Of a stretch of 64,000 nucleotides of DNA, positions 1 through 64,000 are shown one piece after another. A program made the translations under genes and the position numbers. Numbering within the stretch: the stretch's first letter is position 1; the number at the start of each line of letters is the position of its first letter. The notes beneath the pieces were generated by a model, which saw only the letters and a program-made list of their open reading frames with translations, searched no databases and was not told the origin of the DNA. Origin of the DNA: an uncultured Myxococcales bacterium (GTDB taxonomy: Bacteria > Myxococcota > Kuafuiibacteriia > Kuafuiibacteriales > Kuafuiibacteriaceae); NCBI GenBank assembly GCA_964473255.1, contig CAYYOT010000013.1, positions 21,075 to 85,074 of the forward strand. The letters are read 5' to 3'.

Positions 1-169
1 GCCCAGACCGAAGCCGGCGACGAAGCAGACCAGCGCCAGCAGCCCGCCCCCAGCGGCGTAGCCCCGCGTGGGGTCGATGCCCGCGCCGATGGCGAGGTGG
101 GTCACCGGCTGCAGGCCAAGGATGACCGCCGCGGCAACGCCCCCGATGATGAGGGTTCGGACGAGCAAT

Positions 170-1669
<1,500 letters not shown>

Positions 1670-1794
1670 GGGCGGGGATTACACAGCCCCCAGGACCTCG
1701 GTCAAACGAAACGAATTTCCACCCGGTGGCGCCCATGATGCGTCCAGCGCACTCCCGGCTTGCGCCGCTGACGCCCCGCGGGCATGACCCCCGC

Positions 1795-3474
1795 ATGGCG
1801 GCCGAGTTCGTCTACACCATGCAGAACGTCCGGAAGGCGCATCCGGGCAAAGAAATCATCAAGGACCTGACGCTGGCGTTCCTCCCCGGGGCCAAGATCG
1901 GCGTCCTGGGCGTGAACGGAGCGGGCAAGAGTACGCTCTTGCGGATCATGGCGGGCGTGGACACCGAGTTCACGGGGGAAGCCGGTCCCGGCAAAGGCGT
2001 GCGGGTCGGCTTTTTGACCCAGGAGCCCGAGCTCGATTCCACCAAGACCGTCCGCGAGAATGTCGAGGAGGGCCTCGGCGAGATCCGCGACGTGATGCGC
2101 GAGTTCGAGGAGCTCTCGGCCAAGCTCGGCGAGCCCATGAGCGACGACGAGATGCAGGCGCTGCTCGACCAGCAAGCCGAGCTTCAGGACAAGATCGATG
2201 CCGCCAACGGCTGGGAGCTGGAGAGCACCCTCGAGCGCGCCATGGACGCGCTCCGGTGCCCGCCCGGCGACCTCCCGGTCACGAATCTTTCGGGCGGCGA
2301 GCGCCGCCGAGTCGCCCTGTGTCGGATCCTGCTGGAAAAGCCGGACCTCCTCCTCCTCGACGAGCCGACGAACCACCTGGACGCCGAGTCCGTCGCTTGG
2401 CTCGAACACCACCTCGCCGACTATCCGGGCACCGTGGTGGCCGTGACCCATTATCGGTACTTCCTCGACAACGTGGCCGGGTGGATTCTCGAGCTGGACC
2501 GGGGATCCGGGATCCCCTGGAAAGGCAATTACTCCTCCTGGCTCGAGCAGAAGAGTAAGCGGCTGGAGAAAGAGGAGAAGCAAGCGAGCGCTCGACGCCG
2601 CACGCTGGAGCGGGAACTTGAGTGGGTCAAACAATCCCCGCGAGCGCGTCAGGCCAAGAGCAAGGCGCGGCTGAAGAAGTACGACGAGCTCGTCAACGAG
2701 GCCACCCAGGATCGCGTGCAGGAGATCGAGATTCCCATCCCGCCGGGACCGCGCCTCGGAGACCTCGTCGTCGAGGCTCAAGGCATCACGAAAGCCTACG
2801 GAGACAAGCTCCTCTTCGAGGACCTCTCGTTCAAATTGCCGCCCGGAGCCATCGTGGGTGTCATCGGCGCCAACGGCGCGGGCAAGACCACCCTGTTTCG
2901 GATGTTGACCGGCGAAGAGAAGGCCGACGATGGCGCCCTGAAGCTCGGGGACACCACGAAGTTCGCCTACGTCGATCAGAGTCGCGACTCCCTCGATCCG
3001 GAGCGCGCGCTCTGGGAGGAGATCGCCGACGGTGAGGACGAGATCGAAATCGGGAAACGCAAGCTTCCGGCCCGCTCCTATGCCGCCTCCTTTGGCTTCA
3101 AGGGCAAGGACCAGCAGAAGCTCGTCGGAAGCCTATCCGGCGGGGAGCGGAACCGCGTCCAGCTGGCCAAGCTCCTCAAGAGCGGCGGAAACGTTCTCCT
3201 GCTCGACGAACCGACCAACGACCTCGACGTCGACACGCTGCGAGCCCTCGAGGACGCCCTCCTCCAGTTCGCCGGCTGCGTGGTGGTGATCTCCCATGAC
3301 CGATGGTTCCTGGACCGGATCGCGACGCATATCTTGGCCTTCGAGGGCGATAGTCAGGTGACTTTCTTCGAAGGGAACTTCGAGGACTATGAGAAGGACA
3401 AGAAGCAGCGATTGGGCAAAGAGGCGGACATTCCGCATCGGATCAAGTATCGCCGGCTCACCGCACAGAACTAG
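1795..3474 (+). CDS. ettA: Energy-dependent translational throttle protein EttA (ABC-F ATPase)
   Basis: Two ABC domains (GVNGAGKS/LSGGERRR/DEPTNHLD; GANGAGKT/LSGGERNR/DEPTNDLD). Typical N-terminus FVYTM..VRKAHP and C-terminus PHRIKYRRL. ATG at 1795 chosen over the ORF-track start at 1726. Confidence 0.95.
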   Translation: MAAEFVYTMQNVRKAHPGKEIIKDLTLAFLPGAKIGVLGVNGAGKSTLLRIMAGVDTEFTGEAGPGKGVRVGFLTQEPELDSTKTVRENVEEGLGEIRDVMREFEELSAKLGEPMSDDEMQALLDQQAELQDKIDAANGWELESTLERAMDALRCPPGDLPVTNLSGGERRRVALCRILLEKPDLLLLDEPTNHLDAESVAWLEHHLADYPGTVVAVTHYRYFLDNVAGWILELDRGSGIPWKGNYSSWLEQKSKRLEKEEKQASARRRTLERELEWVKQSPRARQAKSKARLKKYDELVNEATQDRVQEIEIPIPPGPRLGDLVVEAQGITKAYGDKLLFEDLSFKLPPGAIVGVIGANGAGKTTLFRMLTGEEKADDGALKLGDTTKFAYVDQSRDSLDPERALWEEIADGEDEIEIGKRKLPARSYAASFGFKGKDQQKLVGSLSGGERNRVQLAKLLKSGGNVLLLDEPTNDLDVDTLRALEDALLQFAGCVVVISHDRWFLDRIATHILAFEGDSQVTFFEGNFEDYEKDKKQRLGKEADIPHRIKYRRLTAQN

Positions 3475-3480
3475 CGCCCC

Positions 3481-4380
3481 TCAAAGGAGGATGCCGGCCT
3501 CGTTCGGTCTGGGGATCGGAGGCAGTTCGTTTTCACCGATCTCCTCCAGGAGGTTGTTCTCGATGGTGCGCGAAAGGGCTAGCAGCGGCAGACCGTTGTA
3601 GTAGGTGCTGAAGGGGTCTTCCAAAACGCGTCCGGCCTCGCTGATCAGAACAAAGGCGAGCGTCACCAGAAGATTGATGGGCACGGTCAGCCACCCCACG
3701 GTGTCGACGATGGCCAGCGGGAACAAACAGCCGAAAGCGAGGACCAGGCGGTTGGCGATGAAACCGTAGCCCAAGGGAAAAGGCGTCTTCTTGATGCGTT
3801 CGCAGCCCCCCTGAACGTTCAGCATCTCGCGGAAGCTCTCGTCGAAGGACCGCAGGCGATCCTCGGACAGCTCGTCATGGTCGGCCGAAGCCGTCACCGC
3901 CTTGAAGTTCATGTCGACCAGCGCGTGTGTAGGGCTGCTTCGGTCCCAAACGAAGTCCGGCGCGACGTCGGTGTAGCGCTTGAGATCGGCGTCCGACCGG
4001 GGATCTTCGAGGCGCAGCAAGACCCGTAGCGCGTGGACGTAGGCGATGTGCCGCCGCACGAGCAGTCTCGCTTCGTCCGGTTTTTTGGGGGCGAGGTAAG
4101 ACTGCACTTCGGTGCTGAACTGCCGGGAGACGTTGACCATCCGCCCCCACAGCTTTCGGCCCTCCCACCACCGGTCGTACGCCGAGTTGCTTCGAAAGCT
4201 CACGAAGATGCCGATCGCCCCGCCCACGACGGCGAGCGGAAGTCCGGGAAGGGTCACCCACTCGAAGTTGTAGACTTCGTGTAGGAGCGTGATGAGGAAC
4301 GCCGCTCCCCCGAAGAGGAGGCCGCTCTTCCACTGCCAAAGCAAAATACGGAGCACCGAGCCCCGGGTACTGACCATCAT
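3481..4380 (-). CDS. Bestrophin family ion channel (YneE-like)
   Basis: FRSNSAYDRWWEGRKLWG, CERIKKTPFP and LEDPF motifs. Confidence 0.9.
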   Translation of the reverse strand: MMVSTRGSVLRILLWQWKSGLLFGGAAFLITLLHEVYNFEWVTLPGLPLAVVGGAIGIFVSFRSNSAYDRWWEGRKLWGRMVNVSRQFSTEVQSYLAPKKPDEARLLVRRHIAYVHALRVLLRLEDPRSDADLKRYTDVAPDFVWDRSSPTHALVDMNFKAVTASADHDELSEDRLRSFDESFREMLNVQGGCERIKKTPFPLGYGFIANRLVLAFGCLFPLAIVDTVGWLTVPINLLVTLAFVLISEAGRVLEDPFSTYYNGLPLLALSRTIENNLLEEIGENELPPIPRPNEAGILL

Positions 4381-4475
4381 GGTGCGGGCACCGATAGCGG
4401 GCCGCGGGCCCAAAGTCAGCGGCCCGACCCGGGCACCCCTTCCCCGGAGCCGCGAGTCGCGAGAACATCCCCACC

Positions 4476-5828
4476 GTGAATCGGATGGGTCGCTACCTTC
4501 TGCTCCGGCGGCTCGCGACCGGCGGCATGGGTGAGATCATCCTTGCCGAGCAAACCGGTCTATCCGGCTTCTCCAAGCGCGTGGTGATCAAGCGCATCCG
4601 CTCCGACTTGGCCGTCGACACCGACTACGTTCGCCTCTTCCTCAATGAGGCGCGAACCGGATCCTTTCTCAATCACCCGAACATCGTTCATGTGCTCGAC
4701 GTGGGCCACGACGACGACCAGCTCTATCTCGTTTTGGAGTACGTCGACGGGATCGACCTCAAGCGCCTGACGCGCCGAGCTTCGCTCGCCGGTCACGCCC
4801 TGTCCGGACCGACCCTGGCCGCGCTGTCGCTCGACGTCTTGGAAGCGCTCAGCTGGGCGCATACGCGGAGTCCCATCACCGAGAGCCCGATCATCCACCG
4901 GGACATCAGCCCCGAAAATCTACTCGTCACGCGCGGCGCCAAGGTGAAGGTTCTCGACTTCGGTCTCGCCAAGTGGTGGCCATCCAGCACCACCGTTCCG
5001 TCCCTCGAAGGCCGGATGATCTTCGGCAAGGTTCGGTACATGCCACCCGAGCAGCTCAAAGGTCATCCGATCGATGCTCGGGCCGACCTCTATTCCCTCG
5101 GGGCGGTCCTCTACGAAGCGCTGTCTGGGCACCTTCCTTTCGGTCGGGGCAGCGCCAGCCAAATCCTGGAGCGCATTCGCTCGGGTCTCCCGCCGCCGCC
5201 GACCGTCGATTGGAGGGAGCCGGACCCGGCACTCGACGATCTCATCGCGAAAGCCCTGGCCCCTCGGCCCGAGGACCGGTTCCCTTCCGCCGAAGCGATG
5301 CGGTCCGCGTTCGTCGAGTACCTCCGCGATCGGAATCGGGTGCTTCCGCTCGAGCGGCTGCGCCGACTGCTCCAGCCCAGTAGTCGCTCCCCCGAGTTCG
5401 ACTCCGGACCGGCGGAGCCCCTATCGCCGACGGTGCTCGACCTCCCGGTCGCCGAGCGCTGCGGTAAGTGCGGAGGGGAGCTGCGAGCCTTCGTCCTCGA
5501 TGACCTGATCCTGGACCAATGCCAGTCGTGTCAGGGCGTGTGGGTCGACCGCGCCGAGCTCGACCGGATCCTGGGACACGGGCTCTCCGGCCGGCTGGAA
5601 GCGGCGAGCGCAGACCGCGCTCTCCCCGACCTCGACCCAGTGCTCGGCTCGTGTCCCGTCGACCGCGTGGGACTCATGGCGTTTCAGGTTCCCGGGCGCA
5701 GCATTTCCCTCGAGGCCTGTCCCCACTGCCACGGCATGTGGTTCGACCGCGACGAGCTGGCGGTGCTCCAGGAAGGGCGCGTGGTCAGCTGGCTGCGGAG
5801 CCAGCTTTCGTCGCTCGAGGCACCCTGA
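4476..5828 (+). CDS. Hanks-type Ser/Thr protein kinase with two C-terminal TFIIB-type zinc-ribbon domains
   Basis: LATGGMGEI, VIK, HRDISPENLL, DFGLAK, YMPPEQ. C-terminal CGKC..CQSCQGVWVDRAEL and CPVD..CPHCHGMWFDRDEL. Confidence 0.9.
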   Translation: MNRMGRYLLLRRLATGGMGEIILAEQTGLSGFSKRVVIKRIRSDLAVDTDYVRLFLNEARTGSFLNHPNIVHVLDVGHDDDQLYLVLEYVDGIDLKRLTRRASLAGHALSGPTLAALSLDVLEALSWAHTRSPITESPIIHRDISPENLLVTRGAKVKVLDFGLAKWWPSSTTVPSLEGRMIFGKVRYMPPEQLKGHPIDARADLYSLGAVLYEALSGHLPFGRGSASQILERIRSGLPPPPTVDWREPDPALDDLIAKALAPRPEDRFPSAEAMRSAFVEYLRDRNRVLPLERLRRLLQPSSRSPEFDSGPAEPLSPTVLDLPVAERCGKCGGELRAFVLDDLILDQCQSCQGVWVDRAELDRILGHGLSGRLEAASADRALPDLDPVLGSCPVDRVGLMAFQVPGRSISLEACPHCHGMWFDRDELAVLQEGRVVSWLRSQLSSLEAP

Positions 5829-6437
5829 CTACATGTCGCGGCGGCCGGCCAGAGCGCGGCTGATCGTGGCGGGGTCGGCATATTCGAAGTCACCGCCCAT
5901 GGGCAGGCCCGATGCGATGCGGGTGATCCGGTAGCCCATCGGGGCCAGAACGCGCTGGACATAGAGCGCGGTCGCTTCACCCTCGACGCTGGGATTGGTG
6001 GCGAGGATGACTTCTTCCGGCCCGGGCTGCTCCGTGCGCAGACGCTCGAGGAGCTCCTTCATCTTGAGCTGGTCGGGACCGATTCCCTCGAGGGGAGCGA
6101 GGGCGCCGTGGAGCACGTGATACCGTCCTTCGAACTCCCGCGTTCGTTCGATGGCCCGGAGATCCTGCACCGTCTCCACGATGCACAGGAGACGGTCGTT
6201 GCGTCGAGCGTCGCGGCAGACCGAGCAAAGACTGTCGCTCGTGAGGTTCATACACCGCGAGCAAAAGCGCGTCCGCTCCGAGGCCCCGCGGATGCTCTCG
6301 GCGAGCTCCTCGGCGAACTCCCCGCCTTGGCGCAAAATGAAGAACGCCAGCCGCGTCGCCGTCTTTTCTCCGATGCCGGGCAAACGGCCGAGCGCCTGCA
6401 CCAGACGGGCGACCGGGTCGACGCTGGGCTCGCTCAC
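5829..6437 (-). CDS. recR: Recombination mediator RecR
   Basis: LPGIGEKTATRLAF, C4 zinc finger CSRC..CSVC, Toprim EVILATNPSVEGEATA, GLPMGGDFEYAD. Confidence 0.97.
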   Translation of the reverse strand: MSEPSVDPVARLVQALGRLPGIGEKTATRLAFFILRQGGEFAEELAESIRGASERTRFCSRCMNLTSDSLCSVCRDARRNDRLLCIVETVQDLRAIERTREFEGRYHVLHGALAPLEGIGPDQLKMKELLERLRTEQPGPEEVILATNPSVEGEATALYVQRVLAPMGYRITRIASGLPMGGDFEYADPATISRALAGRRDM

Positions 6438-6748
6438 GCTCCGAATAGACCCGGAAGCTGAAGGCCTCCGGTGACCTTGCTCATCTCCGCCGCCATGTGC
6501 TCCTGCGCGCGCTGGAGGGCCTGATTCGTGGCCGCCATGACGAGGTCCTGGAGCATCTCGACTTCTTCTTTGTCGACGACTTCCGGATCGATGGCGACGG
6601 AGAGGATTTCGCCCCGGCCGTTGGCGGTAACCGAGACCATCTGCCCCCCGGCCGAGCCTTCGACGGTGGCCGCCGCAGCCTCTTCCTTCACCTTCTCGAG
6701 CTTGGTCTGCATCTGGCGCGCTTGGCGCATCATGTCCTGAAGATTCAT
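6434..6748 (-). CDS. ebfC: Nucleoid-associated protein YbaB/EbfC
   Basis: MMRQARQMQ..GSAGGQMVSVTANG..LQDLVMAATNQA; conserved dnaX-ebfC-recR order. Confidence 0.95.
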   Translation of the reverse strand: MNLQDMMRQARQMQTKLEKVKEEAAAATVEGSAGGQMVSVTANGRGEILSVAIDPEVVDKEEVEMLQDLVMAATNQALQRAQEHMAAEMSKVTGGLQLPGLFGA

Positions 6749-6749
6749 G

Positions 6750-8561
6750 TCACTCTTCTCGTACGCGAACGCTCGTCACCGAGCCACCGAGTTCGCGCTC
6801 GACGGCCTTCACCGCCGGGTGATTGCGCGCCTTCGCTTCCAGCTCTTCCTGTCGCCGACCCGCCACGGCCTCGTCCTCTTCGGAGATGGATGGCGCATCG
6901 GTTTCGGCGAGCTGTCCCACGCGTTCGATCTCCAGCGGGACCCGCTTGCCGAAGAAGCTCGTGAGCTGCTCCTCCAAGAACCGCCGGGTCTTCGTCGCCG
7001 TCAGCGCCTTGGCGTCGAAGGCCGTTTGACAGTGCAGCCGCACCACGTCCGGTCCGAACGTCGCCGGACGCACCTGGGCGAGCGAGGCCGCCAGCGCAGG
7101 ACGGGCTGCCTTCACACCGTCCACGAAGCTTCGAAAGTCCGTACCGGCAGAAGCGGGAGCTGCGGGTTTGCCTCCGGTCGGAGCAGCGGACTGCTCGGTT
7201 TCGGGCGTCGAGGAGGGGCGCTCCGCCGGGGGACGACGCGCCTCGGGTTGCTGGTCTCTCGCACTGCGAGCGGAGGACCCTGCGGCACGACCACCACTGC
7301 GGGCGGAGGAATCCGCGGCACGATCACGGTCGGCGCGCCCCGGACCCGCCGCGCTCCCGGCAGGACGGCCGGCCCGTCCGGAGCCCGAAGGGCCGCCACC
7401 CCCGCTTCGAACCGCGCCCTCCAGGTCTTCGAGCTGCTCGACCAGGAGCTGCAGATCCACCTCCGGCGGAGCCTCGGCCAGCGACGCCAAGCCGATCTCG
7501 AGAGTGAATCGCGGATGCGGACTGTTGCCGACCTCTTCGACGAGGGGGCTTATCTGAGCGAAGAGTCGCTCGAAGGTGACGGGCTCATACGCCCGCGAAG
7601 TCTCGATGAGCTCTTTGATCTCGTCTTGTGGACGGTCGAGAGCGGTGCTGGGGTCCGGAAGAACTCGTGCGACGAGGAGGTCGCGTACGTGTTCGGCGAG
7701 GGCGTCGGTGAAGCGGACGAGGTCGAGACCCCGTTCGTAGACCAACCGCACCCGCTCGAAGACCGCTGCCGGCTCCCGCTGCAACAGGGCGTCGACCGTA
7801 CCGTGGACCGACTCCGCATCGACCACGCCCAGGGCCTCGCGGATCAGGGCTGCATCCAGGCTTCGTTCGCCGGCGTACGCCAAGACCTGCTCCAAGAGTG
7901 ACTGGGCGTCGCGCATCGAGCCTTCCGCTTCGCGGGCGATCAGCGAGAGCGCGTCGGGGTCGTGGTCGCGAGCTTCCTCGGTCAGGATCTCCGACAAACG
8001 GGCCGCGATCCGGGGCCCCGGGATGCGCCGAAAGTCGTACCGCTGCACTCGGGACAGGATGGTCACCGGGACCTTGTGCACGTCGGTCGTGGCCAGGATG
8101 AACTTCACGTGAGGCGGCGGTTCTTCCAAGGTCTTCAAGAGCGCGTTGAACGCTCCTTGGGAGAGCATGTGCACTTCATCGATCACGTAGATCTTGAAAC
8201 GAGCGGAGCTCGGGAGATAACGGGCGTTGTCGACGATGTCGCGCACGTTATCGACCCCGGTGTGCGAGGCCGCGTCGATCTCGAACACATCGGTGGAGCG
8301 CCCTTCCGTGATTTCGAGGCATGCCGGGCACGTCCCACACGGCGTCGCGGTCGGTCCGTCATGGGTCGTGCAGCACAGGGCCTTGGCCAAGATCCGGGCC
8401 GCGGAGGTCTTCCCGACCCCGCGCGGCCCGCTGAACAGGAACGCATGGGCGACGCGGTCGGCCTCGATCGCGTTCTTGAGCGTTCGGGTCACGTGCTCCT
8501 GACCCAGGACGTCGTCGAAGGTTTGGGGACGCCATTTCCGGGCGAGCACCACGTAGCTCAT
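6750..8561 (-). CDS. dnaX: DNA polymerase III subunit gamma/tau
   Basis: LARKWRPQTF, GPRGVGKT, IDEVHMLS..FNALLKTLEEPP, GSMRDAQSLL; Pro/Ala-rich linker and C-terminal domain. Confidence 0.97.
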   Translation of the reverse strand: MSYVVLARKWRPQTFDDVLGQEHVTRTLKNAIEADRVAHAFLFSGPRGVGKTSAARILAKALCCTTHDGPTATPCGTCPACLEITEGRSTDVFEIDAASHTGVDNVRDIVDNARYLPSSARFKIYVIDEVHMLSQGAFNALLKTLEEPPPHVKFILATTDVHKVPVTILSRVQRYDFRRIPGPRIAARLSEILTEEARDHDPDALSLIAREAEGSMRDAQSLLEQVLAYAGERSLDAALIREALGVVDAESVHGTVDALLQREPAAVFERVRLVYERGLDLVRFTDALAEHVRDLLVARVLPDPSTALDRPQDEIKELIETSRAYEPVTFERLFAQISPLVEEVGNSPHPRFTLEIGLASLAEAPPEVDLQLLVEQLEDLEGAVRSGGGGPSGSGRAGRPAGSAAGPGRADRDRAADSSARSGGRAAGSSARSARDQQPEARRPPAERPSSTPETEQSAAPTGGKPAAPASAGTDFRSFVDGVKAARPALAASLAQVRPATFGPDVVRLHCQTAFDAKALTATKTRRFLEEQLTSFFGKRVPLEIERVGQLAETDAPSISEEDEAVAGRRQEELEAKARNHPAVKAVERELGGSVTSVRVREE

Positions 8562-8656
8562 GAATGACGGATCCTCGGCCCGAGGGCCCCGATCGAGACG
8601 GCCCTGCCGGACAGGGGTCGACCGGGGGGGCCAAACTGATCGGGGGGCGAAAAGTG

Positions 8657-8755
8657 ATCGCCAGGCACCCTACAACACACGCGCTGAGCTCCTACCGTTG
8701 CTTCCTTCCGGACCTGGCGGGGTTCAGAGCCGCGCGTTGCGTAGGACCCGGCGAC
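8657..8755 (-). ncRNA. ffs: Signal recognition particle RNA (small bacterial 4.5S type)
   Basis: Minus strand contains CCAGGTCCGGAAGGAAGCAACGG (SRP helix 8). Terminal stem TCGCCGGG..CCTGGCGA. Lies immediately upstream of dnaX. Ends are approximate. Confidence 0.9.
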
Positions 8756-8763
8756 CGGCGGAC

Positions 8764-8792
8764 ACGATGGACCAGAAAAGCACCCGCATCAA
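8764..8792 (-). promoter_or_regulatory. Candidate sigma70-type promoter of SRP RNA
   Basis: Minus strand TTGATG-N17-CATCGT, ending about 8 nt before the predicted SRP 5' end. Confidence 0.4.
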
Positions 8793-8827
8793 GCAGAACT
8801 ATGTGGAGCGCGAGCGTCCCATGCCTC

Positions 8828-8857
8828 TTGCACATCCAGGACCGGTTCCGTTAAGGC
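8828..8857 (+). promoter_or_regulatory. Candidate sigma70-type promoter of tRNA-Ser
   Basis: TTGCAC at 8828, then 17-18 nt, then (T)TAAGGC, about 30 nt upstream of the tRNA. Confidence 0.3.
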
Positions 8858-8886
8858 GACGGGTCCTTGTAGGCGTCTGCGCCCTT

Positions 8887-8973
8887 GGAGAGGTGGCCGA
8901 GTGGCTTAAGGTGCACGACTGGAAATCGTGTGTGCCCGAGAGGGTACCGAGGGTTCGAATCCCTCTCTCTCCG
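8887..8973 (+). tRNA. tRNA-Ser(GGA)
   Basis: GGAGAGG acceptor stem pairing with CTCTCC; anticodon arm CACGA-CTGGAAA-TCGTG; long variable arm; GGTTCGAATCC T-loop; CCA not encoded. Confidence 0.96.
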
Positions 8974-9009
8974 TAATCCGATCGCTCCCGGGAGGCCCTA
9001 CCCACCCGG

Positions 9010-9465
9010 TCAACCGCGCCGCGCCCGAAAGAAGGCCTTCAAGAGCGCCGAACTGCGCTCGGCCTCCACCCCGCTGGTGACGCTGAGGCGATGGTTTAGC
9101 CGCGCATCATCCGCGAGCGAGAAGAGCGATCGGACCGCACCCGCCTTGGGGTCGTCGGCACCGTACACGAGGCGATCGATCCGAGCGTTGACGAGCGCAC
9201 CGGTGCACATGGGGCACGGCTCGAGCGTGACGTAGAGCGTGCAGCCCGAAAGCCTCCATCGATCGAGGCGAGCCGCCGCGCGCCGGATGGCGATCATCTC
9301 GGCATGGGTCGTGGGATCTTTCGAGCCTTCCCGCTCGTTGTGCCCAGCCGCCACCAACCGGTCGTCGAGCACGACGACCGCTCCCACCGGGACCTCGCCC
9401 GCCGCCGCCGCCCGTTCGGCTTCGGTCAAGGCGGCCTGCATCCAGTGCTGATCGCGGCTCGGCAT
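9010..9465 (-). CDS. tadA: tRNA adenosine(34) deaminase
   Basis: GEVPVGAVVV, HAEM, TLEPCPMC, RLVYGA.DPKAGA, LNHR. Start moved to ATG 9465 (MPSRDQHWM). Confidence 0.95.
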   Translation of the reverse strand: MPSRDQHWMQAALTEAERAAAAGEVPVGAVVVLDDRLVAAGHNEREGSKDPTTHAEMIAIRRAAARLDRWRLSGCTLYVTLEPCPMCTGALVNARIDRLVYGADDPKAGAVRSLFSLADDARLNHRLSVTSGVEAERSSALLKAFFRARRG

Positions 9466-9469
9466 TTCG

Positions 9470-10444
9470 TCAGTAGTCGAGGAGACCTCGGACCTCCCTG
9501 GCCACGGCTTCCGCGTCCGGCCGCACGACGGCCTCCAACTGCGGATGGGCGGGCGTGGGTACGTCCGGAGCGGCCACCCTCCGGATCGGAGCATCGAGCC
9601 GGTCGAAGCAGAGGTCGGAGAGGGTCGCCGCCAGCTCTGCGCCGAATCCCGCCGTTCGCGTCGCTTCGGTCACGACCAATCCGCGACCCGTCCGAGCCAC
9701 CGACGCCGCAGCCGTCTTCCAGTCCCAGGGGACCAGCGTGCGAAGGTCGACGACTTCGAGCTCCACGCCCTCGTTGGTCAGGGCCTCGGCGGCCTCGAGC
9801 ACCAGGGGCACGCCGTTGGCGTACGTCACCACCGTCGCGTCGCGCCCGGGGCGGACGATGCGGGCTTCTCCGAGGCGCGCCGCCGGCTGGAGCTCGTCGG
9901 CGTCCGCCTTCAGGCGTCGATACAAGTACTTCTGCTCCAGGTAGATCACCGGGTCCGGATCGTCGATCGCCGCCCGCAGCAGCGCATAGGCGTCGGCCGC
10001 CGTGGCCGGAGCGACGACCTTCAGGCCCGGGGCCTGTCCGAACCAGCCCTCCGGATTTTTGCTATGAAACGGGCCCGCGGCCACGCCACCACCGGCCGGC
10101 AGCCGCACGACCATCGGCACCGACACCCCGAGACGATAGTGAAACGTGGCCGCATTGTTCACGAGCTGCGAAAAGCCGCAGGTGACGAAGTCGGCGAACT
10201 GCATCTCCGCGACCGGCCGCCGTCCGCGGATGGCGGCACCGATCGCCACACCGACGATCAGCGACTCGGCGATGGGCATGTCGACGACGCGCTCCGACCC
10301 GAATCGGTCGAGGAGCCCGGCCGTCGCTTTGAATGCGCCGCCGAAATGCCCGATGTCCTCGCCCAGACAAAAGACCGTCTCGTCGGCGGCCATGGCATCC
10401 GTCAGGGCGCGACGGATCGCCTCGATATACGTCACGTCCGCCAT
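9470..10444 (-). CDS. 2-oxoacid dehydrogenase E1 beta subunit (pyruvate or branched-chain)
   Basis: GEDIGHFGGAFKAT, DMPIAES, EMQFADF, EVVDLRTL. ATG 10444 overlaps the E1 alpha stop codon. Confidence 0.92.
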   Translation of the reverse strand: MADVTYIEAIRRALTDAMAADETVFCLGEDIGHFGGAFKATAGLLDRFGSERVVDMPIAESLIVGVAIGAAIRGRRPVAEMQFADFVTCGFSQLVNNAATFHYRLGVSVPMVVRLPAGGGVAAGPFHSKNPEGWFGQAPGLKVVAPATAADAYALLRAAIDDPDPVIYLEQKYLYRRLKADADELQPAARLGEARIVRPGRDATVVTYANGVPLVLEAAEALTNEGVELEVVDLRTLVPWDWKTAAASVARTGRGLVVTEATRTAGFGAELAATLSDLCFDRLDAPIRRVAAPDVPTPAHPQLEAVVRPDAEAVAREVRGLLDY

Positions 10445-11622
10445 CAGTCGAGCTCCCAGTCGAGGCCGCCTGGCGCCGACCACTCTTTTGTCCAGCGGCG
10501 GAAGACATCGCTCGCGGCAGCCGAGGACTCCGGCTCGGGTTCGCCGAGGGCCGTGTCGAAAGCGGTTTGTACCTCGGTCAGAACCCGGGCTTGCAGGTCA
10601 TCCGCCGCGGCACGCGTGAGCCACCCGCGAGCCTCGAGGGTGCTGCGGAACCGATTCACCGGGTCCCAAAGCTGCCAGGCCTCGAGCAGTTCGCGGGGGA
10701 CATACTTGAAGTCGTCGTGCTCCGAGTGTCCGCGCATTCGCATCGTTCGACACTCGAGGAGCGTCGGACCCTCGCCCGCTCGGCCGCGGTCGAGCGCAGC
10801 CTCCACGGCACGGAGAACCTTCACGACGTCCGTGCCATCGAGGGCTTGGCCCGCCATCCCGTACCCTGCCGCCCGGACCGCGAGCGATTCGCCCGGGTAT
10901 TGAAGCGTCGTGGGCGTCGAGTAGGCGTACTGATTGTTCACGATCACGAACACCACCGGGAGGCGATGGAGCGCCGAAAAATTGAGCGTCTCGTGAAAGT
11001 CGCCGAGCGACGTCGAGCCATCGCCGACGGTCGTCACCACGGCTGTCGACCGCCCCTGCTGGCGCTCCGCCAAGGCGATCCCGGCCGCGACCGGCAGCAT
11101 GTGGGCCAAGTGAGAGATCATCCCCACGATCCCCGAACCTTCACGTCCGAGATGAAGCCCGCTGTCCCGACCGCGGGTCTGCGACGTGTCCCGCTTCAGG
11201 TACTGCCGCGCGACCTCCAGAGGACCGCGTCCGCGAACGAGTTGCGCGCCCAGGTCGCGATGCGTCGGCACCAAAACGTCGTGGCTCGCCATCGGCCAGC
11301 TCATGCCCACGCTCGTGGCCTCGTTTCCGATGCCGGTGTAGCAGCCGCCCACGATACGCCCCTGACGGTAGAGCTCGACGGTTCGGGTCTCCATGGTTCG
11401 CGCCCGCAGCAGTGCTTCCAGGAGGGACATCGCCTCCGGCGGTTCGACGAATCGACATCCCTCCCCGACCGGGGGGACCTCGGCCGGGGGTGCGGTCGGG
11501 GCGGGGGGGAGCGTCGGCGTCGACACGGATGGACTGAGCAGCACCCCCGCAGCGTCGTCAACAGCAGCGTGACGCCTGGGGCCGGGCCTCGATCGAACGA
11601 GGGTCGAGCGTCGGATGAACAT
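10444..11622 (-). CDS. 2-oxoacid dehydrogenase E1 alpha subunit
   Basis: TPP motif GDG..NN (GDGSTSLGDFHETLNF..VIVNNQYA), HRDLG, RMRGHSEHDD. Start codon uncertain and may lie further downstream. Confidence 0.9.
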   Translation of the reverse strand: MFIRRSTLVRSRPGPRRHAAVDDAAGVLLSPSVSTPTLPPAPTAPPAEVPPVGEGCRFVEPPEAMSLLEALLRARTMETRTVELYRQGRIVGGCYTGIGNEATSVGMSWPMASHDVLVPTHRDLGAQLVRGRGPLEVARQYLKRDTSQTRGRDSGLHLGREGSGIVGMISHLAHMLPVAAGIALAERQQGRSTAVVTTVGDGSTSLGDFHETLNFSALHRLPVVFVIVNNQYAYSTPTTLQYPGESLAVRAAGYGMAGQALDGTDVVKVLRAVEAALDRGRAGEGPTLLECRTMRMRGHSEHDDFKYVPRELLEAWQLWDPVNRFRSTLEARGWLTRAAADDLQARVLTEVQTAFDTALGEPEPESSAAASDVFRRWTKEWSAPGGLDWELD

Positions 11623-11675
11623 CCGAGGTGGCGGCAGGCTTGTGTCAGCAGCGCCGCGGACATAGACGCGAGGCC

Positions 11676-12926
11676 GTGGCGGACGACGAAGGCATTCGCA
11701 TGCCCCGGCTCGGCGAGAGCATCGTCGAGGCGACGTTGACCCGCTGGCGGGTCGCCGAAGGAGACCACGTCGAGGCCGGCGAGGTCGTGGCTGAAGTCGA
11801 GACCGATAAAGCCACCAACGACATCCCGGCCCCGCGATCCGGGCGGGTAGGAAGCCTCTTGGTGGCGGAGGGCGCCACGGTGGACGTCGGGGTCCTCATC
11901 CTCTCGTACGCCGATGCCCCCCGACCCGAAGCGATCAGCCCCGAACCCACCGCCACCTCGCGCTCGGTAACGGCCGGCGCGTCCCGCGAATCGCGCCTCG
12001 CTCCGCGTCCCGTCGGGGCCGACGGCACGCCCCGACCGACCTCGCCCGCGGTCCGACGAGCGGCGCGCTTGCACGGGGTCGATCTGGCCGAGGTCGCTGG
12101 GACGGGCCGGAGGGGTCGGATCACTCGCGACGACCTTGGTCGAGCCCTCGGCTCACCCGACCAGTCCGCGCCCGCATCCCCCGCGAGAACACCGGAGAAC
12201 CCGGCCGACGAGGTTCTGCAGCTATCCGGCCGTCGAAAGCGGATCGCCGACAATCTTGCCCGGGCTCAGCGCGAGACCGTCGGCGTCTTCGCCCTCACGG
12301 AGATCGACCTGGCTCGGGTGGACCGGGCCCGCGCTCTGTACCGCGACCAGGGCGTTCGCCTGTCCTATGTTCCCTTCCTCCTGCAAGCGATCCTCCGCGC
12401 ACTCGATGTGCACCCCGAGATGAACGCGACCCTGCTCGGCGCGACGCTGACCCGGCATCAAGACCGAAACGTCGGCGTCGCCGTGGACACCGAGGACGGT
12501 TTGATCGTCCCCGTCGTGAAGCGAGCCGACCGTCTGTCTCTGACCGGTTTGGCCGATGAAGTCCGACAGCTGGCCGAGCGGGCTCGGCGGCGGGCATTGC
12601 GCGCCGAGGATCTCGACGGTGGAACGTTCACCCTCAGCAATCCTGGACGCGACGGCAATCTGGTCGGCGTCTCGATCCTGCGCGCCCCGGAGGTCGGCAT
12701 CCTCCGCACCGGCGCCGTGGTCCGCCGACCCGTCGTGCGGGTCGTTGATGACGAGGAACACATCGTCATTCGACCGGTCATGATGGCCGCTCTCACGTAC
12801 GACCACCGCGCGATCGACGGTCGAACCGGAAACCGGTTCCTCACCGCCATTCGAAGTGTCCTGGAGCACTGGGAGCCGGAAAACCTCTCCGGTCGCCCCT
12901 TTGCCCCCGGGGAGAATCACTACTAA
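11676..12926 (+). CDS. Dihydrolipoamide acyltransferase E2 (one lipoyl domain)
   Basis: Lipoyl site ETDKA, E1/E3-binding domain SPAVRRAARLHGVDL..GTGRRGRIT, catalytic DHRAIDG. GTG start with GAGG upstream. Confidence 0.92.
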   Translation: MADDEGIRMPRLGESIVEATLTRWRVAEGDHVEAGEVVAEVETDKATNDIPAPRSGRVGSLLVAEGATVDVGVLILSYADAPRPEAISPEPTATSRSVTAGASRESRLAPRPVGADGTPRPTSPAVRRAARLHGVDLAEVAGTGRRGRITRDDLGRALGSPDQSAPASPARTPENPADEVLQLSGRRKRIADNLARAQRETVGVFALTEIDLARVDRARALYRDQGVRLSYVPFLLQAILRALDVHPEMNATLLGATLTRHQDRNVGVAVDTEDGLIVPVVKRADRLSLTGLADEVRQLAERARRRALRAEDLDGGTFTLSNPGRDGNLVGVSILRAPEVGILRTGAVVRRPVVRVVDDEEHIVIRPVMMAALTYDHRAIDGRTGNRFLTAIRSVLEHWEPENLSGRPFAPGENHY

Positions 12927-12937
12927 GGTTCGCCAAG

Positions 12938-14464
12938 GTGACGAGCAAGGCCACACTGAAGCTGGCGCAAGAGCTTCTGGACCGCTTTTACCGAGACGCC
13001 GAGGGTCGGACCAACCGCCAGCTGGATGTCTATTTCACGCTGGAGGATATGGGTGTCGGGCGAGACCGAGCCGATCCCGCGCTCGAGTATCTCGCGAGCC
13101 GGGGCCTGCTGAACACGTTCGGTCCCGACATCGCGTTCCTGACCGACGACGGAATCGCGGTCTCAGCCGAGGACCGCGATCTGGGAGCGATCCCCCGCGT
13201 GATGAAGGACTTCCAGCAAGTCCCGACCGCCGACCCGGCGCCGTCGGAAGCGGTGACCGCAGACCCGGAGCCCCCACCGACGCTCGAGCGGCCTGCCCAT
13301 CCCCAGCTGACGTTCGTGCACGCCGACGGCTCGGAGCTCCAAGTGCCGCTGCAGTGGGTCTGCACGCTCGGACGCACCGACGACAACGACATCCACCTCG
13401 ACGACAAGCGCGCCTCCAAGCACCACGCCGAAGTCCGTTTCGAAGGCGAGCAGTACGTCCTGCACGACCTCGAATCGGCGAACGGCACGCTCTTGAACGG
13501 CGAATATGTCCTCGAGCCGTCCCCGCTGCGCCACGAAGACGAGATCGTCATCGGACGAACCTTGCTGCTGTTCCAGGCTCCGGAGCGCATCGAAGCCCCC
13601 CGCGGGAACCCACCTGACCCATCGTCGGCGCCTTCGGCGGGTACGCCGCCGCCGAACATCGGGTACGCGGATCCCAGCGAGCGAACCGACACTCCGATCC
13701 CGCCCACCGTTCCGGTCCTGCCCGGCCAGCCGGCCGAACCGGTCTCTCCGGCGGAGCTCTTTGCCGAGGATGCCCAGCGAACCGAGCGTGCGCTCGAAGA
13801 CCCGGAACTGCCCGAAGCGATCCTGGAGGAGCCGGGGATCGAACCGCCGGTCGACGACGTGGATGAGCTGGAGCTTCTGGAACCCGACGCGGTCGTGCCG
13901 CTGGATGGGCCCATCCCCGCCGACGAGCCGACCCAGGAGTCCCCTCCGAAGGATCTCCCCCCCGCCGCCATGATCGAGCCCCTCGGTCTCGAGCCGCCCA
14001 CCTTCGAGGAAGTCGCCGAGTCCCCCCTCGAGGGGGAGGCGGGAGAGCTCGACGATGCGGCGACCATCATGACGTCGCGGGCGGCGATCTTCGGCGAGCC
14101 GGAGGCCGCGGCGCCGAGCGCTCCCGAGATCAGTCCGGAGGCCTTCCCTGAGCCCTCGCTCGACCTGAGTCCACCGGTGAGCCCGCCGCTCGACGCCGAT
14201 GACCGGGTGGCGGTCGATCCTCGTGCCGACCCCACGGCCGACCCGACGGCCGACCCGATGGGAGAGCCCGGTGAAGTCGAGCCGGAGACCGACCCCGGCC
14301 TGGAGCCAGCCCTGATCACGCTGCTCGGCCACCTGCGCGAGCGGCTGGCGACGACGTCGCTCCCCGAGCGCGATGCCCTGCTCCAGGCCGTGGACCAGAT
14401 CCACGGAAACCCTATGATCCACCAGCTCGCGCGGGCCATGGAAGAAGACCTCGACAACGTCTAG
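12938..14464 (+). CDS. FHA-domain protein with N-terminal winged-helix-like region and long acidic Pro-rich linker
   Basis: FHA motif LGRTDDNDIHLDDKRASKHHA..DLESANGTLLNG. The N-terminal LEYLASRGLL..FLTDDG pattern resembles a wHTH wing. Confidence 0.8.
   Translation: MTSKATLKLAQELLDRFYRDAEGRTNRQLDVYFTLEDMGVGRDRADPALEYLASRGLLNTFGPDIAFLTDDGIAVSAEDRDLGAIPRVMKDFQQVPTADPAPSEAVTADPEPPPTLERPAHPQLTFVHADGSELQVPLQWVCTLGRTDDNDIHLDDKRASKHHAEVRFEGEQYVLHDLESANGTLLNGEYVLEPSPLRHEDEIVIGRTLLLFQAPERIEAPRGNPPDPSSAPSAGTPPPNIGYADPSERTDTPIPPTVPVLPGQPAEPVSPAELFAEDAQRTERALEDPELPEAILEEPGIEPPVDDVDELELLEPDAVVPLDGPIPADEPTQESPPKDLPPAAMIEPLGLEPPTFEEVAESPLEGEAGELDDAATIMTSRAAIFGEPEAAAPSAPEISPEAFPEPSLDLSPPVSPPLDADDRVAVDPRADPTADPTADPMGEPGEVEPETDPGLEPALITLLGHLRERLATTSLPERDALLQAVDQIHGNPMIHQLARAMEEDLDNV
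14225..14260 (+). repeat. In-frame 12-nt tandem repeat x3 (ADPT-ADPT-ADPM)
   Basis: gccgaccccacg gccgacccgacg gccgacccgatg inside the FHA gene. Confidence 0.8.
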
Positions 14465-14495
14465 GTCGACGCGCCGAATCACCCGCATTCAAGGG

Positions 14496-14524
14496 TTGCC
14501 TACCCGGCTTCCGTCCGGTAACGC
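14496..14524 (+). promoter_or_regulatory. Candidate sigma70-type promoter of rpsD
   Basis: TTGCCT-N17-TAACGC ending 9 nt before the ATG. Confidence 0.4.
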
Positions 14525-14533
14525 CAGGCGCCC

Positions 14534-15154
14534 ATGTCGCGATACACGGGTCCACGGCTGCGGATTGCGCGGCGTCTCGGCTCGGCCGAGCTGCCCGGCC
14601 TCTTCGTTCCCCGAGAACTTCGGCGTCCCTATCCGCCCGGACAGCACGGGCCGACCCAGCGGATCAAGCTCTCGGACTACGCCATTCGTCTGCGGGAAAA
14701 GCAGAAGCTGCGCCACCATTACGGCGTCGGCGAAAAGCAGTTCCGTCGCTACATGGTGAAGGCGAAGCACAAGAAGGGAAACACGGGTGAAAACCTCCTT
14801 TCCATGCTCGAGAGCCGACTCGACAACGTGGTCTTTCGTTTGGGCTTCACCCGCACGAACCGCGCAGCTCGACAGCTCGTCGGTCACGGTCACATCACCG
14901 TGAACGGCCAGAAGGTCGACATCGCCTCGTATCAGGTTGGCGTGGGCGACGTAGTCGGCGTGCGGGAAAGCAGCAAGATGCGGGAACGCGTGGCCGCCGA
15001 GCTCGCCGGTCCCGTAAGCCTGCCCGTACCCGAGTACCTCGAGCGGGAAGATACCGCGCTCCGCGGCACGATGAAGAGCACGCCGGTCACCGGCGACTGC
15101 CCGCTCAACATCAACGAAGCGCTCGTCGTCGAGCTCTACGCGCTGTCCCTGTAG
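14534..15154 (+). CDS. rpsD: 30S ribosomal protein S4 (zinc-free form, stand-alone)
   Basis: MSRYTGPRLRIARRLG, PGQHG, SDYAIRLREKQK, LESRLDNVVFRLGF, ARQLVGHGHI; no N-terminal Cys ligands. Confidence 0.96.
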   Translation: MSRYTGPRLRIARRLGSAELPGLFVPRELRRPYPPGQHGPTQRIKLSDYAIRLREKQKLRHHYGVGEKQFRRYMVKAKHKKGNTGENLLSMLESRLDNVVFRLGFTRTNRAARQLVGHGHITVNGQKVDIASYQVGVGDVVGVRESSKMRERVAAELAGPVSLPVPEYLEREDTALRGTMKSTPVTGDCPLNINEALVVELYALSL

Positions 15155-15192
15155 GTTTCCTACCCCGGCCCTGAGGGCGTCCTCGGGGCATC

Positions 15193-16656
15193 CTAAGCCC
15201 GCTTACGCAGCGCCCTAACGTCCGGAAGCCCGCTTCCGGGAGTGGGCACCTCCAGCAAGTGGAGGACGCCGGCCAGCGTCTCTTCCTCGCTGATCCCGGT
15301 TCGCGACGTGTCGACCACGCCCGAGGGATCCTCGGGATCGAACGCGTACAGGCGCGCCGTCGACGGGTTGATGTCGCCGAGGACCCGGCCGCCGTTGGCC
15401 AAAGGCGAGATGATGACGTTGCCACCTTCGAGGTCGTGAGCCGTGCCGTAGATGTGAGCGTTGTCCGGCCGCTCGGCCTCGCGCCCGAACTCGCTGGGCA
15501 TGAAGAGCACGGTGCGGTCCCAGAGGGTGCCCGGCCCGTCCGGCTCGGTCTTCAGTAGCTCGATCAGCTGATGGGCAACCCTGAGCACGCGGTTCCACAT
15601 GACGGCCTGATACGGCCGGTGAACGCCGTGGGAGGCGTCGAACGCCGAGTTCGGGTTGATGGTCCGGCCGTCGATTCGGAGGACCTGCGGCGCCGGTGAG
15701 ATCGCGACCGAGACCGAGAGACGGTGCTTCAGGAGCAGAAACGCGAGAGCGGCCTGCGCTTCGAAGGGGTCCGTGGCCAGTCGGGGAAAGGCGGCCTGCA
15801 GACGCGCCAGGTCGTCGGTCTGCGGGAGCCCAAAGCTGTCGAAGGGCCGCTCGTCCGTGGTGGGGTTGAGGTTCAGCTTTCGGATCGCCGACGCCGACTC
15901 CAGAAGCGATGCACGCTGACGATGCTGCCCCCATAGGTTGACGAGGTCCTCCTGCTGATTGGCGGCCAAGAACTCGCTCTCGGCTTCCACGAGGCCCTCG
16001 CGGAGCGCGCGCATCAGCTGAACGTCGGCCGGCGCCCAGGCGCGGGACAAGCCCTCGTAGCCGCTCAGGGCGAGCGGGAACATCCACGGGTCGGGCACGG
16101 AGATCGCTTTGGCCCAGCTGGGCAAGGACACGTCGTATCCATGCTCGGCGAAGCCGCTGACGGCCATGTTGACATTGGCCAAAGGAAACGACTCGCCGTG
16201 GTGGGCGGCGACCGCCTCCATGATTGTCCGGCCGAGGTAGGCTCGATCGCCGTTCAACACCCGCTGCTGCGCGACTGGGTGATTCACGCTCGACGCCCGA
16301 TGCGTATAGACGAGCATCTCACTTTGGTGCGCCCGCACGAAGTCCGGCTGGAAGCTCGGCTCCAAGGCCCCGGCGGTGTGGTCCTCCGGTATGTCGAGAG
16401 CGCGGAACGGTCCGATGTCCTGCACCCAGGCGTCGGGGAAGCAGTTGATGCCGGGCGCGTTCCGCCCCGCTTCCGACTCCCGGATGCCGAGAAAAGAGTC
16501 CTGGAGCGCGTACCCGCCGAGTCCGGCCACGGTCAGGAGGAGCGGCGGACGGTCGACGTTGCTGCGGGCAAGGCGCGGCCGCAGCTGCGAGAGTCCCGCG
16601 GTCGCGGCGCCCAGCTTGAGGGAATCGGCGAGCAGTTTACGTCGAGTGAAGCTCAC
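15193..16656 (-). CDS. Tat-exported protein of unknown function (DUF1501/DUF1552-like, sulfatase/alkaline-phosphatase-like C-terminus)
   Basis: Twin-arginine signal SFTRRKLL; C-terminal LWDRTVLFMPSEFGR..TAHD..GGRVLG pattern typical of DUF1501-like proteins. Confidence 0.7.
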   Translation of the reverse strand: MSFTRRKLLADSLKLGAATAGLSQLRPRLARSNVDRPPLLLTVAGLGGYALQDSFLGIRESEAGRNAPGINCFPDAWVQDIGPFRALDIPEDHTAGALEPSFQPDFVRAHQSEMLVYTHRASSVNHPVAQQRVLNGDRAYLGRTIMEAVAAHHGESFPLANVNMAVSGFAEHGYDVSLPSWAKAISVPDPWMFPLALSGYEGLSRAWAPADVQLMRALREGLVEAESEFLAANQQEDLVNLWGQHRQRASLLESASAIRKLNLNPTTDERPFDSFGLPQTDDLARLQAAFPRLATDPFEAQAALAFLLLKHRLSVSVAISPAPQVLRIDGRTINPNSAFDASHGVHRPYQAVMWNRVLRVAHQLIELLKTEPDGPGTLWDRTVLFMPSEFGREAERPDNAHIYGTAHDLEGGNVIISPLANGGRVLGDINPSTARLYAFDPEDPSGVVDTSRTGISEEETLAGVLHLLEVPTPGSGLPDVRALRKRA

Positions 16657-16668
16657 GCGCAGTCCTCC

Positions 16669-17424
16669 TCAGTACACCACGAACTCGGTCGACGACAGCA
16701 CGGCCGCACACAGGATCCGCGCCCAGCGTCGACCGGAGTCCTCTCCGGTGGCCGCCACCGTCAAGACGTTGTCTCGCCACTCCTGGCGCTCGGTCTCCGT
16801 CGGCTCGCGGAGCAGCGCTCGCTTGTACAGCGTGTCGATGGCGAGACCCACGGCGTCGCTCTCGGCGTCCAGCGCGCCGTCGCCGTCGACCTGAAGTCCG
16901 GTCAGCCACGCCGCTTCCGCGGGCGCGGCCAGGTCGCGGTCGACGCGCTCGGCGCACGCGGTCAGCACGACGCGCTCCCACGCGAGGGGCGCGGGAAGCG
17001 GCGGTTCCTTCGCCATCTCGTAGACGTTCGTGAGGTACGGTTTGGCGCCGCCGAGAGCCACGCGGTGTACGTCGCCAGCGCAGTCGAAGCGGTCGAGCTC
17101 ATTGCAGACTTCGGAAGCCTCCAAGCCCAAGACCCGCTGCAGCTCGAGCTTGAGCTGGTCGTACCGCTTGAACCGGAGCTTTCCGCCGACCGTCTTGAGC
17201 GGAACGTCTGGCCGATCCGCAACGGCGGCGTCCGGAGCCTGGGCATCGGGGGCGCTGACCGCGGCGTCGGCCGCACGTGCATCGGGCTGGCGGGTCGCCG
17301 TTTCGGCGTCGGGCCGGGACTCGACGCCCGCATCCGCGGCCCCTCGTCGGCCTTCGCCGCCCGGACTCGAGCAGGCCGCGCAAAGACACAGCCCGCCGGC
17401 CAGGAGTATGCGCTCAACGACCAC
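16669..17424 (-). CDS. Uncharacterised lipoprotein
   Basis: Lipobox-like LCAAC, low-complexity AADA linker, helical C-terminal domain (LYKRALLREPT..CAAVLSSTEFVVY); co-oriented between its two neighbours. Confidence 0.7.
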   Translation of the reverse strand: MVVERILLAGGLCLCAACSSPGGEGRRGAADAGVESRPDAETATRQPDARAADAAVSAPDAQAPDAAVADRPDVPLKTVGGKLRFKRYDQLKLELQRVLGLEASEVCNELDRFDCAGDVHRVALGGAKPYLTNVYEMAKEPPLPAPLAWERVVLTACAERVDRDLAAPAEAAWLTGLQVDGDGALDAESDAVGLAIDTLYKRALLREPTETERQEWRDNVLTVAATGEDSGRRWARILCAAVLSSTEFVVY

Positions 17425-18814
17425 CGTAAGCCTCCGTATCGATCAGCCCGTGAAGCATACGCTCGACGTCGTAGTCGTACTGGGTCATCAGCCCCAGCCA
17501 CAGCGTCTCGTACTCTTCGCGCTCCCCGGCCTGCGGCTCGCGACCGAAGACCAGCGTCCAGTAGTCGTTGACGACGTTCTGGGCGAAGAACTCGCTGTTG
17601 GCCGCGACCTGAGCCCACTCCTGGAGCGTGTCCACCGTTTGGCCCAGGATCTCGCCCGTGTGGGGCATCTCGTGCATCCGCGGCGTCACGCCGTTGAAGA
17701 AGGAAACGACCCGGTCGTCGTCGAAGGATCCCGGGTCCCCGGTGAGCCCGTGGTAGCGGGTGAACGGGTACGACAGCGGGTCCAGAGTGGAGTGGCAGAA
17801 GGCGCAGTCGGGTGCGGTCACGCCTTTGGCATCATAGTCCTGAGGCTCGCTCGCCACCGGGCGAAGGCCCTGAAGCCGCGCGATGTCGAGGCCCAAAAAC
17901 TCTCGGTAGGCGGCGGCCGCCGCCGTGCGGGGCAGCGGTGAGAACATGATGGTCTGCTGGAGGTTCCAGAGCGTCGTCAGCATGCCCGCCCGGTGCTCCT
18001 TGGGCATGCGGTACGCGATGTTCGACCCCTCTTCGGACAGGACGGCGTAGATGGACTGTCCGCCCTCCTGAAAGGTCCCGACTTCGTACTGCGCGGTCAG
18101 GATCTCCCGTACGTCGTGTCCATCGGTGTTCCCGTAGACGAAAAGTCCATAGTCCCAGGCTGTCTCCAGCATGTCGTTGATGGGACGCACCTTGGAGTTG
18201 GCCAGCTGCCAGACACGCCCGTCGATGCCGCGCCAGAACTCCGTATCCAGGCACTCATCGAGAACTTGGTGCAGTTCTTCGCGCTGCTCTTCGGCAGGCA
18301 GATTCTTGAATGCTTCGTGCGCTTCGAAGGACGGCGAGGCCCCGCAGAAGTCGAGGTGAACGCGGCGATGCGCGAGCACCGCGTCGTATCCGCAGCGGCC
18401 GTCGCCGCAGTTCTCGACGTCCGGCTTGGATGTGGCCAAAGCCGGGTCGGTCCCGAGGACGAGCTCGTCGGCCGACGTGAAGCCGTCGCCGTCGGGATCT
18501 ACGAGCAGTGCGGCCCGAAAGGCGGCACCGAACCAGCGCTGAAACGCCGCCTCGGAGACCTCTGGGCTCAGCGCGCGGAGTTCCGACTGGACCGAGCCGC
18601 CGAACAGGTTCAGCGGCGGCGGGTCCCCGTCGTGGCAGAGCGCACAGTCGGGCGGACCGGAGTCGCACACCGCGACCTCCGGCGTCGTCTGGCAGACGAG
18701 CAGCGGCGCGACCGGCCGGGCGATGGCCGGTCGGGTTCCCATCGCCCCGGTGGCCATCGCCGCCACGAAGACGGCGACACGGGCGACGAAACCAAGCTCC
18801 GTGATGCGGCGCAA
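17414..18814 (-). CDS. Exported protein with two CxxCH heme-binding motifs (DUF1585/DUF1588/DUF1549-like)
   Basis: Signal peptide, CALCH and CAFCH, TSP3-like DPDGDGFTSADELVLGTDP, C-terminal FAQNVVNDYWTLVFGREP; TTG start. Confidence 0.7.
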   Translation of the reverse strand: MRRITELGFVARVAVFVAAMATGAMGTRPAIARPVAPLLVCQTTPEVAVCDSGPPDCALCHDGDPPPLNLFGGSVQSELRALSPEVSEAAFQRWFGAAFRAALLVDPDGDGFTSADELVLGTDPALATSKPDVENCGDGRCGYDAVLAHRRVHLDFCGASPSFEAHEAFKNLPAEEQREELHQVLDECLDTEFWRGIDGRVWQLANSKVRPINDMLETAWDYGLFVYGNTDGHDVREILTAQYEVGTFQEGGQSIYAVLSEEGSNIAYRMPKEHRAGMLTTLWNLQQTIMFSPLPRTAAAAAYREFLGLDIARLQGLRPVASEPQDYDAKGVTAPDCAFCHSTLDPLSYPFTRYHGLTGDPGSFDDDRVVSFFNGVTPRMHEMPHTGEILGQTVDTLQEWAQVAANSEFFAQNVVNDYWTLVFGREPQAGEREEYETLWLGLMTQYDYDVERMLHGLIDTEAYGGR

Positions 18815-18907
18815 AGCTCCGCGGAGCCTAGCGCACGGGCTCCCATCTGAAAAATGCTCAAGGGTTCCCTGGCCGTCCGTTTAACCAGACGGATTTCGCA
18901 CTTACCC

Positions 18908-19837
18908 TCATGATACGACCCGCGAAAGCGGTCTCGGCGCGGATTCCGTCCAAGCCGGTTCGACATCGCGCGTGGCTCGGTCGAACGAGGCACAGTCGAG
19001 CTCGAGGCCCAGCCAAGTTCCGAGCCTGGCCAGATCGGGGTCGAACCGAGCCGCGAGGTGTGCGCGGTCCGCAGCAGACAGCACGGGTCGTTTCCGCATG
19101 GTGAAGAGCTGGCGAATCCTTGTCCGGACGGACTTGGGCACGAGAGTGCGACGAAGCGCCGTGGCGATGGGCCCCTCGGTGAGGAGGTCGAGGGCGCGAC
19201 TGCGGCGAATGCGCTCCGCCCCTTGGTTCTGGCGCTCGATCTCCTGCCAGACGGGCGCCTGCGTCGAACCCAAGAAGCGACAGACTCGCTCCAACTCGGC
19301 CTGCGGGTGGGCGGCGAGCTTCGCCGTGAAGATGGGCAATACTCGCTCCGGACCGAAGCGCTCGAGCCACGGCTCGAGCTGCATGGCATAGAAGCCATAG
19401 TCGACCAGCGGCGAGTGGGTCGAGATTGCCTCCCGAATCGAACCCCGAACGTCGCGCTCACTCCAAGCGTGAACGTAGTGCGACAGAAGCCGCTGGATGG
19501 GGTCGCGCATCACGTAGATGAGCCGAAGGTCGGTCCCGAGATGCGCCGTCAGCCGCTCGATGGTGTGGGGATGCGTCGGAAGCTTCGTGTAGTGCGTGGA
19601 CGACTCGCCGCGGAGTGCTCCCGGGGGTGCCGCCGCGAAGAGCTGGCGATACCATTCGATGCCCCGAGCGTAGATATCGTCGTCGCTGAAGAAGTTCGGC
19701 TCCTTGGGCTCGGACATGAAAAAGCCGGACTGCAAGGCGAGCTGCGTATGCAGCGTCGACGTCGCCGACTTCATCGCCCCGATGATGATGAAGTCGGGGC
19801 CGTGGGGTCGACCGCCATTTTTGTGGGGCTCGGTCAT
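18908..19837 (-). CDS. Sulfotransferase family protein
   Basis: 5'-PSB motif IIGAMKSATSTL, KEPNFF, GESSTHY, 3'-PB motif RDPIQRLLSHY. Confidence 0.92.
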   Translation of the reverse strand: MTEPHKNGGRPHGPDFIIIGAMKSATSTLHTQLALQSGFFMSEPKEPNFFSDDDIYARGIEWYRQLFAAAPPGALRGESSTHYTKLPTHPHTIERLTAHLGTDLRLIYVMRDPIQRLLSHYVHAWSERDVRGSIREAISTHSPLVDYGFYAMQLEPWLERFGPERVLPIFTAKLAAHPQAELERVCRFLGSTQAPVWQEIERQNQGAERIRRSRALDLLTEGPIATALRRTLVPKSVRTRIRQLFTMRKRPVLSAADRAHLAARFDPDLARLGTWLGLELDCASFDRATRDVEPAWTESAPRPLSRVVS

Positions 19838-20844
19838 GCGCGGGCTCTCACCGCGCGCAGCGGCGCGGTCAACGGCGAATGCTTCAAGATGTCACGAGCC
19901 AGCTGCGGTGGATGGGGAGAGCTCCTGCCGGAAACGGCCTCCACCGCCCGAGAAACGGCCAGGCCCGCAAGGTTGGCCGCGTCCGCCAAGCCCGCGTACG
20001 CCACCCCGCCCCTCTTCGTGAAATATCGACGACGCGATTCGAACCAATAGCCCGGGCGACGTTTCGGGCCCTCCTGGGCCAGCGCCTTTCCCGTCATGCC
20101 CGTGGACTGCCCGCCCTCGTGGACGACCTGAGCGCCCGGATAATAGTAGCACTGAAATCCAGCGGCCTTCGCCCGCAGGCAGAACTCGGTCTCTTCGAAG
20201 TACAGAAAGAACCCATCGTCCATGAGACCAACGCGCTCGAAGACTTCGCGCCGGGCGACCATGCCGGCGCCCGAAACCCAGTCTACGGTCTGCAGCTCGT
20301 CGCCGAGCGGCGTTCGCACCAAGTGCTTCTCGAAGACGCGGTCGAACAGACTCACGTTGGCGTTGGCCAAAAACTCCGACATCACCGAATGAAAGCGGAA
20401 GGCCGAGGCGCGGACTTCACCCTCGTGCCCCAGGACCCGCACCCCGGCCAGCCTGACGTCCGGGCGCGCGTGCAAGAACTCTACGATGGCCGCAACGCAA
20501 CCCGGCTGGGCGTACGCATCGGGATTCAGGAAGAAGAATACGTCCGGGGGAACGGCACGACTCAGCGCCGGACCAACCGCCGCGTTGTTTCCACCGGCAA
20601 AGCCGTGGTTTTTCTCCTGGGGGAGAACGGTTACCCACGAACGCCAGTTGCGCTCCTCGACGGTGCGAAGGAGAAGTTCCGCCGAGCCATCGTTGGAGGC
20701 GTTGTCCACCACGCTCACGTGAAGCGTTGCGCCGTCGCTTCGCTGAGGCGCCAGCGATTCGAGCGCCCGCACGGCGAGCGGTCCGACCTTGAAGTTCACG
20801 ATGACGACCTCGATCGCCAGATTCGCCGGCCCCCCATGCATCAT
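19834..20844 (-). CDS. Glycosyltransferase family 2
   Basis: VIVNF, VVDNAS.D, NHGFAGGNN, FFLNPDA, FFLYFEETEFC; 4-nt overlap with the sulfotransferase. Confidence 0.92.
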   Translation of the reverse strand: MMHGGPANLAIEVVIVNFKVGPLAVRALESLAPQRSDGATLHVSVVDNASNDGSAELLLRTVEERNWRSWVTVLPQEKNHGFAGGNNAAVGPALSRAVPPDVFFFLNPDAYAQPGCVAAIVEFLHARPDVRLAGVRVLGHEGEVRASAFRFHSVMSEFLANANVSLFDRVFEKHLVRTPLGDELQTVDWVSGAGMVARREVFERVGLMDDGFFLYFEETEFCLRAKAAGFQCYYYPGAQVVHEGGQSTGMTGKALAQEGPKRRPGYWFESRRRYFTKRGGVAYAGLADAANLAGLAVSRAVEAVSGRSSPHPPQLARDILKHSPLTAPLRAVRARA

Positions 20845-20871
20845 CCTTTACTCCGTCGAATAACGGGGGGC

Positions 20872-21099
20872 TCAGCCGTCGGTCCGGTCGAAGCGGTCAT
20901 ATCGATCGCTGGGGTCGCACAGTCCGAGCGCTCCGCTGGTCGACTGCTCGGGAAGGCTGAGCGTGCCCTGTACGCGCTGGCGCGCTTCCCAGGCCGCCCA
21001 CTTGAGCTCCGCCAGCTCGTCGAGCTCTTCCTGAGGCGGCGTCAGGTCGTCGCGCACGATCAGCCATACCATCAAGATGATCATCACCATCCCGAGCAT
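20872..21099 (-). CDS. Possible small membrane-anchored protein
   Basis: Hydrophobic N-terminus followed by a charged helix; co-oriented with neighbours; no family recognised. Confidence 0.3.
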   Translation of the reverse strand: MLGMVMIILMVWLIVRDDLTPPQEELDELAELKWAAWEARQRVQGTLSLPEQSTSGALGLCDPSDRYDRFDRTDG

Positions 21100-21181
21100 C
21101 GCTGTCCGACCGTACCACGGACCCGCCGCCCGCTCCCAGGGCCGTGCGTCGTCGGCCGGACGCTGGACCTTCGCGTTGTGC

Positions 21182-21655
21182 TCACCCGCCGGTCACGGTC
21201 AGGGTGAAGGGGCCGTCCTGCCTACCTATCCCCTCGACGGCGCCATTGTTGTAGACCTCGATCCCGTATCGACCCGCGGGAACGGTTTCGGTGCCCGATT
21301 CGTCGAATCCTCCGATGACGTCGTCGATGGTTCCGATGAAGTCGCCGGTGTCGGTGTAGATCCAGAGCTCGAGGTCCGTCACTCCGTTGCTTTGCGTGAT
21401 CGTGTAGGTGCCGGCCGAAACCTCGACGCCATAGAGCGGTCCCGGGTCCACCTGTGCCCCCGCGCACCCGCCGTAGCTCGTGCCCACTACGATGATGAAG
21501 GGGTCGGTGAGCGTGCCCGAGCCGGCGAGTGGCGTCTCGCCGGGGCCTCGGTTCGCACAGTTCAAGCCGCCGCCGCTGCCGTCACCGTCGTCGCCGCATC
21601 CGGCCGTCAGCGCCAAGGCCGCGGGGAACATGATCGCCAACATCGTCGTCTTCAT
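21182..21655 (-). CDS. Small lipoprotein with PPC-like beta-sandwich
   Basis: Lipobox LTAGC-GDD; beta-rich D-L-E-L-W..G-R-Y-G-I-E-V..FTLTV pattern; GGAGG RBS. Confidence 0.65.
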   Translation of the reverse strand: MKTTMLAIMFPAALALTAGCGDDGDGSGGGLNCANRGPGETPLAGSGTLTDPFIIVVGTSYGGCAGAQVDPGPLYGVEVSAGTYTITQSNGVTDLELWIYTDTGDFIGTIDDVIGGFDESGTETVPAGRYGIEVYNNGAVEGIGRQDGPFTLTVTGG

Positions 21656-21763
21656 GATTCGTCCTCCGCGGCCACCCTTCCACGGCTGTCGACGCTGGTC
21701 GACGGTGTCGTTGCGCTCCCGCCAACTCGGCTCAAGGGGGAAGCTGAATCCCGTAGCGCGTGC

Positions 21764-23530
21764 TCAGGTAGTCCTCGATGTCTTCGCGTTCTTCAGGCGT
21801 CGTTCTTCAGGCGTGATCGGGCGGTCGTAGATCAGAACCTCGCTCAAGCGCCGGTCGCCGTTCGGGCGTGCCGTGAAGACGCCTCCGACCGCGGACTGCT
21901 CGACAGGAAAGGCCTCGATGTTCCCGTTCCCGAGGCCGCCAGTCGTGCGTGTGAGCGTCTGACTGGCCCCGTCGATCCAGTAGGAGAGCTCGTTGAGGAC
22001 TGGCTCTCCGCGAGTCATCGTCTCCATCTGCATCACGTGGATGTGCGCATCGGAATCGGTCGCCAACGTGAGGTCGTAGGCGTTGTTCGTGACGTACGCC
22101 CCGAATCTCCCTGCAGTCCCGCTGGCGCGGAACGTATTGGCCTCCATCATTAGGTACGTCCCCGCGGTCCCACGAACACCCTGCAGAATGACCGTCGTGC
22201 GGTCGGATACCGACAGAAGCTCCCAGACCGCGATGTAGGTGCGGCCCGCGGTATTGGGAATGCCGAGCGCGTCGTCCCGACGGAGGTCGTCATCGCCGAC
22301 AAACGACAGCGCAGGAAGTCCCCCGGCGGCGCTCGCCGTGCGCGTGGGCTGAAGGGCAGCGTCCGACTGGGCGAACGCGTTTCCGCTTCCGCTGAAGTCG
22401 CACCACGTGCACACCGAGCCCTCGGGTCCCGAAGCCAGGCCGCGGTCGGCGCGGAGCCACGTGACGAGGCCGGTGGCGGTCGGCGGGCCGGCGGGCGCGG
22501 ATCGGGCGGCGCAGTTGGTCGGACACACGAAGTGCACGCCGTCCCGCCCCGCCAGATACACTTCCTCCAGCTCGGCGACGGAAAGAACTTCGTTCCAGAT
22601 GGCGAGCTCATCCAGCTCGCCTTCGAAGTACGCGTTCTGGAAGAAGGAGTGATAGCCGAGCACCAGACCCTCGGCGCCGAAGTTGATGTCGGGCAAGTTG
22701 ACGGGCGTGGCCTCCTGAAAGAGCCCGTCTCGATACATGCGGACTTCCGTGCCGTCCATCGTCACTGCGATGTGGACCCACTCGTTTGGAGGAACGCACG
22801 CGAGGGTGCCGGCGATGTGCTCGTTTTGAACGTCCCCCCCGCCTTCCACGAACGCGGCGATGGTGCCGCTCGGGCGAACCGCGATCCCCCACCCTTCCCA
22901 GGCCGAGGGCCCGTTCCCGAGATTGACGGCGACGGTTCTGATCGGCGTCGGGTACCGGGCCACTCGGATCCACGCCGAGACGGTGAAGAGACTGCTCTTT
23001 TCGACGTCGCCGCTGATCAGCGCCGCCGCCCCGTCGAACGCCGCCGCATCTTCTACCTGCCCGTCGGTTCCCAGTCCGGTTTCCGCCGCGGCGTTGGCCA
23101 GGACCACCGAGCTCGTCCCGGCGCCGCTGATGATGGTGTCGCCAGCGACCTGAGCCTCGTCGAACGTGAAGTAGGCGGTCGGCGCGGGCCCGGAGTAGCC
23201 GACCGGGGGGCGGCTCAGCTTGGGAGCGCTACACCCCGCGTCGCCGCCGCCGTCCGAGATGGAGCTCGCGTCGCCGTCGAGTCCAGAGTCGAGACCAGCA
23301 TCCACGCCGGCGTCGGGAAGAGGACCAGCGTCCGCTCGAGCATCAGGAGCCATGCCGGCGTCGGGCTGCTGAACATCGGCGTCGCGTCGCATCGCCGCGT
23401 CGGCGGCAGCCGCGTCCGGTGAGACCAACGCATCGACCCGACCCGCATCCCGCGGCGATGATCCGTCATCGTCATCGCTGCACGCCGCGGACAACGCGAC
23501 CAAGCCGAGGAGCCCCAGCGCGTACTTCAT
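21764..23530 (-). CDS. Lipoprotein with two LamG/concanavalin A-like domains; C-terminus frameshifted by a 14-bp duplication
   Basis: Lipobox LSAAC-SDD, FTVSAWI, WVHIAVTMDG, FEGELDELAIWN, LVTWLRAD, SEVLIYDR. Removing the duplication restores ..EEREDIEDYLSTRYGIQLPP* (stop at 21732-21734). Confidence 0.8.
   Translation of the reverse strand: MKYALGLLGLVALSAACSDDDDGSSPRDAGRVDALVSPDAAAADAAMRRDADVQQPDAGMAPDARADAGPLPDAGVDAGLDSGLDGDASSISDGGGDAGCSAPKLSRPPVGYSGPAPTAYFTFDEAQVAGDTIISGAGTSSVVLANAAAETGLGTDGQVEDAAAFDGAAALISGDVEKSSLFTVSAWIRVARYPTPIRTVAVNLGNGPSAWEGWGIAVRPSGTIAAFVEGGGDVQNEHIAGTLACVPPNEWVHIAVTMDGTEVRMYRDGLFQEATPVNLPDINFGAEGLVLGYHSFFQNAYFEGELDELAIWNEVLSVAELEEVYLAGRDGVHFVCPTNCAARSAPAGPPTATGLVTWLRADRGLASGPEGSVCTWCDFSGSGNAFAQSDAALQPTRTASAAGGLPALSFVGDDDLRRDDALGIPNTAGRTYIAVWELLSVSDRTTVILQGVRGTAGTYLMMEANTFRASGTAGRFGAYVTNNAYDLTLATDSDAHIHVMQMETMTRGEPVLNELSYWIDGASQTLTRTTGGLGNGNIEAFPVEQSAVGGVFTARPNGDRRLSEVLIYDRPITPEERRLKNAKTSRTT
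21787..21814. repeat. Perfect 14-bp tandem duplication
   Basis: cgttcttcaggcgt repeated at 21787-21800 and 21801-21814. Confidence 0.95.
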
Positions 23531-23709
23531 GGCCGAACGGTACCCGCGTCGATTCGCGTTTGAAACGGGCAGGAGCTCCAGACGCGACCAAAACCGTGTC
23601 CCCGCGGAGCTACGACCTGTGACCCGCATAGCCCCCGTGGGTCCAGGAATCGAATGTCTTCGTCCCCGGAACCGATCTGCGGTAGCGGGCATCCTCGAAG
23701 GAGGCTGGC

Positions 23710-24063
23710 ATGCACTACACGATTTCGACGACTTGGGGTCCCACGGACACGACGCGGGCCGCACTGCCTTTCATCTTTGCCGAAGCCGCCGCCGACTCCG
23801 GCGACACGGCGATGATCATGCTCTTTCACGACTCGATCCTTCTCGCGGTCAAAGGCACACACGAGCTGATCGTACCCGTCGGACCCAAGCCCAACTTCAA
23901 AACGGTGTTCGGCCATGACGCGATCGAAGTGATCGTTTGTAAGCCGTGCGCTGAAGCCCGCGGCATCACCGAAGACATGCTCGTCCCCGGCTGCCGCATG
24001 GGAGGCATGGGCGACTTCCTCACCCACGCCGCTCGCCCCGACAGCAAACAGGTCACCTTCTGA
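23710..24063 (+). CDS. DsrE/DsrF-like family protein
   Basis: 117 aa; GPTDTTRAALPF..MLFHDSI, VCKPCAEARGI..GGMGDF; GGAGG RBS. Confidence 0.8.
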   Translation: MHYTISTTWGPTDTTRAALPFIFAEAAADSGDTAMIMLFHDSILLAVKGTHELIVPVGPKPNFKTVFGHDAIEVIVCKPCAEARGITEDMLVPGCRMGGMGDFLTHAARPDSKQVTF

Positions 24064-24192
24064 CACCACTGGGTCAGCAGCGATCCGAGGGCGACACCAT
24101 CGACAGCGACCGGGGTCCCCGAGGCGTTTAACCGACGCAAACGTCGGAAGGTGCTTTCCGCCTCGCGCCGGGTCCCTATTGTGGGACGCGTC

Positions 24193-27006
24193 ATGCGGAA
24201 CCGAATCGCCTGGTTAGGCCTAGGGTTGGCTCTTGGGGCCTGCGGGGACGACGGCGGAAACGCGGGCGGGGCGCCCGACGAGTGGCGGGTGCTGGCCTCG
24301 GGCTTTCCGGAGGCGGTCCTGGCCGTCGACGGCACGAGCCGAAGCAACGTCTTCGTCGTGGGGGCCAACCAGGGGCAGGGGCCGCTCATCGAGCGCTACG
24401 ACGGCACGCGCTGGGAGCGGATACGCTTCGACCAAGACGTTTCGCTGTGGTGGGTCGACGTGGTCGACGAGACAACCGCGTTCGCGGCCGGGACGCGGGC
24501 GACGGTCCTTCGCATTCGCGACGGCGTGCCCGAGCGCCTGCCCACGCCGGGCCTGTCCAAGCATACGGTCTTCGGGCTGTGGGCGCGAAGTGAGTCCGAC
24601 GTGTACGCCGTGGGTGCCGTCCGCGGCCGTGACGGCTTCATTTGGCGGTACGACGGAACCGACTGGACGGAGCTCGAGCTTCCCCGGAGCCTCGCCTCCC
24701 CCGCCCTGGGTCGGGGACCGGCGCTGTTCAAGGTCTGGGGCAACGACGAGGCGGTGTGGGTCGTGGGCGGCCAGGGTCTCGTCATGCGTTCCACGGACGG
24801 AACCACGTTCGACGTCGTCGAGAGCGGAACGAATCAGCTTCTCTTCACCGTCCACGGAGGCGGAAGCGAAGTGGGCTTCGTCGGCGGCGGGACGGAAGCC
24901 GTTTTGCTGGAGGCCGAAGACGAGGCGCTCGTGGCTCGAGAGGTGCCGCCCGTCGGCATCATCCAGGGCCTGTACTACAGCGGCGACGGCTCCCAGGCGG
25001 TCGCCACCGGACGCGACGGTCTGGTCTTCATGCGGAGCCCGGAAGGCTGGGAACGAGAGAACACGGAGCTCAGCCTCGGAATCGAAAGCCTGCACGCGGC
25101 ATGGATCGATCCGGAGGGCGGGATCTGGGCGGTGGGCGGAAACGTCCTGAGCGATCGCCTGGACGAGGGCGTGGTGATCGTGCGCGGCGTGAGCGCCGAG
25201 GACCTGCCCCCGCCGGAGGTGGTGCAGCCCCCCCCGCCGGAATGCCCCATCGAGGAGGTGGACCCGACGCCCGACAAGTCGATCGCCCGCCGCTGGATCG
25301 AGCAGAACCTGAACGCCATTCGTCGCGACATTCCGCGACCCACGGTGCACGCTCGGAATCTATTTCACGTGTCGGCCGCGATGTACGACATCTGGGCCGC
25401 AACCGAGGACGGCCCGAGCCAGGTCTTCATCGACGAGACCTTCCCGCCCCCCGCCGACCTCGACGCCTTTCGCCAGACGGCCATGAGCTACGCGGCGTAC
25501 CGGATCCTCACCCATCGCTACGAACCCCCGGCCGTGGGCGGCGAGGTCACGGTGGACTGCCTCGACCGCTTCATGGACGTGCTGGGCCTCGACCCCGACG
25601 ACACCACCGCCGAGGGCGACTCCGCCGTGGCCTTCGGCAACCGGGTCGGCGCCGTGCTCATCGAGTTCGGGCGCACCGACGGCGCCAACGAGGCGGCCGA
25701 TTACGTCGACCCCGACGGCTACGAGCCAGTGAATCCGCCGCTGGTGGTCGACGGCCCGGGCACCGTGATGAACGACCCGGCACGCTGGCAGGAGCTCGAC
25801 CTGGCGGTACAGGTGACTCAGAACGGCATCAACATCGGCTCTGGCGTGGTCCCGTACATCGGGCCCCACTGGCGCGACGTGACCCCGTTTGCGCTCGTGC
25901 GACCGGCGCCCGATGCGCCCTACTACGACGTGGGCGACGGCCCGACGTTCACTCCCGACATCATCGAGCAGGTGGTCCAGGTCATCGACCGCACGAGCCT
26001 CCTGGACGTGGACCTCTTGAACATGATCGACACCTCACCCCGGGGCTACGGCAACAACAGCCTCGGCGCGGACGACGGTGGCGGCTACGACGAAAACCCC
26101 GTGACCGGCGAGCCCTACGCGCCGGTCATGGTGAACCAGTCGGACTTCGGCCGCATCATGGCCGAGTACTGGGCCGACGGTCCCAACTCCGAAACTCCGC
26201 CCGGCCACTGGAATACGATCGCCCACGAAACGATGGACCGCGCGGACTTCGACCGGCGCTTCGAGGGTGAAGGGGAGCCGCTGGGTGAACTGGAGTATGA
26301 CGTCAAGCTTCACCTCGCCCTGAACGGCGGCCTGCACGACGCGGCGATCACCGCCTGGGAGCTGAAGCGCATCTTCGAGTCGTCTCGGCCGGTCAGCCTG
26401 GTGCGCTACATGGCGCAGCTCGGCCAGTCGACGGAGACCGACGCCGACGACTACGACCCGATGGGTCTGCCGCTACGGCCCGGGCTCATCGAGCGCATTA
26501 CCGAACAGAGCAGCCAACCCGGCGAGCGTCATGCGGCGCTCTATCCCTACGTGGGCGAGCTGGCCCTGCGCTCTTGGCGCGGCGAGCCGGGCGACCCCGT
26601 GAACGAGTACAGCGGCGTGGCCTGGATCCGCGCGCTGGAGTGGGTGCCGTACCAGCGAGAGACGTTCGTGACGCCCGCCTTTCCCGGCTTTACGTCGGGG
26701 CACAGCACGTTCAGCCGCGCGGCGGCCGAGGTGATGGCTCTGTTCACCGGCAGCCCGTACTTTCCGGGGGGCTTTTATGAGATTCCGATCCGCCAGAACC
26801 AGTATCTGACGTTCGAGGAGGGCCCCACGACCGATGTCCCCCTCCAGTTTGCCAGCTACTACGACTGCGCCGATCAAGCCGGCCAGTCGCGCATCTGGGG
26901 CGGCATCCACATCGTGGCCGACGACTACATCGGCCGCGAGACCGGCTCCCAGACCGGCATCACCGCCTTCGAGGCCGCCAAACAGTACTTCCAAGGCCTC
27001 CGCTAG
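24193..27006 (+). CDS. Lipoprotein: N-terminal beta-propeller-like repeats fused to a vanadium-dependent haloperoxidase/PAP2-superfamily domain
   Basis: Lipobox LALGAC-GDD; repeats GLWARSESDVYAVG / KVWGNDEAVWVVG; ARRWIEQNLNAIRRD.PRPTVHARNLFH; active-site motifs KRIFESSRP, PAFPGFTSGHS, SRIWGGIH. Confidence 0.85.
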   Translation: MRNRIAWLGLGLALGACGDDGGNAGGAPDEWRVLASGFPEAVLAVDGTSRSNVFVVGANQGQGPLIERYDGTRWERIRFDQDVSLWWVDVVDETTAFAAGTRATVLRIRDGVPERLPTPGLSKHTVFGLWARSESDVYAVGAVRGRDGFIWRYDGTDWTELELPRSLASPALGRGPALFKVWGNDEAVWVVGGQGLVMRSTDGTTFDVVESGTNQLLFTVHGGGSEVGFVGGGTEAVLLEAEDEALVAREVPPVGIIQGLYYSGDGSQAVATGRDGLVFMRSPEGWERENTELSLGIESLHAAWIDPEGGIWAVGGNVLSDRLDEGVVIVRGVSAEDLPPPEVVQPPPPECPIEEVDPTPDKSIARRWIEQNLNAIRRDIPRPTVHARNLFHVSAAMYDIWAATEDGPSQVFIDETFPPPADLDAFRQTAMSYAAYRILTHRYEPPAVGGEVTVDCLDRFMDVLGLDPDDTTAEGDSAVAFGNRVGAVLIEFGRTDGANEAADYVDPDGYEPVNPPLVVDGPGTVMNDPARWQELDLAVQVTQNGINIGSGVVPYIGPHWRDVTPFALVRPAPDAPYYDVGDGPTFTPDIIEQVVQVIDRTSLLDVDLLNMIDTSPRGYGNNSLGADDGGGYDENPVTGEPYAPVMVNQSDFGRIMAEYWADGPNSETPPGHWNTIAHETMDRADFDRRFEGEGEPLGELEYDVKLHLALNGGLHDAAITAWELKRIFESSRPVSLVRYMAQLGQSTETDADDYDPMGLPLRPGLIERITEQSSQPGERHAALYPYVGELALRSWRGEPGDPVNEYSGVAWIRALEWVPYQRETFVTPAFPGFTSGHSTFSRAAAEVMALFTGSPYFPGGFYEIPIRQNQYLTFEEGPTTDVPLQFASYYDCADQAGQSRIWGGIHIVADDYIGRETGSQTGITAFEAAKQYFQGLR

Positions 27007-27018
27007 CCCGCACCACCC

Positions 27019-27034
27019 GAGGGGCTCCTGCACC
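27019..27034 (+). repeat. Short direct repeat, copy 1 (GAGGGGCTCCTGCACC)
   Basis: 12-nt identity plus CACC with the copy at 32313-32330; a shorter AGGGGCTCCT lies at 32616-32625. Confidence 0.45.
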
Positions 27035-27357
27035 TTCTACTCGCACGATCATGACGCGATCGACAGTCGGCCGTTCTGCTCATGCGGTGTGACGCAAACG
27101 TGAAATCGCCCGCGATGCGGCGGCAGGCGACCAGCTCGGCAACAGCGTCGCGCTGGCCGGCGACAACGGCACTCGTGGGAGCGATCCTCGACGATACGAC
27201 CGCCGGAGGAAGAAGCGCCCGCTCAGCCTACGTTATTGTGCGCGCGGGTAAAGTCTGGACCGAACCGGGAGAACTCCAGCGAAGCCAGTGTACTTAGACC
27301 GAGGCTTTGGAACGGAGACTCCGGCCGGAGATCTCAATAGGGGGTTCAAGATTCCGA

Positions 27358-30300
27358 CTACGAACCTGCCTCGGCAAGAGGACGCCTCGAACGATTCAAC
27401 ACGGCTTCCTCGGTCAGCGGACTCGAGGGGTGGTTGGAAAGGCAGTACGGTGTGGCGATTCGCTGCGGGGCCGACATGCCTTCCGAGTAGGCATAGAAGC
27501 ACCCCGCCTTCAGCCTGGCAACGTCGCTGCCATCGCCACCACGGTCGCGGATTTGCTGCTGTGCGGCAGCAATTGCTGCCGGTGAATTGACCTTGCCAAA
27601 GAGAAGCGTCTTCGCATTCGAGATGATGGTGTGGTCGATACTTCGCGGCTCCTGCGAGGCGAACACGAGGCCAAGTCCGTACTTGCGTGCCTGAGCGGCC
27701 AGACGTCGGAAGCTCTCTCGACAGGCCACGGCTTTGGCGGCTGGCACGAAGTCTTTCGCCTCATCAATCACCATAAGCCCCCGAATGGTCCCGTCCGGAG
27801 CTGGGTTCTTCTTGATCCAAACAAACAGAATTCGAGCCAACTGGTCGAGGAAGGTCCTCTGCCCTTCCAGATCAGGAATACCAATGAAGTTCAAGACGGA
27901 GATGCGCGTTCGATGCCTGCCGAGACCGAAGAGCACCGATGGGTCTAACGACGTCCCGTCCCCCTGGAGCAGCCGGTCCATCTGCATTCGAGCCCGGAGC
28001 TCGTCGGCAAGTTCACGAACCAGCTTACCGGCCCGATCATAGCCCTCGAGAACAGTCGACGGGGGATCCGTCAGCACCGCCAGCAGATCCCTCAGACTCG
28101 AGCTATCCGACTCTGCCAGCACGTCAAGAGCTCGGTCGATGAGCGCTGTCTTCGTCGTTACGCTACGTCCGGTCACTTGAAGCATCTCAACCAAGCTTCC
28201 GCGAGTAATCTCCTTTGCGATCGCATACTCGTCGGGGGCATCCCGAATGCTGGATAGGTCGGGGATCGGGTTTAATTGCAGCGAACGTCCTGCCTCTCTC
28301 CCCGGCGTGAATACGACAGCTTCCGTCTGATCGAAATAGCGTGCGGCCTTGCCGCGGTCGGCCTCCCGGAACCCGTTTGGCTCCGCTGGCCAAGGGTCCC
28401 CAAGGCAGGCCAGGTCATTCGCACCGTCGATGACGATCGAGGGTACGCCGGCTAGTGCCGACTCTTCGACCAAGCGTTTCAAAAAGACCGTTTTTCCCGA
28501 GCCGCTCCCAGCGAGGATCACCGTGTGATTTGTGAGCTGCCCGAGAGACACCGCAACCTCAGGACCCTTGCCGGCTCCCGAGTACGCCTCCCCCAGCGGG
28601 ATAGAAGTCTGCAGGCCCGGTTGGCGATGTTCGGGATGGGACTCGGCCTCAGATGCATGCAGAGGCCGCGTACCCTTGGGCGAGGATTCCGACGTTGCAG
28701 CCTCGGAACCGCCTGCCACCGATGGCGACGAAAAGAGCCAATCAGCGGAGGCCGACAACATGGCCATCGAGTGGATCGGCTTCTTGTCGCGAAGCCAGCT
28801 CTTCAACCCTGGCAGATCTTCAGTTGTCTTCCAGAGCTCGCCCAGAGCCCAGAGAGTCGCGAGATCCTCAGTGCCGGGGTTGAGGAGAATGCCGCCTCGC
28901 TTCCCGAACGTGTCCATTAATCGGGCGGTCACCGGCCCACTCGGAACGTCGGTCGTCCGGAACAGAATCAGGCGCCGAAAACCAAGGGCTCTGTCGATGC
29001 CGGACTCCGTCATGGCCGCCTTCAGCCTCGCCTGGAACGCGCTGGGGTGCTTGCTCTGGAGAAAGCGAAATCCAAGGCAGCGCTCTCTATCGCCCTTATC
29101 ATGGTGGACGATGCGAATGAGCGCATGCAGTGGGTCGTAGCTCTTGTTCGTTGTAAACGTCTTCGTAACCTCCGCGTCCTTGTCCGTCGGTAAAATCACT
29201 TCGACCGCAAGTGTGTCGCAAAGCGCTTCAATAAGAGCATCCTGAGCTTCCTCGGCGTTCGGTTCGAGGACTGGTCCAACTTCGAAACGAGCACGAGCCC
29301 GGTCGAACTGATCTGTGAAGGCGTCGCCCGTATTGGGGACTGGCACTGCGTCTGCGGCGCCCGACAAAGACTGAAGCTCCCGCACTTCGTGGCGAAGGAG
29401 ACATGCCTCGACATGCTCACCGCATCGCCGCAGGACCTCGCGAGGGTACAATCCCACCCCCTCTCTGAGCGCTTCCTCTTGGATAGGCCAGGTCGGATAC
29501 GGCGGCTCAAAGCCAACGGAGCGATACGCCGGAATGGTCCGTGCCTCCAGGAGGGACATCGCAATGGTGTGATCATCGAGGGGCCGAAGTGTCGTTGGTG
29601 CCTCGTATCGACCGGCGACAGGCGCGATCGACCTTTCCCTGAGCGTGCTCCACGTGCTTTCGAGGCAGGACACAACGAGCATCGTCCGCGGCATCAGGTC
29701 TCGGAGCGACATTAGTCCCCCTGCGATTCCTTCTACAATCGACAGTGACGCCTGCTGGCGCCCAAACGGATCTCCGAGTGTATCTTCCTGGCCGGACGCG
29801 AGCTGGTGCTCGCGTACGATGTTGTCCATCTGATCAAAAGAGAGGACCAGCGGTGCGCGCAACGACAGAAGCCAGCCTAAGCCTTTCACAACCTGAGGTG
29901 GCTCAGGATTCTGGTTCCTGAAGTCGTGATGAAACCCCGTCTGGTCGTTCACACCCAAGCTCTGAAGCCACGCGTAGCCGATGTTCATTAGCTCGAAATC
30001 CGTCGAGCCGAGAAGAACGAGCGCCCGAACGACGTCCTGATGCTCCAATGCTGCTGCCATGTCCCTCTTCGCCAGCTCTCCGATGATCGTGCGGATTCGA
30101 TTGTTGAGTCTGGGTGGGCGCAGCTCTCGGAGCTCGCTAACGGAGGACACGTTCAGAGAATCGCCACAGAGCTCGACGATACCCTCGAGCGTCTCCACGT
30201 ACTGAGGCTGACCAGTGCAGCCCGGCTTCATGATCGACTTGAACGCACCCAGTAAAACAGTGTCCCAAAAACTCGAGACGTTCGAGAGATCAACGGACAG

Positions 30301-30561
30301 GAACGAGCAGCCTCGGTCGAGCGCCTCACGACGCAATGAACCGAGAAGATGCGTCTTTCCCGAACCTGCGGTGCCGATGATGATCTGGCCAAGAGGTGCT
30401 TTGCTGTCAGACCGGCTGATGAGTGCGTCGAGCTTCCTGCTCAGGAGATTGCGCGCCTCCGACTGAATGTCCGGCACGTCCGGCAGTCGATCGTCCCAAA
30501 TGCTGTCGAGGTGAGTCGTCCAATTTAGGTCGACCGCCCTCAGCGCTGCTAGGTCATTCAC
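27358..30561 (-). CDS. Large double P-loop ATPase: N-terminal AAA-type NTPase plus C-terminal HerA/DUF87 domain
   Basis: GTAGSGKT / LSFDQMD in the N-terminal half; AGSGSGKT / VIDEAKDF / ARKYGLGLVFASQ in the C-terminal half. GTG start overlaps the upstream stop and follows AAGGAGG. Confidence 0.88.
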   Translation of the reverse strand: MNDLAALRAVDLNWTTHLDSIWDDRLPDVPDIQSEARNLLSRKLDALISRSDSKAPLGQIIIGTAGSGKTHLLGSLRREALDRGCSFLSVDLSNVSSFWDTVLLGAFKSIMKPGCTGQPQYVETLEGIVELCGDSLNVSSVSELRELRPPRLNNRIRTIIGELAKRDMAAALEHQDVVRALVLLGSTDFELMNIGYAWLQSLGVNDQTGFHHDFRNQNPEPPQVVKGLGWLLSLRAPLVLSFDQMDNIVREHQLASGQEDTLGDPFGRQQASLSIVEGIAGGLMSLRDLMPRTMLVVSCLESTWSTLRERSIAPVAGRYEAPTTLRPLDDHTIAMSLLEARTIPAYRSVGFEPPYPTWPIQEEALREGVGLYPREVLRRCGEHVEACLLRHEVRELQSLSGAADAVPVPNTGDAFTDQFDRARARFEVGPVLEPNAEEAQDALIEALCDTLAVEVILPTDKDAEVTKTFTTNKSYDPLHALIRIVHHDKGDRERCLGFRFLQSKHPSAFQARLKAAMTESGIDRALGFRRLILFRTTDVPSGPVTARLMDTFGKRGGILLNPGTEDLATLWALGELWKTTEDLPGLKSWLRDKKPIHSMAMLSASADWLFSSPSVAGGSEAATSESSPKGTRPLHASEAESHPEHRQPGLQTSIPLGEAYSGAGKGPEVAVSLGQLTNHTVILAGSGSGKTVFLKRLVEESALAGVPSIVIDGANDLACLGDPWPAEPNGFREADRGKAARYFDQTEAVVFTPGREAGRSLQLNPIPDLSSIRDAPDEYAIAKEITRGSLVEMLQVTGRSVTTKTALIDRALDVLAESDSSSLRDLLAVLTDPPSTVLEGYDRAGKLVRELADELRARMQMDRLLQGDGTSLDPSVLFGLGRHRTRISVLNFIGIPDLEGQRTFLDQLARILFVWIKKNPAPDGTIRGLMVIDEAKDFVPAAKAVACRESFRRLAAQARKYGLGLVFASQEPRSIDHTIISNAKTLLFGKVNSPAAIAAAQQQIRDRGGDGSDVARLKAGCFYAYSEGMSAPQRIATPYCLSNHPSSPLTEEAVLNRSRRPLAEAGS

Positions 30562-31199
30562 GGCGCCTCCTTCATGTAGATAATGTGACGCAGATGACCG
30601 GCCACCCTGATCGCGGCGCTCTCATCGGCTTCAGTGATGCTGAGTGGATCGTCCTTCTGCATCAGCACGAGCTTGTTCCCGCGCTGAAGCTCCAGCAGGG
30701 CCGCATCGAGCCGCTCGCGCGGCACATCAGCCATTCTGTCACGCAATGCAGAGAGGTCGACGCGGACATTCGCGTTACCCCCGCCGGCGTCACGATACGC
30801 CCGCCAGACTCGCTGAGGAATCTGCTCTGCGCCTAGGTCAGACGACTCGGCAATCGCGGCAAGCCCGAGGAACTCACCAAGTGGGATCCCTCGCTGATTA
30901 ATCGCTGATTTCAGGCGGGACAGGATGCGAGACGCTAGTGCGTAGGCCCTCGAGACCGATGTTCCGGGAGCCGCGAGGTCAGACCCGAGATTGTCGGCGA
31001 CCCAGGCCCATCCGCGGTCCGTGAGCACGACGAGTTGAGCCGTCTTGTGGTCAGGCCGCGGCTCAAAGGCGATATAGCCGCGTTGCCTCAAACGCGTGCG
31101 AGCCTTCTTGTCGACGTGTCCAAACTTCGTTGGACCTTCCGCAAACACTAGGCGGGTCAGTATTCGACGCTCTTCATGGCTCAATTGGTTTGCCATCAT
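30558..31199 (-). CDS. Uncharacterised protein with winged-helix-like domains
   Basis: LRQRGYI..VVLTDRGWAW (wHTH wing pattern) and VDLSALRDRMADVPRERLDAALLEL; ATGA and GTGA overlaps with both neighbours. Start moved to 31199. Confidence 0.75.
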   Translation of the reverse strand: MMANQLSHEERRILTRLVFAEGPTKFGHVDKKARTRLRQRGYIAFEPRPDHKTAQLVVLTDRGWAWVADNLGSDLAAPGTSVSRAYALASRILSRLKSAINQRGIPLGEFLGLAAIAESSDLGAEQIPQRVWRAYRDAGGGNANVRVDLSALRDRMADVPRERLDAALLELQRGNKLVLMQKDDPLSITEADESAAIRVAGHLRHIIYMKEAP

Positions 31200-32173
31200 C
31201 CTTCTCCTATCCCCTGTGCCCGTCGCGCCCTTACGACCTGCCGGATATCCTCGAGAACTACTCGTGGCTCGACCATTACTCGCGAGTGCATGACCCGAAG
31301 AACAATGTACCCCGACGCCATGAGCTGCTGGTCTCGTCTTCGGTCCGCCTCGTAGTCGGCTTGACGCAGGTGCTGCCAACCATCGACCTCCAGAGCCATC
31401 TTGCCCGCCATCCAAACCGCATCGACGATCGGCTCGGCCCCGGCCCTCGTCCGCACTCTCCGGTTGAAGGCGAACAGACCACGCAGCTCGGGATCCGTGC
31501 GAAACAAGGTGAAGAGCAGCTGCTCTCCCGGACTGAAATGATGCGGTTTACCTTCTTCGACTTCAGCTTCAAGCCGGCAACGTATGCCGCGATACGCGAA
31601 GCGCTGGATCTCCGGAGCCGCCCTGAAGGCCTCCGGGATAGCGACGATCAACCTCGTCTTGGATGCCTGGAGGAAGCCGTCGAGCTGAGAGAGGGCGCCC
31701 CCGATCATTTCAGGCATCGCCGACGAAGACGGCTGCCAGAACGCCATCGTGTGGTTCGTACCACCCAGGATCCGAAGGAGGTGGTCAGCCTCAACTTCTA
31801 GAGGTAGTCGGGTCACGCGCGGGGCGCGTGTGCGGGAGACCTTCCAGAGCGCCGCGTCCAACCAGCTCCGCGTAACGCCCGGCGTGGAAGACGAGATTGC
31901 CCGTGCGACCTCTGCCCTCGCCTTCGTAGGAAAGACGCTCCCTACTGCAGCTCTCGGCAGTCCGTTCCAGCGAGGCCAGACCCGCAGGGCATGTTCGGCC
32001 AGCGCAGCCGTGATCGAACCTCGAATGTGGTTAACGGTGGCGTCCGGCTGTACGGCAACGACCGAGAGTCCTTCACATCGGGATTTGAACTGCAGCCAAG
32101 GAACCGGATCGATGTGCGCATCCGTCCAAAGAACACGCACCTGGCCAGGCCCCACGTCCGCGAGTCGCTCCAA
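31196..32173 (-). CDS. DUF559/Vsr-like PD-(D/E)XK endonuclease-domain protein with uncharacterised N-terminus
   Basis: C-terminal IVDAVW..ALEVDGWQH..DRRRDQQLMASGYIVLR. Confidence 0.8.
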   Translation of the reverse strand: MERLADVGPGQVRVLWTDAHIDPVPWLQFKSRCEGLSVVAVQPDATVNHIRGSITAALAEHALRVWPRWNGLPRAAVGSVFPTKARAEVARAISSSTPGVTRSWLDAALWKVSRTRAPRVTRLPLEVEADHLLRILGGTNHTMAFWQPSSSAMPEMIGGALSQLDGFLQASKTRLIVAIPEAFRAAPEIQRFAYRGIRCRLEAEVEEGKPHHFSPGEQLLFTLFRTDPELRGLFAFNRRVRTRAGAEPIVDAVWMAGKMALEVDGWQHLRQADYEADRRRDQQLMASGYIVLRVMHSRVMVEPRVVLEDIRQVVRARRAQGIGEG

Positions 32174-32312
32174 TGCCCCAGCTCCGCAGCGTGTCTTAGC
32201 GAAGGTGAAGCCTGGATCCTACATTCACCTGACCCCGCCCGGTTGAGTTGCTCGATCCCTTCCGAAGGGCTACGCAGAAGCTGCGTCACCGACGTTCTGT
32301 AGCCACACATCA

Positions 32313-32330
32313 GAGGGGCTCCTGTGCACC
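32313..32330 (+). repeat. Short direct repeat, copy 2 (GAGGGGCTCCTGTGCACC)
   Basis: Matches 27019-27034; the two copies bracket the three-gene ATPase/nuclease operon. Confidence 0.45.
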
Positions 32331-32383
32331 GAGAGCAAGGTGGTTCCGGCAAGTCCTCCCTAGGACACCGAAGCTAAACGAAG

Positions 32384-32596
32384 ATGGGCGAGAGTCGACT
32401 CGATGGCACCATTGGGCTCGTCACCATCTCCGGCGGCGGCGTCTTCCTCGAAGTGAACGTCGCCGACGCCGGCCTCACCAACGAGCCGTTCGCCCCACCA
32501 CCCGTTCCCAGCGCGGCGACCGGGACGATGTTCATGCTCCTGCTAGCTCTGGTGCTGACCGGACTCCTCGCGACCCGACGCAGACTCGTCGGCTGA
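32384..32596 (+). CDS. Small ORF or gene remnant ending in an IPTL/PEP-CTERM-like sorting signal
   Basis: ..PPPVPSAATGTMFMLLLALVLTGLLATRRR: VP motif, hydrophobic helix and basic tail. Confidence 0.45.
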   Translation: MGESRLDGTIGLVTISGGGVFLEVNVADAGLTNEPFAPPPVPSAATGTMFMLLLALVLTGLLATRRRLVG

Positions 32597-32858
32597 ACAC
32601 GTCGCAGAGCGCCCTAGGGGCTCCTCTTCTCTCAATTCGCGCACGGACTCGGCCCCGCTTGCCTGGTCACTCACGCCACCCGCCCCGACAGCAAACAGAG
32701 CTCCTTGTAGTTCGGGAGCGCTCTTCGGTCGCCCCTCACCCTTCGCAGGCGCCAAAGGTCTCGCAGTCGCGAGTCGAGGAGCTGCGAAGGGTTCAGCGGT
32801 CAGATTTATTCCAGCCTTTGTACTGGACACTTTCTATCCACCCCGGCACCTCGCACCG

Positions 32859-33656
32859 GTGTCGCGGACGAAATCCGAAACTCGGCGGCTCCAGCCTTTC
32901 GGCGTCGAGGTTCTCGGCTTCGAGGTTCTCGGAGGGGTACCGGGGCCCGAGGACCGGCGCCGATTGCGGCACCTTCTGGCGACCCATGGCGTGGTCGTCC
33001 TTCGCGAGCTCCATCTCGAGGACCCGGACTTTGCCGCGCTGCTCGGCGCGCTCGGCCGACTCGTCTTCACCGAGGGCGAGCGACCCGTCCCCGGTCGAGT
33101 CGACCTGAATATCGTAACGAACCAAGGACGGACACGCCCACCCCGCAGTGTCTTTCACACCGACACGAGCTACGTGCGGCGACCGCCCGCTTTCACGGCG
33201 CTTCGGCCGGTCGCGCTGCCCGAGCAAGGCGGCGAGACCGTCTTCTCGGACCAGGTCGCCGCCTACGCTGCCTTGCCCTCAGTCGTGCGCCATCGGCTGA
33301 GGACGGCCCGCGTGGAGCACCGGGTCACGGGACTCCGGGCCACAGATCTATCGGAGACCAAGAGCGTTCACCCACTGTTTCGCCGGCATCCGATGACCCA
33401 CGACATCGCGCTCTATCTGTCGACGCCCGAGCGCTGTCGCTGGGCCTCCGACGAGCCGGAGACCCGGCTCGAGACGCTGTACGAACACTCCATCCACCCA
33501 GAGCGGACATATCGGCACGCGTGGAAGCCGGGCGACGTCCTGATCTGGGACAACCGTCGAACGATGCACCGAGCCGACCACTCCAATGTGGTCGGGATCC
33601 GCGCCTTTCACCGTGGGCTCGTCGCTGGCGAGGAGCCAATCCCGGCGTTTGTCTGA
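32859..33656 (+). CDS. TauD/TfdA family Fe(II)/2-oxoglutarate dioxygenase
   Basis: FHTDTSY (HxD), GGETVFSD, HPLFRRHP, WKPGDVLIWDNRRTMHRA. Confidence 0.9.
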   Translation: MSRTKSETRRLQPFGVEVLGFEVLGGVPGPEDRRRLRHLLATHGVVVLRELHLEDPDFAALLGALGRLVFTEGERPVPGRVDLNIVTNQGRTRPPRSVFHTDTSYVRRPPAFTALRPVALPEQGGETVFSDQVAAYAALPSVVRHRLRTARVEHRVTGLRATDLSETKSVHPLFRRHPMTHDIALYLSTPERCRWASDEPETRLETLYEHSIHPERTYRHAWKPGDVLIWDNRRTMHRADHSNVVGIRAFHRGLVAGEEPIPAFV

Positions 33657-33678
33657 AGCGCCAAATCAAAGGAAAATC

Positions 33679-35415
33679 ATGTCAGTACTCTGCTTCATCG
33701 AACGCTTCGCCACGGCCTGGCAGGCACGTTCCACCACGATCACCTCATTGGACGGGTTTCTCACCGCGATGGCCGAGGATCCGGACTTCGAAGCGTTCGC
33801 GACCCGCCTCAACGAAACGGATTGGTACGACGCCGAGGTCAGTCGCGCTGCCGAGCAGCTCGACGCTACCGAGATTCTCTTCGTCCTCCGCCAGCTTACC
33901 GGCGGAGCGAGGCAGCCGCTTCAACGCTTTCTGTTTCTGACCGGCGAGCTGCTGACGAACTTCAATGAAGACTTTGGCGAGCGCTGGCTGGCCTGGGCGG
34001 AGGCAGCCGCGAGAGACGAGCGCGGTTCGCAGCCGCTGTATCAATGGGTCGAAAGCCTCCGCTACGACCCTCTGGAGGGCGACGACCACGCTCGTTTTCC
34101 GACATCCGGTTTTCGGCGGAGCAGCGGGACGGTCGTGAGCAACGAGGATGACCGCGTCATCGATGCCGTCTCGACCCTCCAGGTTTCTTCGTCCGTCCAG
34201 GTGTCGGACAAGACTCTGTCTTTGAGCAACCCGACCTTGGCACGCGTCTACGGTCCAGCGGGACGCTGTCTCGCGGTCGTCGACCGTAACGTCGAAAAGT
34301 TCTACGGCCCCCAGCTCGACGCCTACTTTCGCCATCATCGAATCCTGCTCGAAAAGCGAGTCGTCCGTGCCATGGAAGTCGACAAGGATATCGGCAACGT
34401 CGAAGCGCTCCTCGCCGAATTCAAGCAGTTCGGAGTCGCGCGCCACGAGCCGGTGTTGGTCGTGGGCGGGGGCGTCCTCGCCGACGTCGCGGGCCTCGCG
34501 TGCGCGCTCTACCATCGCGGAACCCCCTACGTAATGCTCTCGACCTCCATCGTTTCGGGAATCGACGCAGGGCCTTCCCCGCGAACCTGCTGCGACGGCT
34601 TCGGGTACAAGAACCTCTTCGGCGCCTATCACCCGCCGGCTCTGAGCCTGATGGACCGCAGCTTCTTTTCGACGCTTCGTCCTGGGTGGCTCCGCCACGG
34701 TATCGCGGAGATCGTGAAGATGGCGGTCGTCAAAGACGCAACGCTGTTCGCTGACCTCGAGGCGGCAGGCCCGGCGCTCGTGGCGACTCGCTTTGGAACC
34801 CGTACCGTCGACGCCGGCAGCCGCATCGACGGATTGAGCCAGGCGATCTTGGGCGCTGCCCTGCGGTCGTACGTTGAAGCCGAGTACGGAAATCTCTTCG
34901 AAACCCACCAGTGTCGGCCCCACGCCTACGGCCACACCTGGTCGCCGGGCTTCGAGCTCAGCGCGGGCTTGCTTCACGGCCACGCCGTCTCGATCGGAAT
35001 GGGCTTCGGCGCCTACCTGAGTCATCAACGCGGGTGGCTTCCACGGGCCGACTTGATGCGGATCCTCAACCTCATCTCCCGGCTCGACCTGAGTCTGTGG
35101 AACGATGCGGTGGACGAGCCAGAACTCTGGTGGCAGGCGCAAAACAAGATCATCCAGAAGCGCGGCGGACACCTCGCCGCTCCTGTCCCCCGGGGCCGCG
35201 TCGGCGCGTGCGGATACATCGAAGAGCTCTCGCGAGACGAACTCATCCAAACGCTGACCGACTACCGCGACCTTTGCCACACCTTCCCTCGAGCTGGCGT
35301 TGGCCTCGAGCCTTTCTGCGTCGATGTTGGACTGGAAGATCCCGCATCCACGGTCCCGACGCAGCAGTCGCCGACCGAGCCGTCTCACGCCGACCGTCAA
35401 GGGGTCATCTCGTGA
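33679..35415 (+). CDS. mysA: Sedoheptulose 7-phosphate cyclase (demethyl-4-deoxygadusol synthase type) with about 150-aa N-terminal extension
   Basis: VGGGVLADVAG, YHRGTPYVMLSTS, KNLFGAYHPP, AYGHTWSP, LLHGHAV; adjacent to mysB/mysC homologues. ATG 33679 follows AAAGGA. Confidence 0.9.
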   Translation: MSVLCFIERFATAWQARSTTITSLDGFLTAMAEDPDFEAFATRLNETDWYDAEVSRAAEQLDATEILFVLRQLTGGARQPLQRFLFLTGELLTNFNEDFGERWLAWAEAAARDERGSQPLYQWVESLRYDPLEGDDHARFPTSGFRRSSGTVVSNEDDRVIDAVSTLQVSSSVQVSDKTLSLSNPTLARVYGPAGRCLAVVDRNVEKFYGPQLDAYFRHHRILLEKRVVRAMEVDKDIGNVEALLAEFKQFGVARHEPVLVVGGGVLADVAGLACALYHRGTPYVMLSTSIVSGIDAGPSPRTCCDGFGYKNLFGAYHPPALSLMDRSFFSTLRPGWLRHGIAEIVKMAVVKDATLFADLEAAGPALVATRFGTRTVDAGSRIDGLSQAILGAALRSYVEAEYGNLFETHQCRPHAYGHTWSPGFELSAGLLHGHAVSIGMGFGAYLSHQRGWLPRADLMRILNLISRLDLSLWNDAVDEPELWWQAQNKIIQKRGGHLAAPVPRGRVGACGYIEELSRDELIQTLTDYRDLCHTFPRAGVGLEPFCVDVGLEDPASTVPTQQSPTEPSHADRQGVIS

Positions 35416-36230
35416 CGTCGTCCCTGCGACCGGTGACACCAAACACGATCCTGGCTGCGCGCCTTCACGAAGCGCTCGCGTGGGCTCGAACGCACGACGT
35501 GGCCGCGTCTCTGGTCGAGCATCTCGAGGCCTGCACCGCCCTGGCCGCTCCCCTCGAGCCTTACCTCGAGCGCCAGGCCAGTCCCGAGTCACCAGGCCGC
35601 GCCCAGCTCGCCGCGGACAGTCGGAGCGAGCCCTGGAAGAGACGCTTTGAGACATCGGCGTCGAGCCTACCCTTGGAGGCGGAGATGCTGAGCGGGCGCG
35701 TCGAAGGGCAGCTGCTGCGGATGCTGGTGCAGATCTCGGGCGCTCGGCGCGTGCTGGATATCGGCCTGTTCACCGGCTACTCCGCCCTGACCATGGCCGA
35801 AGCACTACCCCACGACGGCTTGGTCACCGCCCTGGAAATCGACTCCTTCGTTGCCGACTTCGCGAAAACGCACCTGTCCTCGATGCCGGGCGGCGAAAAG
35901 ATCGAGGTTCGGTTGGGGCCGGCGCTCGAAACTCTGCTGGCGCTGTCGGGTGAGGGTCGAGGCTTCGACCTCGTCTTTATCGATGCGGCAAAGACCGACT
36001 ACCCAGCCTACTATCGGGCTCTCTTCGAGCTCGAGCTCCTGCACGAGCGAGCACTGGTCGTCGCCGACAACACACTATATCAGGGGGAAGTCTACGCTTC
36101 GGGTGGCCCTGGCTCATCTTCGGGCGTCGCCGTTGCCGAGTTCAATGAGCTGGTCCGCAAAGACCCGCGAGTCGAACAAGTCCTGCTACCCGTTCGCGAC
36201 GGACTCACCCTGGCGAGGCGCGTAGCATGA
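35412..36230 (+). CDS. mysB: MAA O-methyltransferase
   Basis: RPVTP N-terminus, PLEAEMLSGRVEGQLL, VLDIGLFTGYSAL, FDLVFIDAAK, DNTLYQG; closely resembles cyanobacterial Ava_3857-type OMT. GTG overlaps the mysA stop. Confidence 0.9.
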   Translation: MTSSLRPVTPNTILAARLHEALAWARTHDVAASLVEHLEACTALAAPLEPYLERQASPESPGRAQLAADSRSEPWKRRFETSASSLPLEAEMLSGRVEGQLLRMLVQISGARRVLDIGLFTGYSALTMAEALPHDGLVTALEIDSFVADFAKTHLSSMPGGEKIEVRLGPALETLLALSGEGRGFDLVFIDAAKTDYPAYYRALFELELLHERALVVADNTLYQGEVYASGGPGSSSGVAVAEFNELVRKDPRVEQVLLPVRDGLTLARRVA

Positions 36231-37672
36231 ACGATTGCGGGGCCAACCTCCGTCTGGTCGATGCCTCGGAAACATCGCCGGCGCCGAGCGGAGCAGAAGG
36301 CCGCTCCGAGGTTCAAGCAAGGGCCCTCGCGGAAGGGCTTTCGGCGTTGCCGCCGGTCGCCAGGACTTGGCTGACCCTGGCCACCCTCGGTGCCGCCCTG
36401 CCCTTAACGTCGGTCGCGACGCTCGCTGGTCTCGCAGCCGCACGCCCCCGTTCGAAGCGACGGTCGCGCTTCGCGAAGAAGGCCCGAGCCACCGGCATGA
36501 CTGTTCTGCTCACCGGTGGGAAGATGACGAAGGCGCTTCACCTGGCCCGCGCGTTCTCCGCCGCGGGCCATCGAGTGCTGCTGACCGAGTCCGTGAGCTA
36601 TCCGGTCGTCAGTCATCGATACTCGCGGGCGGTCGACCGATTCTTCGTCGTCCCCGATGTTCGCCGGGAGCCCATCGCTTATCGGACCGCGCTGGCCGAC
36701 ATCATCGAACGCGAGGGCGTGGACGTCTTTGTTCCGGTGGCCAGTCCGGCGTCAGCTCGGATCGAGGCCAGTCTCGCCGCTCATGAGGTAGAAGGGTGTC
36801 GAGTCTTTCAGGCCTCGCCCAGTCTCACGGAGCGCCTCGACGACAAGGTACAGTTCTGTCGACTGGCCGAAGACCTCGGACTCAGTGCGCCAACCGTCAT
36901 CCCGGTAGAATCGCCGGAAGCCGTCCTCGACTTCGACTTTCGGAGCTACCCGCACCCCTTCATTCTTAAGAGTGTGCGCTATGACCCCGTCCATCGACTC
37001 CAGCAACTACGGCTGCCAAGCCCCGGAGTCGAACACCATGTGCGGCGCCTTCCGATCCGCTCCGACAATCCCTGGGTTCTTCAAGAGTTTCTCGTCGGGG
37101 ACGAATACTGCACGCACAGCGTCGTCCACGAAGGCCGCATTGTCGCTCACGTGTGCTGTGCTTCGTCGGATTTTCAGGTCAACTATCGCTCGGTCGACCA
37201 TCCGAGGATCGAGGCCTGGGTGCAGCACTTCGTCGCCGCACTGAACCTCACCGGCCAGGTCTCCTTCGACTTCATCGAATCACCGGATGGCGAGGTCAAG
37301 CCGGTCGAGTGCAACCCCCGAACTCACAGCGCAGTCACGGCGTTCGACGAGCCGGAGGCTCTTGCCCGAGCCTACCTCGGCCCGAAGGACGGTGAGACGC
37401 TCCGGCCTCGACAAGACGCAAAGCCCACGTACTGGCTCGCCCATGAGGTCTTCCGACTCGGACGCGCAAAAAGCTGGGCTGAGGCGCGAGCCCGGATGGC
37501 GGTCATGCTCGGCGGACGCGACGCGGTCTTCGATGCAACCGACCCTCTCCCCTTTTTGGTCCTGCATCACGGCCAGATACCTTGGCTACTCCTGGAGAAC
37601 TTGCTGCGGGGCCGTGACTGGCACCGTATCGACTTCAACATCGGCAAGCTGGTCGAAGCGGAAGGAGACTGA
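36227..37672 (+). CDS. mysC: ATP-grasp mycosporine-glycine synthetase
   Basis: TVLLTGGKMTKALHLARAF, HRYSRAVDRF, LDDKVQF, FILKSVRYD, ECNPRTHSA, C-terminal RIDFNIGKLVE..GD. Confidence 0.92.
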   Translation: MNDCGANLRLVDASETSPAPSGAEGRSEVQARALAEGLSALPPVARTWLTLATLGAALPLTSVATLAGLAAARPRSKRRSRFAKKARATGMTVLLTGGKMTKALHLARAFSAAGHRVLLTESVSYPVVSHRYSRAVDRFFVVPDVRREPIAYRTALADIIEREGVDVFVPVASPASARIEASLAAHEVEGCRVFQASPSLTERLDDKVQFCRLAEDLGLSAPTVIPVESPEAVLDFDFRSYPHPFILKSVRYDPVHRLQQLRLPSPGVEHHVRRLPIRSDNPWVLQEFLVGDEYCTHSVVHEGRIVAHVCCASSDFQVNYRSVDHPRIEAWVQHFVAALNLTGQVSFDFIESPDGEVKPVECNPRTHSAVTAFDEPEALARAYLGPKDGETLRPRQDAKPTYWLAHEVFRLGRAKSWAEARARMAVMLGGRDAVFDATDPLPFLVLHHGQIPWLLLENLLRGRDWHRIDFNIGKLVEAEGD

Positions 37673-37674
37673 CC

Positions 37675-38700
37675 GTGACGCGGCTGCGCGTAATCCATCT
37701 CGTCGGGTCGCCAACCTCGACGTTCTTCTTCGAGCTTTCACGCCTCTACGCGACCGACGTCGTTCAGCCCGTGGACACCGTGTCCCAGTTCGTTCAGGTC
37801 GACCCTCGAGGGCGGTGGTCCGTCGGGCCCTCCCTGAACGAGCTCGAGGCGGTTGGGGGTGTACGTGACATGCTGGCGACCGTGCGTCCCGCCGACATCG
37901 TGGTTCCGCATACTCTCTGCGAAAGAGGTCTCACCGGCCTGCGGGCCTTCTTTTCGGACGTGCTCCAGCTTCCGCTCGTGGGCTCGAGCCCTCGCGTGCA
38001 CGAGGTTGCTCTTGACAAGCGCTGGACGCGAGCGACGGCGACCGCGGTGGGCGTAACCATCGCGCCTGGAGAGGTGCTGTTCGAAGAGCGGGAGCCGTCC
38101 TTGCCGCTTCCCTACGTGGTCAAGCCGGTACGGGCCGATAACTCCGACGGGCTCAGCTTAGTCCGATCGATCGTAGAGATCCCGGGAGCTCTTCATCGCG
38201 CCCTCGGTTTCGGATGCGCGGCGTTGGTCGAAGCCTTCGTTCCGGGGCGAGAGATCCGCGTCGGCGTGCTGCAGACGTCTGCCGGCTGTCGCGTCCTCCC
38301 CATGATCGAGTATTCGCTTTCCGAGACACTTCCCATCCGAGTGCGCGAGGACAAACTCGATGCGTCCGCTGGTCGACTGCGACCGAGTCGACATAGCGAA
38401 TCCGCGGTGATTCCTGCTCTTCTCGCACCAGGTCTTCGAGCGAGGCTCGAAGATGCCGCTCTACGCATGCATCGGGGCCTCGAGGCTCGTGATTTTTCCC
38501 TGTACGACTTTCGCTGTCCAGGCGATGACGAGGAGCCCATCCTGCTGGAAGCAGGTCTCTACTGGTCATTCGGGCCAGCGAGCATGATCTCGAGAATGCT
38601 TCGCAGCGAGGGTGCATCCCTGCCCACCATCGCTGGGGAGGTCTGGCGACAGGCGGCTGCTCGGCACCCGCTGAAAGCTGAAAGGATGGACGCTGCCTGA
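37675..38700 (+). CDS. mysD: D-Ala-D-Ala ligase-like MAA aminotransfer enzyme
   Basis: VIHLVGSPTSTFFFELSRLYA (MysD-type N-terminus), VVKPVRADNSDG, PGREIRVGV, SLYDFR, LEAGLYWSFGPAS. Confidence 0.88.
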   Translation: MTRLRVIHLVGSPTSTFFFELSRLYATDVVQPVDTVSQFVQVDPRGRWSVGPSLNELEAVGGVRDMLATVRPADIVVPHTLCERGLTGLRAFFSDVLQLPLVGSSPRVHEVALDKRWTRATATAVGVTIAPGEVLFEEREPSLPLPYVVKPVRADNSDGLSLVRSIVEIPGALHRALGFGCAALVEAFVPGREIRVGVLQTSAGCRVLPMIEYSLSETLPIRVREDKLDASAGRLRPSRHSESAVIPALLAPGLRARLEDAALRMHRGLEARDFSLYDFRCPGDDEEPILLEAGLYWSFGPASMISRMLRSEGASLPTIAGEVWRQAAARHPLKAERMDAA

Positions 38701-39443
38701 TGATGAAGGCGATGCTCTTCGGTTCGATCGGAACCGTCATCGAAACCTCGGAGCTGCAGCGACAAGCCTACAACCAGGCTTTTCGGGATTGTGGAATCGG
38801 ATGGGAGTGGTCCACCGACGAGTACCGCGCTCTCCTGCGAATACCCGGTGGACGAAATCGGCTCCGCGCGTACGCCCAAAGGAAGGCGCGAGCAACTCCC
38901 ATGAACGGGATGCTGGACGAGGTGCATCGGCGGAAGTCCGAGCTGTTCCGGCAGGCGTTGGCCTCTTCCGAGCTCGAGCTGCGGTCGGGCGTGGCTCGAC
39001 TGCTGGCCGAAGCTCGAGCCGCCGACGTTCGGACTGGCTGGGTGAGCACGACCGAGCGCGAAACAATTCAAACGATCGCGTCGCGGTTTCCCGATATTCT
39101 CGATGGATTTTGGGTGCAGACCGATCGGACGACGGTCGCGCGGGAAAAGCCACATCCCGACGCGTACCAGGCGGCGCTGTCCGCACTCGACGTTTCGCCC
39201 GCCCAAGCGGTGGCCATCGAAGATACCGCGGAGAGCCTAGCGTCCGCCGTTCGGGCCGGCGTTGCCACCGCAGTCACGCCCGGCGCGTTCACCATGACCC
39301 ACGACTTTGACAGGGCGGCTGGCGTGGTGTCCCGACTCGGAACCCCGGAAGAGCCTGCCGAAGTGATAAGCGGTCCATCGCCGATGAATCCACCGTGGGT
39401 TACGCTCTCGTGGCTCGACGGTCTTCGCTCCAGCGGTTGGTGA
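38700..39443 (+). CDS. HAD-superfamily (CbbY-like) protein lacking the motif-I Asp nucleophile
   Basis: LFGSIGTVIETSELQRQAYN in place of DxDGT; KPHPDAY and VAIEDT motifs retained; 1-nt overlap with mysD. Confidence 0.85.
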   Translation: MMKAMLFGSIGTVIETSELQRQAYNQAFRDCGIGWEWSTDEYRALLRIPGGRNRLRAYAQRKARATPMNGMLDEVHRRKSELFRQALASSELELRSGVARLLAEARAADVRTGWVSTTERETIQTIASRFPDILDGFWVQTDRTTVAREKPHPDAYQAALSALDVSPAQAVAIEDTAESLASAVRAGVATAVTPGAFTMTHDFDRAAGVVSRLGTPEEPAEVISGPSPMNPPWVTLSWLDGLRSSGW

Positions 39444-39550
39444 CCGGTCAGGGCCTCGGCCTACCCATTGCGGCGTCCCTTCGTCGATCTTGCGTGAGCG
39501 GAGATTCGGTGTCCGCCTTCGGACTCGCGTATCTCCTCCGAGCGCGGGCT

Positions 39551-40447
39551 TCAGAAGATGAGGGAGCGGGAGGTGAAGCCAAAGTTGGCGCGGAAGAACT
39601 CCCCGTTGACCGTGTCTTGTCCGTCGCCGGGATCGACGGTGAAGAGGTTGTCCCAGACGAAGGATGCGGCGATGTCTACCACGCGATTGCCCCAGGGGAG
39701 CGTGTAGCCGAAGAAGAACCCAACCGGGACGACTTCGGTGTGGTTCCTCCCGAGGTCCATGTCGACGAAGCCGCTCTCGAGACCGGCGAAGAAGCGCGCC
39801 GTCAGGTTGTGGGCGTAGCGTATCGGGACGTTGATTCCCCCGACCGTTCCTCCGTCCTCTTCGACGATGAGACCCACCCGCTCGGCAGCGTTGAGGTCGT
39901 CGAAGATGCTGACCGAGGTGAAGACACCGGTATCGAGTCGGCCTCGACCCAGCCGGACGCGCACGGGGACGCCGGGGAGGATCTTATATGGACGACCGAG
40001 GTGGAAATTGAGCCGGGCGCCGACGTCGACGTCGCCGAACGTCAGCGCGTACGTGAGAATCACCGGGACCGTCTCGATCGTGACAAAGCCCGGCGTGAAC
40101 TGCACGGGAATGAACAGCGCCGAGATCTCGAGCTCGTTGAAGATCCCCACCGCCACGCCCGCACGCCAGCCAAACACCAAGGACTGATCCGCGGGTTCGA
40201 TATTGGGCTGAAGCGGTCGCGGGACGGGATTGATCAGCCGGAAGCCCCCGTCGTCCGACGTGTCGCCTATCCGCTGACCGAAGGCCGGCGAAGAAAGCGG
40301 AGCGCTGATCCCTGCGAGTTCGTTGCGGTCGACGGTGATGTGGCGATTGGTGAATCGCCCGGGCGGCCCGAGACGTCGAGGCTTGGCGTCCGCGGGGAGG
40401 CTCCCCGCAAGCGAGACGACGGTGAAGAGTGCGGCGGCTAGCCTCAT
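39551..40447 (-). CDS. Exported beta-rich, probable outer-membrane barrel protein
   Basis: Signal peptide MRLAAALF..PADA; alternating beta-strand pattern; terminal ..FGFTSRSLIF; ATGA overlap with the upstream gene. Confidence 0.6.
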   Translation of the reverse strand: MRLAAALFTVVSLAGSLPADAKPRRLGPPGRFTNRHITVDRNELAGISAPLSSPAFGQRIGDTSDDGGFRLINPVPRPLQPNIEPADQSLVFGWRAGVAVGIFNELEISALFIPVQFTPGFVTIETVPVILTYALTFGDVDVGARLNFHLGRPYKILPGVPVRVRLGRGRLDTGVFTSVSIFDDLNAAERVGLIVEEDGGTVGGINVPIRYAHNLTARFFAGLESGFVDMDLGRNHTEVVPVGFFFGYTLPWGNRVVDIAASFVWDNLFTVDPGDGQDTVNGEFFRANFGFTSRSLIF

Positions 40448-40845
40448 CGCTTCAGGTCTTCCATCAACCGCTGCTCGAGCTCGGACCACTCGGCATCGGT
40501 GAAGGCTTTCCGGAACTCGATCTTCGTCTGAGTCCATTTCTTGCGATCTTCCTCGAACTGCGTTTCCCGATTCGGATTACAGGCCCGGTAGTCATCCGAC
40601 GTTACGTCGTAGGTCGCGTCGACCTTGGCGATGCACGCATGAACCTCGCCCAACGTCTCACGTCGAGCGATGAAGTACTGTTCGAGGCCCAGGAGCTCGT
40701 TCTTCGCCATCTCCGCACGCTGTTCGTCAGTAATGACCTGGGAGATATGGACGTTCATCAGCTCGACGAGCTTGTAGAACGCCTTCGTTTCATCACCGTC
40801 GCCGGTGAAGTACATGACCATCATTGCGATTCCGACCCAAACCAC
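40444..40845 (-). CDS. Uncharacterised membrane-anchored alpha-helical protein
   Basis: Hydrophobic N-terminus followed by amphipathic helices ending FRKAFTDAEWSEL; coupled to neighbours. Confidence 0.65.
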   Translation of the reverse strand: MVWVGIAMMVMYFTGDGDETKAFYKLVELMNVHISQVITDEQRAEMAKNELLGLEQYFIARRETLGEVHACIAKVDATYDVTSDDYRACNPNRETQFEEDRKKWTQTKIEFRKAFTDAEWSELEQRLMEDLKR

Positions 40846-40848
40846 GGC

Positions 40849-41268
40849 TCACCTCAACCTATTGATCTTTTCGAACTCTTCTCGAGAGACCATCCCGCGC
40901 AGCTTCAACTGAAGCGCGACGTACGCTTCGCCGAGGCGGACCTGCTCCGCCGTTGCTCGCTGAAAAAGGTCATTCGTCCGCTCCTCGAAGTACGGCTCGT
41001 CGCCGTCGAGCTTGAACAGCTCAGCCTCGTAGGCGGCCCGCTTGACCCGGTACTCGCGGATGAGCGCATCGAGTCCGAGATACAGCTCGGTGACGGCTTC
41101 CGCGCGATCGCGGTCCCGGACGATGAGTTCGATTCTGTCGATCTTGCTCTCGATCCGCGCCTGCATCGCAACGATGGGATGAGAAGGCGGACCACTCGGA
41201 GTCTTGCAGCTCACGGCACCCCCGAGCGCCATGAGAACCGCCAGATGAAGCTCCCCCATTCGCGGCAT
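40849..41268 (-). CDS. Uncharacterised alpha-helical lipoprotein
   Basis: Lipobox GAVSC; helical body ending LRGMVSREEFEKI. Start moved to 41268. Confidence 0.6.
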   Translation of the reverse strand: MPRMGELHLAVLMALGGAVSCKTPSGPPSHPIVAMQARIESKIDRIELIVRDRDRAEAVTELYLGLDALIREYRVKRAAYEAELFKLDGDEPYFEERTNDLFQRATAEQVRLGEAYVALQLKLRGMVSREEFEKINRLR

Positions 41269-41564
41269 GCCGATTGGATAGGGCGCCGGAAGCTCAAGAT
41301 CAATGGACGCAGAAGCGAATCTACTTCGTGCGAGCGCAGACGTGACGCCGAAGACCGCTTCTTCATCCCACGAACGACGGGGCGGCGATTGACTCTTTCC
41401 ACGATGATGGACGACGACCGAGGCCACTGACGACAGACCTGAGGATGAAGGCCGACCGAAGGCCGGCATGAGCCGGTCGCGCGCGTGCGCTCGAGTCTGA
41501 CGACTTTGCCTTTGTTCTCCGTGGCGACGGTCCGCTGGGAGCAGAGCATTACTTGGAGGGATCG

Positions 41565-44002
41565 ATGAACTCGAACACGGCAACTCCGACGTCCCGATGC
41601 ATCTCGGCGATCCTGGCTCTGCTAGGCAGCCTGGGCTGCAGTGCCCCGGCAAACCAGCCGACGTCGCCAACGGAGCCGCCCTCCGATCAAGCCGTGGCGG
41701 CGCCTTCCGCGCTTGCATCCGGACCCGACCGAACGGTGTTGCCGCTGGCCGAGCCCGAGCCGCCGCTTTACGATGAAGTCGACGTCCGAAAAGCCGAGCC
41801 CCCGCCCCGCTTCGAAGTCAAAGCTCCCAAGGACGCTCCAAACGTGGTGTTGGTCTTGGTGGATGACTTGGGCTTCGCCGGCACGTCCGCCTTCGGCGGC
41901 CCCGTGTCTACGCCCACCTCGCGAGCCAAGGTGTCCGGTACAACAATTTTCACACCACGGCCGTGTGCTCACCCACCCGCGCGGCCCTGAAGACCGGCCG
42001 CAACCACCACGTAAACAACATGGGGTCCATCATCGAGACCGGCACTGCATTCCCCGGAAACACGGGCCAGATCCCGAACGCGGTCGCTCCGCTGGCGGAG
42101 GTCCTGCGGCTGAACGGCTACAGCACCGCTGCTTTCGGCAAGTGGCACGAGCTCGCAGCGTGGGAGGCGAGCATCGCGGGTCCTTATGACCGATGGCCGC
42201 TCCACCGCGGCTTCGACAAGTTCTACGGCTTTCTCGGCGGCGAAACCAATCAATGGGCGCCGTTCGTCTACGACGGCGTGCATCCGGTCGAGCTACCCGA
42301 CGACGATCCCGACTATCACTTCCTGACCGACATGACGGACCAGGCCGTCGCCTGGATCCGCTTTCAGCAGGCCCTGACGCCCGACAAGCCGTTCTTCGTT
42401 TACTACGCTCCTGGAGCAACGCACGCACCGCACCACGTTCCCCAGTCGTACATCGACCGATGGAAAGGGAAGTTCGACATGGGCTGGGACCGGCTTCGCG
42501 AAGAGACCCTCGCCCGGCAAATCGAAAACGGAACCGTTCCCGCAGGCACCAGGCTCGCTCCCAAGCCTCAGGCCGTCCCCGCGTGGGCGGACCTCTCCGC
42601 GGAAGAGAAACGCCTCTTCGCCCGTCAGGCCGAAGTCTTTGCCGCCTACGTCGAGATGACGGACTACGAGATCGGCCGGGTGGTGGAGGCCGTCGAGGCA
42701 GTCGGAGAGCTCGACAATACGCTGCTTCTTCTCCTCTACGGCGACAACGGCACGAGCGCCGAAGGCGGCCGGAACGGAATGTTCAGCGAAATGACCTACT
42801 TCAACGCCGTGGAAGAAAAAGTCTCGGACATGCTGAAACATCTCGATTCATGGGGCGGTCCCGAGACCTACCCGCACATGGCCGCCGGCTGGGCCGTCGC
42901 TTTCGACACACCGTACACGTGGACAAAACAGGTGGCCTCCGACCACGGCGGCACCAAAGTCGGCATGGCGGTTCACTGGCCCAAGGGCATCCGGACGAAG
43001 GGCGAGCTGCGGACGCAGTTTCATCATGTCATCGACGTGGCCCCGACCATCTTGGAGGCGGCGGGCCTCCCCGAGCCGACGATGGTCAACGGCGTTGCTC
43101 AGCGACCCATGGACGGGGTGAGCATGGTGTACTCCTTCGACGATGCCACCGCCGAGGACCGTCACACTACTCAGTACTTCGAGATGTTCGGCAACCGCGC
43201 GATGTATCACGAAGGCTGGTTCGCCCGGACCATCCACAAGGCTCCCTGGGAGCCGAAGCCCCGTAGGCCCTTGGCGGAAGACGACTGGGAGCTCTTCGAT
43301 ACGCGAAAGGACTTCAGCCTGACGAACGATCTCGCCGCCGAAAACCCACAAAAGCTTGCCGAGCTGAAAAAGATGTTTCTTGCCGAAGCCAAGAAGAACC
43401 ATGTGCTGCCCATCGACGATCGCGTCTTCGAGCGCCTCATCCCCGAGGCGGTGGGGCGGCCCGACCTCATGGCGGGGCGCACATCCATGACTCTCGCCGA
43501 AGGCATGAACGGTATGACCGAAAACGTCTTTATCGACGTGAAGAACAAGTCGAAGACGATCACCGCCGAAGTCGAAGTGCCGAAGGGGGGCGCGAACGGC
43601 ATCATCTTGGCGCAGGGCGGACGTTTCGGCGGTTGGGCGCTCTACGTGAAGGACGGCGTTCCGGCCTACGACTATAACTTTCTCGGGCTAGAGCGCTACA
43701 CGGTCTCGGCTTCCAAACGTCTGCCGATCGGGCAGTCCACGATTCGTTTCGAGTTCGCCTACGAGGGCGGCGGGCGCGGCAAAGGCGGGACGGCCACGCT
43801 TTATGTCGACGATGAAAAGGTCGGCGAGGGCCGGATCGAGCGCACGCAGCCCACCATCTTTTCAGCCGACGAAACGGCCGACGTCGGTATCGACCTCGCC
43901 ACCCCGGTCGTGGAGACGATCGGCTCCGAAGCCGAATCTCGCTTCACCGGCGGAATCCCGAAGGTGACCATCGAGATCAAGACTCCACCCACCGGGAGCT
44001 GA
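41565..44002 (+). pseudogene. Arylsulfatase lipoprotein, frameshifted at about 41917
   Basis: Frame 1: lipobox [25 protein letters not shown]. The other frame continues [33 protein letters not shown]. About 10 nt appear to be missing at the junction. Confidence 0.85.
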
Positions 44003-44156
44003 GTCCGAAGGGCTCCGGCGTCCTCGAGCGAACAAGCGAGCGTCCGCCGTCGATGCCGTCTCCTCCTGGCTCGCCGGCCTCTTCGCCCGTAGGGCTTAGT
44101 CCAAGGCCGACTACGCCAAGGCTCGACTCACCGATCGAATCGCCGCCCACTTCGAG

Positions 44157-44627
44157 TCATGTGAGGGCGGCGCCGACGACGTCGATGGTCTCGACGCACC
44201 GGTCGTGGCAGTTCCGACACTCGGGGTGCATGTCGATGTGCGGCTCGCACGCGTCCCGGCAGCGCTCGCATGCCGCCACGCACAGCTTCGCAACCGCTGA
44301 AAACAGGGGCGAGTTCGTGGCAGCAAGGGGGCCGACGCCACGGCACGTCGCCAACATGTCGTGAACGGCCTTCGAGCAGTCCGCGAGCGACGTGTCACCG
44401 GCGCCCAGCGCTTCCAGGCAGTGGGCCAGGCAAGCGTCGCCCGCGACGATGCAACGGCCGACGGTCTCTCGCAGGCCATCCTGACGGTCGACGTGCGCGT
44501 GGGTATGGCCGCCGGCCCCCGGCTGAGACGCAGCTTGGCCGGCGCAGGCTAGGCCCACTGCCGACGCATGGCCGGCCGTTGCGGCACCGCCCATGGCGAC
44601 GAGCATCGAGCGACGATCGTAGTTCAT
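44157..44627 (-). CDS. Tat-exported four-helix-bundle copper storage protein (Csp1 family)
   Basis: DRRSML twin-arginine signal, HTHAH linker, 12 Cys in CxxxC/CxxC spacing along four helices. Confidence 0.85.
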   Translation of the reverse strand: MNYDRRSMLVAMGGAATAGHASAVGLACAGQAASQPGAGGHTHAHVDRQDGLRETVGRCIVAGDACLAHCLEALGAGDTSLADCSKAVHDMLATCRGVGPLAATNSPLFSAVAKLCVAACERCRDACEPHIDMHPECRNCHDRCVETIDVVGAALT

Positions 44628-44674
44628 GCGGCGGCGGTACCGCCTTCAGGTGCCTTTGTCGACGCGGAACACGT

Positions 44675-44698
44675 GCCGTGACGGTGTGACGTCACGGC
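44675..44698. promoter_or_regulatory. Perfect 9-bp inverted repeat, candidate operator between divergent csp1 and RCC1-like genes
   Basis: GCCGTGACG-gtgtga-CGTCACGGC. Confidence 0.35.
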
Positions 44699-44803
44699 GA
44701 CGGGGCAGAGCCGCCTCCGAGGTCCAAAGGACCGGCGCTTCCCCGCGCGCGGCCGATGGCACGCCCTTTGCTGCGTGAAACGCCCATGAGGAGGGCTACA
44801 CGC

Positions 44804-45960
44804 ATGAAACACCGAATCCTTGGTTTCGGTCTGATGGTCGGGGGGGCGGCGGTCGGCGGAACGGCGTCGGCTCAGCCGCGGGTCCCCATCGAGGTAGACG
44901 TGGGTTGGTACCACGCCTGCACGACCACGAGCTGCGGCGACGTGACGTGCTGGGGCCTCGACGACGACGGTCAATCGGCCGACCGCTCGACGGTGGCCGG
45001 CCCCGGACTCGGCATCGTGTACAACGCAGCCAGGGTCGGCCTGTACCACACCTGCGCCCTGGACTTCATGGGTCGCGTCGAATGCTGGGGGGACGACCGC
45101 TTTGGCCAGTCCTCCCCGCCGAACGTCGAATTCTATCGGATCGACGCAGGAGGCCTGTCGACGTGCGGCATCCGCGACTCGGACCGTGCCCTCCAGTGCT
45201 GGGGTGACATTGCCCCGCCGAACGCGCCTGGCCGATTCAAGGAGATCAGCGTGGGGGAAGGTCACGCCTGCGCAGTTCGGGAGGACAGCACCGAGGTGGT
45301 GTGCTGGGCCACAACAGCGACGGCCAGGCCGAGGATCTCCATCTGACCGAGCTGCCGACCGTCGACCAGACGGAGTTTCGGTCAGGCTCCGTCGGCGGCG
45401 CCCACACCTGCGTGCGCGATGGACGGTCGCGTCTGCTGTGCTGGGGACTCGACAACTGGGGTCAGGTTCGAGACTCGGGGCGCGGCGTACCCCTCGCCGC
45501 CCGACCGGATGTCTACGTGCTGTCGACGGGCGGCGGGAGGGGCTTTCGCCAGTTCAGCGCAGGCCTGATGGGGACGTTGACCGTGGCCGACGCCGGATCT
45601 GGAAATCGAATTCGAACCTGGGGCTATCCGTTCGAGACGGGCGATCCAAAGTATGCTCCCCCCCGTGGCGTGCCTCGCCGCGTCTCTCTGGGCGTCTCAC
45701 ACGCCTGCATGATAACTGACCGCGACGAGCTGAAGTGCTGGGGCCTCGCTGGCCCGCTCATCGACGAGGCCCCCGTCATCGAGGGCGAGTGTCCGTCGAG
45801 GCTGACCGAGCCCGGGCTGGGTGAGTTCGACGAGCCCGTCGAACACGGAGAGTGGCTCGTCCTGCGCCGGTATCCGCCGGAGTTCCTCGAGCTGATGCGG
45901 GACTTCGATATCGAGGACCTCCGCGCCCTCACCGAGTACACGCTTACCGACGACGACTAG
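44804..45960 (+). pseudogene. Secreted RCC1-like repeat protein, 1-nt frameshift at about 45306-45308
   Basis: Repeats VGWYHAC..VTCWG, VGLYHTC..VECWG, VGEGHAC..VVCW. Adding one G gives ..VCWGHNSDGQ and joins the second ORF. Confidence 0.8.
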
Positions 45961-46028
45961 CAGACGTGCGACGTGCACCGAGGACCACGCGTAGAGGCGG
46001 GGTCTCGGCCAACGACCTGGAGTCGAAT

Positions 46029-46102
46029 CGCACCCGGAAGGAGTCGAACCTGCGACCTCCGGATTCGTAGTCCGGCGCTCTATCCAGCTGAGCTACGGGT
46101 GC
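46029..46102 (-). tRNA. tRNA-Arg(ACG)
   Basis: GCACCCG acceptor stem, TAGCTCAGCTGGATAGAGC D-arm, CCGGA-CTACGAA-TCCGG anticodon arm, GGTTCGACTCC; one C-U mismatch in the T stem. Confidence 0.94.
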
Positions 46103-46137
46103 GTGGAGCGGTGGGAAAAATCATGGGGTGGCGGGCC

Positions 46138-46143
46138 TGTCAA
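46138..46143 (-). promoter_or_regulatory. Consensus -35 hexamer upstream of tRNA-Arg
   Basis: TTGACA on the minus strand 35 nt upstream of the tRNA; -10 element ambiguous. Confidence 0.35.
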
Positions 46144-46838
46144 GCACGTCCGCTCTGGGCTCGCCGAGCCTGTAGGGCCTGGGCGTCGAGCAGGCGCGAA
46201 GTTTCCAACTCGGCGGCGGTGGCCGCCTCCACTCCACCCAGGAGGGCTTCCATCTCCGGATGGAGATCCTCGGCATCGATCGCCGAGATGCGGTCCCGCA
46301 CCGTGGCCAGGGTGTCTTCGATCTCGGTGAGGCGTGCCTGCCGCTGAATCAAACTCGCTTGGCGCGCACGAGCCGAGGCGAGCCGCTCCTGCGCCGAGGC
46401 GAGTTCCGGCGACTCACCGTCGGCCTCGAGCTCTCGAACGCGACGCTCCAGCTGGGCGTCTTCGGAAGCGAACGCATCATCGGCGTCCACCCGCTCGGCC
46501 AACATCACGAATGCCACGAGGAGCTTGTCCACCCGCTCGAGCTCCGGCTTCCACAGGTCCGCTTCGCGGCCCGACTGGGAGAGCAGTGCTTTGACCTGGT
46601 CGCGGGTCTGCTCCAGCGCGAAGAAGCGGCGTCGCAGCTCGCCGGAAAGCCCATCCAGCTGGTGTCCCGTGACGGGGCGCGCGTCGGGTAGCTCCGCCGG
46701 CTTCGAGCGCACGAGCGAAAAGCCCAGCACCACGGCCACGACGGCCCACGCGACCGGCAAAAGGCTTCCGACGGAGATCGAAGAAGCGACACCGGCGGCC
46801 AGCAGCAGTCCGGTGTAGACGACGCGTTCCTTCGACAC
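46140..46838 (-). CDS. Membrane protein with coiled-coil tail, partner of PspA/IM30 gene
   Basis: Two N-terminal hydrophobic segments, heptad-rich C-terminus, directly downstream of the PspA homologue. Confidence 0.7.
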   Translation of the reverse strand: MSKERVVYTGLLLAAGVASSISVGSLLPVAWAVVAVVLGFSLVRSKPAELPDARPVTGHQLDGLSGELRRRFFALEQTRDQVKALLSQSGREADLWKPELERVDKLLVAFVMLAERVDADDAFASEDAQLERRVRELEADGESPELASAQERLASARARQASLIQRQARLTEIEDTLATVRDRISAIDAEDLHPEMEALLGGVEAATAAELETSRLLDAQALQARRAQSGRA

Positions 46839-46850
46839 CCCGAGCCTCGG

Positions 46851-47576
46851 CTACATCGTCTTCTGTGCCTGCTGGGACTTGGCGGCGAGGCGCTTGGCCT
46901 TCAGCTCCTCGAGCTTCTTGCGGGCGGTGACTTCGCCGGTCTGCACGCGGAGCTTTTCGAGCCGGCCTTCGAGGCTCTGACCTTTGAGCTCGGCGTTGAG
47001 CTTAGCCTGGGCGGACAACCCCTCGATGTGCTCGCGAACGTTGTCGAGCGCCTTCACCTCGGCGTCCACCGACAGACCGTCGAGCTGCTCCTGAACCTGA
47101 ATGCGGGCCTCGGCGCTCTTCATCTTGGCCAGCATCTGGTCCTTTTCCGCCTTCAGCTTCGAGATCTCGCCGGCCACGCTGAGCAGGGAGGACTTGGCGT
47201 CGTCGGCGTCGTGCCGTGCCTGGTCGAGGTCGACCTCGAGGTCGGCGATCTGAGACTCGAGCGCGCCCTGCCGGTTGATCAGGATGAGCGCCAGGTCGTC
47301 CTGGTTGGTCTCGACCGCCGTCTCCAGATCGCCGACGGTCTGAGCGAGCTCCTTCTGAGCCTTTTCCAGGCGGCCCTCGAGTTCTTCGCGACGGCGGATG
47401 ATCATCGCCGTCGCCTTCTTGAGCGCGTGGTGTTTCTCGATCAGCGAGTTAATCGAGTTCTCGTATGCGATCTCGGGGTGGCGCTTTTCGATGTCGCCCA
47501 CCCACAGGGACCAAAAGCCGCCCCAGAGATTACCCAGCCGCGAAAAGAAACCGCCTTGCGCCACGAGTCCGGCCAT
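46851..47576 (-). CDS. PspA/IM30 family protein
   Basis: FFSRLGNLWGG..IEKRHPEIAYE, long coiled coil, AKMKSAEARIQVQEQL, LEELK C-terminus. Start moved to 47576. Confidence 0.85.
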   Translation of the reverse strand: MAGLVAQGGFFSRLGNLWGGFWSLWVGDIEKRHPEIAYENSINSLIEKHHALKKATAMIIRRREELEGRLEKAQKELAQTVGDLETAVETNQDDLALILINRQGALESQIADLEVDLDQARHDADDAKSSLLSVAGEISKLKAEKDQMLAKMKSAEARIQVQEQLDGLSVDAEVKALDNVREHIEGLSAQAKLNAELKGQSLEGRLEKLRVQTGEVTARKKLEELKAKRLAAKSQQAQKTM

Positions 47577-47742
47577 AAGCACGGTCGGCAGGTAGGTCAA
47601 GGTGGAGACAACAAGCCGACGTTCACCACATGGCGAACACCCGGCGGACCTTTCACTGCGCGCCGCATACGAAGGACCACGGGACGCTCGATCGACATGA
47701 ACTTCGGTCGCTGTTACGTTCCCCGAGCCGCGCGGCCACGCC

Positions 47743-50700
47743 ATGAACGTCACGTGTCCTTCGTGTTCTTCCCGCTACAGCGTCGACGAGAGTCGGATTC
47801 CCCCCTCGGGCGCGTCCTTGCGTTGCCCGAATTGCGGACACAAGTTCCGCGTCAACCCGCCGGGCGCCCAACCAGCGCCGAGTGCCCATCCGGAACCGGC
47901 GATGCCCCAAGACGGACCGGTTCCGCTGCCGGGTTCGCCCGGCGAGGTCGATGATCGGACCACGGTGAGCCCTGGCCACTTCGAGCAAGGGGGCCCGACC
48001 GACTCGATTCCTTTGCCCGGGGCAGCGGCCTCCGGCCAACGCGCGCCGTCCACGCCGTCTCTGGCGCCCCGGCCCACCGCGACCGACCCCGTCCCGATGC
48101 CCCCATCGAGGCCGCCGGCCCCCGCCGCGCCGTCTCCCGCACCGCCGCCGAGCGCTCCGCGCGCCCCCTCCGTTGCACCGCGGCCCGACCCGACCGCAGT
48201 CCCGCTGCCCGGCACCGGGGGCCAGCGCGCAATGACCGACGTGGACAGCGACGACCTCGACCTCGGTCTCGACGATGAGCCGGTCGGAGCGGCCCCGCGA
48301 GCACCGTCGCTGAACTCGCCGTCCATGCCCGAGCCGGCGGACCTGCCCGGCCTCGTCACGTCGAATCAACCACCGTCCGACCTGCCGGGCCTGGTATCAC
48401 CCCAACAGCCCCCAACGGACCTGCCGGGCCTCGTACAGGCCCCCGCCATGGAAGATCCGCTCGGTTTCCTCAACGATCAGGCGGCTCGGTTGGATACCGG
48501 CGCCTCCGAGGGTGGCGGGGAGTTCCGGGTTCGCCATCGCGACGGTCGGATCGAAGGCCCATTCGGTCTTGGACATCTGCAAGCCAGACTGCGGGCCGGC
48601 GAACTCAAGGGTAACGAAGACATCTCGCCCGACGGCGTGGCGTGGCGGGCAATGACCAGCAACGCCGCGCTCAACCAGACGATCAACCAGGTGCAGGCCG
48701 CGGCCGACCCGTTGGCGTATGGCCAGGTCGACCTCCCGATGTCGCGGGGGACCGACCTGCCGGCCCCGGCGGGGACGGACCTGCCGGGCGTCCGCGAGCT
48801 CGGCGGCCCCGGCGCCGGCTCCGACGGTCTCAGCGACCTCAAGCTCGATACCGGTGCGCTGCCGAGTACTCGGGAGCCCGACTCCCTCGACGCCCTGATG
48901 GCCGGGCTCGACACGTCGAGCGAGGCGGCGGTCCCCGTCGCGCAACCGCCGCCGCCGTCGATGGTGCAGCCCAGCTCTTCGCAGCCCCCGGCCGGGCTGG
49001 AGCTGAGTTCCGAGGCGCTCGAAGTCGGCGAGATTCCGGACGTCCCACCGGTCTGGGAGCAGTACAAGACCCAGATCATCATCTTCGCGGTCGCGATGGG
49101 CGTCGTCGTGGTCGGCGCGGTCATGCAGTTCGCGACGCCCTACGGAGCGTACGGAATTCCGGCGCTGATCACCTACCTGACCACCGAGCCGCCCGCGCCG
49201 CCCCCAACGGCTCCGGCCCCGCCGCCGCCGAAGGTCATCGCCCCCGCGGAGATCGAGGCCCTCATGAAGGAGGGTTCATTCGAAGCGTATCGCTCGGTGG
49301 TCGCCACCCTCGAAGCGACGGCCGCCAGCAAGCCTGACGACGCCCTGACCGTGGCCCAGGCCCAGGCGTACGGATCGCTCCTGTATGGCGGCACGTACTT
49401 TCCGCTGGCGCAGACCGAGCGGTCGCTAAAGTCCGTCGCTGCGATCGACCTCAGCCAAACCCGTGGCGGCAACGCCGAGCAGGCGCGTCTCGAAGCGCTT
49501 GAAGCGCGCGCCGCAGCGGCGCTCGCGTCTTCCGACGGCGCCGACCTGGTCGCCGAGCTCCAAGCCGAGTCGGAGAAGAGCCCTTCCCGACCGAATCTCG
49601 CGTTCCTCTTGGGCCTGGCCCACGAGAAAGCGGACCGCCTGGAAGAGGCTCGTGCCGCCTACGATCGGGCCGTTCTGGCCGACGCGGCGCACGGCCCGAC
49701 GCTTCATGCGCTGGCTCGCATTTCGCTCGCGGTCGACGCCGGGGAGCAAGGCGCCGACGAGGCCGTAGCATGGGCCGACAAGGCTTTGGCCGCGCAGCCC
49801 AAGCTGGGCCTGCCCATTCTGCGCACGGCAGAACTCTTGGAAGGCGCCGGGCGAACCGGGGCCGCTCGCGTCGCGCGCCGCACGGCGGCCGAGCACGCCG
49901 CGGAGGCTCTGCCTCCCGACCGGCGCGCCCCCATCACGTCCGACGTCGCTCGGACCTACGACGACCTCGGACGGCTGGACGAAGTGGTGAGCATCGCCCA
50001 AGAGGCTGCGCGTCTCGAACCGGGCAGCGCCGAGCACGTCGCTCTGGCCGCCGTCGCGGATGCCCTGGCCGGCGCACCCGAGGCGGGGCTCGCGCGCATC
50101 GAGCCGGTTCTGACCCGCGAGCCGACCAACGTCGACGCATTGCTCGCGCGCGGCCGCGTGTATGGCGCCCAGCAGGAGATCGGGAAGCTGTTCCTGGACC
50201 TCGAGGCGGCGAAAGCTGCGGCTCCTCAAGACTATCGGGTCTATCTCTGGGACGCCCGCTTCAACCTGAAGCTCGGCAAACTCGAAGAAGCCCGCGAATC
50301 GTTCGTTCGCGCGCAGCGGCTCGCCGCCGACACCGCGGTTCCGACCATCGAGCTCGGCTTTGCCGAACTCGAGGCCGGCGACGTCGAAGCGGCCTTCAAG
50401 CAGGCGAAGAGCGCGGTCGACGTGGCACCGCACGACGCGCGCTCGCACGTTCTGCTCGCCGACTGCTACGTCGAGCGCGGTGAATTCAAGAAGGCGCTGA
50501 AGGTCTACCAGAAGGCGGTTACCATCGATCCCGACAATCTTTCGGCGTTTCTCGGCGAAGCCAACATGCTGCGCGAAATGGCTTCTCGCGAGCCTACTCC
50601 CGCCGAGTCAGAGCTCTTGGCCCAAGCCATACCGCTCTACGAGCGGGCCATGGAGCGCGACGGCGACAATCCACGGATTCTGTTCGAGTACGGCCGCGGA

Positions 50701-51558
50701 CTCGAGCTCCGGGGGGAGCTGCCGCAGGCGCTCGAGCTTTATGAAAAGGCCACCGCACTCGACGCCAACGACGTACGTCCGCACCTTCGCGTGACCGCGG
50801 CCTACCTAGAGCGCGAGCCCCCCGACCTCGAAGCCGCGGGCGGCTCGCTGGCTCGGGCTCAGAAGATCGAAGCGCAAGCGGGCAAGCAGTATGCGGACGT
50901 TCGCTTTTGGGAAGCGCGATACAAGATCCTCAAGCGCGAGTACTCGGACGCCGTGGCCAGCATGCGCCAGGCCGTGGAGAAGGAGCCCCGAAACGCCGAG
51001 TTTCACTACTGGCTCGGGAAGGCCCTCGAGAAGAACAACTCGTTGTACGAGGCCATCGCCGCCTATGAAGACGCGGTCCGACTCAACAGCCGCTACGCCC
51101 AGGCCCAGCGGGCCTTGGGCTGGACCGAGCTCGAGCGTCACCGCTTCAAGAAGGCGCGCCAGTGGTTCGCCAAGTATCAGAAGATGGAGCCGACCGACTT
51201 CAGCATCTACGTCGACATCGGCGAGAGCTACACTCGCCAGAACAAGGACACGCAGGCGCTGAAGGCCTTCCAGAAGGCCCTCGGTCACGATCCCAACGAC
51301 GTGCAGGCAATCCTGCAGATCGGAAAGATCTTGAGTCGCCAGGGTAAGGAGGCGCAAGCCGCCAAGAAGTTCGAGCGCGTCATCGAGCTGGAGCCCACGA
51401 ACTCGGAGGCCTGGTGCCTCGTGGGGATCAGCCGCTCTCAGCGCAAGGTGACGGTCAGCGCCCGCCAGGCGCTCGACACGTGCATCGCCGCCGACGATGC
51501 GCCCGTCGACATGCAGGAAGCCGCCCAGGAGATCCTGGACACGGCGTTTCACCGCTAG
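47743..51558 (+). CDS. MJ0042-type zinc ribbon - Pro-rich linker - GYF_2 - TM - periplasmic TPR protein
   Basis: CPSC..RCPNCGHKF; FRVRHRDGRIEGPF..GNEDISPDGVAW; one TM helix; many TPR helices. Confidence 0.85.
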   Translation: MNVTCPSCSSRYSVDESRIPPSGASLRCPNCGHKFRVNPPGAQPAPSAHPEPAMPQDGPVPLPGSPGEVDDRTTVSPGHFEQGGPTDSIPLPGAAASGQRAPSTPSLAPRPTATDPVPMPPSRPPAPAAPSPAPPPSAPRAPSVAPRPDPTAVPLPGTGGQRAMTDVDSDDLDLGLDDEPVGAAPRAPSLNSPSMPEPADLPGLVTSNQPPSDLPGLVSPQQPPTDLPGLVQAPAMEDPLGFLNDQAARLDTGASEGGGEFRVRHRDGRIEGPFGLGHLQARLRAGELKGNEDISPDGVAWRAMTSNAALNQTINQVQAAADPLAYGQVDLPMSRGTDLPAPAGTDLPGVRELGGPGAGSDGLSDLKLDTGALPSTREPDSLDALMAGLDTSSEAAVPVAQPPPPSMVQPSSSQPPAGLELSSEALEVGEIPDVPPVWEQYKTQIIIFAVAMGVVVVGAVMQFATPYGAYGIPALITYLTTEPPAPPPTAPAPPPPKVIAPAEIEALMKEGSFEAYRSVVATLEATAASKPDDALTVAQAQAYGSLLYGGTYFPLAQTERSLKSVAAIDLSQTRGGNAEQARLEALEARAAAALASSDGADLVAELQAESEKSPSRPNLAFLLGLAHEKADRLEEARAAYDRAVLADAAHGPTLHALARISLAVDAGEQGADEAVAWADKALAAQPKLGLPILRTAELLEGAGRTGAARVARRTAAEHAAEALPPDRRAPITSDVARTYDDLGRLDEVVSIAQEAARLEPGSAEHVALAAVADALAGAPEAGLARIEPVLTREPTNVDALLARGRVYGAQQEIGKLFLDLEAAKAAAPQDYRVYLWDARFNLKLGKLEEARESFVRAQRLAADTAVPTIELGFAELEAGDVEAAFKQAKSAVDVAPHDARSHVLLADCYVERGEFKKALKVYQKAVTIDPDNLSAFLGEANMLREMASREPTPAESELLAQAIPLYERAMERDGDNPRILFEYGRGLELRGELPQALELYEKATALDANDVRPHLRVTAAYLEREPPDLEAAGGSLARAQKIEAQAGKQYADVRFWEARYKILKREYSDAVASMRQAVEKEPRNAEFHYWLGKALEKNNSLYEAIAAYEDAVRLNSRYAQAQRALGWTELERHRFKKARQWFAKYQKMEPTDFSIYVDIGESYTRQNKDTQALKAFQKALGHDPNDVQAILQIGKILSRQGKEAQAAKKFERVIELEPTNSEAWCLVGISRSQRKVTVSARQALDTCIAADDAPVDMQEAAQEILDTAFHR
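48337..48443 (+). repeat. Three imperfect 39-nt (13-aa) xDLPGLV repeats
   Basis: ADLPGLVTSNQPP / SDLPGLVSPQQPP / TDLPGLVQAP; two further TDLP units near 48750-48790. Confidence 0.75.
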
Positions 51559-51585
51559 CGGAGCAACGACTCCGGGACACGCGCC

Positions 51586-53058
51586 CTACTCGGCCTGGAC
51601 GCGCAAGCTCACGACCACCTCCGGGTTCGCCGCATCGTTGCTGCGGATGATGAAGCGACTGCTGACGGCCCCCACCGCGGTGGGGACGGCGGCGATGGAA
51701 ATGAACTCGGACTGAAAGGCCGGAATCCTGGTCGCGCCGGCGTTACCCGAAGAAAAGACACCGGTCCCGTCGGCGTCGACGATCATTTCCGAGATCACCA
51801 GTTCATCGTCCCCGGCGTTTCCGACCACGATCCCGTCTTGACGAGACTCGCCGAACGGAACGATTCCGAAGTCGAGAACCTGCGGACCCACGTCGATCTC
51901 GGGACTCAGAGCAAAGCCCTGAAGTTGAATCTCGACCTCCCCCGAACCGCCTCCCGCGATGAGAAGGGTGCCGAGATCTTCACCGCGCGCCGTCGGCGCA
52001 TATCGGACGCCAATGTCGACGGTTCCGCCGGGCGTGAGCTCGTCGGGAGCGGTCAGCACCACGCCCTGAACGTCATTGACGACCGAGAAGGCGGAGCTCG
52101 TGCCCCCGCCAAAGCGCGCAGCTTGGAGCGTAACGTCGACGTTCGCGACCGCTTGGCAGCGCACCATCTCCTCGCCGGAGTCTCCGACGCTCACGTCCTG
52201 GAAGAAGACGGTAGAAGGGTCGCACCGCAGGCCGCCTTCGACTGCGGTTCCGCTCAGGTCCACGGCGAACTCACACTCCGGACCCCCGCAGCTCAGCAAG
52301 AAGCCGCCGCTTTCGAAGAAGCTGGAGACGTCCGGGGCAAATCGGATCTCGAGACTCGCGGTCTCGCCGCGAGCCACCCGGAATTCCGGGTCGTCGGCAA
52401 AGCCAGCCGTGGGCGGCTCGATGCAAAACGACGCGCTCGAGCCTTGGCCGCACACCTCGACGTTGAAGGAGTCCTGGACTCTGAAGTCGGCGTCGTCGTT
52501 GGTCTCGTTTTCGATTTCCAGGGTCAGCGTTTCTTCCGTGCCCACGACGACTTCGCCAAACTGGAGCGAACCCGGTCGTACGGTGAAGAAAGAGTCCACC
52601 CCTTGCCCTTCCAGAAGAACGAAGAAGTCTTCCGCCCGACCATCGATCAGAGCGCGAACCACGATCGTCGATGCCACCGGGCCCGATTTGGTCGGCGTGA
52701 AGATGATCCTGATCTGGGCCGAATCCAAGACCGTCTCCACATCGAACGAAAAAGCGGAAGAGTTGAAGGGCTGCCCCGGAAACACACCTTGCAAAACGGC
52801 TCCGTTCAGCGGCGTCGCGCTGACCACCACTTCCGCCAACGGACCACCGACGAGCACGGCTCCGAAACGCACGGTATCGCTGCTCAAGACGACGGTGGGC
52901 GCCGAACCGCCGTCGCCGCGGATACTCGCATCGGCCTGCCCCGACAGGCCGCCGTCGCGAAGGAGCAAGCCACCTTCGCCACCCGAGCAACCAAACGTGG
53001 CTGCTGTCGCCAGCAGGCCGAAGAGACCTCGCCGCAGCACACGGCCCTCGCTTAGCAT
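51586..53058 (-). CDS. Lipoprotein with tandem Ig-like (ASPM-SPD-2-Hydin / choice-of-anchor D) domains
   Basis: Lipobox TFGC; repeated L.FG.V.VG..TL.I.N..(N/D) units; ends IRSNDAANPEVVVSL. Confidence 0.8.
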   Translation of the reverse strand: MLSEGRVLRRGLFGLLATAATFGCSGGEGGLLLRDGGLSGQADASIRGDGGSAPTVVLSSDTVRFGAVLVGGPLAEVVVSATPLNGAVLQGVFPGQPFNSSAFSFDVETVLDSAQIRIIFTPTKSGPVASTIVVRALIDGRAEDFFVLLEGQGVDSFFTVRPGSLQFGEVVVGTEETLTLEIENETNDDADFRVQDSFNVEVCGQGSSASFCIEPPTAGFADDPEFRVARGETASLEIRFAPDVSSFFESGGFLLSCGGPECEFAVDLSGTAVEGGLRCDPSTVFFQDVSVGDSGEEMVRCQAVANVDVTLQAARFGGGTSSAFSVVNDVQGVVLTAPDELTPGGTVDIGVRYAPTARGEDLGTLLIAGGGSGEVEIQLQGFALSPEIDVGPQVLDFGIVPFGESRQDGIVVGNAGDDELVISEMIVDADGTGVFSSGNAGATRIPAFQSEFISIAAVPTAVGAVSSRFIIRSNDAANPEVVVSLRVQAE

Positions 53059-53109
53059 GAGCGCCAATCTAGCAAATGGAACGGGGAGTTTCGGAGGGGT
53101 TTTTCTGAG

Positions 53110-53138
53110 TTGCCTAACGGCTCGGCATTCCCTAGAAC
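53110..53138 (+). promoter_or_regulatory. Candidate sigma70-type promoter of tRNA-Thr
   Basis: TTGCCT-N17-TAGAAC ending 11 nt before the tRNA. Confidence 0.5.
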
Positions 53139-53149
53139 CCCGGTTCCGC

Positions 53150-53222
<73 letters not shown>

Positions 53223-53242
53223 AACCGGGGTCACCAGTCTCG

Positions 53243-54064
53243 ATGCTCACTGTCGCGTTGCTAATTGGTGCGGCGGCTCACGCAGCCGACGCCGAAACCC
53301 TCGTCGAGGAAGAGCTCGAGTTCTTGGTCACGGACCGGCCGGGGAACGGCAACGCGGCGGCGGTCGTGCCTCCGGCCCGGCTTCAGTTCGAGCTGGGGAC
53401 TCTGTACGCCCTTCAGCGAGACCAGCAGGTTTGCCAAGGCGACCCGACGTTCCCCGGAAACTGTACGACGACCGACGTCCACCAGGTGGCGTTCCCGGTC
53501 GCGCTGCGGTTCGGGGTGTTCGAGTGGCTCGAGCTGCGCGGCATCACGGGCGTCATGGGCATCGAGACCCAAGCGGGAGAGACCCAAGTCGAGCCCACGG
53601 ACACCGCCGGCGGCTTGAAGCTGGGCATCCTCACCCTGGACGGCTGGGTTCCCGATCTTGCGCTGATGGCCGATGTTTTCTTTGCCACCGGACGGGGTGC
53701 GTTCACCGGAGGCGCGACCGTCCCCGACATGCGAGCAGCCGTGGCCTGGGTTCTACCCGCACGGTTCGGTCTCTTTGGAAACCTCGGCGCCGACGTCCCC
53801 GAGGACGCCGCAGGGCGCTATGGGCGCTTCCTTTGGGTTTTTCAGGTGAACTACGCCATCCCTCTCGATGACCAGCTTCTCGTGCTCTTCGCTGAAGGCT
53901 ACGGGCGGGCATCGTTCTCAGAGCGAGACGAGTTCACCCAAGTCGACTTCGGGCTCGCCTGGGTTTTGAACCCCGACCTCCAGGTCGACTTCTTCACTCA
54001 GCACGGCCTCTTCGGTGAAACCCCTGACCTGCAGCTCTCGCTCGGTGTCTCGATCCGCGTCTAG
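53243..54064 (+). CDS. Outer-membrane beta-barrel (MetA-pathway of phenol degradation / transporter family)
   Basis: Signal peptide, TDRPG..AAVVPPARLQFELG, LRFGVFEWLELR, QVDFGLAWVLNPDLQVD, terminal LGVSIRV. Confidence 0.8.
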   Translation: MLTVALLIGAAAHAADAETLVEEELEFLVTDRPGNGNAAAVVPPARLQFELGTLYALQRDQQVCQGDPTFPGNCTTTDVHQVAFPVALRFGVFEWLELRGITGVMGIETQAGETQVEPTDTAGGLKLGILTLDGWVPDLALMADVFFATGRGAFTGGATVPDMRAAVAWVLPARFGLFGNLGADVPEDAAGRYGRFLWVFQVNYAIPLDDQLLVLFAEGYGRASFSERDEFTQVDFGLAWVLNPDLQVDFFTQHGLFGETPDLQLSLGVSIRV

Positions 54065-54125
54065 CTCCGCGCAGACTTTGGCTAAGGGTCACCCAACCGA
54101 CATCCGCACGGTCTATCGCAATGCC

Positions 54126-54986
54126 ATGCGGTGGCGTGGAATCGTGCTCGCCCTCACGGTGAGTGCGTGCGGCTCCGACGGAAGTGGAGTGTCCGTCGAC
54201 GTCGTCTTCCAGGCCGCCTTCCCGAAGATCGACGTCCGAACGATCGATCTGTCCTGTCGGACGACGAACGGCGACCGCCGCCTCAACACCACCGTCGTGC
54301 TGAATCCCGATCGATGGGAGGAGGGCTTTCTCACGCGAGAGATCGAGTTCGTCGTTTCGGGCTTCGCGCCGAGCCCGGCCGGATCGCTCGAACAGTGGAC
54401 GTGCGAGTCGGGGGCCCAGTCGCCTCGGACTTGCCTGGAGGGCCCCGTCATCGGGACGGCCTGCTCGACGGGCTCCGACTGCGGGGCCAGTGGCCTGTGC
54501 GGCAATCGATACGACTGCCAGGGGACGACGGAGCCTTTCGCGGTCAGCGAGGATGAACCGGCCGAGCCCGTGAACATGAACATCGACTGCGAGGACCGCC
54601 TCGGCGACGACCTGCTCATCAGTCCCGAGATCAACGCCTGTCCGGTGCCGGAAGACATCATCGTCTTCCCGATTCGTACCTACGTAGGTGGTGACCCGGT
54701 CAGCGCCTGGATCGTGAAGGCCACCGACCTCGAGCGAAACGAGATCATGGTCCAGTGGACCATCGACCCGCCAAGCCTGGGTACGTTCGGAGGGACCTGC
54801 GCGCCACCGGTCGGAGGCGTCGGCGACCCCGAAAACAACCCCGATTCGACCGTTCTTCAGACGGACTTCGAGTGCTGCCGACCGGGTTTCGGGAGCATCC
54901 TGCTGGAGATCGGGGACAACAACGGCTGCGAGTTCGACGACAATCAGTCCTTCGAGTTCGACGTGGAGTGCGTCCCGTCGCCGTGA
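54126..54986 (+). CDS. Cys-rich uncharacterised lipoprotein
   Basis: Lipobox VSAC-GSD; multiple Cys pairs (CSTGSDC..LC); Ig-like C-terminal part. Confidence 0.65.
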   Translation: MRWRGIVLALTVSACGSDGSGVSVDVVFQAAFPKIDVRTIDLSCRTTNGDRRLNTTVVLNPDRWEEGFLTREIEFVVSGFAPSPAGSLEQWTCESGAQSPRTCLEGPVIGTACSTGSDCGASGLCGNRYDCQGTTEPFAVSEDEPAEPVNMNIDCEDRLGDDLLISPEINACPVPEDIIVFPIRTYVGGDPVSAWIVKATDLERNEIMVQWTIDPPSLGTFGGTCAPPVGGVGDPENNPDSTVLQTDFECCRPGFGSILLEIGDNNGCEFDDNQSFEFDVECVPSP

Positions 54987-55040
54987 CGTCGAGCGACGGG
55001 ACCGTCGGCCGAGCGAGCGACCCACGCGCCTCGGCCGCGG

Positions 55041-56810
55041 TCAGGCGACTTCGAGCTCTTCGGTCGAGACGTCCATGATCGGCGCCTTGCCGGCCCGGAC
55101 GCGTTCGGCCAGCGCATGCCGATCCGGCAGGATGACCTCGAAGAAGTAGCGCGCACTCTTCAGCTTGGTCGCCGCCGTGGGCCCGCCGCTTTCTCGGGCG
55201 TGCTTGGCCTGCGAAAGCCACGAGAAGCCCATCGCCGTGAGGGCGAAGAGATTGAGGTAGTTCGAAGCGACCGCACCCGCGACTTCCGGATCGCCCATCG
55301 CCGTCTGCGCGAGCTCCATCGTGATTTCCGTCAGTTGCTTCGACGCCGACTTCAGGCCGTCGACCAGCTCCGCCAGCTCTTCGTACTCCTTCGTCGTCCG
55401 AATGAGCTGGGTGACTTCACCTTGGAAAGTCTGCAGAAGGCGCCCGCCGTGCAGGGGCAGCTTGCGCCCGACGAGGTCCAAGGCCTGAATGTGATTGGTT
55501 CCTTCGTAGATCATGGCGATGCGCGAGTCGCGCATGTACTGCTCGATCGACCAGTCGGTGGTGTAGCCCGCACCACCGCACACCTGCATCGCGTCGCTGA
55601 TGTTCTGAAAGCCCTGCTCGGTGAAGTAGCTCTTCACGACCGGCGTCAGGAGGGCGACCAGGTCGTCGCTGTGTTGGCGGACTTCCTCGTCGGGGTGAGC
55701 GAGCGAATTGTCGAGATGCACGGAGAGGTAGGTTCCCAACCCGCGCATGCCCTCGTTCGTCACCTTGATGTTCATCAGCATGCGACGGACGTCGGGGTGG
55801 ACCAAGATGGTATCCGCCGCATGGTCCGGATCTCGCTTGGCCGGGTCGAGAGCTCGGCTCTGCCGACGGTCCTTCGCGAACTCGAGAGCCGTCTGATACG
55901 CGATTTCCGCCAGGGCCAGGCCCTCCAGTCCCACGAACAACCGGGCGCGGTTCATCATGGTGAACATGGCCCGCATACCCTTGTGCTCCTGGCCAACCAG
56001 CCAACCCTTGGCGTTGTCCATCTCCATCACGCACGTGGGCGAGGCGTGGATTCCCATCTTGTGTTCGAGTCCGACGCAGTTGATGTTGTTGCGCTCTCCA
56101 TCGAGGGTGTACTTCGGCACCAGGAACACGCTGATCCCTTTGATGCCCGGAGGCGCGTCCGGCAGCCGCGCCAAGACGAAGTGAACGATGTTCTCCGTGA
56201 GGTCGTGTTCCCCGAACGTGATCCAGATCTTCGTTCCCGTCAGCCGATAGTGGTCCCCTTCCGGTTCAGCCTTGGTCCGGATCAGGCCGAGGTCGGTCCC
56301 GCACTGCGGCTCGGTCAAGCACATGGTGCCCGACCATTTGCCGCTGACCAGATTCGGCAAGTAGGCCTGCTTCTGCTCCTCGGTCCCGTGCGCCTCGATC
56401 GCCTCGATGAGACCGTGGGTGAGCCCTGGGCACATCGTCAGGCTCTTGTTGGTCGACGTCATCATCTCGGAGACGAGCGCCGCCAGCGTCTGCGGAGCTC
56501 CTCCGCCCCCGAAGGCCTCGGGTCCGCCGATACCTACGAACCCGTTCTCTACGAGACGGCCATAGGCCTCACGGAAGCCCGGAGGCGTCTTCACGGCGCC
56601 CGTCTCGGGATCCCACTCGAGGGGCGTCTCGTCGCCGACCCGGTTGGTGGGCAGCAGCACTTCGCGCATGAAGGTGCCGGTCTGCTCCAGCATCGCCGCG
56701 GCGGTGTCCAAATCGTAGGCCGTGAAGGCCTCGAGGGCGGCTAGCTCGCGGTAGCCAAAGGCTTCGAGCTGAAAGCGCATGTCGGTGAGGGGAGCTTTGT
56801 AGACCTGCAT
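55041..56810 (-). CDS. Acyl-CoA dehydrogenase (long FadE-type with N- and C-terminal extensions)
   Basis: WSGTMCLTEPQCGTDLG, GTKIWITFGEHD, EHKMGIHASPTC, IYEGTNHIQALDL. Confidence 0.93.
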   Translation of the reverse strand: MQVYKAPLTDMRFQLEAFGYRELAALEAFTAYDLDTAAAMLEQTGTFMREVLLPTNRVGDETPLEWDPETGAVKTPPGFREAYGRLVENGFVGIGGPEAFGGGGAPQTLAALVSEMMTSTNKSLTMCPGLTHGLIEAIEAHGTEEQKQAYLPNLVSGKWSGTMCLTEPQCGTDLGLIRTKAEPEGDHYRLTGTKIWITFGEHDLTENIVHFVLARLPDAPPGIKGISVFLVPKYTLDGERNNINCVGLEHKMGIHASPTCVMEMDNAKGWLVGQEHKGMRAMFTMMNRARLFVGLEGLALAEIAYQTALEFAKDRRQSRALDPAKRDPDHAADTILVHPDVRRMLMNIKVTNEGMRGLGTYLSVHLDNSLAHPDEEVRQHSDDLVALLTPVVKSYFTEQGFQNISDAMQVCGGAGYTTDWSIEQYMRDSRIAMIYEGTNHIQALDLVGRKLPLHGGRLLQTFQGEVTQLIRTTKEYEELAELVDGLKSASKQLTEITMELAQTAMGDPEVAGAVASNYLNLFALTAMGFSWLSQAKHARESGGPTAATKLKSARYFFEVILPDRHALAERVRAGKAPIMDVSTEELEVA

Positions 56811-56935
56811 GAATCGTTGACCTCCGGGAACGTTGTTTGACTGGTCAGTCAACGCTAACGCAGCGCGCTGTATTCCGTCCACCCACGCGGGGCCATCCGA
56901 TGACGAAACTTTCGCGCATCTGCGCTCGACAGACG

Positions 56936-57487
56936 CTAGAGCTCGATTTCGACCGCCAGCGACCGATTGTCGCTGGTGCCCGTCTTCTTCCCCCGCGCCG
57001 TGAGCCGTAGACGAAGGTCACCCCGGTATAAACCCGAATACAAGCCCAGCCGCGGAGGCCCGTACGAGCCAGGAATCGCGAGCCGGAACGGGTCTTTGAT
57101 GTACTCGCCCTCCTGCCAGACGCCGGTTGGGTATTTACCCTTGGCCGGCCAATGGTCCGCGTGCAGTCGCCGGTACTCCCCTTCGAGCGCATCGCCGTGA
57201 ACGAACACTTTGAAGTCGCGCGGCGTCCCCTCCCGAGCCGTCCAGTAGTAGGTCACGGTCACGGTGTCCCCCCGCTTTGGACGCGGGGGGTCGAGGGTGT
57301 AGCCCACGAGCTCGAGCCGATCGTCGAAGACCGCTTCCACCCGCTCGAGGTCCGAGGGCAGCGCTTCGAGAATGTACGTCCCCATGAGTGAGGAGCGGTC
57401 GAAATCAGCTCGACGCTCACGGACCGACTGCGGGTTGGGCATGCAGCCGCTCGCGAGAGCGAGCGCGCACGGGAGCAGACGCTTCAC
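56936..57487 (-). CDS. Uncharacterised lipoprotein with beta-sandwich domain
   Basis: Lipobox ASGC; FDDRLELVGY..VTYYW..KVFVH..W..GEYIKD pattern; GTGA overlap with the OmpA-like gene. Confidence 0.7.
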   Translation of the reverse strand: MKRLLPCALALASGCMPNPQSVRERRADFDRSSLMGTYILEALPSDLERVEAVFDDRLELVGYTLDPPRPKRGDTVTVTYYWTAREGTPRDFKVFVHGDALEGEYRRLHADHWPAKGKYPTGVWQEGEYIKDPFRLAIPGSYGPPRLGLYSGLYRGDLRLRLTARGKKTGTSDNRSLAVEIEL

Positions 57488-58344
57488 CCGGCGGCTGCCT
57501 GCTCCGCGGGCGCATCCGACATCGACTCGGACTCGGTCGTCGGATCGGTGATCCGCGGAAGCAGCATGATCTCGAGGCGTCGGTTCTTCTCCCGACCATC
57601 TTTGGTGCTGTTGTCCGCGATCGGGTCGAACTCCCCGAAGCCCGCCGCCGCGAGCTGGTCCGGATTCACGCCCTGCTTCACCATGAGTTGCACCACGGTG
57701 GTCGCGCGCGCGGTGGAAAGCTCCCAGTTGGACTTGAACGCTCCGCCCCGCTTTACCGGAACGTTGTCGGTATGGCCGGCGATGATGAATTCGCGGTCTC
57801 CCCCGACCTCCTTCAGCACCGCTGCGACTTCGATGAGGGCCTCTCGCCCTCCCTTCTTCAGCCGCTTCGATCCGGACGGAAAAAGGATGTCGTCGGGCAA
57901 CTTCAGCATCATGCGCCCGTCGCGCCGCACGACTTCGAGCTGGCCCGCATCGATCATGGACTGGAAGCGCTCGGTCAGCTTCTTGAACTGTGCCTTTTCC
58001 GCTTCCGCGGCGGCCCGAAGCCTTCGGAGCTGCTCGACCTCGGCCGTGGTCGCTGCGAGCTCGGTCTTGCTGGAGTCCAGCTCCTTTCGGACGTCCTCCA
58101 AGTCGCCGCCCATGCCTTCGACCTTCGCGGCCAAGAGCTCGATCTGGTTGTCGCGCTCGGAGATCGCGTCCTTGTCCTTGGCCTTCTGCTCGTCGCAGGC
58201 CTTCTGCATCTTCGCCATCTCGGCGTTCAGCTCGGCCTTCTGATCGTCCATCATCCGCTTATGGTCGTCTTGTGAAATCTTTCCGCAGGCCGCGATGCCG
58301 AACAACAGCACCGCCGACCCCCGGACTATCCGGTTCACCGTCAT
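57484..58344 (-). CDS. Coiled-coil lipoprotein with OmpA/MotB C-terminal peptidoglycan-binding domain
   Basis: IAAC lipobox; heptad region; ILFPSG, IAGHTDNVP, NWELSTARA, AAGFGEFDP, NRRLEI. Confidence 0.9.
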   Translation of the reverse strand: MTVNRIVRGSAVLLFGIAACGKISQDDHKRMMDDQKAELNAEMAKMQKACDEQKAKDKDAISERDNQIELLAAKVEGMGGDLEDVRKELDSSKTELAATTAEVEQLRRLRAAAEAEKAQFKKLTERFQSMIDAGQLEVVRRDGRMMLKLPDDILFPSGSKRLKKGGREALIEVAAVLKEVGGDREFIIAGHTDNVPVKRGGAFKSNWELSTARATTVVQLMVKQGVNPDQLAAAGFGEFDPIADNSTKDGREKNRRLEIMLLPRITDPTTESESMSDAPAEQAAAG

Positions 58345-58384
58345 GGGATCTGTCTGCCCAGAGTGGAGACCGGAGTAAAGACGG

Positions 58385-60397
58385 CTAGCGTGCAGGTTTC
58401 AGGATTCGGTCGATCGCCGGATCCAAGCCCATCCCGCTACCGATCACGGAATCCAGCGAATCGAGGTCGGTCTGGGCCAGATCGGCTTCCGGCGCGAACA
58501 GCCGATGATGCAGTACGTCTGCGGGGACCGGGTCGGTCTGGTCCCCCGGCCAGGAGATCGTTCGAATGAGTGATCCGGCCCGGTCGCGGAGGACGGCCCC
58601 GCTCGCCGAAAGATCCAGCACGAACCCCCACGAACGCTCGGCGAATCGTGGTGAACCGCCAACCGCGCGCGCCAGCTCTCGGACCGAAGCCGAATCCTCT
58701 ATCCGCACCACCTCTACCGGCAGCGCGAGGCCCAGCCGACGAAAAAGCCCCGGGTCCGTGCCCAACACCTCTGCGAAACGAGCGAGGGCAACTTCATGGT
58801 CCCCCTGCGCTTCGGCGGCCCGGCCTTCGATGATCCGGGCTCTCGCGCCCAAGAGCGCATCTCCTGCGCTCAGTCCCCGACGCGCGGATCGCGCCCTTTC
58901 CTCCGCCCGCGACCAGCGACGGGCCACGAAATGAGCCTCCGCCTCCAGCAGCGCAAATATCGGCTCGGCGAGGTCCGGGGGGAGCGTCTCGTCTTCGCGG
59001 GCGCGGTCGATGGCTGCTTGGGCCACCCCGGAGCCTACGAGTCCGACCACCTCGGGATCGATCCAGACCGGACCCTCGATCGAACCCGGAGCCTCCGGCC
59101 GGAGGGTCAGCACCAGTCGATCCTCCGACGACAGGACCTTGAGGACGCGGCGTCCGCTCTCCCAGGCGCGATAATGCGCCGCGACGGCTCTCGCGCGCAG
59201 CTGTACGGCCTCGAGCCAACCCGCGTAGCTCGCCTGTTCGGTCAGGCGTCGCCCCCGGGTGGTGTGCACGATCATGTCGATGAGCGCCGCGCCGGCCTCG
59301 GACTGCTCGGCGGCCGCGCTCGAGGTTCCTTTGCGGTCCGGTCGGTCGACGATCGTCTTCGTGTACTCGGCGGCGATGTCCGTTCTACCCGCGAGCAGGA
59401 GCACGGCGGAGCCCACCATGGCCGCCTCGGCATCGTCCTGCTGCCGAAGATGTCGCCCGGGTCGGGCGTCGCGGTAGGCGGCCATCCGCCGCCAGGCGGC
59501 CAAAGCGTCGCTGTAGCGAGCCTGCCGCAAATAGAGCTGCACGAGTCGACCCCACGGATTCACGCTGCCTTCCGGATGCCGCCGGGTCGCTTCGCGAAAG
59601 TAGCGCTCCGCCTCGCTGAATCGATGCACCTCCTCGGACGCCGCGCCTGCATTCGTCAGTTCGACGGCACCATCGGTGATCCGGTTGCGATACGGCTCGG
59701 CGGCGGCCACGCAGGCCTCGTACGCTCGCATGCGAAAGTGCTGCTCACTCTCGATGGCGCAGAGGGCGGTTCGAGCAACGACCCGAAAGAACTCGTCCTC
59801 ATGCTGGAGATGCGCCTGCGCGATCGTGCGAGCCTCGGAAAAGCGGCCGAGCTTCATCAGGGGCCAGGCCGCCAGCACCGCATAGTCGAGGTCCGAGCGC
59901 TCGCGCAGGCGCTCGATGGCCTCGAGCTTGCCCACGTGGTCGTCCATCTCCCCGAGCACGTAGACCTGCTCGAGCAGGGTCCTCTGGTACACAAGGAGGG
60001 CCTCGGGTGTGTCCGCGAGCCCCGGACCGAACCTTTCGTCGATCAACGACTCGGCGCGGGACAGATGAAAAAGGGACTTCGGAAGGTTGGCCTCACCAAA
60101 GTGATGGGCCAGCCCCAGCAGATAGTGAGCCCGAAACGAAGTCGGATCGGCGATGAAGGCCCGCTGACCCAAGGTGCGGACCGAGACCCACTCGCCCTGA
60201 CGAGCCCAGCACAAGCCCGATCGTTCGACGACCGTGCCTCCGAACAGCTCGGCCTCCGCACAGTCGGTCTTCAGCTCCGGCATGCCTTCGACGCCTGGGG
60301 GAGAGGGAGGCGAGACCGCGTCCGGAGGACGCGCCAAGGGTTGGGCCGTCGCGGTCGCCGACGCGCCCGCGATGGCCAAGGCCAAGACCCACCTCAC
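58385..60397 (-). CDS. Exported TPR-like helical repeat protein
   Basis: Signal peptide VRWVLALAIAGASATA; TPR-like helices (RAHYLLGLAHHFG..). GTG start overlaps the MoxR stop after AAGGAGG. Confidence 0.75.
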   Translation of the reverse strand: MRWVLALAIAGASATATAQPLARPPDAVSPPSPPGVEGMPELKTDCAEAELFGGTVVERSGLCWARQGEWVSVRTLGQRAFIADPTSFRAHYLLGLAHHFGEANLPKSLFHLSRAESLIDERFGPGLADTPEALLVYQRTLLEQVYVLGEMDDHVGKLEAIERLRERSDLDYAVLAAWPLMKLGRFSEARTIAQAHLQHEDEFFRVVARTALCAIESEQHFRMRAYEACVAAAEPYRNRITDGAVELTNAGAASEEVHRFSEAERYFREATRRHPEGSVNPWGRLVQLYLRQARYSDALAAWRRMAAYRDARPGRHLRQQDDAEAAMVGSAVLLLAGRTDIAAEYTKTIVDRPDRKGTSSAAAEQSEAGAALIDMIVHTTRGRRLTEQASYAGWLEAVQLRARAVAAHYRAWESGRRVLKVLSSEDRLVLTLRPEAPGSIEGPVWIDPEVVGLVGSGVAQAAIDRAREDETLPPDLAEPIFALLEAEAHFVARRWSRAEERARSARRGLSAGDALLGARARIIEGRAAEAQGDHEVALARFAEVLGTDPGLFRRLGLALPVEVVRIEDSASVRELARAVGGSPRFAERSWGFVLDLSASGAVLRDRAGSLIRTISWPGDQTDPVPADVLHHRLFAPEADLAQTDLDSLDSVIGSGMGLDPAIDRILKPAR

Positions 60398-61428
60398 CCG
60401 GCCTCCTTGAGAACGCTCACCGCGACCCGCTCCAAGATCGGCTCCATCGCTTCGCGGATCGTAGCCTCGGCTTCGACCCCGCTCGCCATTTCCACGCGAT
60501 GGGCGAACACGTGGGGCACGACCGCTTCCAGGTCGCTGGCTCTCACGTAGTCCCGGCCGCACAGAGCCGCATGAGCCTGGAGGGCAGGAATCGCCAGGAC
60601 CAGACTACGCGTGCTGACGCCTTGGAGTACCCGCTCGTCCTCGCGAAGCACGCGGGCGCTGTCGACGAGCGCCTGGCGAATCAGGTCGTGCACGTGAACG
60701 CCCTCCTCGATCCGGCGCCGGGCGGCCAAGACTTCGGAGCGGGTCACGCGCGGCTCGTCCGGCTCCGTGCGACGCGCTTTGACCGATCGCAGGACCTCGA
60801 GCTCCGAGTCGCGATCGATGTGGGTCATGCGAATCTTGAAAAGGAACCGATCGAGCTGGGCGACGGGAAGAGGAAACGTGCCCACCAGGTCCAACGGGTT
60901 CTGTGTAGCGATGACGAAGAAGAGCTCGTCTAGGGTGTGGGTCACGTTGTCGACCGTAACCTGCTTCTCCGCCATGCCCTCCAGCAAGGCCGCCTGCACT
61001 TTGGGCGACGTCCGATTGATCTCGTCGGCCAGGAGGACGTGAGCGAAGATCGGCCCCGGTCGGAAGCTGAAAGAGGAGCTCGTCCGGTCGAAGACCGTCG
61101 TTCCCGTAACGTCGGACGGCAGGAGGTCTGGCGTGAACTGAACCCGGCGAAACGCCTCCACGTGGCCCTGCTCTTCCGGCGACCGATCGTCCACGATCGA
61201 CTCGCCGAGCGCCTTGGCCAGCGTCGTCTTGCCCGAACCCGGAAAGTCTTCGAGCAAGACGTGCCCGTCGGCGAGCAGAGCCACGACCACGAGGTCGATG
61301 ATCTCGTCGCGGCCCCGCACGGCGTGGCGCAGGCGACCTCGCAGGCGCTCGATCGCGGATGAAACCTCGGGCAGCTCGGAGACGGGGGATGCGGTCAACA
61401 CGTCGAAATTCTCCTCATCGTAAACCAA
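60394..61428 (-). CDS. MoxR family AAA+ ATPase
   Basis: GHVLLEDFPGSGKT, RVQFTPDLLPSDVTG, LADEINR..PKVQAALLE, ATQNP, LDRF. Confidence 0.95.
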   Translation of the reverse strand: MVYDEENFDVLTASPVSELPEVSSAIERLRGRLRHAVRGRDEIIDLVVVALLADGHVLLEDFPGSGKTTLAKALGESIVDDRSPEEQGHVEAFRRVQFTPDLLPSDVTGTTVFDRTSSSFSFRPGPIFAHVLLADEINRTSPKVQAALLEGMAEKQVTVDNVTHTLDELFFVIATQNPLDLVGTFPLPVAQLDRFLFKIRMTHIDRDSELEVLRSVKARRTEPDEPRVTRSEVLAARRRIEEGVHVHDLIRQALVDSARVLREDERVLQGVSTRSLVLAIPALQAHAALCGRDYVRASDLEAVVPHVFAHRVEMASGVEAEATIREAMEPILERVAVSVLKEAG

Positions 61429-61450
61429 CCTTCATCGGACGACTCACCGT

Positions 61451-63553
61451 TCATCGAGAGCGAGCCCAGCTGATCGGGTCCAGGGCTGCGAGCGTCCGCC
61501 GCCACCATGGCACCGAGCGCCATAGCTCTCCGCCGGCATCTCGGGTCAGGCGAATCAGCCGCGGCGTCGCGGGCCCGGCTTTGCCTCGGCCCAGACGGTC
61601 GACCATCATGGCGTCGGTCAGCGGCCCGAGCGATGGTACCTGGGGGGCCATGCGAGTGGCGAAGCGTTCCCGCGTCTCCCCGACTTCCCGACGAAAGCCC
61701 GCCGACGCCAGCCCGTCGATCACCGATCGGTACGCCCATGCGCTCGCTCGATGGCGAGCGAATCGATACCCGACCGCGCGCACGGTGCGAACGACCAGGG
61801 CCCCGGCGAGCAGCAGGCCGAGCGCCCCCCAGAACCCTCGACGGAGCAGCGGTCGAAGGTCCCACGCCTCGGGCCGGGTGGGCTGGGTGCGACCTTCGGC
61901 GCGAGCCATCTCGCCCAGGAGGCGCTGAACATCGTCTTCCTCGAACGATGCCGGCTCGACTTCCGAGTTCTCGGGCACGACTTCGACAGGCACCCAACCC
62001 ACGCCTTCGAGATACACTTCGGCCCAGGCATGCGCATCGTTGCTGCGAACCAGGACCGCCGACCCCGCACCGCGTCGTTCAGCCATGACGGCGAAGCCTC
62101 CGCTGACCCGCGACGGTATGCCTCGTGACCGAAGCAAGAGCGCCACCGCATGCGCATTGTGGACGCAGTAGCCTCGAAGATCTTCGGAGAAGATGTAGGC
62201 GGCGGTCGGGTCCTTCTCGTCCTGGTATTTGTTGGCGAAGGAGTATGTCGAGTTCTCTTCGAGGTACCTTCGGAACGTGAGCGCTGCCGCCCAGGGGTCG
62301 TCCTGATACTCGGCCGGGAGCTCCTGCACCAGGCGCGTGGACAACTCGAGATATCGCGGGTCGTCGGGCATGGCCGTGTAGTGCGACCAGGTCTCTTCGG
62401 ACCACGCGCGGGAGCCCGGTCTGCGGTCGAGAAACGCTTCGTCCGAGCCTTCCAGTACCTGCGAAACCACCCGGTACATCCGGGCAAAGCGCGCGGGCGA
62501 CGGATTCGCGCGGGCCTCCCAGCGCACGGGGTCCACCAGTCCCAGCGGCCGCTGGAGCGGCGCCAGGAGGGCGACGTCCGTCGCGACCAAAGCCCGCGGT
62601 GCCTCGTCGGGGGGCGGCGCTCCGGACTCGACCGGAGCGGCCCCCGGGTACCGCAGCGACACATCCGCGTCTTCACCGAAGGATGGCGCGAGGCGAACGC
62701 CGTTGAACTGCGAGAAGACTTCCGAGCGCAGATAGTACACCCCCCCGAACGGCTCGAAATCGCGATGAAGCACGACCACGGCCACCGGCCGATTCAGCTT
62801 GGGGTCGTCCCGTCGGCGCGCTTGCTCCTCGATGTCGGAAGGACTCTTCTCGGGCTCCCCGCTGCCTCGTCCTTGTCCCGCGGCAGCGCCCTGCTTCGGG
62901 GGCTCGGGCGACGGGAGCTCGATGTCGCGATGGACCCAGGGCGCGATCAACATGGCCACGAGCACGACGCCGACCAGGGCTACGAGACCTGCGCGTGCCC
63001 GCCCTGGCCGCAGCCATAACCCGGCGACCACCGCCGAGGCACAGACGCCGGCGGCCACGAAGCCCCAGACGGGGTCGAGGCCGCGGGACCAAAACCAATC
63101 CGATAGCTCGAGCGGCCTGGCCACCATGCCCCGACGGTGAGCGGCCAGAGGGGAGGCGAGCGCCGCGCCAACGGCGACCGCCTCCACAACCAGGAGAGGA
63201 CGCCACGCCTGGACGCCGAGCCGAAGCAGCCAGGCGGCGAGACCAAACCCGGCAAACCAGCGCATTCCTTCGACGATCGCCAGCGCCGTTGGCGGACCGA
63301 CCATGCGCCCAACGAAGGCCGCACCCGCAACCCATCCGGCGAACAGCGAGATCACCAGCGCAACCCCGAGCGCGGCCAGGGCCGAGGCGAGCGGCCGAAC
63401 GCGCCATCGCCCCAGCAGGTCCGCGGCCAGAGCGCCGGCGACGGCTCCCATCGCGCCCCAGACGGCGGCGGAAGCGACGGTCAGCGGGGCCGCGAAAAGC
63501 AGCACCGTCACGCCGAGAAGGAGCGCGTGCAGAATGGACCAGGCCAGGTTCAT
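61451..63553 (-). CDS. Membrane protein with transglutaminase-like domain
   Basis: Multiple N-terminal TM helices; GYCVHNA, RGIPSRV..GF, DAHAWAEVYLEGVGWVP. ATG 63553 overlaps the upstream stop. Confidence 0.88.
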   Translation of the reverse strand: MNLAWSILHALLLGVTVLLFAAPLTVASAAVWGAMGAVAGALAADLLGRWRVRPLASALAALGVALVISLFAGWVAGAAFVGRMVGPPTALAIVEGMRWFAGFGLAAWLLRLGVQAWRPLLVVEAVAVGAALASPLAAHRRGMVARPLELSDWFWSRGLDPVWGFVAAGVCASAVVAGLWLRPGRARAGLVALVGVVLVAMLIAPWVHRDIELPSPEPPKQGAAAGQGRGSGEPEKSPSDIEEQARRRDDPKLNRPVAVVVLHRDFEPFGGVYYLRSEVFSQFNGVRLAPSFGEDADVSLRYPGAAPVESGAPPPDEAPRALVATDVALLAPLQRPLGLVDPVRWEARANPSPARFARMYRVVSQVLEGSDEAFLDRRPGSRAWSEETWSHYTAMPDDPRYLELSTRLVQELPAEYQDDPWAAALTFRRYLEENSTYSFANKYQDEKDPTAAYIFSEDLRGYCVHNAHAVALLLRSRGIPSRVSGGFAVMAERRGAGSAVLVRSNDAHAWAEVYLEGVGWVPVEVVPENSEVEPASFEEDDVQRLLGEMARAEGRTQPTRPEAWDLRPLLRRGFWGALGLLLAGALVVRTVRAVGYRFARHRASAWAYRSVIDGLASAGFRREVGETRERFATRMAPQVPSLGPLTDAMMVDRLGRGKAGPATPRLIRLTRDAGGELWRSVPWWRRTLAALDPISWARSR

Positions 63554-64000
63554 GCCGCCGCGACTCCGGGCAAGGGTCGAACGCTGCCGGCCAGGACCTT
63601 TCCGTCGGTTCGCCGGAGCGCGACGACGCCGCTGCCCTTGCGCCGAAAGGCGTCGATGACCCCCTGGAGTTCGGCGGGCTCCACCACGATCCGCCGTCCG
63701 GGATCGGGGTCTTCGCGGCGCCACCATGAACGGCCGGACACGGCCGACGCCCGGACATCATCCACGCCGATGACCACGGAAAAGTCAGGTCCAGCTTCCC
63801 GCGCACAGCTCTCCAGCCAGGGGCCAGGTCGCCCGGGCACGAAAAGGATCACGTGCAGGGGACCGGTCTTCTCGAGCTCGCGTAGAAAGACGGCCAACCC
63901 GGCCGCCGAGCGGTCCCGATGGGCAGCGCTCCTCAAAATGGCCTGTCGCGCTTGGTCGACATCGGCCGTCGGCTCCGCGCCATCCGCGCCAAAGATCCAG
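63550..64000 (-). CDS. 3' part of a gene running off the window, probably DUF58/vWA-like partner of the MoxR operon
   Basis: Open frame from the window end to TGA at 63550; LHVILFVPG..FSVVIGVDDV; DUF58 identity inferred from context only. Confidence 0.5.
   Translation of the reverse strand, partial: WIFGADGAEPTADVDQARQAILRSAAHRDRSAAGLAVFLRELEKTGPLHVILFVPGRPGPWLESCAREAGPDFSVVIGVDDVRASAVSGRSWWRREDPDPGRRIVVEPAELQGVIDAFRRKGSGVVALRRTDGKVLAGSVRPLPGVAAA

Follow-up and report, generated by a model that had tools for sequence, protein, structure and literature searches.

The question raised by this locus is whether three genes on the minus strand of the window (the whole 64,000-nt stretch of DNA analysed here) constitute a new type of defence system, as a sequence-only reading had proposed, or belong to a class that has been described already. 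We conclude that the genes most likely provide defence against phages or plasmids. We take the locus to be an intact copy, gained by horizontal transfer, of an A-B-C cassette that is widespread, and favor, with moderate confidence, its assignment to the Orc/CDC6-coupled 'HerA/FtsK capture' systems, a predicted anti-invader class. The PADLOC and NCBIfam libraries contain no system model that covers the cassette.

The cassette is real and intact, and forms a tightly coupled operon. Open reading frames and their translations place gene A at 31196-32173, gene B at 30558-31199 and gene C at 27358-30561, and the 4-nt start/stop overlaps reported from the sequence are present as 'ggATGAtgg' at 31196-31199 between A and B and 'ccGTGAatg' at 30558-30561 between B and C. 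The lower GC content noted for the operon relative to an adjacent gene is also borne out, with values of 0.59-0.62 within the cassette and 0.65-0.69 in the flanks; GC3 is 0.68-0.69 for the cassette genes and 0.78-0.88 for the flanking genes. The cassette is bracketed by a 17-nt direct repeat, with a left copy (CACCCGAGGGGCTCCTG; 27014-27030, plus strand) and a right copy (CATCAGAGGGGCTCCTG; 32308-32324, plus strand) lying 135 nt upstream of the A start; the copies are spaced 5294 nt start to start, and the 5.04-Mb genome contains no further match. Full-length homologues occur in just two of 40 related genomes, at 37-38% identity, even within the genus. The cassette has thus been acquired by horizontal transfer, as the sequence-only reading had supposed, given its lower GC3, its patchy occurrence among relatives and a bracketing repeat that is unique to it.

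The 325-aa product of gene A (31196-32173, minus strand) is a nuclease of the DUF559, Vsr-like type, in agreement with the initial description. Its C-terminal endonuclease domain (aa 206-325, nt 31199-31558), of the Vsr/EDxHD type, matches Pfam DUF559 over the gathering score (E 7.8e-11), the family profile recovers the PDB entries 3hrl (2.8e-12) and 3r3p, and residues E262, D264, H268 and D281 are invariant across 10 homologues. The N-terminal domain (aa 1-205, nt 31559-32173) is family-specific, with conservation confined to its own family and no match in Pfam. Gene A as a whole has no match in the PADLOC and NCBIfam libraries.

The likeliest start of gene B (30558-31199, minus strand) is the ATG at 31199, giving a 213-aa product, or the next ATG, giving 212 aa (P0124), within a longest open frame of 30558-31415. 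An AlphaFold2 model (pLDDT 83) predicts two winged-helix domains, at approximately aa 1-75 and 126-209, separated by long helices, and Foldseek searches with this model pick out regulators of the MarR family (probability 1.0) as well as small wHTH proteins from phages (TM scores 0.65-0.72). The proposed winged-helix character of B is thus upheld by the model and by Foldseek, but not by sequence comparison, which returns no match in Pfam, PADLOC, NCBIfam or PHROG. B is fast-evolving, with 24-40% identity to its relatives compared to 33-60% for C, and its C-terminal domain recurs in polyvalent-type proteins together with ADP-ribosyltransferase, SAP and phage zinc-finger domains.

Gene C (27358-30561, minus strand) encodes a 1067-aa double ATPase, as seen from its translation, Pfam matches and AlphaFold2 model (pLDDT 82). 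Pfam matches over the gathering score are to AAA_22 and DUF87/HerA, and AAA_16 also matches the AAA+ part. The motifs quoted earlier are all found (GTAGSGKT and FDQMD in the N-terminal half; AGSGSGKT, VIDEA, ARKYG and ASQ in the C-terminal half) and both P-loop modules are intact, but the domain list was incomplete: it overlooked a REase-like and an HTH domain that lie between the ATPase modules. The order is AAA+ core and lid, REase-like domain, HTH, disordered linker and, with a helical insert of its own, the HerA/FtsK ATPase.

The C-terminal HerA/FtsK-type ATPase (aa 653-1060, nt 27382-28605) was identified by Foldseek and a profile search of the PDB, both of which recover HerA; the best Foldseek matches are the HerA hexamers 9x1m (5e-13), 4d2i, 8xav (SIR2-HerA) and 9c1m (HerA-DUF). 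Its Walker A (AGSGSGKT, K690), Walker B (VIDEA, D933-E934), arginine finger (R959) and sensor-1 (Q970) are invariant, and a modelled helical insert (aa 776-866, nt 27964-28236) is 32% conserved across the family. HerA-NurA complexes of archaea and Deinococcus supply some of the best structural matches to this module, and a nuclease partner is present, both of which would suit a housekeeping role in DNA repair analogous to HerA-NurA end resection. We regard this as very improbable: there is no NurA in the cassette, 38 of the 40 related genomes lack it and existing copies are 37-38% identical, and the patchy occurrence, neighborhoods that differ at every locus and atypical GC3 are not what a core repair function would show. 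The strongest PADLOC match of C, to mad8 (E 2.2e-24, residues 676-1028), falls in the same module and could suggest that the cassette is part, or a subtype, of MADS, the methylation-associated defence system. This match is non-specific; the HMMs for MADS derive from HHpred alignments to PDB homologues rather than from MAD families, and the mad8 model also matches an unrelated ABC/OLD-like ATPase (L009:14727-16238, E 6e-15). Neither mad6 nor mad7, both mandatory in the MADS model, is matched, and the cassette contains no methyltransferase, kinase or specificity subunit, such that the probability of a MADS relationship is close to negligible.

The N-terminal half of C begins with an AAA+ core (aa 56-330, nt 29572-30396) with Walker A GTAGSGKT (K69) and Walker B LVLSFDQMD (D243-Q244), into which the model places a helical insertion (aa 120-235), and this is followed by a modelled lid (aa 331-400, nt 29362-29571). 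The Walker B lacks the catalytic Glu, and the motif DQ[ILM]D is invariant in 17 homologues. A profile search of the PDB gives weak AAA+ matches confined to the P-loop, and the ORC/Cdc6 signal is also weak (AAA_22 passing its 27-bit cut-off, ORC-CDC6-like at E 0.014, BrxC_BrxD at E 0.011); these profile matches suggest a putative ORC/Cdc6-like AAA+ switch, and the earlier proposal that the first ATPase acts as a sensor or switch fits the glutamate-less 'DQxD' found in all 17 members compared. The following segment (aa 412-540, nt 28942-29328) is modelled as an alpha-beta-beta-beta-alpha-beta domain, with helices assigned by DSSP at 437-454 and 506-520 and strands at 461-466, 480-486, 492-500 and 529-534. 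E437, E454, H479 and E493 are conserved, a D...(D/E)xK motif and canonical catalytic residues are absent, and there is no sequence match in Pfam or the PDB; by secondary-structure topology alone it is a candidate inactive REase-fold domain (iREase). A helical HTH-like region (aa 543-610, nt 28732-28935; model helices at 543-554, 564-579, 583-593 and 600-610) and a disordered Ser/Pro-rich linker (aa 614-649, nt 28615-28722; pLDDT <50), which is 12% identical across the family, complete this half.

These features also bear on whether the cassette acts by abortive infection, with the N-terminal ATPase as a STAND/NLR-like sensor of a phage protein or DNA state and a triggered HerA-nuclease degrading DNA indiscriminately, including that of the host, such that the infected cell dies and there is no selective cutting of the invader. 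SIR2-HerA and DUF4297-HerA act by killing the infected cell, and the solved complexes of these systems are the nearest structures to the C-terminal module. A 'DQxD' Walker B suits a switch better than a motor, C has sub-threshold Pfam matches to NACHT, nSTAND5, nSTAND3 and AAA_16, and searches of Pfam, PADLOC and NCBIfam reveal no methyltransferase or other self-marking gene in the cassette. However, every STAND match is below the gathering score and limited to the P-loop, C lacks the C-terminal repeat sensors (TPR, WD40, LRR) typical of STAND proteins, and the two wHTH, HTH and REase-like domains point to recognition of DNA rather than protein; abortive infection is therefore an unlikely reading.

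The cassette belongs to a large and dispersed family. There are at least 476 homologues of C, and among the 120 matches listed each covers 99-100% of the query; loci and homologues include those of cyanobacteria, Caldilineaceae, Hydrogenedentota, actinomycetes, Polyangiaceae and the window's own family. The wHTH-ATPase pair is conserved, with B immediately upstream of C at all 16 loci that have upstream DNA, spanning several phyla. Gene A is found in 10-11 of about 15 such B-C loci and is missing from part of the actinobacterial clade, where no shared substitute is evident; the nuclease is thus not obligatory. The conserved unit in the loci examined is B-C with or without A, nothing else being constant, and the gene neighbors differ at each. 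Association with defence genes, expected from the sequence-only reading, holds for the relatives, whose surroundings often abound in defence or toxin-antitoxin genes in a census made without a genome-wide background control. Among the neighbors are NB-ARC-TPR STAND proteins, TIR_2, Card1, CARF-HEPN, PDC-S01, PDC-S68, an AriA/mad3-like ATPase, the toxin-antitoxin genes PIN, HigB and HicB, and IS elements. It does not hold for the window itself, where the immediate neighbors are not defence genes but a haloperoxidase-like lipoprotein and a mycosporine-like amino acid cluster.

A different interpretation is that the pump and loader form a DNA-handling module or selfish addiction cassette, serving the transfer, segregation or maintenance of a carrier element instead of host defence. 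Conjugative elements and some phages use HerA/FtsK ATPases to pump DNA (PMC10853773), weak terminase-like and Zot-like PHROG matches lie at the Walker B region, and the patchy occurrence, the bracketing repeat and the recurrence of the B C-terminal domain in polyvalent-type proteins are in keeping with it. We nonetheless consider it improbable, as only B-C with or without A is conserved, the loci examined show no integrase, relaxase, replication or T4SS gene accompanying the cassette, and matches number three among 72,556 plasmid records and zero among 50,697 phage records.

For the favored defence function we infer a capture-and-cut mechanism. Foreign DNA would be recognized and bound by a loading unit built from B, whose two winged helices evolve fast, and from the N-terminal half of C, which consists of the ORC-like AAA+, the degenerate REase-fold domain and the HTH; with its 'DQ' Walker B the AAA+ would be expected to bind ATP and to hydrolyze it slowly. 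The HerA/FtsK module, presumably a hexameric ring, would then pump the captured duplex, and the family-specific domain of A may dock the nuclease on this motor, such that the DUF559 domain nicks or cleaves the DNA fed to it. As there is no methyltransferase, discrimination would rest on structures or proteins of the invader DNA and not on an epigenetic mark.

Several known systems share parts of this design. SIR2-HerA (Nezha) and DUF4297-HerA (PDB 8xau, 8wiv, 8ziq, 9c1m) also pair a HerA-type ATPase with a co-encoded effector and are among the best structural matches of C 653-1060, along with archaeal and Deinococcus HerA of the HerA-NurA type, but their HerA stands alone, at ~570-700 aa, and lacks the ORC-like module, the REase-like domain and the wHTH partner, and their effectors are SIR2 or DUF4297 rather than DUF559. 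DndFGH, SspFGH and TdpAB combine a HerA/FtsK-type ATPase with a nuclease and multi-wHTH DNA readers (DndG, SspB), and TdpA is a weak profile match of C (8wet, E 1e-4). The cassette, however, matches the Dnd, Ssp and Pbe PADLOC models at the P-loop level at most (SspF 0.063, PbeC 0.053), B has no match to the PADLOC DndG and SspB models, and no phosphorothioate-modification genes are linked to the cassette within the window. BREX BrxC and BREX-related capture (BRC) systems likewise join an ORC/Cdc6-like AAA+ to a HerA/FtsK translocase and fast-evolving wHTH proteins (PMC12839542), in line with the weak BrxC_BrxD match, but the cassette lacks PglZ, BrxA/B, methyltransferase, GNAT and TGT, and has three genes versus seven components. 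MADS (mad1-mad8, Pseudomonas aeruginosa SMC4386) is also a multi-ATPase defence operon whose mad8 model matches the HerA module; that model is generic, and the cassette is without mad6, mad7, methylase, kinase and OLD-type module.

The closest correspondence is with the 'HerA/FtsK capture systems' predicted by comparative genomics (PMC10853773; Nucleic Acids Res 2024;52:1005), described as an Orc/CDC6 AAA+ with an inserted inactive REase, a wHTH and a HerA/FtsK ATPase with a 4-helix insert, accompanied by an active REase and by a multi-wHTH protein that evolves fast, in a capture-and-cut model; the domain set and model are restated in PMC12839542. With the same domain set described there computationally, the class to which the cassette is assigned is a described one, contrary to the original claim. 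The class is a prediction, represented by no PADLOC or NCBIfam model, and the literature searched contains no experimental test of it or of this family; part of the cassette family, moreover, lacks the nuclease. The terms DUF559 and Vsr do not appear in the text of PMC10853773, which names 'two REase families', and the likeness is one of domain inventory and order rather than to a specific example in that paper. Shared with the class are the ORC/Cdc6-type AAA+, a REase-like domain between the AAA+ core and the HTH, a HerA/FtsK ATPase lacking FtsK-alpha and carrying a helical insert, an active REase-superfamily nuclease, a separate fast-evolving wHTH protein, and mobile, variable neighborhoods. 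The exact arrangement of the cassette places all of the ATPase-side domains in one 1067-aa chain, and provides the DUF559 nuclease with an N-terminal domain of its own.

The three genes A, B and C form a real, intact and horizontally acquired cassette of 4.8 kb; in an ORF scan they follow one another in the same orientation on the minus strand. Gene A (31196–32173) encodes a DUF559 nuclease of 325 aa, gene B (longest frame 30558–31415) a protein with two predicted winged helix-turn-helix (wHTH) domains, and gene C (27358–30561) a 1067-aa double ATPase. Inspection of the junction sequences (ggagaaggATGAtggca and ggaggcgccGTGAatgacc) confirms the start/stop overlaps ATGA and GTGA, and a GGAG-type ribosome-binding site lies ahead of each start at these junctions. 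The B start is most plausibly the ATG at 31199, giving 213 aa; the gene caller of the protein collection takes the next ATG (P0124, 212 aa). The GC content of the cassette is 0.59–0.62 versus 0.65–0.69 in the flanks, and the GC3 of A, B and C is 0.68–0.69 versus 0.78–0.88 in the flanking genes. The sequence-only reading had described three genes joined by the two overlaps, a lower GC content in the operon, and a set of P-loop and other motifs; the ORFs and junctions agree with the first, GC and GC3 are both lower as the second supposed, and all of the quoted motifs are found in the C translation. A promoter and terminator scan is at chance level, and Rfam gives no match in window positions 20000–42000.

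The cassette is flanked in the window by a haloperoxidase-like lipoprotein gene on one side and a cluster of mycosporine-like amino acid (MAA) genes on the other, neither of which is a defence gene. The cassette lies between two copies of a direct repeat of 17 nt (CAYCMGAGGGGCTCCTG), with the left copy at 27014–27030 (CACCCGAGGGGCTCCTG) and the right copy at 32308–32324 (CATCAGAGGGGCTCCTG), a start-to-start distance of 5294 nt; these are its sole occurrences in the 5.04-Mb genome when up to one mismatch is allowed. By a rough estimate, chance alone could produce such a pair about one time in ten, and the repeat is a possible insertion scar or att-like repeat. No integrase is present near it, and no empty insertion site was found, with the haloperoxidase homologue of a related genome (G003) lacking flanking synteny with the window and the nearest genomes likewise. 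The MAA cluster is absent from five of five relatives tested; five related genomes lack any homologue of its DHQS-like protein, so the whole 27–40 kb stretch of the window may be a variable region. The MAA gene row (32859–39443) reads TauD, DHQ-synthase-like, O-methyltransferase, an unknown gene in the ATP-grasp position, D-Ala-D-Ala-ligase-like and HAD. Between the cassette and this row is a 70-codon plus-strand ORF (32384–32596), whose product has at its end a Pro-rich stretch, then a hydrophobic helix of 17 residues and then RRR, an arrangement that resembles a PEP-CTERM-type sorting tail. A second low-GC patch (39551–41549; 0.595–0.607) contains three minus-strand ORFs (39551–40537, 40444–40845 and 41211–41549), none with a Pfam match.

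Gene A carries its DUF559 domain at residues 217–314 (Pfam E 7.8e-11), and in the PDB a profile of the A family matches 3hrl, a DUF559 structure (2.8e-12), as well as 3r3p, a Vsr-like endonuclease of a mobile intron. The nuclease is probably active, since all ten homologues compared share residues E262, D264, H268 and D281. Residues 1–205 form a domain conserved only within A's own family, with no Pfam match at E values up to 10.

The B product has no match in Pfam (E up to 10), PADLOC, NCBIfam or PHROGs. Its structure model (pLDDT 83, from 43 sequences) has two helix-strand-helix-helix-strand units with long helices between them, and Foldseek matches the model to MarR-family regulators (probability 1.0) and to small phage wHTH proteins (TM 0.65–0.72 over 65–80 residues). 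From these units and matches B is predicted to be a protein with two winged-helix domains, bearing out the earlier proposal of a winged-helix protein. It diverges faster than C (24–40% versus 33–60% identity), and the PADLOC models detect no link at the sequence level to DndG or SspB. A homologue search with the single sequence returns B alone, and a profile of locus-derived sequences was needed; this profile finds 684 representatives of 50%-identity clusters at E < 1e-30, among 1.84 billion. The C-terminal wHTH (profile positions about 120–214) recurs in proteins of 1000–1600 aa (P0244, P0245, P0297, P0338, P0369 and P0371), which match the B profile in 3–6 stretches each and most of which also have an ADP-ribosyltransferase, SAP or phage zinc-finger DNA-binding domain. 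These multi-stretch proteins resemble the polyvalent type encoded by phages and conjugative elements.

An AlphaFold2 model of C built on 22 family members (mean pLDDT 82) divides the protein into an AAA+ core (strands at aa 57–63, 86–91, 238–243 and 293–300, with a helical insertion at 120–235), a helical lid (331–390), an alpha-beta-beta-beta-alpha-beta domain (437–534), further helices (543–610), a disordered linker (614–649) and a HerA-type ATPase (653–1060). Pfam AAA_22 scores above its cut-off in the N-terminal module (31.8 bits versus 27, residues about 40–165), with AAA_16, ORC-CDC6-like (E 0.014), BrxC_BrxD (0.011) and Hda (4e-4) below their own cut-offs and further sub-threshold P-loop matches to NACHT, nSTAND, FtsK and TrwB. 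A profile of this ATPase against the PDB gives generic AAA+ matches at the level of the P-loop alone (ClpB/C, Msp1, FtsH), which do not single out a clade. The Walker A lysine K69 is invariant, and the Walker B motif is hhhhDQ[ILM]D in 17 of 17 family members, distant actinobacterial ones included, so that the position of the catalytic Glu is always Gln in the members compared. By analogy with AAA+ enzymology, this Gln suggests that the module acts as an ATP-bound switch and not as a fast motor.

The domain at residues 437–534 has the element order of a PD-(D/E)xK fold in the model and alignment, without the canonical Asp and ExK, in whose place stand the conserved residues E437, E454, H479 and E493. 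It has no Pfam match at E up to 10, and its profile finds nothing meaningful in the PDB. Comparison with the closest relatives for mosaicism or recombination shows fairly even identity across the domains (46–75% outside the linker), and nothing thus suggests that one half of this copy of C has been exchanged.

The C-terminal module is more readily placed. Pfam DUF87/HerA scores above its cut-off (31.1 bits versus 23.2, residues 666–816), the top Foldseek matches in the PDB are HerA hexamers (among them 9x1m, 5e-13; 4d2i; 8xav/8wod of SIR2-HerA; and 8ziq and 9c1m of DUF4297-HerA), and a sequence profile likewise matches HerA chains and nothing else. Invariant residues of this module are K690 (Walker A), D933-E934 (Walker B), R959 (Arg finger) and Q970 (sensor-1), and four main inserted helices lie at aa 776–866.

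Homologues of C number more than 476, and each of the 120 listed covers 99–100% of its length. Among the matches listed, three metagenomic proteins are 59–60% identical to C and the remainder about 40%; cyanobacteria, Caldilineaceae and Polyangiaceae are among the named sources. Copies from actinomycetes and Hydrogenedentota are 32–37% identical. Longer two-ATPase relatives with open frames of 1248–1474 aa occur in three related genomes (G001:C265:23130–25946, G010:C140:6560–9493 and G018:C554:28597–31464); they match both halves of C at 25–29% identity and thus belong, at a greater distance, to the same two-ATPase architecture.

A scan of contigs yields at least nine loci, all distant, and closer loci were taken from contigs encoding homologues. 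Six closer loci have the same order, with a DUF559 protein (299–401 aa), an unknown protein (210–231 aa) and the ATPase (1059–1088 aa), and every neighbouring gene differs among them. Using local HMMs, B is found directly upstream of C in all 16 loci with upstream DNA, so the wHTH-ATPase pair, whose conservation had been put forward as a check, is conserved. By the same HMMs A is present in 10–11 of about 15 loci; those lacking it (L001, L006, L007 and L008) are all actinobacterial, and no common gene substitutes for A in these four.

The neighbours in the six closer loci include PIN, HigB-HTH and HicB toxin-antitoxin genes, ISL3 and IS66 transposases, two trypsin-NB-ARC-TPR proteins, a TIR_2 protein, a Card1 nuclease and a PLD-helicase-DUF3427 protein. 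A census with PADLOC, covering 136 ORFs near the cassette in 13 loci, adds CARF-HEPN, CARF-PDDEXK, PDC-S01, PDC-S68, PDC-M70B and an AriA/mad3-like ATPase. This company of defence genes is suggestive, the census being one without a genome-wide control. One of the main alternatives is that the cassette would be a DNA-handling or addiction module of mobile elements. The element collections speak against it: the family has three matches among 72,556 plasmid records (two of the records measure 1.57 Mb and 11.85 Mb) and none among 50,697 phage records.

HerA-type motors are emerging as a recurrent immunity chassis in bacteria, as in SIR2-HerA, DUF4297-HerA, DndH and TdpA. The HerA fold of SIR2-HerA and DUF4297-HerA, where HerA stands alone beside its effector, is common to C, but the cassette has no SIR2 or DUF4297 gene, and C scores 24–34 bits with the NCBIfam HerA_antiphage models (cut-offs 800–850); with the effectors absent and the scores so far below, it is not assigned to either system. 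A second main alternative is a repair machine, with C as the motor of HerA-NurA machinery. NurA is absent, C scores far under the cut-offs of the NCBIfam HerA equivalogs, and a full-length homologue is found in only two of 40 relatives of the window's genome, one of them in the same genus. Both copies are 37–38% identical to C, so they are separate acquisitions. C is not placed with the HerA-NurA machinery, which has a NurA partner and a conserved presence through vertical inheritance.

A third alternative, a STAND-like trigger of abortive infection, touches the N-terminal module, where matches to NACHT and nSTAND3/5/6 fall below gathering scores and span about 25–40 residues at the P-loop. 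The C-terminal half is a HerA ATPase and repeat domains are absent, and C is not placed among the STAND NTPases. The fourth is that the cassette is a fragment of MADS, a defence system of mad1–mad8. The strongest PADLOC match of C is indeed mad8 (2.2e-24); the HMMs for MADS, however, derive from HHpred alignments against homologues in the PDB, and in the published MADS model MAD6, MAD7 and MAD8 are together mandatory, with a methyltransferase. Membership is rejected, as the cassette has no mad6 or mad7 match and no methyltransferase, and the mad8 model is generic. This model (PDLC04140) also matches an unrelated ABC/OLD-like ATPase at another locus (L009:14727–16238; 6e-15) whose best match is mad3, so isolated mads_ matches are not to be read as MADS.

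A 2024 comparative-genomics study (PMC10853773) predicts Orc/CDC6-coupled HerA/FtsK capture systems, and in the model of a later restatement (PMC12839542) the apparatus is positioned on invader DNA by its wHTH and ORC modules, after which HerA/FtsK intercepts this DNA and pumps it towards a nuclease. For the cassette, we infer that B and the ORC-like half of C would recognise foreign DNA and load there in an ATP-bound state, that the HerA ring of C would translocate the captured DNA, and that A, docked through its N-domain, would cut it. A further reading, which we consider improbable, is that the B-C pair is the invariant core of an uncharacterised immunity machine in which the nuclease is optional and pumping by the ring neutralises DNA without needing to cut it; it draws on the existence of nuclease-less B-C pairs. 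Here the HerA ring would be loaded on foreign DNA by an ORC-like switch that is a natural 'Walker-B E-to-Q' variant and takes its guidance from the fast-evolving double-wHTH reader, and pumping would stall replication, packaging or transfer, or strip proteins. If this were true, the recurrence of the B C-terminal domain in polyvalent proteins would stem from an arms race in which both sides contend for one DNA target. With nuclease-less pairs in the family, cutting may not be required at all. The family is abundant and compact with clear mutational targets in its motifs, offering a practical first experimental test of the 'capture' model, and could show how an ORC-like ATP switch passes DNA to a ring translocase.

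The proposal that the system is undescribed is not supported, as the same domain plan had already been predicted (PMC10853773), and the cassette will not surprise a specialist aware of that 2024 analysis. In the literature searched, no paper linking DUF559 and DUF87 was found, nor any experimental study of Orc/CDC6-coupled HerA/FtsK systems. The comparison was made by described domain plan. The published systems are mobile neighbourhoods coupling HerA/FtsK domains to an Orc/CDC6 AAA+ ATPase, with the domains joined in single or multiple polypeptides. An inactive REase is invariably inserted between the AAA+ core and a C-terminal wHTH, an active REase and a wHTH are also found, and a subset has a rapidly evolving protein of 2–4 wHTH; in one HerA version FtsK-alpha is missing and a 4-helix bundle is inserted, alongside a Q sensor-1 and an upstream Arg finger. 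C corresponds to the HerA/FtsK ATPase in its HerA fold, DUF87 match, R959, Q970 and four-helix insert, A to the active REase-superfamily nuclease in its DUF559 domain and conserved E262, D264, H268 and D281, and B to the rapidly evolving multi-wHTH protein in its two wHTH-like halves. For the two features that depend on clade and on fold, the N-terminal ATPase is a candidate Orc/CDC6 module and the domain at residues 437–534 a candidate inactive REase. By domain plan the cassette thus fits the published systems and is probably a member of this computationally predicted kind.

Follow-up and report, generated by a model that had tools for sequence, protein, structure and literature searches.

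An operon-like cluster of six genes

The window, by which we mean the whole stretch of 64,000 nucleotides analysed here, contains six intact open reading frames (ORFs) on the plus strand at positions 32859-39443. They follow the order TauD-mysA-mysB-mysC-mysD-HAD and lie at the coordinates given in a first-pass annotation of this DNA. The features of the locus are as follows.

32174-32858, + strand: non-coding region with no credible ORF, in which the operon's promoter is presumed to lie
32859-33656, + strand: TauD/TfdA-family Fe(II)/2-oxoglutarate oxygenase (PF02668, E 1.4e-42)
33679-35415, + strand: MysA, sedoheptulose-7-phosphate cyclase in its long form, desmethyl-4-deoxygadusol synthase (DDGS) type, with DHQ_synthase N- and C-terminal domains
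35412-36230, + strand: MysB, O-methyltransferase (PF01596 Methyltransf_3, E 2e-52)
36227-37672, + strand: MysC, ATP-grasp ligase (NCBIfam NF005315/PRK06849, 409 bits; cut-off 406)
37675-38700, + strand: MysD, D-Ala-D-Ala-ligase-like mycosporine-glycine:amino-acid ligase (PF07478 Dala_Dala_lig_C)
38700-39443, + strand: HAD-fold protein resembling CbbY but missing the catalytic Asp nucleophile (HAD Pfam families)

The junctions along the operon measure +22, -4 (GTGA), -4 (ATGA), +2 and -1 (TGATG) nt, so that four of the five are tight or overlapping, and the 6.6 kb contain no stops or frameshifts. The genes for the DDGS and the O-methyltransferase overlap by 4 nt, and the PRK06849 ATP-grasp gene stands directly beside that for the O-methyltransferase. 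The automatic gene caller shortened TauD to 230 aa and HAD to 180 aa; for the start codons used here, alignments with homologues run from residue 1-2 onward. Across the six proteins, 83-100% of the positions that are near-invariant in homologues are retained, catalytic motifs included, and the values for MysA, TauD and HAD are 95-100%. The first-pass annotation had described a complete mysA-B-C-D cluster. The ORFs, the family assignments and the junction sequences bear this out, and the gaps and overlaps that it reported agree exactly with the junction sequences. An operon-like chain of six functionally linked genes cannot be a chance arrangement.

Upstream of the operon, a divergent DUF559 gene ends at 32173. 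The presumed promoter region contains no match to the sigma-70 consensus, and scans for sigma-70 sites and terminators stayed at background level. Rfam gave no match within 23.5-40 kb at E ≤ 1. A 40-nt element at 32667-32706 is one of just two copies in the genome.

Genomic context and host

We assessed the host from marker genes, synteny and base composition. The best matches of the LysS encoded on the contig are Myxococcota MAGs at 58-76% identity, the named ones being labelled Myxococcota or ‘Deltaproteobacteria’. A genome of the same genus carries, collinearly on a single contig, homologues of the genes at 15193-18814 and at 46851-63727 of the window, with about 11 kb between the two sets; in the window, the operon lies within a 28-kb variable region. 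The cluster falls at the 20th percentile of the genome for GC and at the 11th-51st percentile for GC3, and its tetranucleotide distance is at the median.

These results bear on the concern that the cluster might be foreign to the Myxococcota genome, as an assembly chimera or as a mis-binned cyanobacterial, actinobacterial or proteobacterial contig. The genome is fragmented (158 contigs) and the closest homologues of the cluster proteins belong to other phyla, as such an artefact would predict. However, both flanks are collinear with a single contig of the related genome and LysS is Myxococcota-like. The GC, GC3 and tetranucleotide composition of the cluster is typical of the genome and unlike that of the cyanobacterial mys loci (39-56% GC), and the low identity to all public sequences (see below) leaves no candidate source organism. 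We regard an artefact as very improbable. The Myxococcota-like character that the first-pass annotation gave to the contig is upheld by the LysS matches, the syntenic flanks and the native-like composition, and on these sequence-based grounds the assignment of the host to Myxococcota holds.

As for the light-exposed or osmotically stressed habitat that the first-pass annotation had suggested, two photolyase-family genes are present, but all genus relatives carry them too.

Core biosynthetic enzymes

MysA matches the Anabaena DDGS (5TPR, 258 bits) better than the EEVS ValA (4P53, 204 bits) and DHQS structures (≤86 bits) in the PDB. The motif AYGHTWSP is exact, and Ala416 occupies the place of Asp281 in ValA, a position that reportedly discriminates these enzymes. 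At the second DDGS-discriminating position (His360 of ValA) MysA has Lys494 and not Thr. Lys replaces Thr here in 38 of the 62 mys-linked MysAs, in clades II and III, and we thus read it as a clade feature and not as a defect. In the phylogeny, MysA falls into clade III of the mys-linked MysAs (SH-aLRT 99). In AF2 models about 175 aa come before the catalytic core, and about 125 of them make up a helical N-terminal extension. All clade III members keep this extension; it has no Pfam family, and the best Foldseek match in the PDB reached just E 1.8 and TM 0.3. By homology, MysA is a DDGS-type cyclase of the long form.

MysB is 44-55% identical to the MysB of 72 mys loci and MysC is 43-56% identical to the MysC of 81 loci. 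MysB keeps the IDxxK and DN metal-binding/catalytic motifs, together with 83% of its near-invariant residues. MysC keeps 88% of its own, the lowest value among 82 sequences (the window protein and 81 homologues). Non-conservative changes comprise Y358K, Y405A and G479E in MysC and D193A in MysB. The second amino acid of MAA clusters is the task of a D-Ala-D-Ala-ligase-like MysD or of an NRPS-like MysE. With 66.6 bits vs 243, the MysD found here stays well short of the cut-offs for housekeeping Ddl, and it belongs to a set of nine sequences with the MysD of Halothece and four other named cyanobacteria (SH-aLRT 100). Crocosphaera and Cyanothece served as anchors for locating in MysD the two omega-loop residues described in PMC11983340. 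The loop differs from that of the characterised Ser/Thr-specific MysDs, as it does throughout the Halothece-type clade. It is too different for the Leu/Phe-Ala/Ser specificity rule (PMC11983340) to be applied, and the identity of the second amino acid cannot be predicted from the sequence.

Among the closest known systems are the mycosporine-2-glycine genes of the Halothece locus and of Aphanothece halophytica (Ap3858-Ap3855). The MysA of this group, 53% identical to that of the window and in clade III, is likewise a long form that carries the N-terminal extension, as the expressed Ap3858 probably is too, and the Halothece MysD is 42% identical and falls into the same well-supported subclade. 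Aphanothece halophytica is reported to make mycosporine-2-glycine only (PMC6521297). The Halothece/Aphanothece loci differ from the window in lacking TauD and HAD, in having MysA apart and on the opposite strand, and in their cyanobacterial host (44% GC).

The best public identity for any of the six proteins is ≤64%, and all six are on long branches. Branch lengths are 3.1 for MysB, 1.83 for MysC and 2.45 for MysD, against medians of 0.085, 0.079 and 0.15, respectively. Together with the residue losses in MysC, this makes altered specificity or partial decay possible. We thus considered whether the cluster is an evolutionary relic, with frames intact but drifting, at least one enzyme having lost its activity or become re-specialised, and no canonical mycosporine-like amino acid (MAA) produced. 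The very long branches, the rank of MysC among its homologues, the four non-conservative changes and the failure to find a close relative of the cluster proteins among 5.8 billion proteins would fit such a history. Set against this are the uninterrupted frames, the tightness of the junctions, the catalytic motifs that remain recognisable in all six proteins and the high retention of near-invariant sites in MysA, TauD and HAD. Much of the branch length may moreover reflect the move to a proteome of 65% GC, as a composition test flagged the window alongside other high-GC sequences. We consider a relic improbable. The reading that we prefer, in which an uncultured class-level lineage of Myxococcota has a functional MAA operon residing in its chromosome, is in our judgement probable on the strength of the sequence evidence.

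A TauD-type oxygenase paired with a HAD-like protein

In the alignment with E. coli TauD (1GQW), FHTDTSY of the oxygenase supplies the HxD motif, MHRADH the distal His and FHRG the Arg. These residues correspond to the iron triad of TauD (His99/Asp101 and His255) and to its 2-oxoglutarate-binding Arg, which belongs to the C-terminal H-R pair. Its nearest homologues (50-60% identity) lie inside mys clusters of cyanobacteria, actinobacteria and alphaproteobacteria.

The HAD-like protein is most similar in the PDB to CbbY, a xylulose-1,5-bisphosphate phosphatase (4UAR, E 9e-37, residues 1-206). CbbY (4UAR/4UAT; Rhodobacter sphaeroides and Arabidopsis) is its closest structural relative and aligns with it end to end, but CbbY sits in a Calvin-cycle operon and keeps FDVDGT, whereas the window protein is encoded in an MAA cluster and has FGSIGT at motif I. 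Both catalytic aspartates, the nucleophile and the general acid/base, are gone; the motif III Lys and the motif IV Glu-Asp are retained. Gly occupies the nucleophile position in 86 of the top 149 HAD family representatives, and the loss of the motif I DxD is common to all TauD-linked HAD homologues. Because both motif I aspartates are replaced, a phospho-aspartyl mechanism is impossible, and judged by its residues the protein cannot be an aspartyl-phosphatase. Most likely it partners TauD in a non-catalytic or non-canonical way.

TauD and HAD were found together in all nine loci that are not cut by a contig end. In four phyla, and in several gene orders, the pair is embedded among mys genes or directly adjoins them; in one Pseudomonadota MAG it stands without any mys genes. 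PMC11888242 describes HAD and TauD as an accessory pair conserved in MAA clusters from Actinomycetota, Pseudomonadota and Bacillota. The actinobacterial clusters (Pseudonocardia alni, GATOR-GC, PMC11888242; our loci L049, L103 and L111) encode the identical six protein families, and their HADs lack the DxD nucleophile as the window HAD does. The order in the Mycobacterium locus L111, HAD-A-B-C-D-TauD, is nearly the mirror image of that in the window. These clusters differ from the window in gene order and phylum, and their MysA is the short clade I form (36-40% identical), in contrast to clade III in the window. In Alphaproteobacteria, the MAG loci L041 and L044 share the six-gene set in another order, MysB-C-D-MysA(long)-HAD-TauD. 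They are the only other loci found to combine a long MysA (58-60% identical) with MysB, MysC, MysD and HAD-TauD in a high-GC genome. Identities between their proteins and those of the window are just 35-60%, both are uncharacterised MAGs, and the reading frames of L041 are split.

A further comparison is provided by the mysABCD + mysH clusters of Nostoc linckia NIES-25 and Nostoc sp. UHCC 0302 (PMC10666671, PMC11378024), which likewise join the core MAA pathway to one Fe(II)/2-oxoglutarate oxygenase. The Nostoc enzyme strips the glycine-derived carboxymethyl group to give palythines, and the window cluster most likely works alike. MysH is a phytanoyl-CoA dioxygenase (PMC11378024, PMC11888242). 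We rejected the idea that the window TauD is a relative of MysH, as PF02668 alone matches and MysH belongs to the PhyH family; the two enzymes are functional analogues at most, and the Nostoc clusters contain no HAD. We propose by analogy that TauD is a palythine-forming tailoring enzyme, non-homologous to MysH.

The first-pass annotation had expected a shinorine- or porphyra-334-type product. The part of this that concerns the core pathway stands, as mysABCD is complete, but the TauD/HAD pair points to a palythine type. According to PMC11888242, which cites a conference abstract, an unpublished Rhodococcus fascians operon with HAD and TauD gave shinorine, palythine and palythine-serine; the operon, from strain D188, belongs with the HAD + TauD actinobacterial MAA clusters. 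Because the pair recurs in MAA clusters and one such operon is tied to palythine by this second-hand report, the end product is likely of the palythine type and extends beyond just shinorine or porphyra-334.

A competing reading is that the core enzymes give an ordinary disubstituted MAA (mycosporine-2-glycine or shinorine) and that TauD and HAD merely travel along with an unrelated role, such as sulfonate or phosphonate-like scavenging. The pair without mys genes in the Pseudomonadota MAG would fit this, and given that locus the pair may have a wider role than MAA tailoring. Our literature search found no biochemical test of this TauD clade, and a part for HAD in MAA chemistry is not obvious. 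The linkage of the pair to mys genes in four phyla and several orders argues, however, for selection on that linkage. Translational coupling also ties in the TauD and HAD genes, which form the two ends of the operon, and palythine is attributed to a pair-containing operon in the abstract cited above. We find an unrelated role unlikely and favour a palythine-type product.

Rarity and origin of the cluster

MysC is present in one of the 20 genomes of the class; it is absent from four same-genus genomes and from all 19 others of the class. No other mys cluster was detected among 400 sampled genomes of the phylum. In that sample, 15 other genomes carry PRK06849-like ATP-grasp genes, which we rejected as candidates: they are distant and have no MysA, MysB or MysD nearby. 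Our literature search found no paper linking MAAs to Myxococcota, in keeping with the first-pass annotation, to which no characterised myxobacterial MAA producer was known. The surprise of an MAA cluster here is smaller than had been assumed, because MAA clusters are already known from six bacterial phyla.

Horizontal acquisition, also suggested in the first-pass annotation, is the best reading, as the relatives are without the cluster. No integrase or transposase Pfam match was found among the ORFs scanned at 18.9-46.8 kb. A tRNA-Arg is located at 46028-46103, and no fragment of it is repeated within the window. In the phylogenies, which the first-pass annotation had recommended for MysA-D, MysA falls into clade III and MysD into the Halothece-type subclade. 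The clades in which these two proteins lie are dominated by cyanobacteria but also contain unlabelled or alphaproteobacterial sequences. TauD and HAD of the window lie outside the well-supported actinobacterial clades. MysC groups with Actinomycetota in the free tree; when the tree was constrained to join the window with L041 and L044, the likelihood was higher than that of the free tree, and Alphaproteobacteria thus fit at least equally well. These placements did not single out a donor. Since the composition is native-like and the branches are long, the transfer appears old and its donor not identifiable. The data point to an operon gained horizontally, long ago, from an unsampled donor.

Proposed pathway and implications

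In the pathway that we propose, MysA would convert sedoheptulose 7-phosphate to desmethyl-4-deoxygadusol, and MysB would O-methylate this to 4-deoxygadusol. MysC would join glycine to 4-deoxygadusol to form mycosporine-glycine, to which MysD would add a second amino acid; MysD and MysA are of the types found in the mycosporine-2-glycine producer group around Halothece/Aphanothece. TauD would then act, probably by hydroxylating the alpha carbon of the N-carboxymethyl (glycyl) substituent, with release of glyoxylate and a palythine-type imine left behind. TfdA performs the same type of chemistry on aryl-O-CH2-COOH, and it has also been put forward for MysH, which is unrelated. The part of the HAD-like protein would most likely be to assist TauD, non-catalytically or non-canonically. 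The operon would have been acquired long enough ago for its base composition to ameliorate to that of the host.

We tentatively suggest, as a possibility on which we would not rely, that TauD and the nucleophile-less CbbY-like protein form an obligately paired, MysH-independent tailoring module that converts disubstituted MAAs to palythines, the dead phosphatase serving as a substrate-binding, scaffolding or activating subunit. If true, such a function would be new for a pseudo-HAD protein, and the arrangement would account for the two genes travelling jointly across at least four phyla. The loss of the HAD aspartates wherever the protein is linked to TauD puts the role of the pair into a concrete, testable form, and the compact, self-contained six-gene operon is well suited to testing this widespread, uncharacterised pair.

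The cluster is the most divergent complete MAA cluster found. Sunscreen engineering could draw enzymes with novel substrate preferences from it, because no cluster protein is >64% identical to a public sequence. If functional, the operon would add Myxococcota, a phylum whose members are mostly heterotrophs and often predators, to the phyla with MAA sunscreen biosynthesis, in a lineage represented by metagenomes only.

A complete MAA operon in a Myxococcota host

Six co-oriented ORFs, proposed in the first-pass annotation as a mycosporine-like amino acid (MAA) cluster, are present at 32859-39443, all on the + strand, and the junctions claimed for them (+22, -4, -4, +2 and -1 nt) were re-found. 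Homologue alignment backs the start codons it had assigned to TauD and HAD, both of which the automatic gene call had shortened. The cluster is real and complete.

Genes of the MAA operon (window 32859-39443), in order
TauD, gene 1, + strand: PF02668 (Pfam)
MysA, gene 2, + strand: DHQ synthase N and C domains (Pfam)
MysB, gene 3, + strand: Methyltransf_3 (Pfam)
MysC, gene 4, + strand: PRK06849 ATP-grasp (NCBIfam), 409 bits against a cut-off of 406
MysD, gene 5, + strand: Dala_Dala_lig_C (Pfam)
HAD, gene 6, + strand: HAD (Pfam)

LysS at the window start matches Myxococcota MAGs, in agreement with the host claimed earlier, and the evidence for placing the cluster in a Myxococcota host is good. 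The cluster is typical of the host genome in composition (GC 0.644, 20th percentile; tetranucleotide distance at the genome median; GC3 at the 11th-51st percentile). Judged from the sequence, a chimeric assembly appears very unlikely. In a same-genus genome, the homologues of window genes 15193-18814 and those of 46851-63727 sit on one contig, ~11 kb apart; in the window, two conserved blocks thus flank a variable region of 28 kb, whose right edge is marked by a tRNA-Arg.

Diverging from the MAA operon is an operon of DUF559, AAA-HerA and a third gene (27358-32173, - strand). It is a strong compositional outlier (GC 0.606, 0.1st percentile; tetranucleotide distance, 99.8th percentile) and, unlike the adjoining MAA cluster, looks like a recent acquisition. 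A 40-nt direct repeat (24020-24059 and 32667-32706; 85% identity, exact 18-nt core CGCCCCGACAGCAAACAG) has only these two copies in the whole 5.04-Mb genome. Each precedes a + strand gene by 90-150 nt, in one case a vanadium-haloperoxidase-like gene and in the other the first MAA operon gene. Two same-genus genomes showed no copy upstream of their haloperoxidase homologues. The repeat may be an operator common to both genes, or a scar left by an insertion of 8.6 kb. The variable region also encodes a sulfotransferase (18908-19837, 13 kb upstream of the MAA operon) and a sulfatase (41963-44002, 2.5 kb downstream), and sulfotransferase genes adjoin two cyanobacterial HAD-TauD-mys clusters (L033, 1-872; L034, 8811-9617). 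Sulfated palythines occur in corals, and linking these neighbours to them is pure speculation.

Divergent core enzymes and a long-form MysA

MysA gave much lower scores against dehydroquinate synthases than against the Anabaena desmethyl-4-deoxygadusol synthase. Relative to the EEVS ValA, it has Ala at the Asp281 position, inside an exact AYGHTWSP motif, and at the His360 position Lys, where the Anabaena desmethyl-4-deoxygadusol synthase has Thr; Lys occupies this position in 38 of 62 MysAs from mys clusters. The tree resolves mys-linked MysAs into three clades and places the window protein in the long-form clade (SH-aLRT 99), together with a Halothece MAG, an alphaproteobacterial MAG, two further bacteria and a 4.8-Mb genome. 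All long-form members have ~175-190 residues preceding the core, versus ~30 and ~70 in the other two clades. For the first ~125 residues, AlphaFold predicts a helical domain with confidence (pLDDT 86); we found neither a Pfam family nor a PDB fold match for it. In this domain (window 33679-34055), the window protein shares only 20-26% identity with cyanobacterial long forms, far below the 51-64% of the catalytic part across long-form homologues; every member of the long-form clade (clade III) keeps the domain, yet its sequence changes much more rapidly than that of the enzyme core. At locus L001 (5250-13291, 4.8-Mb genome), a phytochrome-type histidine kinase adjoins a long-form MysA-MysB-MysC-Methyltransf_2 cluster, and a bacteriorhodopsin gene is found ~2 kb from that cluster.

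When 185,579 species genomes were scanned, 80 loci gave counterparts of MysB, MysC and MysD, with which the window proteins share 28-56% identity; in the gene trees the terminal branches of all three are very long. They keep 83-88% of near-invariant positions and recognisable catalytic motifs. The window MysD falls inside a nine-row group (SH-aLRT 100), among whose members are Halothece MysD, the MysDs of four further named cyanobacteria and three rows that carry no phylum label. For Aphanothece halophytica, mycosporine-2-glycine is reported as the only product (PMC6521297). An omega-loop rule separates Ser from Thr use in MysD (PMC11983340); it is not transferable to the window loop, and the second amino acid of the product is therefore not predictable.

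A TauD oxygenase paired with a nucleophile-less HAD

The closest TauD relatives (50-60% identity) were found within mys clusters, and TauD and HAD occur together in 9/9 loci uninterrupted by a contig end.

Examples of gene orders around the closest TauD relatives
Oscillatoria sp. CS-180 (L034): HAD-TauD-MysB-MysC-MysD
Elainellaceae MAG (L033): HAD-TauD-MysB-MysD
Ornithinimicrobium and Actinomycetales MAG: HAD-A-B-TauD-C-D
Mycobacterium: HAD-A-B-C-D-TauD
Two alphaproteobacterial MAGs: B-C-D-A-HAD-TauD

The iron triad and Arg of the window TauD are intact in the alignment. TauD/TfdA enzymes usually hydroxylate the carbon beside a heteroatom, and the group is then lost. Hydroxylation of an N-carboxymethyl substituent by TauD would thus release glyoxylate and leave a palythine, and by this analogy we infer a TauD-driven palythine step. 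The known palythine enzyme, MysH of Nostoc, belongs to the phytanoyl-CoA dioxygenases (PMC11378024); the window enzyme, being of the TauD type, can therefore be no more than its functional analogue. The GATOR-GC study found that the HAD and TauD pair is a conserved part of actinomycetotal, pseudomonadotal and bacillotal MAA clusters, and cites an unpublished Rhodococcus fascians operon as yielding shinorine, palythine and palythine-serine on expression (PMC11888242).

According to the same study, cyanobacterial MAA clusters lack HAD and TauD (PMC11888242). Contrary to this, three cyanobacterial loci have HAD-TauD beside the mys core: L033, L034 and a Leptolyngbyaceae MAG (L050), where the pair lies ~2 kb downstream of MysB-MysC-MysD. 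MysA is absent from all three loci, and in Oscillatoria sp. CS-180 a long-form MysA sits on a separate contig; the study's search, which needed a nearby MysA, has probably overlooked split clusters of this kind. An EamA transporter gene lies upstream of HAD-TauD-mys in L033 and L034. In a Pseudomonadota MAG (L035, 9001-10463), TauD and HAD genes of these subfamilies are paired, the HAD again nucleophile-less, but no mys genes lie within 9 kb, and the role of the pair may therefore extend past MAA tailoring. In an alphaproteobacterial MAG (L041, 10357-14647), tblastn splits each of MysD, MysA and TauD into two neighbouring pieces in different frames; the cause is either indel errors from long reads or decay of this copy of the six-gene cluster.

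The best solved relative of the HAD-like protein is CbbY, a xylulose-1,5-bisphosphate phosphatase (E 9e-37), whose FDVDGT is replaced by FGSIGT; both catalytic aspartates are therefore missing. The same replacement was seen in every TauD-linked HAD homologue, across four phyla. Among the nearest 149 HAD representatives, from an exhaustive search of 1.84 billion, 86 have Gly at the nucleophile position and 148 retain the motif III Lys and motif IV Glu-Asp. The protein belongs to a maintained nucleophile-less HAD subfamily, and the loss is not a local defect. PMC11888242 makes no mention of the nucleophile loss.

Origin and significance

MysC was found in 0/19 other genomes of the class, and horizontal acquisition, as first proposed, is the best reading, specifically an old gain from an unsampled lineage. 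Fifteen others among 400 sampled Myxococcota genomes carry only distant PRK06849-like ATP-grasp relatives (26-36% identity to MysC), with no MysA, MysB or MysD nearby; these carriers are mostly of one family, with genomes of 8-11 Mb. No public protein is >64% identical to any cluster protein. The gene trees name no donor for the cluster and rule out an actinobacterial origin of TauD and HAD.

Six bacterial phyla are already known to contain MAA clusters, and none of the component families is new to such clusters; we found no earlier report of one in Myxococcota in the literature. What this cluster adds is a compact system in which to test the uncharacterised TauD and pseudo-HAD pair and long-form MysA.
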